In this document: positions 1 to 38,257 of the stretch, one piece after another
Layout: every line of letters starts with the position of its first letter
How positions within the stretch are numbered: position 1 is the stretch's first letter
Origin: Nemertoderma westbladi
Taxonomy: Eukaryota > Animalia > Xenacoelomorpha
Length of the DNA stretch: 38,257 bases
Assembly (NCBI GenBank): GCA_032718475.1
Contig: JAUCBJ010008969.1
Location: 1-38,257 of the forward strand
Direction: 5' to 3'
The notes under the pieces: model-generated
Databases searched by the model: none
Told to the model about the DNA's origin: nothing
The model's input: the letters and a program-made list of their open reading frames with translations, nothing else
Position numbers and translations under genes: made by a program

Positions 1-407
1 AAATTTACACTAGGTGGTTATCTAAAAAATAGTGGGTTTGCAAGTCTACAGTAGTTGCAAGCGTAGCGAGCAGTAATATAGCTGATTACAGTCAGCGCTA
101 AGGGTACCAGGGTTTAGGTAAATAATTTCCCCCCTTTTGCATTATTAAATATTCTCACATTCAACATTTGTCCGCCTGACGAACTGCTTTATTTCTCTGT
201 GAAGGGTGAACAATTGGAGTGTTAAGTCACCAACACTCGTATTAAGTAGCTTGGGAAGCCAAATCAGATTTATTGTTTTGGTTGTTTCTGTTTCGGCTTG
301 TGTTTAGGGCAATTAGCTTGGTATGTTATAGTTTGATTAACCTCATTGTTTCATTCGAAAATACGAACATATCAAAAGGAAGAATCCCCTTTGAGATTTC
401 TTTAACA
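1..407 (+). repeat. 5' LTR of element 1 (3' part only)
   Basis: Direct repeat of 9093-9499; similarity stops exactly after ...TTTAACA. Confidence 0.92.
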
Positions 408-417
408 GTAAACGGCT
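408..417 (+). promoter_or_regulatory. PBS-position sequence GTAAACGGCT (non-tRNA; complementary to LTR site 8724-8733)
   Basis: Abuts the LTR end and lacks the TGG expected of a tRNA PBS; its reverse complement AGCCGTTTAC lies inside the LTR. Confidence 0.7.
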
Positions 418-1300
418 TTTATTTTTTTTTGTTCACTATTCATAGAGAATACAGTAATTCGTTAGGCTCTTAGGGTAAATTGTAAAATTAGTAAATTCAA
501 AATTAGTAGCTAGGTTTGTGAGAATTCAGTTTCGGCCAAAATTATTTATATAATAAAATTTAGGGTTTTAGTACCGGTATGTTGGATAACCGCTTAATTA
601 TTTTATACCATCTGGAGATACATGGCGAGATGGAACTTCTGATGCTGGGGTTTGTGTGGGTCTACGGGTTTGGTTCGCAATCAGCAACGAGTCTGAAGCC
701 TAGGACGCGGACGTGGAATCTCACAGCGAACAGGGTTAGTTGTTCTGTTGGTACCAGTGTGTTTGTGGAAGCAGTAAAAAATTACCGGTTGTTTGACTGC
801 GAAACTGAACTCAGTTTATTAGTTAGGTTAGTTAGGTTTAGCCGGCCATGTTGTTTTGGATCGCTCAGTTGGAGAGAGAGAGAGTGTCGCAACCTGAAGG
901 TGTAGCCACGCGCTAGTGGATACATATAATATTTAAAAATAAAATTACATTGATTTTGAGCTATATATAAAATTAGAAATATTTTGGGTGACAAATTTAT
1001 TTTTTTGAATTTTTGAATTAGATTCAAATTATTTTCGTGTCATACCGGTATTTAAATGCTGTATAATAGCTATAGAGCTACATTTTGTTTAAATATTATA
1101 GTGGTATTTACCATAATTATATACAATTAAATTCATAATATTTTTTATTTTGAATTAACAAATTTAATATTTGATATTTTGAGACCAAATAAACTATTTT
1201 GACAAATAATTTAATCGAAATTTCGATTAAATTAATATATATCTCGAAATTTTGCGAGATTTTAGCCGAAAGGCAAATAACTATATATATACTTTAAACA

Positions 1301-2197
1301 ATGAGTGTCTCAGAGAAGGAGGCACTAGAGGACAGCTATGAGACAGCGGCTGGACCGCCGACTGACGATAGTGTCAATATAACTGTTGACGACAATGCTG
1401 ACTATGACGACGCAGCGAGTGATGCTGATTTAAGTGAACAGGAGGACGAGATAGTAACCAGTGAAGAAGACCAAGGTGAGGTAATATTATTAGGGTCCCC
1501 TACTACTACTGTAAGGAAGGATGGCACACCAGCCCAACCCAAGGTGAGTGATAAGAAGGGGAGTTTAGCTGGGCCGAGAGCTCAAAGCCCGGTTTCCAGA
1601 CCCGTGGGTATGGTCAGTGCCGTGGTCCCAGTGGCAGTGAGGAGCACCCGGAGTTCCCGTAATAATCCCTCAAGTCCACCGAGTGTGAGTCAAGTAAGCG
1701 AAAGAGAACTGGACATCGCGATAAAAAAGAAACTTCGCGTGCATGCCGGACATATAACCCAGACGATGGACAAGGTAAGGACGATGTTAGCCGACTCTGG
1801 TAACATCGGAAGGGAAGGGTTAGTAGAGATTAGAAAGGGATACAACTCAGCGTTATTCAAGCAGACGGAGGAGCTTGCAGTCCTAGCGAAGAGAGCAGTG
1901 GAGTCCCAGTCGAGCGAAGTGGCGACGAGGGTTTACGACAGGGCTTTGGCAGCCTTGTTAGAGCACCGCGCGTTATCGGAGCGATTCCAACGAGTTAGGA
2001 CAGATAACTGGTTGCTATGGGCATCACAAGCGCAGGCGACTCAGGTAAGTGACGCAGAGTCGAGGAACTTAGTGGAGCAGGAAGAGATCCAAGAGGGAAG
2101 TTACCAGCTGGCTGATGCAGAGTGGAGTGGTGGTACCGGGCCAGATGCTACCGACGACGGAGAACATCCAACAGAGGACGTTAACTCCACCCGATGA
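1301..2197 (+). CDS. gag: N-terminal part of element 1 Gag (acidic/disordered then helical), out of frame with the main Gag ORF
   Basis: ATG follows an AT-rich leader; overlaps the +1 frame ORF (open from 2073); equivalent in position to the N-terminus of the element 2 polyprotein. Confidence 0.7.
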   Translation: MSVSEKEALEDSYETAAGPPTDDSVNITVDDNADYDDAASDADLSEQEDEIVTSEEDQGEVILLGSPTTTVRKDGTPAQPKVSDKKGSLAGPRAQSPVSRPVGMVSAVVPVAVRSTRSSRNNPSSPPSVSQVSERELDIAIKKKLRVHAGHITQTMDKVRTMLADSGNIGREGLVEIRKGYNSALFKQTEELAVLAKRAVESQSSEVATRVYDRALAALLEHRALSERFQRVRTDNWLLWASQAQATQVSDAESRNLVEQEEIQEGSYQLADAEWSGGTGPDATDDGEHPTEDVNSTR

Positions 2198-5100
2198 CGC
2201 ATCTAGAGACAGCGGCGATTCTCAGGTTAGTCACGCGCGAGGGAAGGTTATATGCGCTAGATCCCTTGTTTCTCACAACTCGGCGGAGGAGAGAAGACGC
2301 CGACTAGACGAACAACAGGCAGAGGTCTTGCGTGCATCGGAAGCACGGAAGGAAGCCGAGCGAGAGTGGGAGCGCACCCAGAAGTTAGATGCGAAGCTGC
2401 GAGAGTTGGAAGACATAAGTAAGCGTGAGCAAGCTGAGCGCAAACAGGAAGAACGCGAACTCCAACTCGAGCGCGAACGTGAAGAGAAGGAACTCCAGCT
2501 CGAACGCGAATGGGAAGCCAAGGAACGCGAACAAAGGAGACGCGAACTTCAACGCGAGCGCAAGGAGCGCGAACTCGAGCGCGAGAGGGAACGACGCGCA
2601 TTGTACGAAGAGAAAGCGCGACTGGAAGAAGAGAGCGCATCGAGACTCGCAAGGGAAGAAGAACAACGCAAACTGGCGCAAATTGAAAGTGCGAGACTAA
2701 ACTTAGAAAGCGAAGAACGAACAAGGAAGGCGAATGAAATTGCCGAAAGGGGGATGCGAATGATTGAAGAATGTGGGGCGAGTGTAGGTACCGAGTTGCG
2801 AGACCTGTTCTCACAGCAGAAGGCCGAACAGGAGGCGAGAACTCCGGTTATACGTGAGTCAACGGCGACCAGAATTCCTATACCCGGTCCAACTATTACA
2901 AGTACTCGGATCGCTAAACCGTTTTCTACATATCGCACGCCAGTTGGTATTAGTGCTTCACCCATCGCGCAGGATCCGCGCCATCAGGACGGCGCACTGC
3001 GGCATAGTTATTATCGGGAGAAGGAGGAGTTTAGAGAAGAAACTCCGAGAGGCCGAGTATTTGGCGAACCGAACCCGCGGGTTTGGAATACACGGACGGA
3101 TCGCCGACCCAGTTCAACGGAGAACTTCCGGGTTAAACCGGAAGAGGGATCATATGAGAGACAGCGGATTACTCAGATAGAGCCGACGATTCAGCAGAAC
3201 CCTAGCCAGGAATTTATTACGAGGGAGGAGTTAAGTGCCAGTTTAGCGCAAGCTATATCGCCGCACATCCAACCTATAACGGGCATGCTTAGTAACCTAC
3301 AGTTAAAGGAAGTGGCCCAGGTAAGAAGTAATTCTAATCCTAGCAGGCCTGAACTAGATATAGTCCAACCTAGTCAACGAGTACGCATATCGGAGGCAAC
3401 TATACCACAGAGACCTCAGGTAAGAACGCCCGTCCCTACGATCCACAATCCCGATTTCGAACATTCGGCAGAAAGATTTATACAAGAAGCTTGGGTCAGG
3501 GCCTCGGCGCATAAACCGACGCGAGCACCGAGAACCGACACAGACTCGAGCGATGAAGAGCAAGAATTGAGACGTCAGAAGTCCCAAAACCGGAAGGAAA
3601 GAAGGACCGACACAGAGCAGGTAAGGATGAATCCCCGGGAAGGGCCCAGACTCGACAACCCTGCAGAGTTGACCAACTTATTAATCCGGAATGACGCCAC
3701 CCTTCGGGATATTGGTAAGTTTGCTGCTAGGCAGGGATTGCCAGCGCAACAACCTCAGAGGTTTATGGGCAACCATAAACACTGGAGGACATTTAAGACT
3801 TATGTCAATGAGCAGTTAACTAACAGTACCTTTACCCCCAATGAAAAATTCAATTACTTATTGCAAATGCTCCATCGAGAGCCAAGGACCATTGCCGACA
3901 ATTTCGTCGGGAATGAAAATGCATTTGAACTAACAATGAAGACCCTTAGCGACGTCTATGGGAATAAAACCAAAATGGCACAATCAATAGTAGAGGATTT
4001 GGGCAAGGGTGGAAAAATTACAACACCGTTGGAACTGTTAAACTTGGCCAACGCCATTACAAATGCCCTAGATATTTTAAAAACAGTGAATCTACCACAC
4101 TATGGTGATCACGCTGAGGTTTTAAAGAGTATAATAAGACGCCTGAACTTTCGTTATCGGCAAAAATGGCGGAAATTAGAGAACAAATTGAAGGGTCAAG
4201 ATAAAGTGTTAACACTCAGACATATTCACGATATGATAGCAACCGACGCTATCGCAGAGATGAAGTCAAACTTCTCAGAGGAGAATATGAGAGAAACAAA
4301 ACCTGCTTTGGGAAGGTCTATGGTAAGTGTCAATGAAGACAGACAGTCTGTGACATTTAACACAGTAGACAAATATAACCAGAGTAACCATTCCCCCGCC
4401 TTGAGATCAGACTCGCGAGTCTGGTCAGGTGAGAGGTCAGAGAGACCTAGTATAAAGCAACAGGATTTGCCAGTTGGATTTGTGGGATGCCAGTTCTGCT
4501 TCTTAAAGGAAGTAAGGTCAGATGACCACAAGTTGGAAAATTGTAGGCGCTTCAAAGAACTGAGCTCAGAACAGAGACGGATTCAAGTGCGGACGTTAGA
4601 TACCTGTTGGGCATGTCTTGCTCCAGGTCATGTAAGACGCCAGTGCCCGAACAGTGGAAACGGATGTGTAGAGTGTGGCAGATTACATCATAAACTGCTA
4701 CACGCCGATTTCCATACTCCTACAAATCGTTATCTACAGGAAAACTCGGATAAAGTGAGAGGTAAGATAATAGCTACATCTCTATACTCACGCGAGTCCA
4801 TAGGTCCTCCAGACATAGATGTCTCAAGAAGAGATTGTAAAGACCATGATGAAAACGCTAGTGACTCGGAGGAGGAGTTATGTTCTGATAACGACCAGTT
4901 AGAACACAGTTATTACACTGAAACAGATAGTGATTATACCCCTGAGGATGATATCGAAGAGCGCCATTTCGGTGCTAAAAGTGGGTTTAACAGACACAGA
5001 ACGTTCCTAAGTGACTTCATTACATATACCTACATAACAGAGGGTCAGAACTTAGATAAGTCTCAAGTAGGTGTTGTGGTGCGGCCTAGAGACTCATTGG

Positions 5101-5645
5101 AGCGGCCTAGAGACCCATTGGATCGGCCTAGAGACTCATTGGAGCGGCCTAGAGACTCAGTGGAGCGGCCTAGAGACTCATTGGAGCGGCCTAGAGACTC
5201 ATTGGAGCGGCCAAGAGACTCAGTGGATCGGCCTAGAGACTCAGTGGATCAGCCTAGAGACTCAGTGGATAGGCCTAGAGGATCATTGGAGCGGCCTAAG
5301 GACTCATTGGAGCGGCCTAGAGACTCAGTGGAGCGGCCTAGAGACTCAGTGGAGCGGCCTAGAGACCCATTGGAACGGCCTATAGACTTCTTGGATCAAG
5401 AGACATACATGACCACAAGATCTGGAAGGGTTAGCTATGACATAAAGCCACCCCTACAGATTGCGCAAGGAGCTCCAGGGTCCCAGTTAGTAAGTAACCG
5501 ACAAGAAACGACCACACCAATGGAGCCTTCGGTTTACAAATCTGCGGATTTGGATTCGAAGATTCCGTCAGTGGGATTGCAATTGTCACCAACACGCATT
5601 GAGACAGGAGACTATAACTTGTCTTCTGCCTCAAAACAAAATTAA
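2115..5645 (+). CDS. gag: BEL/Pao Gag (E/R-rich helix, DUF1759-like capsid region, three Cys/His knuckles, heptad-repeat tail)
   Basis: FMGNHKHWRTFK...EKFNYL...LSDVYGN capsid-like region; CQFC..H..C, CWACLAPGHVRRQC, CVECGRLHHKLLH; no D(S/T)G protease motif before the stop. Confidence 0.88.
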   Translation: MQSGVVVPGQMLPTTENIQQRTLTPPDDASRDSGDSQVSHARGKVICARSLVSHNSAEERRRRLDEQQAEVLRASEARKEAEREWERTQKLDAKLRELEDISKREQAERKQEERELQLEREREEKELQLEREWEAKEREQRRRELQRERKERELERERERRALYEEKARLEEESASRLAREEEQRKLAQIESARLNLESEERTRKANEIAERGMRMIEECGASVGTELRDLFSQQKAEQEARTPVIRESTATRIPIPGPTITSTRIAKPFSTYRTPVGISASPIAQDPRHQDGALRHSYYREKEEFREETPRGRVFGEPNPRVWNTRTDRRPSSTENFRVKPEEGSYERQRITQIEPTIQQNPSQEFITREELSASLAQAISPHIQPITGMLSNLQLKEVAQVRSNSNPSRPELDIVQPSQRVRISEATIPQRPQVRTPVPTIHNPDFEHSAERFIQEAWVRASAHKPTRAPRTDTDSSDEEQELRRQKSQNRKERRTDTEQVRMNPREGPRLDNPAELTNLLIRNDATLRDIGKFAARQGLPAQQPQRFMGNHKHWRTFKTYVNEQLTNSTFTPNEKFNYLLQMLHREPRTIADNFVGNENAFELTMKTLSDVYGNKTKMAQSIVEDLGKGGKITTPLELLNLANAITNALDILKTVNLPHYGDHAEVLKSIIRRLNFRYRQKWRKLENKLKGQDKVLTLRHIHDMIATDAIAEMKSNFSEENMRETKPALGRSMVSVNEDRQSVTFNTVDKYNQSNHSPALRSDSRVWSGERSERPSIKQQDLPVGFVGCQFCFLKEVRSDDHKLENCRRFKELSSEQRRIQVRTLDTCWACLAPGHVRRQCPNSGNGCVECGRLHHKLLHADFHTPTNRYLQENSDKVRGKIIATSLYSRESIGPPDIDVSRRDCKDHDENASDSEEELCSDNDQLEHSYYTETDSDYTPEDDIEERHFGAKSGFNRHRTFLSDFITYTYITEGQNLDKSQVGVVVRPRDSLERPRDPLDRPRDSLERPRDSVERPRDSLERPRDSLERPRDSVDRPRDSVDQPRDSVDRPRGSLERPKDSLERPRDSVERPRDSVERPRDPLERPIDFLDQETYMTTRSGRVSYDIKPPLQIAQGAPGSQLVSNRQETTTPMEPSVYKSADLDSKIPSVGLQLSPTRIETGDYNLSSASKQN
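5082..5396 (+). repeat. 21-bp coding minisatellite, 15 copies (RPRDSLE)
   Basis: CGGCCTAGAGACTCATTGGAG unit, in frame within Gag. Confidence 0.95.
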
Positions 5646-6256
5646 TGCCAGAAACGCAGATTCACTTCATATGCATTCCTCATATGCAAATACTTGGAAA
5701 TGCATAGGAGCGGGTTTGTGGAGAATTGCGTTTGAAAATATGTTGGTGGGTATCAAATAAATTTTTTTTTGCATTTGAAAATTTGAAAGTTAAAAAATTA
5801 TAATTACAGTTGAACCCAAGACAAATTCAAACGTAGAATAAACATGTGAACATGTTTATAAGAGTATAGTATAGTAATTTTGAAAGTCGTGAGAAGTTGG
5901 AAGACATAGTATCTAAACACCATGGTTACGGCTATTATATTTAGGAGTGTAAATTGAGTTCAGTAGATTCCACAGATTGGTGCCAACAGTACAACAACCA
6001 AATGTGCTAAAGGTTAGTAGCACCAGCGACGTACACAGACCCCACTCAGTAGTTTGTAGTGGAGAGAGGTGTTCGATAATCAAACCCGTGGGTTTGGTAT
6101 AGTCGAGCGCCCCAAATAATGTCTGTTCTAACTACTGTATTCTAGTACAAGTATTTGGGGAGTAATTTGGGCATCAAAAAAGTGAGTCGGTCACGGCTAG
6201 TTTATCTCCAAAGTTTTTGCGCTATGCATGGGAATAGATATAGATGTTAGCTTAGG

Positions 6257-6986
6257 AATGAGACGGGATCTAGAGAGCCGAACCTGAACTGCTGGAAGGC
6301 GGGCCAGGTAGCTCGGGATGTCGAGCCAAGACTGGTATGGGCTTTATACCTCATTTATTGTCTAATTGGGTTTTAAGTTGAAGACGCAGAAGAAGTATGA
6401 GGAGGCGTACGGTGAATATAACACGCCGCCGGGAGCTGAGTTCAAATCCCATTTCAAGTGACAAGCGTTGGTATATTGGAACATTTGCGCACCACCTCGT
6501 GCTTCGTTGCAGTATTATCTATTGTTGGAATCAAACACGGTATCTTGCTTGATAACAGACATAGTCGCGAGAATTTTGAAGCACCATCCGTTGGTGTTTG
6601 GAGGAGCCCAGAAGAACGAAAGCGATCCGATGAGTAACCCAATGATAACCGTCGATTTAGCGGAAAGAAACCCCCAACGTCTGTTACATCGATGACTACG
6701 ATTCCGGATCCTTATATAGTGAGATTGGAACTCATACTACTCCTGCCTTAGTCGAGATGTCGATGTGAGTGCCGATGAGGTAAAGATACGACGCGAAAAG
6801 ACAATGCAAGCTGTTCCGACATCCAGTAGACTCGCGCCATCCATCCGTCTACTAACTATACCCACGATCCGCGATTTATACGATATTTTACTCCAAATTA
6901 TTTCGGGAAGTTTCGACGCACGTATTATTAAGCCCGAATATGTCCAATCCTTTATATATCATCGTCGCTCTGATATATACGTCTAG
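6257..6986 (+). pseudogene. Decayed accessory ORF in the env position of element 1, possibly spliced
   Basis: 6378-6986 reads in one frame (ORFs 6468 and 6765 are in frame) with four internal stops; candidate GT..AG mini-intron 6335-6377 joins an upstream exon in frame. Confidence 0.4.
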
Positions 6987-7720
6987 ATTTATTGCCCCCC
7001 ATCACAAGTGGATTTTAATATATGTTATACTTATTTTTCATTTGATTTAGTTTAGACAGAATTTTTTTTATATAAAAAAGAAGGCCGAAAAATATTGAAA
7101 GGAAATACTTTCACTTTGTAGTCCGTTGGAAATAGTAAATACTTTATACTATATTTGATTTTGTGTATATGACTTCATTTGCTCTAAAGTTTATTGAAAG
7201 AGGCAAAGGAAGTGATTGGGGAGACAAACCCGCGGGTTTGGCTTACTCCTTTCACTTACCTGAGCAATCATCAAACCAAGATGATTTGCGTTTTTTATAA
7301 GAAATTAAGTAAAGTCCGAAAATGAAAGAAATTATTACGTATTTTATATTTAATTTGATTGTCAGCCTTAAAACGCAATAATATTTAGTTAAACATTTAG
7401 CCTCAAATACGTTTTATATTTTAGTTCTTTTGTTATTATTGTTCTCTATAATTTGAGATGGGAAATGGGGGACATTGTCCTAGCCATGTTCCATTTCAAT
7501 AAGTAAATTGTTAATTTGTAAATATTTCGAAGGAAGTATATTTTGTAATCTAATTTGTATTTGTATGTAATAATTTATGCAGTAAAGGTAGCAATATTTT
7601 GTATGTATTAGAATTATAATAGAACCAGGTTTATTGATTTATTTGAAAGTAAATTTTATTTGTTATTCCACACCGCCATATTTCTTCTACAATTGGAGAG
7701 AAACATTACATGTTTCTCTT

Positions 7721-7727
7721 GGAGCGG
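7721..7727 (+). promoter_or_regulatory. Short PPT (GGAGCGG) of element 1
   Basis: Directly before TGTT; the same motif (GGGAGCGG) precedes the independently defined 3' LTR of element 2. Confidence 0.7.
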
Positions 7728-9499
7728 TGTTGCGATATATGGCGCTGTGTACAGAACAACCCGTTATACAGTATAAAATAAGTTAGATAAGTGCGTATTG
7801 ATGTGCAACCGTAATAATTCGATAGGGTAAATAAAAAATATACAAGTTCATTTTATATTCAGTCGATTTTATACAGTATGTAGCCCTATTTATGTCGTTT
7901 TATAATAAAACCCTGATATATTCATTTGCGGTGGCAAAATTCTTTAAAACAAAATATGAATTTTGCCGTTTTTCAATATCTATCGAATCTAATACATTTG
8001 TGCTAATTTTATTTACATATCCTTATAAATCGATGTTTGTGCTAAAATAACGCCTAAATTGTGCTTTTAATAATCGCCAAATTAAGTTGAGGCGATTACG
8101 TGCTTTAATGATTCTAAATTGAGTTCTGCCCACTGGTTGGTCGAAAATCCAGCTGAGACAACCCTGGATGTCGCCTGAATATGTGAGCAAATTTAGACTT
8201 TCCGTCATTCCTACAGTTTAGCAGTCTGGCAGTAGCCATCTTTATTCTTCGTTTTTTGCACTTCCGTTGGTTGTAAATGTTGCTGCTTTCTTCATACATT
8301 TGTGACTTTTGAATATGATTACTGCTTAGTCTGACTGTTGATTTTATATTTCTGATTGCAAATATAATTGGCGCAATGTAGTGAACCAAAATCAACGTTT
8401 GTTTCCTTCGACTGTCTGACTGTCTGATTGGGTTTTACTATGTTTGCGCCGTTACGGTAACTGCTCTCTTTAACATGTTGGGCTAGGGGTAGGCGCCGCG
8501 GGCAGCGGGCTCACTGTTTGGAAGCGACGGGAGAAGTTGGAGGATCCAATGCACGGCACTACCGGCGGGGCTGGTGGCTGCGGTTGGCTGAATTAAGTTT
8601 AGGACCGAGGGCCGGTCGCCATTAAGGCTGTAAGGGGCAAGGCGACCTAGATCTTGTCTCTCAGATTTGCTATTAGGCTAGCTAGGTTTAGGTAGAAAGA
8701 TCACATTGATCTGGGGTGACCTTAGCCGTTTACGCTAATGCTACGTTTATGCTAATGCTATGCTAATGCTAACGCTAATGCTAATGCTATTTATGTGTAA
8801 TGTTTTAGATAGGTGCTAGATATTTGATTGTTTCTGTTTTCTATTTATGCTTGTTAAATTACTGTTAGCTCCAATAATACGGTATTTAGGCTGTCTTTAG
8901 TGTAGCCCAGTAACGTAACTAATTAGCGTTACAAATTCTGGAATACCTAATAATTAGTTCGCAACCCCGTACATTTGAGTAAATGTAGTTTATGTATGAT
9001 AGTATTTAGAATAAAATAAGGACTTCGTACGCTGCATAGCGGAGAATAGTTTTAGTTATTTACACTTTGGAAATACAGAAATATCTTTGGACAAATTTAC
9101 ACTAGGTGGTTATCTAAAAAATAGTGGGTTTGCAAGTCTACAGTAGTTGCAAGCGTAGCGAGCAGTAATATAGCTGATTACAGTCAGCGCTAAGGGTACC
9201 AGGGTTTAGGTAAATAATTTCCCCCCTTTTGCATTATTAAATATTCTCACATTCAACATTTGTCCGCCTGACGAACTGCTTTATTTCTCTGTGAAGGGTG
9301 AACATTTGGAGTGTTAAGTCACCAACACTCGTATTAAGTAGCTTGGGAAGCCAAATCAGATTTATTGTTTTGGTTGTTTCTGTTTCGGCTTGTGTTTAGG
9401 GCAATTAGCTTGGTATGTTATAGTTTGATTAACCTCATTGTTTCATTCGAAAATACGAACATATCAAAAGGAAGAATCCCCTTTGAGATTTCTTTAACA
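7728..9499 (+). repeat. 3' LTR of element 1 (~1772 bp, TGTT...AACA)
   Basis: 3' end fixed by the repeat with 1-407; 5' end inferred from the PPT plus TG. Contains a GC-rich promoter-like block (8480-8650), CCAAT at 8546 and (GCTAAT)n-like repeats at 8734-8790. Confidence 0.78.
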
Positions 9500-11608
9500 C
9501 TCCACCTAACATATAAATATGTGGGAATACTCCACCTAACATATAAATGTGTGGGAATACTCCACCTAACATATAAATGTGTGGGAATACTCCACCTAAC
9601 ATATAAATGTGTAGGAATACTCCACCTAACATATAAATGTGTAGGAATACTCTACCTAACATATAAATGTGTGGGAATACTCCACCTAACATATAAATGT
9701 GTAGGAATACTCCACCTAACATATAAATATGTGGGAATACTCCACCTAACATATAAATATGTAGGAATACTCCACCTAACATATAAATGTGTGGGAATAC
9801 TCCACCTAACATATAGATGTGTGGGAATACTCCACCTAACATATAGATGTGTGGGAATACTCCACCTAACATATAAATGAGTGGGAATACTCCACCTAAC
9901 ATATAAATGTGTGGGAATACTCCACCTAACATATAAATGTGTGGGAATACTCCACCTAACATATAAATGTGTGGGAATACTCCACCTAAAATATAAATGT
10001 GTGGGAATACTCCACCTAACATATAAATGTGTGGGAATACTCCACCTAACAGATAAATGTGTGGGAATACTCCACCTAACATATAAATGAGTGGGAATAC
10101 TCCACCTAACATATAAATGTGTGGGAATACTCCACCTAACATATAAATGTGTGGGAATACTCCACCTAACATATAAATGTGTGGGAATACTCCACCTAAC
10201 ATATAAATGAGTGGGAATACTCCACCTAACATATAAATGTGTGGGAATACTCCACCTAACATATAAATGTGTGGGAATACTCCACCTAACATATAAATGC
10301 GTGGGAATACTCCACCTAACATATAAATGTGTGGGAATACTCCACCTAACATATAAATGTGTGGGAATACTCCACCTAACATATAAATGAGTGGGAATAC
10401 TCCACCTAACATATAAATGTGTGGGAATACTCCACCTAACATATAAATGTGTGGGAATACTCCACCTAACATATAGATGTGTGGGAATACTCCACCTAAC
10501 ATATAAATGAGTGGGAATACTCCACCTAACATATAAATATGTGGGAATACTCCACCTAACATATAAATGTGTGGGAATACTCCACCTAACATATAAATAT
10601 GTGGGAATACTCCACCTAACATATAAATGTGTGGGAATACTCTACCTAACATATAAATGTGTGGGAATACTCCACCTAACATATAAATGTGTGGGAATAC
10701 TCCACCTAACATATAAATGTGTGGGAATACTCCACCTAACATATACATGTGTAGGAATACTCCACCTAACATATAAATGTGTGGGAATACTCCACCTAAC
10801 ATATAAATGTGTGGGAATACTCCACCTAACATATAAATGTGTGGGAATACTCCACCTAACATATAAATATGTGGGAATACTCCACCTAACATATAAATGT
10901 GTGGGAATACTCCACCTAACATATAAATGTGTGGGAATACTCCACCTAACATATAAATGTGTGGGAATACTCCACCTAACATATAAATGTGTGGGAATAC
11001 TCCACCTAACATATAAATGTGTGGGAATACTCTACCTAACATATAAATGTGTGGGAATACTCCACCTAACATGTAAATGTGTGGGAATACTCCACCTAAC
11101 ATATAAATGTGTGGGAATACTCCACCTAACATATAAATGTGTGGGAATACTCTACCTAACATATAAATGTGTGGGAATACTCCACCTAACATATAAATGT
11201 GTGGGAATACTCCACCTAACATATAAATGTGTGGGAATACTCTACCTAACATATAAATGTGTGGGAATACTCTACCTAACATATAAATGTGTGGGAATAC
11301 TCCACCTAACATGTAAATGTGTGGGAATACTCCACCTAACATATAAATGTGTGGGAATACTCCACCTAACATATAAATGTGTGGGAATACTCTACCTAAC
11401 ATATAAATGTGTGGGAATACTCCACCTAACATATAAATGTGTGGGAATACTCCACCTAACATATAAATGAGTGGGAATACTCCACCTAACATATAAATAT
11501 GTGGGAATACTCCACCTAACATATAAATGTGTGGGAATACTCCACCTAACATATAAATGTGTGGGAATACTCCACCTAAAATATAAATGTGTGGGAATAC
11601 TCCACCTA
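9500..11608. repeat. 30-bp minisatellite, ~70 copies (CTCCACCTAACATATAAATGTGTGGGAATA)
   Basis: Perfect 30-bp periodicity with few variants; begins directly at the LTR end. Confidence 0.98.
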
Positions 11609-11939
11609 CAACCTACAGTAAGACACGAGTTTACTTCACTCACCTTAACAACGAGTATTCAATATGAGCTGAATCTGGTAGACTTTCACCATCACCACGA
11701 CTCCATTCTATCGCTGGGATAGGCATACCTTGTGTGACGTCACAATGGAATTCGACATTACCACCAACAGGTTTTATTTCCTCTTTCGGTATTATATTTA
11801 CCTCGGGTGTATCTGAAATGTAGAAAATACAGCATAGTAAATAGTAATGTCGTCAGACCTAGTAGAAACAAAAACCTACACTACAAGTGCTCGGAAGTCT
11901 AGGTGCAGTTGACTTTAATTAAGGAACGTTTTTTGTTGG

Positions 11940-12275
11940 CCACCAAGCCTATCAAGTATCAAACCAGGAGGTGCCCATAGTACAAGTTGTCGAAAGGAAT
12001 ATAACTCCATAGAATCTATCCAGGGAACTGGATAGAAATCACAGGCAAATTTTAAGGTTAATAAATTAATGAAGTTATATGCGGGACCCGGGACATATGG
12101 AACATTCCGCATCTGCGTAACATTCTGGTATACTGTATACCATTGATGGACCCAGTGTCTTTAGCAATGAGGGCCCATAAAGGTCTACCATAGTGCAGTG
12201 TGACTGCCTCAGCCGAGGCTCCACTGCTGTCAGGACATGTTGAATCTTGAATGAGTACACGTTTGGGGGAGTATA
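11940..12275 (+). pseudogene. Possible eroded Ty3/gypsy integrase C-terminal remnant with PPT
   Basis: Broken translations RIYPGNWIEI / KLMKLYAGP / ILYTI..TIVQCDCL resemble the F.PGD.V / KL..Y.GP / VH.DRL pattern; GGGGGAG follows. Confidence 0.3.
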
Positions 12276-12280
12276 GTTCT

Positions 12281-12304
12281 GGGGGGGGGGGGGGGGGGGG
12301 GGGG
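12281..12304 (+). repeat. Poly-G tract (G24)
   Basis: 24 consecutive G followed by TGGCGGGGTG. Confidence 0.95.
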
Positions 12305-12466
12305 TGGCGGGGTGAAAGATTATAATCCCTGGCCTAACGGCTGAATAAAATAATTCCAGAATTACGGTACTATTGCCTTTAAGTGATGTTATCGGTTATC
12401 GTTATCACAAAATTAGAATTTACTGTAAACAAACATAAAAATACCTAAAATATTCAAAATAATATT

Positions 12467-13722
12467 TGTACGCGCTTTTGAAGACCTTTAGCAGTTTAAC
12501 CTGCCAAAATTTATATGTCTTTTGGTTTATAAATAGACTTTAGAAGTTGACAAATATTTAATACCAATAAACACAACATTAGCAGAAGCCAGCCTAGTGC
12601 GCGTCCATTCACCCGCTGGATATACCCGGGAGACTGGATTCTGAGGGCTTAGATTATTATTGCAGTGTAAGCTTACTGTATTATTCGATTGATCGTTAAT
12701 AAATAATTTCTGACTAATATTATTCACTTTCGGGAAATATTAACAGTTCCTTTAGGACGTGGCGCTCTATCTAGGTAAACAGAGATATGACTTATACTAA
12801 TCACAACGGTAAGTCGGTAAGGCTTATGATTCACGTATGAGGCGCATTCTTTAGGAAATGCTTAGTTATCAGTCACAATCATGCACACTACCGGTAACAC
12901 ACAATACTGCTCACTAATTTGCCGACCGTCAATGAATTTTATCATATATAAAGAGAACAGCAACGGACTCATGTAGTGCTTATCAAATAGCATTAAATTC
13001 ACTACAAACCACAATAATATAAGTCGCAATCGCTATATATAACCCGTCTCTCTAACCTGTAGTGTATCAAGAAAATTGGGAAATTTGGGTTCTTTATAGA
13101 TGTTATCCAAATAATATTCAACCAACAGATACAAAATATGACAACAGCAAACAGCAGCACAACAATGTATGTTGAACCGATAATGCAAGACTGAACGGAG
13201 TTGCACCGATAACAGTTATACGCTCTATAATCTTAAGCCTACTAATGTTTCTTCTAAAGTATGAAAACGAATTGACTCTAGAGCCGGTGTTCCTGGCCTA
13301 GATAGAAACAACACAACAGTAACAAGAAAAACAGTAAGACTGAACACTCCTAGCATGATCTGCCAAAATATCTCCACATCGACAGAAAAAATCGCTCTGA
13401 TTGGCTGTTAAGCTAAACAAAGAACCATGTGTCCAATGGCCGTTTCCATGTCAGCAACCAGCTGTTAGATGTCGTAAGCTGAATCATCAAGGCTAAGCTG
13501 TGCCAGGGTATTTGGTGCATTGCGGGTTTTTTGCCTTACCATGTCCGCCAAAGCACACATATAGAAGAATGACGTTTATGTCCGTTAAAACACCTATAAC
13601 GGTACCTTGCGGGCGAGGGGGATATATATATAGTTAGAGAGCTTTTTAGAGTATTCCAGCGCCTGGGGGGAAACTGGATTGCAAAGCAAAAGGGCCAGTT
13701 ATATCCCACAGAAGCTTTTACA
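12467..13722 (-). repeat. 3' LTR of element 2 (1256 bp)
   Basis: Direct repeat of 27093-28362, bounded by the TSD and the PPT. Confidence 0.95.
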
Positions 13723-13730
13723 CCGCTCCC
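13723..13730 (-). promoter_or_regulatory. PPT (GGGAGCGG) of element 2
   Basis: CCGCTCCC on + abuts the LTR. Confidence 0.8.
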
Positions 13731-13800
13731 AGAAAATGGGATTTGAGTCTATAAAATATACAAAATCACAGTTTCTAATATACGTAAATACTCTAAACAG

Positions 13801-15250
13801 TTAGTCTTTCTTACGCGGACGGCGTTTACGCAGTTTTTTAAAGCTAGCCAGAGTCTTTTTCTCTTTGGGGCGAGCCACTTTACAAGGAGGGCTATAACTC
13901 CTGGGTGAAGGGTGCAATATGATTGCATCAGAGGGTGTAGGATTATGGTCGGTGTATCCGCCAGTCGAAGTACCGGGTTGATTGACATCAACGTCGGGGG
14001 AGAGGGGTCTAACGGCTTTGAGAGCTCGTTTTAAGACAGCCGCTCTTACGGGTCCTTTACGAGTGGTCTGAACGAGAGCCGTGGGTGGACCATAGGCAGT
14101 TAGAAACCTCCGGGGTTTAATGGTTCTTTCCAACTCGCGTTCGCAGGCTCGGTATTCATAAGGCCGTCGATATACTTCCTGTAACTCGGGGTGTGAGTTA
14201 ACAAATAAGTCTCCATAGTCCGGGTCCTGACGGATATAATTGATTAAGCTATAGGAATGAAGGTCGCTAGGATTAACACTCCTGAGAAATTTGCGTACGA
14301 ACTTGGTTGAAATACATTCTCCGACGCGCTTCAGTAGTTCGTAACTCGATATGCGTGATTTCTGTTCGACAGAAGCGAATAGATAAGGATGGAACGCATA
14401 AACTCCTTCGTAAGCGCGTCCAGGATAATAACGATGGCGCGAATCACAATGTAAATCAGCGTTCGCTTCCCAAGCTCTGATGTAACGTAGTGTGATCATT
14501 TCATCTACGCTTTCCAAATCGTGATTAAAAAGGGCAATCGAAACTGGCGCGTCCCTTTAGTTGACAATGGTGCCATTGAGTCATAAATTGAGGGCAAACC
14601 GCAAAAATGTGCAAGTTATTGAGTCTGCAATACGCGCAATAAATTTCCATCGCCGGTTGTTCGTGGAAATAGGAACAGCGGACGTTTGTGTCCATGGGCG
14701 TAACATGGTCTCTCGATGCGCATAACCGACAACGTTGCCGAGAAACATAGTTGGCATGGCGATAATCGTACGCAGTGAGACACTGTGGACCTTGATACCA
14801 TTCTAGGATGTAATCGTTGTCGCTGTTCCGGGCGCGATAGGCTGAATCTCCTCAGATTCTAGGCATATTGGTTCGTCTTCCCAGTCTGTTACGAATAGAA
14901 TTTTCGTGATCTATTTTCGGTTTATCGTTACGACTCCGCTGGGTATGATATTTAAATAGAACCATTTCCCTTTCGGTGTCTACATCGTCCGTATCATGTA
15001 AATCGATAGGATGGCCGGTAGTTAGGAAGTCCATATACGTACCATTACGATGCGTATAGCGAGCGGTGAATTTTCGATAGTCCAATTCACGCGTAAGTTG
15101 CTCTTGGGACATCGGCGGTTCGATATAACGACCATCGTCCTCCGTAATGGTTGGATCGGCTTCACCGCGTATCAAGCTATCCACAAATGCTTGTAAAGGT
15201 AGAGTATATCGCTCCCTGATACCAAGATCATCTTCTATCAACTCCGTCAT
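13801..15250 (-). pseudogene. Accessory env-position gene, ~482 aa when repaired, with triple CCHC zinc knuckle and basic C-terminus
   Basis: ORF 15250-14852 continues past TGA in frame into CRLCASRDH..C / CAYCRLNNLHIFAVCP / WHHCQLKGRASFDCP (to 14525); removing one T from the T5 run joins it to ORF 14517-13801, which ends KKLRKRRPRKKD. Confidence 0.7.
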
Positions 15251-15782
15251 ATCTGCTATCTGAGTTTATTAATATTGTAATGAGTTTATGTTTAGGCGAG
15301 CGGGCGTCGCTGCCTACCTCTCTTCGCCCCGGACAGTGGGATTCTCAGCGCCGATGTACCGTCGTCGCGGTGTTTACGCCAACATGTAGCAACATCACGA
15401 CAACGATAACCGGCACAAGTCACTCCACTGTCCGTCCCAAAGGCTTGAATCCACTTTAGGTTCTTTCTATAGGAGAGTTGGGCTACTTTCACAATTGCGA
15501 CTAGCTACTGTAAACACACCTTAGCAGTAACATTCACCTACAAACGCACAAATTCCACACAACTGTCACCAATTGTACACATACAGGCCATTTGTCCGTT
15601 AGTCAGTGCCTTCCAGAATGTCACGTTATTACTGTGTATCCTTGGATACTAACAGTGTGCTATGTATTCTCTATGCTATGCAATGGGACAAGCTTTCTAT
15701 TGTTCTTTTAACTTGCTTCTAATTCTAGCGTGGGTGTTGCTATGGTGACATTATGGAATGCTAGCGGTAGAATTAGGGTAAT

Positions 15783-18700
15783 AATAATAATAATAATAAA
15801 TGATATTTGTATTTGGTGTTGCAGGCGCCCTTAGGGAGTATTTACACTCTTATCAGGGCGCCTGCAGCTGCCGCACTAATCTAATTTACAATTACCGGTA
15901 AACAAAAGGGTTTTCAGTTCGCGCCTAAATGAGTCATAGGTCATCATGGATTCAGTTGATCGGGTCGATGGCGGTAGTTTATTCCACAAACGAGGGGCAA
16001 ACGAGTAGAAGCTCTTCGATGCTAGGGTGTTTTTCACAAGTGGGACAGAAAGCTTTGAGAGATTGCTGGATCGCAACATACGGGTATCCTCAAGGATAGA
16101 TATTTCATTGCGCAAATAAGTCGGGGCAGTCCCAGACAGACATTTAAATGTGATACAAGCAAGCTTATAATTAATCCGTGATTCAATGGGCAGCCAGTGA
16201 AGGGATTTCAGCATTGCCGTTGCCGAGGTGTACTTGTATTGTCCATTGATAACACGATATCGCGGAGAATGAGTAACCAATCTTGCAGCGCTGTTTTGTA
16301 TCATTTGTAGACGTTTAACTACTGATTTAGCGGATGTTTTAAGGACAGCGTTTGAATAGTCGATTCTGCTGGTTATGAATGCGTGGACTAGGGTTTCTAG
16401 AGCTGAAGTTGTAAGGTAAGGCCGAATTTTATACAAAGACCGGATATAATATTTCGATTTCGCTGCTGTTGCTACTATCTGATCTTTAAATTTCAATTCA
16501 CTATCAAACACAACTCCGAGAGATTTAACCTTATCAGAGAAATCTATCTTAACGTTTCTGTATACAATTGTTCTAGCATTCAGAGGTATCTTCATTCTTT
16601 GTTGTTTCGTGCCATATACAATCAGTTCAGTTTTATCTGGGTTAATTTGTAGGTGATTAACGTCCATCCAATCAGCAACAATATGTAGCACAGCAGTGAT
16701 ACGAGTCTTCAGGGTCTCTATATCATCAGCATATCCAGTCACAAAGAATTGTGTGTCATCAGCATAGTTAGCACCTTTCACTCCTAATGCATCCACACGC
16801 CAGAACAGGTCAGTCATATACGCATTATAAAGTGCTGGCCCAAGGATACTTCCCTGAGGCACGCCGGTTTGAAGCAATGTTTTATCAGATGTACTCTCAT
16901 CAATTTTCACGCATTGATGTCTGTCAGCTAAATAGGACTCAAAGAGATTAAGTGCAGCACCAGTGAACCCAAATTCTTTACTGAGCTTAAATATAAGGTT
17001 TTTGTGATGGACAGTGTCAAACGCCGCACTCAAATCAATATAGGAGCACAAAGTAACTTGTTGATTTTCTATTCCCTTAAGAAATTTATTTAGAAGAAAT
17101 AGATTAGCAGTTTCAGTGGAATGGTGGCGTCTGTAACCAGACTGTGTCTGGTGAAAAGCTAGCTGTGGTGTAGCTCTATAAAGTATCACTTTCTCAACTA
17201 CCTTAGATAAGAAACTAAGGTTTGACACTGGTCGATAATTTTTTAATATCTCAGCATCCAACTCCGGTTTCTTTAAGAGAGGTCTTACGATAGACAGTTT
17301 AAGAAAGGCTGGGAATTCCGCATCTGCTAAAACCATGTTTATATACATCGTTAAGGGCTGAATAACAACGGGAATTACTGATTTAAATAAAGGCGTTGGC
17401 ATACAGTCCAGTTCGCAAGTTGCATTTGACATCTTCCTTATGAGTTGAGCTAAGTCCTCCTCTTGAAAAGGCTGAAATTCACAAAAGTCTGTTTTATACA
17501 ATTTTGGGAGATTATTACATCGACTGCTCGTATTGAATGTCAACATAATAGTGTTAATTTTTTCAGTGAAAAAATGTGAGAACTTTGTTGCCAACTCAGC
17601 ACTATTGCCATGCTTAGTCGGTAAAACAAGGTTTCCTCCCTTTCCCAATAACCTTTTGAACTGTTTCCACAGAAGTTTTGAGTTAGTCGAATTGGTATTA
17701 ATATAATCGCAGTAAAACGCCCTTGTAGAATCGCGAAGCAATTTCGCTAGGTCCGACTTTGCTATATTTAGATTAACTTTGTTCTGCTCAGTCCGTTCTT
17801 TGTGAAACGCAAGTTCACACCGTCTCTTCTCCTTCCGTTTAGTCTGGATCCCCTCCCTATCTTCCTCCCTGATTTTCGAGTGTTTAGTGTTGATCTTTAC
17901 AATCTTCTCTTTCATGGGAACATGTCGTTCAAACAAATTCCTCAGGTTCTTTACCCACGCCTCAAACCCTTTGCATGTTAAATCTCCACTACTCTTATCC
18001 AATCCATTAACTTTCAGCTCCGTTATAAATTTATCCTTATCAAAGTTTTTCCAGGCTCGAAAACTTCTCCGTTCCTCATAAGATTTAGAGACATTTCTGG
18101 ACAGATTCGATATCCATCGCATACTGGCATGATCACTAAACACTTCGTCTATAGGATCCAGATCAACATCAGCGATTTTATAGCCCAGGCTAGCTACAAA
18201 ATCTAGAGTATGACCGTCCTTATGCGTTGGACCCGTCTTCTTGAAATCGAAACCGTGTGTCTCCAATAGATATTGGAACGACTTGTCAGATTCTAACCAT
18301 AAATTCGCATCGCCAAAAATAGTAATTGTGTCGAACTTTAACGACATGTCTTCCAATGTACTATCAATAATTTTCTTATACTCGACAATTGAAGTTGGAT
18401 ACCTTTTACTATTTGGGAGGCGATGAACGACCATGAACAAGTCTTTGTCGGTTGCTAGAAGCAAGGATTCAAACTGTTCATTAGCCGGGATGGGTATTTT
18501 TCGCAGTTTCACCGAGTTGTGCGCTATAACGGCCACCCCTCCTCCAGTACGGTCTTTCCTCGTCAAATGCCGATTATAGTAATCCTCCGGAGTGGCGAGA
18601 TTCAAGAACTCAACGTTGTTCCATAGCTCGACTATGAATACTAAGTCTAGCGTTCTAGCTATTATGTCCTCTTTGACAGCATACACTTTATTCTCATTCA

Positions 18701-18986
18701 GCGAGCGCACATTCTGATACATGCATCTTAGGGAATATTCCTTATCAGCACATCCTCGCCGTCGTTGAGTTTGTTTCTCCGCCATTACTTCAGACACTGG
18801 AAATACGAGTGCATTGACCAGTAGGAGCAACGCCGCGACTACTGGTATGAAGAAAACCAAGTCACAACGTATTACTACCATGATAGAAACAGAATTAATG
18901 GAGTTATCGTAGCGAGTTTAAACTTAGATAATTGTAGAATTCACAGAATACTGAAATCACGGTAATCAGGTAAATCACGGTAAATC
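15783..18986 (-). mobile_element. L2/CR1-group LINE inserted in element 2
   Basis: Intact EN-RT ORF, (TTA)n 3' tail at ~15779-15799, candidate TSD AGGGTAAT at 15775-15782 and 18987-18994. Confidence 0.88.
15876..18881 (-). CDS. LINE ORF2: APE endonuclease + reverse transcriptase (1001 aa)
   Basis: QNVRSL, GGGVAV, GDAN, TLD, SDH (APE); NYRPVSNLSFLSK, DLSAAFDTV, GVPQGSILGP, YADD (RT); QNSAARLV and LHWLPI typical of the L2 clade. Confidence 0.95.
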   Translation of the reverse strand: MVVIRCDLVFFIPVVAALLLLVNALVFPVSEVMAEKQTQRRRGCADKEYSLRCMYQNVRSLNENKVYAVKEDIIARTLDLVFIVELWNNVEFLNLATPEDYYNRHLTRKDRTGGGVAVIAHNSVKLRKIPIPANEQFESLLLATDKDLFMVVHRLPNSKRYPTSIVEYKKIIDSTLEDMSLKFDTITIFGDANLWLESDKSFQYLLETHGFDFKKTGPTHKDGHTLDFVASLGYKIADVDLDPIDEVFSDHASMRWISNLSRNVSKSYEERRSFRAWKNFDKDKFITELKVNGLDKSSGDLTCKGFEAWVKNLRNLFERHVPMKEKIVKINTKHSKIREEDREGIQTKRKEKRRCELAFHKERTEQNKVNLNIAKSDLAKLLRDSTRAFYCDYINTNSTNSKLLWKQFKRLLGKGGNLVLPTKHGNSAELATKFSHFFTEKINTIMLTFNTSSRCNNLPKLYKTDFCEFQPFQEEDLAQLIRKMSNATCELDCMPTPLFKSVIPVVIQPLTMYINMVLADAEFPAFLKLSIVRPLLKKPELDAEILKNYRPVSNLSFLSKVVEKVILYRATPQLAFHQTQSGYRRHHSTETANLFLLNKFLKGIENQQVTLCSYIDLSAAFDTVHHKNLIFKLSKEFGFTGAALNLFESYLADRHQCVKIDESTSDKTLLQTGVPQGSILGPALYNAYMTDLFWRVDALGVKGANYADDTQFFVTGYADDIETLKTRITAVLHIVADWMDVNHLQINPDKTELIVYGTKQQRMKIPLNARTIVYRNVKIDFSDKVKSLGVVFDSELKFKDQIVATAAKSKYYIRSLYKIRPYLTTSALETLVHAFITSRIDYSNAVLKTSAKSVVKRLQMIQNSAARLVTHSPRYRVINGQYKYTSATAMLKSLHWLPIESRINYKLACITFKCLSGTAPTYLRNEISILEDTRMLRSSNLSKLSVPLVKNTLASKSFYSFAPRLWNKLPPSTRSTESMMTYDSFRRELKTLLFTGNCKLD

Positions 18987-19328
18987 AGGGTAATTCTCAT
19001 GCATACAGATCTGGGATGCTATTTAATAATAATTCTTTAATTCTCAATATCCTCTTTATGCATGATTTTATTAATTTTATCGGCTATTGACTATATGTTG
19101 GGGATTCTCGCACTCTAATACACTCAATAGGATGAATCTCCGCTCCCATGATCTATTAATTAATGGAATTTTGGGAATGTTATAAATTGCACAAAATGAC
19201 AATTTGTGAAATTCATTTAAAATATGAATTTAAATTTATTCCCGTGAATTTTATTATTTGATGTTAAAATTGACACAATTTTTATTCCAGAGCATGTCCG
19301 GGGACTGAGGATCCTTAATTCTATAAAA

Positions 19329-19540
19329 TTGTCTTTTAAGAGTATCGGTAAGTGCTGCGATATCTTAATTGACTAGAAATTTTAAAGGATCTGAATTTTA
19401 CAGATTTTAATAAATATTAAATTAATATTTAAGATGGGCACCGATTTATTTCAGAACTTGTCTGGAGACGTTAACCATTGATTCTAGAATTTGTCTTTCA
19501 AGTATATCGGTGGGTGCCGCGATATCTTAATCGACTAGAA
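19329..19540. repeat. Diverged direct repeat, two ~50-bp cores 162 bp apart
   Basis: TTGTCTTT..TATCGGT..GCGATATCTTAAT.GACTAGAA at 19329 and 19491. Confidence 0.7.
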
Positions 19541-20091
19541 TTACAGATGGTCAAAAGGTTTAACAGATTTATTTGCGTTTTACGCTACTGTTAGAGGGAC
19601 ATCATGCTACTATATGTATTATTTAATATAAGGTAGAAGAGCAATATCGCACGAAGCAATGTCAGTGTGAAGAGGCAAGTCGTTTCCAAGGTCTACCCAG
19701 AGCTTGGTTTAGCCGAGACACGAGGATCTGAACTTTGCATTCCTAATACTCTGCCTAACAATAATACTTGAATATAGTAGTGGCTTTATTGTACTTTAAT
19801 AAGTACGGACATTTCATCTTACTGTAGTCACGTATTTATAATATGATACGGACAGTAAGGAAAGAGAAAAAATAATTATTTCTCGCCGTCGCACTAAATA
19901 TATTATAAGTAATTACGTACGTAATAAACACTAATATATTGCACTAATCTACTAAATAATCACTAAAATAACATTTTACTAAAATAAAATTAAAGGAAAC
20001 GATTATAATAAAATTACATAATAATACATACATAAATATAAAATAAAAACAAATATAAAATTATATAGTCACACGCCCACTCCATATGTTA

Positions 20092-23000
20092 TTACGTTAT
20101 GGAGTCCCTAGATATTTGTCGGATTAGGGAAGTGGTCGTAGGAAGAGTATCTTGCCTTCCATAGTTTCCGGACAGTTTTCGGTCTCTTTCCAGTAAACAT
20201 AAACGACTAGCTGGGCGATTGAGTTGTTGTGTTACTTTCTCCGCTCCCTTGGCCTGTCTAATCTTCACCGGGGTAAGATGAGGAGGCCATTCTTCTTCTT
20301 CTTTACTTAAGAAGTCGGATCCACCTAACCAGCCTGGAGTATCTATCAGTTCTTGAGGAGTTGCTCCTCTGGAAGCGATGTCGGCTGGATTAATCGTCCC
20401 AAGGCAATATCTCCATTGATCTACATTGGAGTTAATATCGTCATTATCTGAGGAGTATGGTGTTTCCTCAGTTGGATCGTCCACATCACTGCTCTCCACT
20501 TCCCATTCCTTTACTTGGTATACCTGTTGTTGAGGTAATCTCTCTTTGAGAGTTCTACGGGAAGGGCCAGTGAAGTACCAACCTACTCTAGTTCTTACCG
20601 CATAGGTTTGTAGTGGCTGCGGTTGAGCAGGCCGTTTCTCCAATGTCTCGAGCGCCTCATGCGCATTTTGGCCGATGAGTATTTGCACTCCAGGATAATC
20701 TGTCTGGAATCGAGGTATCTTAAGATGTTGGATGCTCTCATCCTCGTCCCAATTATAAAGGTCTGCTTGGGTAGTAGCGAAGTTCTTTATAGCCACCATT
20801 TTTACCGACCTTATACCTTGTGCTCCTAATTTATCCTGGGGGGTGGACAACACACCTACATAGTAATCTGCCGTTAGGGTAGATTTCCAAACCTGCATAA
20901 TTCCTGACATATTCAATTTAGTCCGGAATTTGGGTTGTCCAGCAAAGATATCTTCGGCTAGTTCTTGATCGATGAATGTTCCTGTGCTGCCGGAGTCAAG
21001 GAGGGCGTTCACTATGTAACTTTTGTTAGGACCGTGAACTCTTACCTGCACTACAGGAAATTCTCTGATTCCTACGTTGGAAGTTGGAGCTTTCCAAGAT
21101 GGTTGTCTGTCAAAGGTAGTTGGGGGGAACTCATTATCGGTGTCCTTTTCATGCGTAAGTGCTCGATACACTGCGGTATTTATTAAGTAACAGGATTCGT
21201 TGGCGTCGGAGAATTCGTCCGTATAGAATCCTTCCATCTCAGATTCTTGATCAGTGTCATTTACATCACTGAATTGGACATGTAGTTCGGGCTCACTTAC
21301 CTGACTCGGGTTGTCTCGTTCGAACTCACTGTGTAACAAGATGTGATGTTTCGCGCCACACTTTGCACACTTTACGTCGGAGTAACAGGTTCGCCGTTGG
21401 TGTCCTGATCTGAGGCAATTATAGCATAACCGCTTATTCCACAGGACTGCACGTCTGTCTACAAGGGATTTCTTTAGAAATTCAGCACACGCACTCAAAC
21501 GGTGGGGCCCGTCGCACAGCGCACATTTTGGTTTGATGTTACTCACTTTACCTTGGGTAACGTTATGCACTCTCGTTCTTTCTTCGGGCTTTCTTCCGTG
21601 AATTCTCTTAGGAGACGTGGGAGGAGTTGTTGTTACCTGTTCTCTCCTATCGTTGGTTCGAGACTTATATTTACTTACGTCTTTGTAGGTCTTGTTGTCA
21701 TAGTAAGATTTTGCTGTGTCTTTCCCACTGTCCTCTTCTTGAGAAGCTTGGCTTTCGCCGTCATCAGTATAACACACGGGTATTATCCTTCTCCTAGAAA
21801 CGGGTTTCTCACTTACCTTATTTTCCGATGTTTTCTCTCTGGACTGCTTTATGAGTTGTAATTTTACTTCACTATCTAAGAAGGACATGAGATCAGCCAT
21901 GGTAGGGCTTCGTCGTTGCTGCTCATTCATATACAACACTTTCTTGTCCCAGCGTGTACATACTCCACCCTTTGGTAAAGTAGAGACTACGGCTCCAATA
22001 ACCATGGAACTCTGATATTCATGAGACTTACCTAACCAGTCCAATTGTCTACAGATCTCCTGAATCTCATCGGAAAACTCTATAATCCCGCTACTAAGGA
22101 AGTTTCGGGGGGCTACTAATTTTGCATACAAATACTTAGCTATGTTATCCTTGTTACCGTACCTGATGTTTAATGTATCCCAAACTTGTCTTAATCCTTC
22201 TGGATGTCCAATAAACTTTAACGCCATTAACTTGGGAGGTCCTTCCAAACACTTGATGAGGAATCTAAGCTTCTCTCCGTTAGATAGTACAGAGTTCTGT
22301 ATACTATCTTTGTAATATTCATTGAAAGGTAACCATTTCATCTCATCTCCATTGAATTTGACGATCTCTCCCACTTTAACCGCTTGGCGGGCTTCTGTTC
22401 TAGCCATCTGACGCGTAAAGCTTTCTTGGGCCATCGTGTTATTTAATATCGAATTATCGGTATATAAATTTCCCGGATTATTATCAGGTCTATAGGGAAT
22501 ATCATTAACAACAGGTTTATAATCACCCTTAATAGGGTTTGCTATAGGAGTTTCTACTTCACTAGCAGTATAGATGCGTGTAGGCTCCACACCTTGCGCA
22601 TGTAATACTTCAGACCTAACAGGTTGACACAATGTTACAGGGGGTATTGGTATACTCTTTTGTATATTGACTAATTTGTCGCGTTCCAGCGCGATACTTT
22701 GCTGCACTTCTTGCAATTCTGCCCTACCTTCCCTTACTGTTCCCTTAAGTTGGTGGACAGTCTCCTGCATCTGTCCGAGCAGGAGGTTCATCCCCCGCCG
22801 TCCCTCTTCTACCCACTCGACCGCCGAAGCGGGAGTCGCCAACATTGTAGCGGGCTGACGCGGGACGACGGGAGACAAATCTTTGATTTCTCTCTCAGCT
22901 TCCAGGACAGGGATATTCTCACGGACTGTTCTACCGGGTACATGCAGTGTAGTACTGTGTAAATGGAATTTAGAGTTTGTTTCAGGGAGTACAGGTGTCT

Positions 23001-24894
23001 CTAGCACCGAAGGGGTGGCTTCGAGAAAAGGCCTAATTATTTCAGGCTCATCTGTTATAGTAGGGAGTCTGTTGACGGTAATAATTCGGTCTGTAGGTTC
23101 TGTACTACCTACTGTTGTGCTAGCTAATTGTCTTCTAACGGCTGGGGGCAAATCAGGCAATTTATGACGGTGAGATGTTCTTCTACGTCTACTGAGACGA
23201 GATTGATTTCCTCCACCTTCAGGATCGGTGGTATCCCCTTCCTCCGATGATGTATAGCCTTGGCGTTTGGAAGTAGATCGACTCATCATCTGCATTCGAC
23301 TGTCTGTTAACTGCCTACCGATGCTGTCTTGCGTCTCCTGCAGATTTTCTAACTCCAGCTGGGCGGTCTCCTCAGACGCTCTCCGTTCTGCTTCTGCCAC
23401 TGCCTCCGCCGCCCTTCTTTCCGCCTTTCTGTCTGCTTCGGCTGCTGCTTCTGCCGCCTTTCTGTCTGCTTCTGCTTTTGCCTCTGCCGCTTTTATTTCC
23501 GCTTCGGCCGCTGCTTCTGCCGCCTTTCTGTCTGCTTCTGCTTTTACCTCCGCCGCTTTTATTTCCGCTTCGGCCGCTGCTTCTGCCGCCTTTCTGTCTG
23601 CTTCTGCTTTTGCCTCCGCCGCTTTTATTTCCGCTTCAGCCGCTGCTTCTGCCGCCTTTCTTTCCGCCTTTCTGTCTGCTTCTGCTGTTGCCATTGCCGC
23701 TGCTATTGCTGCTGCCTTTTTGTCTTCAATCCGCCTTTTCTTTACTTGTCCTTCTTGAGCTCTAGCTATGCTGAGACGTTCATCAAATTTAGCTTGGTCC
23801 GCAGCTATCATCTCAGTATCGATTGCGTCCAACACAAGCTTGGTTCCTTCACTATTAGGGGAAAGTCCAGACAGCCGTCTCCTCAACTCTTCGTCTCCTA
23901 GGAATCGCTGATAGTCGGACAGATAAATGTCGATACCGTCTCTAGTTCGCGGTCTCTCTGCTGTCACTTCGCTTTCCGCTTGAGAAAGGGTGGCATCGGT
24001 TGGTTCTTCATAGGTTGGTCTCTCAGCCAGCTGGGATTTCCACTGGGCAGTTTCTTGTACTTTGAGACTTACCCGCTGGAACCAAGTCTTGACAGCAACC
24101 TGCAGCGACGTGTCCTGTCTTCTTTTGGAAGTTTCCTCAAAGGCTGATAGGATTAGTCTAATACGTAGGGTTCTTTCGCGTACTTGATAAAGCAGCTCTT
24201 CCTGCTCTTGAGGTCCTTGGGGTTGTCGAAACAATTGTTCTTCCAATCGCTCTAAGGAGCCGAAGAATCCCTGCACATATCCTGCTGCCGACCTCTTCCA
24301 AACAGCTGGATCCATCGTATCTTTAGTCACTCCCATCCTGTGTATATCTTCCCAAGTAGCTTCGGACAAATCTAACGGGAGTCCGGGTCCGGGAAAGTTC
24401 CATTGTGACTCGACAATAGACACCAATTCTTCCCTGGCGTATCCCGCATAATCATCTTGGGTCGCTCTCTTACTTCTCGCCCAATCGGCTTGATGTTCCT
24501 CCACCGCAATCAATATAGTAGTTAGTACTGCGGCAGGAAGGGTGAGAAGGGGATCCGAGTAGGCTGTAGCCGTCATCTGCACTCCGCGTTCGGGGGTCAG
24601 CTCTACAGCATCCGAACTACTGGAGCTATCGGATCGCTGGGAACAAGTTTCTTGACTAGGATGTTGCTGCTGTTGGACAGCTGCTTCCTGGTTCCGTTTG
24701 ACTTGGGCCCGAGTGCCGATGATAGACCTACGGTGTTGGATTAGCTTAGGGTCTGATACTACTACTGGAGGGATGACCTTTCTTTCAGTATGAGGTGAGC
24801 TGAACTCCTTTCTTAATCGCTCCACACTCCTATCTGTGTCACAGATGGTTGTATCGATTAGACTGTCTGATAGGTTTTGCTGGGTGTCAGACAT
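20092..24894 (-). CDS. gag: BEL/Pao Gag-protease polyprotein with in-frame loss of RT and integrase (1600 aa)
   Basis: FNGDEMKWLPF..EKLRFL..LNIRYGN; CALCDGPHRLSAC, CYNCLRSGHQRRTC, CAKCGAKHHILLH; protease ALLDSGSTGTFI; TRVGW..GP; then QWRY..NPADIASRG..WL.G..FL..WP and RPASRLCLLE remnants. Confidence 0.92.
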   Translation of the reverse strand: MSDTQQNLSDSLIDTTICDTDRSVERLRKEFSSPHTERKVIPPVVVSDPKLIQHRRSIIGTRAQVKRNQEAAVQQQQHPSQETCSQRSDSSSSSDAVELTPERGVQMTATAYSDPLLTLPAAVLTTILIAVEEHQADWARSKRATQDDYAGYAREELVSIVESQWNFPGPGLPLDLSEATWEDIHRMGVTKDTMDPAVWKRSAAGYVQGFFGSLERLEEQLFRQPQGPQEQEELLYQVRERTLRIRLILSAFEETSKRRQDTSLQVAVKTWFQRVSLKVQETAQWKSQLAERPTYEEPTDATLSQAESEVTAERPRTRDGIDIYLSDYQRFLGDEELRRRLSGLSPNSEGTKLVLDAIDTEMIAADQAKFDERLSIARAQEGQVKKRRIEDKKAAAIAAAMATAEADRKAERKAAEAAAEAEIKAAEAKAEADRKAAEAAAEAEIKAAEVKAEADRKAAEAAAEAEIKAAEAKAEADRKAAEAAAEADRKAERRAAEAVAEAERRASEETAQLELENLQETQDSIGRQLTDSRMQMMSRSTSKRQGYTSSEEGDTTDPEGGGNQSRLSRRRRTSHRHKLPDLPPAVRRQLASTTVGSTEPTDRIITVNRLPTITDEPEIIRPFLEATPSVLETPVLPETNSKFHLHSTTLHVPGRTVRENIPVLEAEREIKDLSPVVPRQPATMLATPASAVEWVEEGRRGMNLLLGQMQETVHQLKGTVREGRAELQEVQQSIALERDKLVNIQKSIPIPPVTLCQPVRSEVLHAQGVEPTRIYTASEVETPIANPIKGDYKPVVNDIPYRPDNNPGNLYTDNSILNNTMAQESFTRQMARTEARQAVKVGEIVKFNGDEMKWLPFNEYYKDSIQNSVLSNGEKLRFLIKCLEGPPKLMALKFIGHPEGLRQVWDTLNIRYGNKDNIAKYLYAKLVAPRNFLSSGIIEFSDEIQEICRQLDWLGKSHEYQSSMVIGAVVSTLPKGGVCTRWDKKVLYMNEQQRRSPTMADLMSFLDSEVKLQLIKQSREKTSENKVSEKPVSRRRIIPVCYTDDGESQASQEEDSGKDTAKSYYDNKTYKDVSKYKSRTNDRREQVTTTPPTSPKRIHGRKPEERTRVHNVTQGKVSNIKPKCALCDGPHRLSACAEFLKKSLVDRRAVLWNKRLCYNCLRSGHQRRTCYSDVKCAKCGAKHHILLHSEFERDNPSQVSEPELHVQFSDVNDTDQESEMEGFYTDEFSDANESCYLINTAVYRALTHEKDTDNEFPPTTFDRQPSWKAPTSNVGIREFPVVQVRVHGPNKSYIVNALLDSGSTGTFIDQELAEDIFAGQPKFRTKLNMSGIMQVWKSTLTADYYVGVLSTPQDKLGAQGIRSVKMVAIKNFATTQADLYNWDEDESIQHLKIPRFQTDYPGVQILIGQNAHEALETLEKRPAQPQPLQTYAVRTRVGWYFTGPSRRTLKERLPQQQVYQVKEWEVESSDVDDPTEETPYSSDNDDINSNVDQWRYCLGTINPADIASRGATPQELIDTPGWLGGSDFLSKEEEEWPPHLTPVKIRQAKGAEKVTQQLNRPASRLCLLERDRKLSGNYGRQDTLPTTTSLIRQISRDSIT
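23395..23700 (-). repeat. 66-bp coding repeat (KAAEAAAEAEIKAAEAKAEADR)n
   Basis: 66-bp period visible at 23461/23527/23593. Confidence 0.9.
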
Positions 24895-24974
24895 GTTTAG
24901 CTATACAGTTGAATGCTTACTGCTATAGTTACAGTTAAAGCAAGTCTAGTAATTCAGTATGACCGTTGGCCTAG

Positions 24975-25250
24975 TACCGGTAATTTATTACAGTATATTA
25001 GAATACCGGTATACACTTATAGTATATATAAGTATTGTAAACTAGGTTTGTCACAGAGTACCGGTATATAATTTTAGCACAAATATATATAAATATATAA
25101 TAGGCCTATCGTGAATACCGGTATGCAGCTTACACTTATAGTATATATAAGTATAATTATGAACTAGAATTAATTACAGAATACCGGTATGATTTCAGCA
25201 CAAATTTATAGAAATAAATATAATAAGCCTATGGTAAATCCCGGTATGTC
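24975..25250. repeat. Imperfect tandem repeats (~55-65 bp subunits, each with TACCGGTA) in the element 2 leader
   Basis: TACACTTATAGTATATATAAGTAT and AGCACAAAT..ATAATA.GCCTAT each occur twice. Confidence 0.75.
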
Positions 25251-26239
25251 AATTATTTTAGAATAATTGAATTTCTGAATATTTTAGGGTTACTTGGTTA
25301 CTTTAACTTACTTTATTACCTTTATTTAAGCAGTAGTCCAACTGATATTGAGACCTAGTTGTTGTATGGCAGGCCTACTATTTATAAATCGTTTGAGTTG
25401 ATTTATAATAGATATATACCCGTTTAAAATGGTTTTTGTCAATATTGGAAATAAATGTTATTATTTCTGGGGGAAGTCACTACACGGAAGCTGTGCGCTC
25501 TCAGTGGAGTGCTACTTATGGGACACTAAAACAGATTATTCTAATTTACCTAAGTTACTTAATACTACAAATTACTTACGATACGGGTGAGATTAAATCT
25601 CTAATTAAACACAACAAAATATTACGTACGAAATTTTTAGGGTAATTTTACAGGAAGTCTACAAACCAGTCTAACAAAGGGTTAGAATTCTGTTTATTAC
25701 AACGGACAGGGTACTACGGTATTTGAAAATAATAAGTAGTAGTAAATATATTGCACTGTCCAGATAGGAAAATACCACCGCCTGACGACCTATAGCCGTA
25801 TCGCTATAGGTACTACGTTATGTATCACGGAGTGTTCCTACCTGGAAGTTAATTACCACGGACTACCAGATCCAACGTGCCTATTAACCACTTTACAACA
25901 CAAATATACTGCCTACACACTAATTACTTTCGGAAAGCACTGTACACTAAACCCTAAATTAGGTACAAGTACTGGTACAACAAATAATCAGTAGTTAAAT
26001 ATACTTGAACAGTTAAAAGAACCACAGCATCTGCTGGAGTGACCGAAGCACAAAGTCACCAGTCTTTTCCTACGCCAATCAGCCCGTGTAGTACCGGGGT
26101 TAATTTAACTATAACGGTAGTGTAACAAGCACAATTACTGTAGGAATAAACTTCGGGACATGAATGTTGCGAATAATCGCATAAACTCTGAATAAAAAAT
26201 ATTACGCTACCCGTACAGAATACTCAAACAGAATACAAA

Positions 26240-26768
26240 CCAAACGCTGGCAGACTACCACCAAGCCTAAGTAAACTACAGTATGTGTAGATTCCAAAAT
26301 GGTTAGTTAGTATGCGTTCTAACACGGTAGTACGACTTATTCTTTAAGAGGGGATTGACCTTACAGCTATGGCTGCCCCAACTTACTAACTGGCACTTTA
26401 TCAGACAAACTCTACACACGCAGCAATCTCTTCAGACCTAATAATAGCTAGACAACAATCCAGCCTACAAAATATCTGAGTAATAACTATTACGGTACCT
26501 GAACAGACCACACAAACAAACACAGGCCAAAACGTTGGCAGAATACTGTCAAGCCTAAATAAACTACAGTATGTGCAGATTCCAAAATGGTTAGTTAGTA
26601 TGCGTTCTAACACGGTAGTACGACTTATTCTTTAAGAGGGGATTGACCTTACAGCTATGGCTGCCCCAACTTACTAACTGGCACTCTATCGGACAAACTC
26701 TACACATGCCGTAATCTCTCCAAACCCAACAACAATCTAACAACAGTCCGGCCTACAATTATCTGAAC
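26240..26768. repeat. ~288-bp-period tandem duplication in the element 2 leader
   Basis: Near-identical core (ATTCCAAAATGG...CTGGCACT) at offset 288. Confidence 0.9.
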
Positions 26769-26938
26769 AATCTGAGCAGACTTACACGTCTTCAGCTCAA
26801 TATTAACTTACATGTAAATAAAACCGACAGAAATAAGTAAAATCTCAATAAAAAACCAGGGCTGCAGTCCCTGATTAAATACTAAGACCTACCGGTATAC
26901 AATAATCAAAATTGAATAATACTAATGTACTTATACTG

Positions 26939-27027
26939 GAAGTACCGGTTAGGACAGTTGGGCCTACGGACCTACAGAAGTACCGGTTCTGGCAGTTGGG
27001 CCTACTGACCTACAGAAGTACCGGTTC
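26939..27027. repeat. ~37-bp tandem repeat, ~2.4 copies
   Basis: GAAGTACCGGTT..CAGTTGGGCCTAC.GACCTACA. Confidence 0.8.
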
Positions 27028-27081
27028 AGGTTTACCGGTCGACCAGTACTTTCAACTTTATTGCTTACTGCAATAAAGACA

Positions 27082-27092
27082 ATAACTGTTAT
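27082..27092 (-). promoter_or_regulatory. PBS-position sequence ATAACAGTTAT (non-tRNA; complementary to LTR site 27858-27848)
   Basis: Abuts the 5' LTR on the - strand, no TGG; the complement ATAACTGTTAT lies in both LTRs. Confidence 0.65.
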
Positions 27093-28362
27093 TGTACGCG
27101 CTTTTGTAGACCTTTAGCAGTTTAACCTGCCAAAATTTATATGTCTTTTGGTTTATAAATAGACTTTAGAAGTTGACAAATATTTAATACCAATAAACAC
27201 AACATTAGCAGAAGCCAGCCTAGTGCGCGTCCATTCACCCGCTGGATATACCCGGGAGACTGGATTCTGAGGGCTTAGATTATTATTGCAGTGTAAGCTT
27301 ACTGTATTATTCGATTGATCGTTAATAAATAATTTCTGACTAATATTATTCACTTTCGGGAAATATTAACAGTTCCTTTAGGACGTGGCGCTCTATCTAG
27401 GTAAACAGAGATATGACTTGTACTAAACACAACGGTAAGTCGGTAAGGCTTATGATTCACGTATGAGGCGCATTCTTTAGGAAATGCTTAGTTATCAGTC
27501 ACAATCAGGCACACTACCGGGAACACACAATACTGCTCACTAATTTGCCGACCGTCAATGAATTTTATCATATATAAAGAGAACAGCAACTGACTCATGT
27601 AGTGCTTATCAAATAGCATTAAATTCACTATAAACCACAATAATATAAGTCGCAATCGCTATATATAACCCATCTCTCTAACCTGTAGTGTATCAAGAAA
27701 ATTGGGAAATTTGGGTTCTTTATAAATGTTCTCCAAATAATATTCAACCAACTGATACAAAATATGACAACAGTAAAAAGCATTAAGACGGTAGGTTAAG
27801 ATATGATATGTTATGAATTGAACTGATATGGACCGTGATATGCACTGATAACAGTTATACGCTCTATAATCTTAAGCCTACTAATGTTTCTTCTAAAAGT
27901 CTGAAACGAATTGACTCTAGAGCCGGTGCTCCTGGCCTAGATAGAAACAACACAACAGTATCAAGAAAAAACAGTAAGACTGAACACTCCTAGCATGATC
28001 TGCCAAAATATCTCCACATCGACAGAAAAAATCGCTCTGATTGGCTGTTAAGCTAAACAAAGAACCATGTGTCCAATGGCCGTTTCCATGTCAGCAACCA
28101 GCTGTTAGATGTCGTAATCTGAATCATCAAGGCTAAGCTGTGCCAGGGTATTTGGTGCATTGCGGGTTTTTTGCCTTACCATGTCCGCCAAAGCACACAT
28201 ATAGAAGAATGACATTTATGTCCGTTAAAACACCTATAACAGTACCTTGCGGGTGAGGGGGATATATATATAGTTAGAGAGCTTTTTAGAGTATTCCAGC
28301 GCCTGGGGGGAAACTGGATTGCAAAGCAAAAGGGCCAGTTATATCCCACAGAAGCTTTTACA
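27093..28362 (-). repeat. 5' LTR of element 2 (1270 bp)
   Basis: Repeat of 12467-13722; followed by the TSD. Confidence 0.95.
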
Positions 28363-28480
28363 ATATTCCGACAATAATGTTTGTTTACCTCCTAGCAAAA
28401 AATAGTGTGTGTGTGTGCATAGCTCTTGGTAGGATGATACTACAGATGCATCGCTATTGTTTAATTTCAATTCAATTTTA

Positions 28481-28766
28481 ATGTAGCTACAGTAGCTCTT
28501 ATAAAGGTCTAGATTACTGCATGTAGCTACAGTAGCTCTTATAAAGGTCTAGATTACTTCATGTAGCTACAGTAGCTCTTATAAAGGTCCAGATTACTGC
28601 ATGTAGCTACAGTAGTTCTTATAAAGGTCTAGATTACTGTATGTAGTTACAGTAGCTCTTATAAAGGTCTAGATTACTGCATGTAGCTACAGTAGCTCTT
28701 ATAAAGGTCTAGATTACTGCATGTAGTTACAGTAGCTCTTATAAAGGTCTAGATTACTGCATGTAG

Positions 28767-28770
<4 letters not shown>
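28481..28770. repeat. 40-bp minisatellite, left part (~7 copies)
   Basis: ATGTAGCTACAGTAGCTCTTATAAAGGTCTAGATTACTGC. Confidence 0.97.
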
Positions 28771-28802
<32 letters not shown>

Positions 28803-30194
28803 GGATCGGCATGCTGCATTGCAGCTGCATTTTTAGGAATGCTGTGCCGGCTTGTCAACAAAATTGCACCGCCACAACTCCCTATCACCCATGACATTTG
28901 CTAGATCATCCGCATCTTTAAGGCCTGTGTCCTTTAAGATGCGTCTCAAGAAAGTCATGGGCTGTCCACCATGCTTATTCACTCCATGAGGCTGCCAAAG
29001 TACAAGATTATGCACTGGCTGGTCCTCACGGCGAAAGCAATGTCCTGCAAAGCGGAGGCGATTTTGTTCTAGTGTCAAGCTTGGGGGAACCAATGAGACA
29101 CCTCCAATGTTATATAGTGTCTGGTTGGAGATGTGTGCATTGTACTTGACACAATGAACCCGGCGTAGCATTCTTGTGAACGTGCCATCCAGAGATTTGG
29201 TGTCCTCAGCAGTTAGAGCCCAGCATGGACTCCCGTAGAGGAGTACTGGAACTACTGCTGCTCTAAATAATCGGACCTTAAGTTTCCGATTAATTCTCGG
29301 TGACTTCCAAATCCTGGAAAGCCTATTCAAGGCTGCCCATGCCTTTCCCTTACGTATTCGAAGGTCCTCACCTGACTTCCGGATCCATGATCCCAGGTAA
29401 CAGAAGTCGTCCACATGCTCAAGCATACCATCCTTTGAGCTTATGCTCATCCGATCAGAGACTTGCTGAGGACTTTCAAAGTTAACTGTCATAATTTTGG
29501 TCTTTCTGGAGTTAATAAAAGGACCAACACTAGAAGCAGCATGTTCTAATGAGCTGAGGAGCCGTTGGGCTCCCTCTAATGATTCTGAGAGTACTCCTAA
29601 GTCATCAGCAAAGTCTAGATCAGTTAGGTACTTGGCAGGATTTCCTCGACTTCTGGAGCCAGTAGGTGGAGTTATCATTACCCCATCATCATTATGATGA
29701 TCTAAGGACATGCGTAGAACATAGTCAACCACAATAATGAACAAGAATGGTGCAAGTGTGTCTCCTTGGAGGACGCCCCATAACACTTCAAATGGTTCTG
29801 TGTCACCGTCAACAGTAGACACAAATGTTGTCGAACCATCGTATACTGATCTGATTGCTGCAATAATTTCATCAGGAATCCCATATAATGAAAGTATGCT
29901 GAACATACGTGAGCGAGAGACTGAATCAAAGGCCTTGAAGAAGTCAACAAAGATAACAGCCAGATGCCTGTCTTTCTTTTTTGATAGTTCTTCAATTATC
30001 CTTCTAAGTGCCAAAATGGGCTCCATGGTCCCACGACCTTTACGGAACCCATTCTGATTTCCACGGAGCAGTCTCTCAATGGGATCCCTGATGCGATTTA
30101 ATAGAATCCTATTGTATAGCTTTGCAGCAATCGACATCAATGAGATTCCCCGAAAAGAACCATAGAGTGTTAGGTTGCCCTTCTTGGGAACTGG
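28771..30194 (-). mobile_element. 5'-truncated RTE-clade LINE with (TAG)n tail, inserted in the 40-bp satellite
   Basis: (CTA)n on + at 28767-28802; RT ORF; the satellite resumes at 30194. Confidence 0.92.
28833..30140 (-). CDS. RTE reverse transcriptase (N-terminally truncated; frame open to ~30194)
   Basis: PVPKKG..RGISLMSIAAKLYN, QNGFR, DFFKAFDSV, GVLQGDTLAP, DFADD, YLGS, RLRFAGH. Confidence 0.92.
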   Translation of the reverse strand: MMSIAAKLYNRILLNRIRDPIERLLRGNQNGFRKGRGTMEPILALRRIIEELSKKKDRHLAVIFVDFFKAFDSVSRSRMFSILSLYGIPDEIIAAIRSVYDGSTTFVSTVDGDTEPFEVLWGVLQGDTLAPFLFIIVVDYVLRMSLDHHNDDGVMITPPTGSRSRGNPAKYLTDLDFADDLGVLSESLEGAQRLLSSLEHAASSVGPFINSRKTKIMTVNFESPQQVSDRMSISSKDGMLEHVDDFCYLGSWIRKSGEDLRIRKGKAWAALNRLSRIWKSPRINRKLKVRLFRAAVVPVLLYGSPCWALTAEDTKSLDGTFTRMLRRVHCVKYNAHISNQTLYNIGGVSLVPPSLTLEQNRLRFAGHCFRREDQPVHNLVLWQPHGVNKHGGQPMTFLRRILKDTGLKDADDLANVMGDRELWRCNFVDKPAQHS

Positions 30195-30794
30195 TAGTTA
30201 CAGTAGCTCTTATAAAGGCCTAGATTACTGCATGTAGTTACAGTAGCTCTTATAAAGGTCTAGATTACTGCATGTAGCTACAGTAGCTCTTATAAAGGTC
30301 TAGATTACTGCATGTAGCTACAGTAGCTCTTATAAAGGTCTAGATTACTGCATGTAGCTACAGTAGCTCTTATAAAGGTCTAGATTACTGCATGTAGCTA
30401 CAGTAGCTCTTATAAAGGTGTAGATTACTGCATGTAGCTACAGTAGCTCTTATAAAGGTCTAGATTACTTCATGTAGCTACAGTAGCTCTTATAAAGGTG
30501 TAGATTACTGCATGTAGCTACAGTAGCTCTTATAAAGGTCTAGATTACTGCATGTAGCTACAGTAGCTCTTATAAAGGTCTAGATTACTGCATGTAGCTA
30601 CAGTAGCTCTTATAAAGGTCTAGATTACTGTATGTAGCTACAGTGGCTCTTATAAAGGTCTAGATTACTGTATGTAGCTACAGTGGCTCTTATAAAGGTG
30701 TAGATTACTACATGTAGCTACAGTAGCTCTTATAAAGGTGTGGATTACTGCATGTAGCTACAGTAGCTCTTATAAAGGTCTAGATTAATGCATG
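30194..30794. repeat. 40-bp minisatellite, right part (~15 copies)
   Basis: Same unit as 28481-28770. Confidence 0.97.
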
Positions 30795-32794
30795 AGATAC
30801 AAATTAATACAGGAGTACTTACGACAGTAGACATAATTAAATCATTAAGATCATTAAGTATGAAACTAATTCATTTAGCTACCGGTATATCTTAAGCCCG
30901 CACTGAAAACAAAAACATGTTATTAATGTAGTGGGAATGGGTGAGTGAATAACCATACATGCACTGCTGTTGTCACATAAACCAGAAAGCCAACCACTTT
31001 GGCCTCGTGTATGTGGGAGTAACATTGGCTTGAGTTTTAAATAATTTATAAGTTGCTTGTCGCTACATACATTACAACCATTTAAGTGCAATGCACTCCA
31101 TAGTTAGGTCAATGCTTCTTACTGCAGTGTACCGGTAGTGTTTCGTAATCATTCTGACAGGTTATTCCCTTTCCCACCCAAGTATACCTGCATATAGCGG
31201 ATGTAATAATTATAAAAATACAATATCAGACAATACAATATTAATACAACAATCAATACAATATTGTCAGGATACGGCCCAAAAAGTAAAATTAACTAAT
31301 TAGTGCAATTAAATTGTAGAATCCATAAATCATAAAGCATATTCCTACCTTTGAATACGATATACCATATTCCTACTTTGGGGACAAAATCCATTTATGG
31401 CGAATCCAACTTTCTTACCAAAACAGTAAACTCTAAGCAAACAAATCTACTGCAGTATTGGACTTTTAACCGGTGAGGCAGAAAACAGTCTACGAACGGA
31501 CAAACTTCGATAATACAAAATCCCGCGCAGCGAATCCTAACAATCGTACTAACTGGCTGACAGACTAAAAGCGCTCGTACACTTTGCCGCGGTGTGATTT
31601 ATATGGGGTGGGGTTGCTAGCTAAATGTCTAACTAGCGGGCGAACTGCGGCGTGGACAAAAATATTTTATATATTTCGAGGTGTAATTAATTTCTAACGC
31701 GTGTGTGTCCTTGAATTTTACGATCGAAAATTTTGGTTGAACCACCTTTGCTTCATACTATTTTACTGGGTTTGGTGTGCATTTTTACAAATATGAATCA
31801 AATTCTAAATATTTTAGTTACGGTCTGTAGGTCTAATACTTACAGATGATAAGGCTCGTTCCCCTTTTGTGTATTTACAGGACTCAAATCAGGCATAAAG
31901 TATTAATAACTACGCCCAAAATTCGGCAATTTAAAATACCAGCTCCCTAATACTAAGAAGAAATATGTTAGTTTACTACAGTAGGCGTACAATTCTAATA
32001 GCTAGCCTGGTCTCCTTATCTAGAATTTTGGTTGCCTAGTTGGGCGTGGCAACTTCCTATCAGAATGTCGGCGGGGACACGGCAAGTGTTAGTATCCCAA
32101 AATAGCCCTAATATGTTATGCGCCTAGTAGCAGTAAACTGCCCGACCGCCTGAACGGTACAATCTTGATTCAGGCAGAAATACGGTTAACCTTCTACTGG
32201 CCTACAGACTTTAATACAAACGATGGACACCGTTTTACCACCAAACAAGCCACCAGCGTACCTATACCCGGCAAAACAAGTTAGGCGTACAGTGTTTGGT
32301 ATACCCTGCTTGTGTACATGCCCTGTAATGGCGTGCTTGTGTCTTATCTGTGTACTTGTATCTAGTACTTGTACTTTGTGTTCCCGTAGGAATGTGAAGG
32401 GGTACCGCGGGTTCTGCCGGAACCAAAACAATACTGTTCCTAAAATTTTATTTTTGGCGCACAGCGTGTCACTACTTCTACCTTCAATCTCAGGTCTTAT
32501 ACTTAGGTAGCAAGGCATCAAGCGCTGTCTAACCTTCGGGCGGTGGGCGAAGAAATACGAATCTATGATATGTGGCTGGTCTCTTCTACATTCCGCCGAT
32601 GTTCCCGTCTATTGCTGCGGCCCGATGTTTAACCTGCCATCTGTCCCTCTAGTTGTGTTCACCGTGGTGAAGCATGTTAAAAGACAGATATAACAATAGT
32701 TCTAACTTTATTACAAAATAACAAATTTTAAAGAAACAAATTACGAAATAAAGTGCATAATAATACAAGATTGAATTACTAGTGATTGATTGAT

Positions 32795-32954
32795 TGAACT
32801 AACTGAACAAACGCACCTTTTATAGCAAATCAGTGCTTCCAAACAATCTAGATGGTTCTATAGGTTCTATTACGTTTTTAAAGATAATTATTGGTCCAGC
32901 GAATGTGTAACTTACACGACATTGGTTACTGACAAATAACTGCAATCATATTGG
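32795..32954 (-). promoter_or_regulatory. Pol II promoter-like cluster: three CCAAT boxes, TATAAAAG, TCAGTT
   Basis: ATTGG on + at 32890, 32921, 32950; TATAAAA at 32824-32818; TCAGTT at 32806-32801. Confidence 0.45.
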
Positions 32955-33030
32955 TTAAACTACTTTGAACAGATACAAATCAATCATAGCGGTTAATTCA
33001 TTAAGTTGAAAATTATCACAAAAAACAATT

Positions 33031-33103
33031 TGCACCTGCTAGGATTTGAACTCGATACCTATTAAACGACTGTCCAACGCATAACTGACTGAGCTACTGA
33101 ACC
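33031..33103 (-). pseudogene. Degenerate tRNA / tRNA-derived SINE head
   Basis: A-box-like TAGCTCAGTCAG and B-box GAGTTCAAATCC at tRNA spacing; acceptor stem does not pair. Confidence 0.5.
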
Positions 33104-33179
33104 ACTTAAGCGATGATATAGTGTTTAATTTTGTTGGTTACCGGTGAAATACTGTAGACACCTTTACATATAATTTCCT

Positions 33180-35243
33180 GTGAACCAGATAGAATATTTA
33201 ACGAACATATAAAGATGTCCCTCCCATTAATCCTTCCTATTCTTGTAGGTTTATATAATGTGTGTCTAAATGTTGGGTCCTTACCTTCATCATGGAAAAC
33301 AAACATAATTAAAATACTCTACAAGGGTAAAGGAAGCAAAACCTCGCCGGGCAATTATAGAGGTATTGCCCTCATCTCAACCCTACTAAAGATCTTGACA
33401 ACTGTAATAAACAAAAGAGTACGTTCTCACATCAATCACTTGCTTCCCGAGGAACAGTTTGGATTTACCAAGGGTAAATCAACGCTTCAGGCACTGAGAA
33501 AACTGTTAAACGATGTGTCTTCAACATTGCGAGGTGATGGGGACTCCCGCGTAGTATACGCGGTGTTCGTTGACTTCAGGAAAGCTTTCGACTTTGTCAA
33601 TCGATCAATCCTGCTCTATAAAATGTACTACTCATTGTATACATTGATCCAAGACCTCCTTAGAAACTCCATTCGAGTCTACGACGGAATTAAATTCTCC
33701 AAGTTGTTAAATCAACTTCGCAGTATATTACAAGGAGACTGCTTCTCGCCAAGTTGTTTCCTGATTTTTATAGCTGCCCGCGCCATAGCTCTCCGCCAGA
33801 TCTCTGTGATTATAAAATCTATATATCTCGCAGACGACTTGGTGATATATTCCTCATGTCGTGATGACATCCAGTGCGTTCTTAACACTTAACACAACTG
33901 GTGCTCATCAATCTCAATGGAACTCAATATCAGCAAAACTGAAATCCTAAAGTTTAGAAAGGGCGGTCGACTCGCGCATCTGGATAAATTTACATATGGC
34001 GGGAAAACTATAGATATATGTAACCAGTATGAATACTTGGGGGTTGTACTACAGCCAACATTATGGGGGTTGTACTACAGCCATCATTATGCTTCGCAAA
34101 GCACTTAGATCAAAAGAAGCAGAATTGCTTCACAATTATTGGGCGTCTTCCAAATCTCCAGCTCTTGACCATTGGAACTGGAATAAAAATATTTGAAATG
34201 AAGATCATTCCTTGTGTGACATACGCCTTCTCGGAAATCGCCAAACACTTCACCATCGGGAATATGAAGGAATTAGATAAAATTAAAGGAACATTTCTCA
34301 AACGCCTACTGGGGTTGCCGAAAAATTCCTCTACGACTCTAGCTCTAAAGTTAACTGACAGCAAAACACTCATTGAAGATCTAGCAACTAAAACGCCAAT
34401 CTCAATGGGTTACTCTCGTGGCCCAGGCTTCAATTCAAATGTCTGCAAAGGCTCAATGCAGTCGAACAGACACCTAGTCACCCGGGTAACCTAGCATGGT
34501 TTCCATTTTAAACTTTGCCTTGATCGAACGCCGTTTCATGAACTGACGGATACATGCCGGTGTCAATTCTGCAGTGATTCAGCACAGGATAGGATTCATG
34601 TACTACACTGCAGCAGCTTACCCTCCATTACCTACCATAGGTCCGATTATTTAGAGCAGCAGTAGTTCCAGTACTCCTCTACGGGAGTCCATGCTGGGCT
34701 CTAACTGCTGAGGACACCAAATCTCTGGATGGCACATTCACAAGAATGCTACGCCGGGTACATTGTGTCAAGTACAATGCACACATCTCCAACCAGACAC
34801 TATATAACATTGGAGGTGTCTCATTGGTTCCCCCAAGCTTGACACTAGAACAAAATCGCCTCCGCTTTGCAGGACATTGCTTTCGCCGTGAGGACCAGCC
34901 AGTGCATAATCTTGTACTTTGGCAGCCTCATGGAGTGAATAAGCATGGTGGACAGCCCATGACTTTCTTGAGACGCATCTTAAAGGACACTGGCCTTAAA
35001 GATGCGGATGATCTAGCAAATGTCATGGGTGATAGGGAGTTGTGGCGGTGCAATTTTGTTGACAAGCCGGCACAGCATTTTTAAAAATGCAGCTGCAATG
35101 CAGCATGCCGATCCTAGTAGTAGTTACCCTCCATCGTATCCATCACACAGACATAACTCTCTATCTAATTACAGTAATGTATACTGTTATAATGTTATTT
35201 TATTTCATAGTAAATATCTTAATTCAATTTAAAAAAAAAAAAA
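33180..35243 (+). mobile_element. Decayed 5'-truncated non-LTR retrotransposon (RT + C-terminal CCHC) ending in poly(A), interrupted by an RTE copy
   Basis: PDRIFNE, NYRGIAL, QFGF, DFRKAFD, LQGD, LADD, YEYLG; CQFCSDSAQDRIHVLHC; stop at 33890; 26-bp duplication 34039-34090; A13 at 35231. Confidence 0.85.
34639..35123 (+). mobile_element. Short 3' fragment of the same RTE family, with TSD TTACCCTCCAT
   Basis: Near-identical (about 5 differences seen) inverted copy of ~28795-29278; (TAG)3 tail; TSD at 34618-34628 and 35124-35134. Confidence 0.93.
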
Positions 35244-35610
35244 TCATTTTACTGTTATATATAATTATTGATTATAATTAAATAAAATTTACCCCGACTG
35301 GGGGTATATAGTTTCTTTAAAAAATAATTAAATCTTATAGAGACAGAGGGGAAACTCGACGCAAATCTCAATCGACCCGTTTTTGGCGACTAATGGTCGC
35401 ACCCAGTCGGCAGATCGCGACCTATCACAAGCCTTCTTGTCTAATTAACTATAACTCATCACGTTTTAGGCAATATGGTTGGTGTAATGCTTATTGTACG
35501 GCTAAATAATAATTTCTTATTAAAGTACTAAATGTACTTTATCTACTGTTCAGTAATACTATTTATATGATAATTATATTATTCTTATATATGTTATACA
35601 GGTAGAAAGA

Positions 35611-36053
35611 CGACTATTCGACCCAGTGAACTGAGGGTAAGTGGCAAGTGGTCGGCAGTTCGGCTTACATATATTATCATAGGCCTACAATAGACTACTA
35701 TATGGAGGGTCGCTAAAAGTCGCAAAACTTTATATGTATACTATAGGTGGAGCCGACTTTGCCGACCAATTCGACTATTCCGACCACCTCTTGGGCCGTG
35801 TATAAAGGCGACTATTCGACCCAGTGAACTGAGGGTAAGTCGCAAGTGGTCGGCTAGTCGCTTATATATATTATATAAAGGGGTGGTCGGAAGAGTCGAA
35901 TTGGTCGGCAAAGTCGGCTCCACTTATAGTCTACTGTCTACATATAAAGTTTTGCGACTTTTGACTCTCCATATGCCATATTGAATATTGTGTATGTAGG
36001 CCTGCTGTATATGATATATGTAATCCACTGCACCACTTGCTAGTTACTCTCAG
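35611..36053. repeat. Foldback/MITE-like inverted repeat with internal direct repeat
   Basis: Arm ~35631-35790 is inverted at ~35880-36053; 35611-35677 is repeated directly at 35809-35875. Confidence 0.8.
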
Positions 36054-37364
36054 TAGGAAAAGTGACATGAGGTCAGACTTTTTTTTATACAGTATATAGA
36101 GAAAGTATAGACCTGATTGACATGCGGGAGTTAGATGTTATTTGAAATAGGTTATGTGTTATATATTTTTCTAATGTTTTTCTTTAACCATTAAACATAA
36201 TTACTTGATTACTTCCTTATTCTTTTAAAATTTATACACAGTGTACTCTGTGTACTGTTATTGCCAATTATACTAATTATACTGCTCTTTCAATTATTTA
36301 CGATATCAATACTAGAACGCCATCAAGATGGCTTTAAACGAACCTGTCTTACACAGACTCCAAGAAACAGATGGGGATTGGAAGATGCAAACCAAGAATG
36401 ACTTGCATCAACCAAAAAACTGCCTCCCATCTAATGTAATACACATTCGCCTAGGCAAACAAATCATAATCACAATTACTACGATGATGTGTGAAATGGT
36501 ATCCATATCCGCAACCTGAGAAACGGCCCAAAAGAGCAGTTTATTCTGCGGAGGGGTCTTTTCTGTATTAGATAAATAAAATAAAGAACACTATAATTAC
36601 AGTATTTATACCTGATACATTCTCAGTTAGCCTAATAAAAACATCGGAGCAACCAATATAATGTACATGTACAAGCATCCTATGAAAGTTTGTGAAATGT
36701 TCCCTTAAGTCTACCCAACAGCCGTTGGTACCCGGCTGGCAGCCACCCTGGTTCAGTTTTATGGTTTTGTTAGTTTAATCGACAGCTGTTGTAAACGTCC
36801 CAGATATACAAAACCTACTAAGCCTTTGCATTACAATTGAGCTTAGCCTAAGTTGATGACAGTATTATAACGATGACAATTAGGCCCTATAGATACATAC
36901 GATATATAAATGATGTACTGCTTGACATTACACTAACTGGCTGAATAGAGATAGAACTATAATAATACGTTTGGCATTCTGTCAGATTTCAGTAGTAAGT
37001 AACCTCATAATAATTGCTAAATATCAATCACCTGAAAAACATTTCAAGCAAGGGAGTTGTGGGTATTTAATTTCGCGTTCAATAATGTTGAAAATATGCA
37101 AATATTTCGAATATCGCACTTCGAATCGTTCCCAACTTTTTTATTCAACAACTAGACAACAATTGATAAATACTTGCGTTTACAATTTTACAATGCATGC
37201 AAGTGGTTTCAAGCCATTTGGTGAACATACATAGTGAGTGATATAGTGACATATATATATAGTGATATAGGTAAATATATATATCCATCGTGTTTTTGCC
37301 GGCCTCAGCTTTAGACAAAAACTACCCAGTCTAAAGACAGGTTCGTTATAATTTAAAGAGACAT

Positions 37365-37602
37365 GAGTTTCTAACCATAACAATATGATTTGTGTTTAAG
37401 AATTATGGGAAAAGACCATCTTATTGAAGCATACTTTTCTAACCAAAGCAATAAAGGCATTTCTTAAAAATTAAGAGAAAGGAGCAGGTTAGATAGGCAA
37501 GCATTTACCATCCCGGCTATTTAATATCTCGTCTTATGTTTAATCTTCAATTAAGGGAAAGGAGCAGGTTACAGTGACACGTTTTCTGACCAAAACAATA
37601 AA
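37365..37602. repeat. Degenerate ~70-80 bp repeats
   Basis: TTTCT.ACCA.A.CAATA x3; TTAAG.GAAAGGAGCAGGTTA x2. Confidence 0.6.
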
Positions 37603-37731
37603 CAAAATTCAATAGAACAAGTTGCAGTTACATTTTTGAGATACATGGAAGACTGTATTTAAAAATTCTAACAAATCTAACAAATTTACTAACTATACTT
37701 ACTGGCTTACTCATAAATTGGAAGTAGGGAC

Positions 37732-37779
37732 TACCGGCACTCCTACAGTACTGTAGGAGTACCGGTACTCCTACAGTAC
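37732..37779. repeat. Overlapping palindromes (inverted triplication)
   Basis: Perfect palindromes at 37739-37760 and 37748-37779. Confidence 0.9.
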
Positions 37780-38257
37780 AGTACATACTGAATGTTAAAC
37801 AATACAATTTATCTCGAGATCTACAGAACATATTCTCAAGTGTGACAAAGCGATCAGAATTAGATCAATATGAATCAACAAACAGCCTATAATGGCAGCT
37901 GTAGGCCTACTGGATGTTGTTGTTAACCTATCAATAGTGTTGGGCCTCCTGATGTTAAACTATCACTAAAACTATCCGTGTCCTAATCCTATTCGTATTC
38001 ACAGAAGATAACCTGTCATATTAACCAAGACGACTGAATGAATATGGATTATTGCTTTCCATATTTGGGTAAGTCCAGTTAACATTCTACCAAATTCCAT
38101 CAAGAAAAATTATATTTCTTGATAATGCATCTTATAAAAGGTATTGGGTTACAACCTAATGCAACCTTATATTTTTTAAATGCTTGCTATTAATAGAATG
38201 TGTTTGAACTCTGTTGGTGAAGGGGTAACTTGTGTGCCTATGAAAATATATGCTATG

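Follow-up and report, generated by a model that had tools for sequence, protein, structure and literature searches.

The window, a 38,257-nt stretch of contig JAUCBJ010008969.1 from Nemertoderma westbladi, carries two LTR elements of BEL/Pao type (Table 1). Element 1 lies on the plus strand. Since positions 1-407 and 9093-9499 diverge just past ...TTTAACA, the end of its LTR was placed at 407/9499. Over the 407 nt that could be compared, the two LTRs are 99.75% identical, which suggests that the element moved recently and carried the site at 408-417 with it. It has no pol ORF, a point absent from the initial annotation of this DNA. The second element occupies 28362-12467 on the minus strand. 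The LTRs of both elements have TG...CA ends; a target-site duplication (AATAT, at 28367-28363 and 12466-12462) is seen in element 2, while the 5' end of element 1 falls outside the window. Element 2 keeps a protease region and a 45- to 50-aa remnant of the RNase H end that is about 50% identical to BEL Pol. No reverse transcriptase (RT) or integrase was found in either copy, and by their coding content both elements are non-autonomous derivatives.

Table 1. Features of the two elements in the window
Feature	Position	Strand	Remarks
Element 1, 5' LTR, 3' part	1..407	+	406/407 identical to 9093-9499; remainder upstream of window
Element 1, primer-binding position	408..417	+	No TGG, abuts LTR; first TGG 175 nt downstream
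Element 1, first ORF	1298..2197	+	299 aa, no Pfam match; overlaps gag in a different frame
Element 1, BEL/Pao gag-type ORF	2073..5645	+	Cys/His knuckles and DUF1759 (aa 564-704); pol absent downstream
Element 1, purine tract GGAGCGG	7721..7727	+	Before 3' LTR; same 7 letters in element 2
Element 1, 3' LTR	7728..9499	+	1772 nt, TG...CA
Element 1, canonical TATA motif	7772..7778	+	Near LTR 5' end; rival promoter
Element 1, AATATA, then A-run behind 8391	8361..8391	+	A-run in one X4 contig; possible proximal poly(A) site
Element 1, CCAAT	8546..8550	+	-178 from complement
Element 1, exact complement of 408-417	8724..8733	+	Predicted self-primer; 776 nt from LTR end
Element 1, 17-nt near-tandem duplication	8726..8789	+	Across primer 3' edge, running into GCTAAT array from 8734
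Element 1, AATAAA	9010..9015	+	286 nt beyond start of primer; candidate distal poly(A) signal, would give R region
Element 2, 5' LTR	27093..28362	-	1270 nt, TG...CA
Element 2, CCAAT	28040..28044	-	-186 from complement
Element 2, exact 11-nt complement of primer-binding position	27848..27858	-	766 nt from LTR end
Element 2, hypervariable patch	27763..27847	-	Right behind primer; 32/53 LTR-LTR differences in 85 nt
Element 2, primer-binding position ATAACAGTTAT	27082..27092	-	Abuts LTR, no TGG
Element 2, gag-protease ORF (DUF1759)	20092..24900	-	Short terminal stretch resembles the RNase H end of BEL Pol; lacks RT and integrase
Element 2, same 11-mer in 3' LTR	13209..13219	-	Followed by that LTR's only near-tandem duplicate
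Element 2, 3' LTR	12467..13722	-	1256 nt

BEL/Pao is the least-studied LTR superfamily. PF03564 scored above the cut-off in the gag ORFs of both elements; all 13 matches of the element 2 region carry PF03564, and 10 also carry PF05380. By the predicted Gag, with DUF1759 and Cys/His knuckles, both elements can be assigned to BEL/Pao. Membership in the Tf1/sushi group through Ty3/gypsy chromovirus proteins was considered and rejected, the Gag being of BEL type. In a Gag-core tree of 30 rows, the two elements and two further proteins form one supported group, all four on long branches. According to the ICTV profile, Belpaoviridae have LTRs of 0.2 to 1.2 kb and a primer-binding site of 18 nt for either tRNA-Arg or tRNA-Gly (PMC8742986). 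Both elements share with that family the DUF1759 Gag, the Cys/His knuckles and the TG...CA LTRs, and element 2 also the 5-bp target duplication, the BEL-type protease and the RNase H-end remnant. They differ from it in their longer LTRs, the missing pol and the distance of their Gag (for the element 1 Gag core, one search returned no match and another a best identity of 27%; close relatives were not found). They also differ in the primer-binding site: no 18-nt site of tRNA type was found, the first TGG standing 175 nt after the LTR in element 1 and 47 nt after it in element 2.

The initial annotation had proposed that element 1 primes reverse transcription with its own RNA, and the motifs it named are where it had placed them. 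The site at 408-417, GTAAACGGCT, directly follows the 5' LTR without TGG; its exact reverse complement lies in the 3' LTR at 8724-8733; and upstream of the complement are TAGAAAGA at -31, CCAAT at -178 and a GC-rich block (55-61% GC). The pairing starts at offset 0 from the LTR, ends at 10 nt and has the right orientation for extension into U5. Both the site 10-mer and its complement occur once in the window, and within the LTR 8724-8733 is the best duplex partner of the site (-16.3 versus -10.9 kcal/mol for the next). The chance value given earlier was about 0.002; the Markov expectation is 0.0017 to 0.0018 and the empirical value 0.0033 (complements of at least 10 nt at 24 of 7,300 internal positions of the element). 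Taken alone, and chosen post hoc, this match is only suggestive. Element 1's own 5' LTR copy of the primer falls outside the window.

Element 2 played no part in forming the self-priming idea and is an independent test of it. Its site is nearly palindromic and AT-rich, with a Markov expectation of 0.0013 to 0.0037 for the complement; with 10 nt accepted at any one of six offsets, the chance value is about 0.009. The core duplex reaches only -10.1 kcal/mol. Within the LTR, no other partner of the site has a lower energy than the complement. In folds of the leader the primer pairs with a probability of about 0.19, and the pairing is present in the minimum-energy fold of the 809-nt leader and absent from that of a 799-nt version (leader fold z = -0.94).

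The two elements thus have a common layout in different letters, with 10 nt of pairing at 776 nt in one and 11 nt at 766 nt in the other. Against the LTR of the other element, either primer site has a match of just 6 nt. The LTRs are unalignable (score 35, with shuffles up to 38) and the Gag proteins about 26% identical in their best stretch, so that the pairing appears to have been kept while the letters changed. The comparison covers these two families. CCAAT is the only promoter motif with a common position relative to the complement. Next to the core, the extra pairing does not exceed that of random LTR flanks (1000 of 1000 and 330 of 1000 as good), and no extended U5 stem was found around the primer duplex of either element.

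Control loci were taken from a metagenome scan, whose 65 loci belong to other BEL clades. Long direct repeats were present in 16 of 66 loci; 14 of these were inspected and 10, with both LTR ends, were tested. These controls have short LTRs (150-370 nt) and are not close kin of the elements described here. Eight of the 10 have TGG 3 to 5 nt after the LTR; complements do not exceed 4 nt in any of the 10. No TGG was counted in L009 and L012; the LTR end of L009 had been set too early, and its TGG site was found in a motif scan. That scan, which used tRNA-site patterns, detected CA...TGG in 22 of the 34 loci that have DNA upstream. Several of the misses visibly have a CA...TGG site or have no upstream DNA. 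No BEL loci were found in viral contigs, and genome contigs gave one, a MAG contaminant.

Among the closest known counterparts is Tf1 of Schizosaccharomyces pombe, in which the RNA's first 11 bases pair with the primer-binding site and RNase H makes its cut between bases 11 and 12 (PMC7175516, in the part available). Tf1, Tf2, Tj1 and the Tf1/sushi group of Ty3/gypsy have, like the elements described here, a 10- to 11-nt site at the LTR end that is complementary to their own LTR, with no tRNA. The first five letters of the Tf1 site are also those of the element 2 site (PMC11042837, from an excerpt). In contrast to Tf1/sushi, the present elements are BEL/Pao by Gag, with LTRs of 1.3 to 1.8 kb, a loop of about 770 nt and no RT of their own; unlike in Tf1, their start site and cleavage are predicted from sequence and an extended U5 stem was not found. 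A published criterion for self-primers is a complement of at least 10 bp starting 0 to 5 bp after the LTR (PMC6317226, accessible portion), and the 10 and 11 nt at offset 0 in our elements fall within it. The self-primers predicted there by the same sequence-only criterion come from other superfamilies and hosts, and BEL/Pao is not named among the self-primed groups in the portion of that paper at hand. The initial annotation knew of no description of self-priming in BEL/Pao, and our literature search, whose scope did not extend to Repbase Reports, GyDB or subscription journals, likewise found none. Self-priming thus seems to be in print so far only for other retrotransposon groups.

Both elements carry marks at the 3' edge of the complement, a pattern spotted post hoc. 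The largest cluster of duplicates in element 1 begins 8 nt before the primer end, and the sole cluster in the 3' LTR of element 2 begins 5 nt before it; the 5' LTR of element 2 has no duplicate at the 11/13 threshold. Between the two LTRs of element 2 there are no differences in the primer and none in the preceding 39 nt, and the hypervariable patch follows right behind it. Duplications and variable patch begin at the predicted place, where a cut of the Tf1 type would fall.

We consider it probable, at roughly two chances in three, that these two divergent, RT-less BEL/Pao elements prime themselves in the manner of Tf1, with a stretch of their own LTR as the likely primer. The RNA would start at the complement stretch or somewhat upstream, and this stretch would pair with the site by closing a loop of about 770 nt. 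Because neither element encodes RT/RNase H, these would be supplied in trans by an autonomous helper element. The helper enzyme would cut at the 3' edge of the primer (8733/8734 in element 1) and leave a 3'-OH against the terminal CA of the LTR. Minus strong-stop DNA of about 760 nt would then end at the cut and jump to the 3' copy of R, which requires polyadenylation downstream, in element 1 possibly after the AATAAA at 9010. Misaligned jumps would leave short duplications at the cut. Of the original proposal, self-priming as such gains from the same layout in element 2 and from the duplications at the predicted cut, while its transcript start at 8724 found no support beyond the complement itself. 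The motif at -31 is a poor TATA without a counterpart in element 2, neither element has a good TATA at -30, and the TTAG that had been called initiator-like can equally be read as a splice acceptor.

The start site is also where a different geometry of self-priming enters, one that we regard as unlikely. Transcription could begin near the canonical TATA motifs close to the 5' end of the LTR (+45 in element 1, +91 in element 2), or a spliced 5' exon or leader could be joined at the AG of 8724-8725, and the primer would be cut from inside the RNA; it might even come from a second packaged RNA copy, with copying then running on over an uncut template. The sequence TTAG|C suits an acceptor; the 10-mer would survive the splicing of any AG-terminated exon to this point. 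The A-run behind 8391 in run X4 also fits such an upstream start. However, no GT-AG intron in either LTR extends the match; GC donors add 1 nt at most, which is no more than chance would give. Element 2 lacks an acceptor at the primer, and the duplications at the primer's 3' edge suit cDNA that ends there.

Slightly less probable still is priming by a fragment of a host tRNA or by another small RNA, the LTR complement serving instead to mask the site, to switch between translation and packaging, or in dimerisation. BEL/Pao elements are described as tRNA-primed (PMC8742986), half-tRNA priming without TGG is reported for Copia lineages (PMC6317226, available part), the near self-complementarity of the element 2 site would suit dimerisation, and in the 5' LTR of element 2 the primer edge has a second possible partner of 9 nt. 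Against this, the sites differ between the elements, so that two unrelated fragments would be required, both with an exact copy in the LTR at an equal distance; and in neither element is there any spacer between LTR end and match, whereas controls of tRNA type have a spacer of 3 to 5 nt. Plain coincidence, in AT-rich decayed elements that have lost their true primer sites, is very improbable. Both elements are indeed defective in lacking RT, and a match of 10 nt is reached at about one in 300 positions inside element 1; but element 2 reaches 11 nt at offset 0 and nearly the same distance, a length that only 6 of its 13,350 internal positions attain (empirical null), the joint chance value for both elements is 1.5e-6 to 1.9e-4, and element 1 moved with its site in the recent past. 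The least credible reading has the RNA prime with its own polyadenylation end, generated by a cut at the complement's 3' edge: a scan of the three LTR copies for seven poly(A)-signal-like hexamers detected none within 50 nt upstream of the primer end, and the sole A-run seen is at 8391.

That A-run starts 27 to 30 nt after AATATA in one contig of run X4, a run that may be RNA and that the tool guessed to be DNA. Position 8391 is upstream of the proposed start, and an RNA ending there would lack R. Among the six runs none was listed as RNA containing this DNA, which has no bearing on expression; four of the six were compared with positions 1-9092. The mean depth of X4 is 5.8 at 8513-8816 and 0 at 8817-9092, where the absence of contigs carries no evidence. 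Among the 40 variants listed of 1,523 rows, none lies in the site or primer. The LTR of element 2 has no AATAAA.

A broader scenario for Tf1-like self-priming in these elements is tentative, and we think it possible though doubtful. A long-LTR BEL/Pao lineage may have evolved self-priming independently of Ty3/gypsy and Ty1/copia, with an RT that cuts the duplex over a 770-nt loop, serves gag-only parasites in trans and leaves duplication scars; proximal (about 8391, in U3) versus distal (after 9010) polyadenylation would sort uncopyable Gag mRNA from copyable genome RNA. If the two elements do prime themselves, the mechanism would be present in all three LTR-retrotransposon superfamilies, and cleavage of an RNA duplex by RT would be either easy to evolve or old. 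Such elements would no longer depend on the tRNAs that the host supplies, and tRNA fragments could no longer target their primer site; annotation pipelines that require a tRNA primer-binding site would be expected to miss or mislabel them. From two unalignable LTRs the model gives exact predicted RNA ends, at 8724/8733 and 27858/27848.

When comparing the first positions of the window with the 3' LTR of element 1, the plus-strand BEL/Pao retrotransposon found there, we noticed that the window opens in the LTR interior. Positions 1 to 407 share 406 of their 407 letters with 9093 to 9499, and the two LTR copies diverge directly after the terminal CA. The initial annotation had reported that the primer site abutting the 5' LTR (408-417) has no TGG and has an exact reverse complement inside the LTR (8724-8733), 776 nt from its end. 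Both observations were confirmed: the match ends at 10 nt, and the nearest downstream TGG is 175 nt away. The sequence motifs that it named around 8724 are all in place, and Markov models reproduce its chance expectation of about 0.002. As an empirical null, 24 of 7,300 internal positions match as well as 408-417 does. Taken alone, the 10-nt complement of element 1 is suggestive only.

The same relation between primer site and LTR recurs, with different letters, in the minus-strand BEL/Pao element 2. The 11 nt after its 5' LTR (27082-27092) are exactly complementary to a stretch in both LTRs, whose distance to the LTR end is 766 nt at 27848-27858 and 753 nt at 13209-13219. Each site matches the other element's LTR over at most 6 nt, and within its own LTR the lowest-energy partner is the exact complement. 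The LTRs of the two elements align no better than shuffles, and their Gag proteins share about 26% identity over the best stretch, grouping together in a Gag tree subject to a long-branch caveat. Both carry an identical 7-nt purine tract and a CCAAT upstream of the complement, at -178 (element 1) and -186 (element 2) from its start. A site after the 5' LTR that is complementary to the element's own LTR is thus a real feature, replicated within the window.

Element 1 has no pol after gag: every ORF between gag and the LTR is shorter than 90 aa, and in tblastn 13 BEL proteins (10 with the Pol peptidase family) matched it in Gag only. Among 1.84 billion representatives, the closest relative of its Gag is just 27% identical, so the lineage stands far apart from the BELs sampled. 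Four sequencing runs, from three studies of one organism, contain the family in abundance. Contigs of other samples, such as record 29 of run X4 (5319-6218), cross the gag end and continue into the region behind it, so the lack of pol seems to be characteristic of the family. Element 1 probably inserted into the satellite array that follows it. Element 2 encodes no RT; what it codes for is Gag, a protease region, and a short remnant of the RNase H end. The endonuclease-RT ORF inside it is probably a nested insertion and not its own pol, and the ORFs ahead of its 3' LTR, of which the 251-aa one had no Pfam match, are possibly cargo.

Features of the window
Feature	Position	Strand	Description
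Element 1 first ORF		+	299 aa; overlaps start of gag ORF in another frame
Element 1 gag-type ORF	2073-5645	+	BEL/Pao-type Gag by its DUF1759 and Cys/His knuckles
Repeat in element 1 gag ORF	5077-5395		In-frame tandem, 21-nt unit, 15 copies
Element 1 region after gag	5645-7727		2 kb without pol
Element 1 3' LTR	7728-9499	+	1772 nt, TG...CA
Satellite directly after element 1	9499-11608		30 bp, ~70 copies, 97% matches
Element 2 LTRs	28362-27093 and 13722-12467	-	5-bp target duplication
Repeats in element 2 gag ORF	23421-23701		In-frame tandem, 33/66-nt units
Endonuclease-RT ORF	15876-18917	-	Intact, 1013 aa, non-LTR type; inside element 2, same orientation
Additional element 2 ORFs	13801-15265	-	251, 137, and 108 aa; one Cys/His-rich
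RT ORF	28833-30197	-	454 aa; between two 40-bp tandem arrays (28481-30801 region)
Inverted copy of RT ORF 3' end	34639-35124		486 nt
Long imperfect inverted repeat	35715-35962		Arms 32 and 57 nt; possibly MITE

Self-priming is demonstrated for Tf1; it has been proposed for Tj1 (PMC4600332), and predictions exist for Tcn1 and the Copia TAR lineage (PMC6317226). Elements 1 and 2 resemble Tf1 in anatomy but are BEL/Pao by Gag and not members of Tf1/sushi. We put the probability of Tf1-like self-priming at roughly two in three. The LTR stretch would pair with the site after the 5' LTR, the RT/RNase H of a helper element would cleave behind it, extension would copy U5 and R as far as the cut, and the cDNA would then jump to the RNA 3' end; site and complement are observed, while every enzymatic step is modeled on Tf1.

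The transcript start at 8724 predicted by the initial annotation is not supported beyond this anatomy: the -31 element is weak and lacks a counterpart in element 2. Canonical TATA motifs lie instead at LTR +45 (element 1) and +91 (element 2), which favors the foremost, though unlikely, alternative, self-priming in which transcription starts further upstream, the 5' end is spliced, or the second RNA copy supplies the primer; a splice-built primer was tested for and not found in these elements. Almost level with it, and also unlikely, is a host small RNA as primer, the LTR complement being regulatory. The ICTV profile (PMC8742986) gives host tRNA, paired to an 18-nt site, as the primer of Belpaoviridae. 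We collected 66 BEL control loci, 10 of them tested with both LTR ends: TGG stands 3 to 5 nt after the LTR in 8, and a complement longer than 4 nt in none. Motifs for tRNA sites matched 22 of the 34 control loci having upstream DNA. The control loci belong to other clades and have short LTRs; they show priming by tRNA as the rule in this sample and are no test of the element 1/2 lineage. One locus, L066, is a BEL/Pao pol-like ORF on a bacterial symbiont MAG contig, probably host contamination. A chance match is very improbable, as in element 2, an independent test, only 6 of 13,350 internal positions have a complement as long as 11 nt. Least probable is the poly(A) end of the RNA as primer, tested for and not found in these elements.

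Records of X4 are sparse, with depth climbing toward the 3' end; a tool guessed DNA, but the run is probably RNA. One X4 contig has an A-run behind 8391, 27 to 30 nt after AATATA; a poly(A) site there would lie upstream of the primer, and transcripts that stop at it would be unable to make the first jump. A canonical AATAAA at 9010 of element 1 would yield a proper R region; element 2 has no canonical AATAAA in its LTR. In the real leader of element 2, fold prediction gives the primer helix a probability of about 0.19, and another helix competes.

No description of BEL self-priming was found in the literature searched, mostly without subscription journals and Repbase Reports, so an earlier one may exist there. 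In a BEL survey (PMC3118150), and likewise in the paper on Sinbad (PMC554778), the primer, PBS, and tRNA terms looked for do not occur. The available portions of PMC6934838, PMC3601003, PMC12451622, PMC13524379, and PMC11042837 do not mention BEL self-priming, and the supplements of PMC13524379 gave no match to four short terms.

According to two reports (PMC7175516; PMC5341516), RNase H of Tf1 cleaves immediately after the primer, and minus strong-stop DNA therefore stops at that point. In both elements the complement's 3' edge marks a boundary. A 17-nt duplication straddles it in element 1, and a GCTAAT array begins at the next base. In the element 2 3' LTR, a scan of 1,203 positions gave a single near-tandem duplicate, which begins 5 nt before this edge; the 5' LTR has none at the same threshold. 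Of the 53 differences between the element 2 LTRs, 32 are packed into the 85 nt that follow the primer, starting 2 nt after it; the primer itself and the 39 nt ahead of it have none. From these patterns, noticed after the fact, we infer that misaligned first jumps made the duplications and the variable patch. The first five letters of the element 2 site (minus strand) are those of the Tf1 PBS, and CTTT(T)ATT lies within a few bases behind both window sites; either may be chance.

Follow-up and report, generated by a model that had tools for sequence, protein, structure and literature searches.

The question raised by this locus is how an LTR retrotransposon with no tRNA-type site beside its LTR could prime reverse transcription. 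The window, that is, the whole 38,257-nt stretch of DNA analysed here, contains two elements of this kind, element 1 on the forward strand and element 2 on the reverse strand. Element 2 is a defective, non-autonomous BEL/Pao-type LTR retrotransposon with the following structural and coding features.

27093..28362, minus strand: 5′ LTR (1270 nt, TGT...ACA)
12467..13722, minus strand: 3′ LTR (1256 nt, TGT...ACA)
28363..28367, minus strand: target-site duplication AATAT, upstream copy (5 bp)
12462..12466, minus strand: target-site duplication AATAT, downstream copy (5 bp)
13723..13735, minus strand: purine tract, ending in GGGAGCGG and abutting the 3′ LTR on its upstream side
20092..24900, minus strand: gag-protease frame (Gag with DUF1759 and Cys/His knuckles)
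15876..18917, minus strand: nested LINE-type RT frame, outside the proposed mechanism

The assignment to BEL/Pao is based on the TG..CA LTR pair, the target-site duplication and the purine tract, together with a BEL-type Gag (DUF1759, a marker of BEL gag, and a triple Cys/His knuckle) and a protease. A 5-bp target duplication is usual for BEL/Pao. The gag-protease frame terminates in a 51-residue piece (20427–20275) resembling the RNase H end of BEL Pol (E 9e-13); this is all that remains of a BEL-type Pol. Neither the proteins of element 2 nor those of element 1 gave any match to RT or integrase. The proteins of element 2 match BEL-type relatives and not the Pol of Ty3/gypsy chromoviruses, the lineage of Tf1 and sushi. 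These relatives are full BEL-type polyproteins of 22–29% identity. No close relative was found among 1.84 billion representatives, where the best 150 matches had 24–39% identity over the matched stretches; viral contigs gave 0 confirmed loci, and in metagenomes searched with element 2's own protein 0 of 28 candidates were confirmed. Since both window elements are without RT and integrase and their relatives are distant, they represent a non-autonomous, unplaced BEL/Pao branch. Ahead of the 3′ LTR of element 2, at 15700–13801 (minus strand), are Cys-rich broken frames and a 251-residue frame, possibly an accessory gene; these had 0 Pfam or Atlas matches, the best Atlas score (0.81, frame 13804–14556) being uninformative.

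The features of element 2 that bear on priming are as follows.

27082..27092, minus strand: primer-binding position ATAACAGTTAT, abutting the LTR with no spacer
27848..27858, minus strand: candidate self-primer ATAACTGTTAT in the 5′ LTR, a perfect 11-nt complement of ATAACAGTTAT
13209..13219, minus strand: candidate self-primer, 3′ LTR copy
27056..27078, minus strand: 9-bp hairpin immediately past the primer-binding position (predicted fold)
27821..27859, minus strand: TATAA overlapping the primer, with an Inr-like TCAGTT at +32 (rival promoter reading)
27183..27188, minus strand: ATTAAA at +670, the sole poly(A)-signal-like hexamer of the 5′ LTR

The geometry described in the original prediction, an LTR followed directly by an 11-mer whose complement begins at 27858 and again at 13219, is borne out by these coordinates. 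The complement is contiguous, with no intron, and begins 766 nt from the 5′ LTR end. Among dinucleotide shuffles of the 5′ LTR, 4 of 5000 reached 11 nt at offset 0 and 13 of 5000 did so at offsets 0–5, and 9 of 13,319 arbitrary 11-mers from the window have such a complement. No tRNA-type TGG site was found near either LTR, element 2 having its first TGG at offset 47 and element 1 at 175, and no tRNA genes were found in the window. Both window elements have, within the LTR, a perfect complement of at least 10 nt to the sequence starting 0–5 nt past the LTR, the published criterion for predicting self-priming. The caution that the 11-mer is nearly palindromic is justified: the sequence is AT-rich and one base away from a direct repeat, and a local hairpin, ACAATAA/TTATTGT, is predicted at the LTR end. 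Yet in both LTRs the base at the centre is the one expected of a complement rather than of a repeat, and the site of element 1 is non-palindromic (best direct match 5 nt). Element 1, which like element 2 encodes a DUF1759 Gag, is organized as follows.

1–407, plus strand: 5′ LTR, cut by the window edge
408..417, plus strand: primer-binding position GTAAACGGCT, after the 5′ LTR
7728–9499, plus strand: 3′ LTR
8724..8733, plus strand: candidate self-primer AGCCGTTTAC, in the 3′ LTR

A 30-nt tandem array (about 70 copies or more; 9346–11700) adjoins the 3′ LTR of element 1. Element 1 has its own 10-nt LTR match, beginning 776 nt from the LTR end, a length reached by 5 of 5000 shuffles at offset 0 and 55 of 5000 at offsets 0–5; arbitrary window 10-mers with such a complement number 77 of 13,324. 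The two LTR families indeed lack evident similarity, since 6 of 6 segment comparisons gave nothing alignable (19–128 of 200 shuffles scored as well), and the primers differ as claimed: when sites are swapped, each pairs with the other element's LTR over 6 nt only. The CCAAT boxes lie where they had been placed, at −186 from the primer in element 2 and −178 in element 1. TAGAAGA is present at −37 in element 2, but the similar TAGAAAG of element 1 is off register at −31, and the upstream motifs are at most a candidate conserved promoter. A second CCAAT, at +153 (27705) in element 2 and +147 (8871) in element 1, is again nearly in register.

To call element 2 an independent second case, as the original prediction did, is an overstatement. 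In both elements the purine tract ends in GGAGCGG, the offset is zero and the loop measures about 760 nt, and the two were joined to each other in one quick gag tree (support 83, with a long-branch warning), a pairing that was not recovered in a later tree. The distance from primer to LTR end is 755 and 766 nt in the window elements, versus 44–216 nt in 10 relatives; because a distance of about 760 nt is absent from all 10, the sequences suggest common ancestry of elements 1 and 2 rather than full independence.

The two LTRs of element 2 differ most just beyond the primer. The patch 27771..27847 (minus strand) contains 13 substitutions and 19 gap columns, compared with 18 and 3 across the other 1193 nt. 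This 77-nt patch is repeat-rich and could mark a strand-transfer hot spot or stem from recombination with a different copy. A contig set, X1, aligned to the window (628 records) contains many element variants but leaves the primer site uncovered in close view. At the primer-binding site its cover is too thin to weigh the count of 0 variants at 27083–27092 and 1 at 27082 (in one depth-2 contig). No canonical splice ends were found at four LTR joints in the X1 contigs.

We compared these elements with other BEL elements in two sets. The first comprised the best 80 of 402 metagenome loci found with a BEL alignment, of which 17, belonging to 6 families, had an LTR end that could be fixed by comparison of both LTRs (for L022 it was moved by 2 nt onto the nearest CA). 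In the four families tested against shuffles, contiguous complements did not reach significance. Partial matches were seen to follow splice acceptors, and one GT..AG intron was then permitted; all 6 families now gave 10–13 nt at offset 3, with 0, 0, 3, 0, 4 and 0 of 200 shuffles reaching the same. L067, which has a non-TGG site and an end set by the contig end only, gave no self-complement. The second set comprised 30 loci from genome records, 5 of which were too short or without upstream DNA. Among the 25 examined, an LTR pair was missing in 6, the element continued past the contig end in 3, the best repeat in 3 was something other than an LTR, and an LTR end was available in 13. Of these 13, nine carry a TGGTCCTT-type site, presumably for tRNA-Tyr, and a self-complement of at most 6 nt. 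The other four lack such a site and, once an intron is allowed for, have complements of 11, 11, 11 and 14 nt (reached in 4, 6, 4 and 0 of 200 shuffles). In three of these the offset is 0 and the site opens with GTAAA, as does that of element 1.

Taken together, a self-complement of 10–14 nt occurs in 10 of 11 BEL elements without a tRNA-type site versus 0 of 9 with one (Fisher p 1.2e-4), or 8/9 versus 0/7 once near-identical families are collapsed (p 1.4e-3). These p values overstate independence because kin have the trait in common, and since the tallied rows are kin the result is a clade-level trait and not 20 independent tests. On sequence grounds, a candidate self-complement is a trait that exists in the BEL superfamily and does not turn up by chance in elements of the tRNA type. 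In the 10 relatives the complement exists only across the GT..AG LTR intron, whereas in the window elements it is contiguous. The predicted introns are 75–697 nt long, and the best donor is GTAAG in 8 of 10 relatives though this was not imposed. The split primers have AAC or TTTAC at their end, except for one with AACT. Intron-split primer complements are present in L001, L013, L022, L047, L068, L075, L081, L089, L091 and L094, and also in L036, L048 and L055. A GGA(G) motif lies about 20–22 nt ahead of the primer 3′ end, in the spliced reading, in L013, L036, L047, L068, L075, L048 and L022. With offsets of up to 8 allowed, neither element 1 nor element 2 yielded an intron-split primer with AAC at its end.

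When only the LTR start was known, a blind scan of 7 families gave matches in 4 (3 spliced and 1 contiguous 13-mer) and none in 3; in all 3 controls it recovered the true LTR end. When the sites and LTRs of 9 families were cross-compared in a swap matrix, 6 sites fitted their own LTR best, and the other 3 have one primer in common. Short duplications begin at or span the primer 3′ end in 4–6 of 12 elements, a signal spotted after the fact whose Fisher value ranges from 0.02 to 0.43 depending on definition. Duplications and LTR divergence at the primer end, the latter likewise spotted only afterwards, are weakly consistent with a strand-transfer point. The duplex extends clearly upstream in just one of 12 elements, and such extension is not significant (79 of 1000).

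In quick gag-protease trees, 20 rows including nearly all self-complementary families cluster with support of 88–92. Elements 1 and 2 fall outside that cluster as long branches, beside L022 and a tRNA-type element, and the relatives do not establish inheritance of the trait by the window elements. The BEL elements L081–L110 sit inside prokaryote genome records (mostly MAGs) and are likely misbinned host DNA; L088 is a whole BEL copy in a 1.44-Mb Wolbachia record.

A precedent for priming by an element's own RNA exists in Tf1, in which the primer-binding site is paired with bases 1–11 of the RNA, which are released by an RNase H cut between bases 11 and 12 (PMC7175516), the primer helix forming part of a three-duplex "pretzel" fold (PMC10085805). 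We propose that element 2 probably primes in a Tf1-like manner with a fragment cut from its own RNA taking the place of a tRNA and with enzymes supplied in trans. By analogy with Tf1, the RNA would start at or upstream of 27858 and fold back over about 760 nt. An exact start at 27858 is possible but somewhat doubtful; the start may lie upstream, because a first exon of 3–8 nt in the relatives seems unlikely, and an internal primer is conceivable because the relatives' primers are intron-split. The RT/RNase H of an autonomous relative would act in trans and cut after 27848, and the new 3′ end would be extended through U5 and R before a jump to the 3′ LTR, leaving a strong-stop DNA that ends at 27847. 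During plus-strand synthesis the primer sequence would pass into the primer-binding site of the daughter element, and primer and site would therefore stay matched while families diverge. Most relatives are predicted to splice the same primer together by means of the LTR intron; the window elements would carry it ready-made. There is about an even chance that self-priming is lineage-wide in much of BEL/Pao, with a spliceosome-built primer in most families and the window elements as a deep, ready-made branch with a loop of about 760 nt.

The self-priming reading draws on the shuffle statistics of the window and on the contrast among BEL elements; RNA folding lends it no support. For an RNA starting at 27858, the minimum-energy fold contains the primer helix, with a 4-bp stem on one side and a local hairpin on the other. 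The pairing probability of that helix is 0.14–0.23 (0.105 with a shorter 3′ end) and drops to 0.0 with 25–324 additional 5′ bases. Loop-shuffled controls gave 0.83–0.95 in 20 of 20 cases; because they pair far better, the natural sequence disfavours the helix in silico. In these models the competitor of the long helix is likely the local hairpin formed by the near-palindromic site and the LTR end. The three-duplex structure of Tf1 was not recovered in the fold of element 2, and prediction over 760 nt is unreliable. Gag chaperones such long-range pairings.

The low folding probability would sit well with a different reading, in which the 11-mer belongs to the core promoter in U3, its match is due to chance or to a duplicated, near-palindromic protein-binding site, and a host RNA is the primer. 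TATAA overlaps the site in element 2 and TCAGTY follows at +32 (5′ LTR) and +25 (3′ LTR); with TATAA and Inr-like sites 25–32 nt on, the site would fall in U3. That the 11-mer is AT-rich and close to a direct repeat is also compatible with a promoter. However, element 1 has its own match with neither a palindrome nor a TATA/Inr pair, the Inr-like site falls within the patch of divergence between the two LTRs of element 2, and none of the nine tRNA-type BEL elements has such a match. We regard this reading as unlikely.

It is very improbable that the primer is the RNA's own 3′ end, ended or cut at the 3′ LTR copy (13209), with the 11-mer marking an R/U5-like boundary. Such a primer would no longer need a start upstream of 27858, and the same 11-mer in the 3′ LTR is followed by a GT-rich stretch, but AATAAA/ATTAAA is absent upstream of the element 2 site, and in 5 of 7 relatives inspected the hexamer again lies downstream of the primer. 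Splicing could also build the primer of element 2, as in the relatives, if a donor in the 11-mer were joined to an acceptor at 27682; removal of this 170-nt intron would recreate 10 of 11 bases, shorten the loop and make the variable patch intronic. The resulting joint, ATAACT/GTTA, would pair with the site at offset 1, and the acceptor comes with a good pyrimidine tract. The donor, GTTATC, is nevertheless poor beside the GTAAG of the relatives, a comparable acceptor context appears in 560 of 5000 shuffles, and element 1 has no equivalent (19 of 60 shuffles), which leaves this reading still more improbable.

Self-priming from the contiguous 11-mer, the preferred reading, can be set beside the known systems. 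In the sources cited here, self-priming is proven for Tf1 only; for the gypsy relatives of Tf1 and for one copia lineage of plants it is a prediction. Tf1, Tf2 and Tj1, and the Tf1/sushi group generally, resemble element 2 in having no tRNA site and an 11-nt LTR complement (PMC7175516, PMC4600332), and the Tf1 site also begins ATAAC, probably by coincidence (PMC11042837). Element 2 differs from these Ty3/gypsy chromoviruses in its BEL/Pao-type gag and protease, its loop of about 760 nt, its non-autonomy and the failure to recover the pretzel. The Tcn1 chromoviruses and the TAR elements (Houba/Osr-1) of Ty1/copia were predicted to self-prime by the criterion of at least 10 bp starting 0–5 nt past the LTR (PMC6317226). 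Unlike the window elements, they belong to other superfamilies, in plants and fungi.

Within BEL/Pao, tRNA-primed elements such as Achilles share with element 2 the Gag family, TG..CA LTRs and a purine tract; the nine TGG-type BEL elements compared here differ from it in having no self-complement. Achilles differs in its tRNA-Tyr site (PMC4580426). Fungal GalEa, which has a conserved hairpin site, resembles element 2 in having no tRNA site and a palindromic sequence at the LTR end, but its pairing partner lies just downstream within the element, whereas that of element 2 is in the LTR (PMC5445492). No account of self-priming in BEL/Pao was found in titles and abstracts, a trait that subscription papers, Repbase reports or supplements may record; by term look-up, the accessible text of PMC3118150, PMC2774666, PMC6238403 and PMC554778 does not mention a PBS or tRNA.

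If true, a third self-priming superfamily would show repeated origin or survival of priming without tRNA, with a bearing on whether such priming is ancestral (a question raised in PMC3601003). The intron-split primers of the relatives, if real, would link reverse transcription with the splicing machinery of the host. Such families would be missed or wrongly delimited by LTR finders for which a tRNA site is obligatory. Element 2 offers exact coordinates for a predicted RNA end.

The remainder of the window also contains other repeats. Positions 28481–35124 hold a LINE-type RT frame (28833–30197) between 40-nt tandem arrays, a 486-nt inverted copy of 99% identity (28793–29278 and 34639–35124) and a second, broken RT frame (33158–33892). 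Nested inverted repeats of about 250 nt at 35715–35962 are MITE-like.
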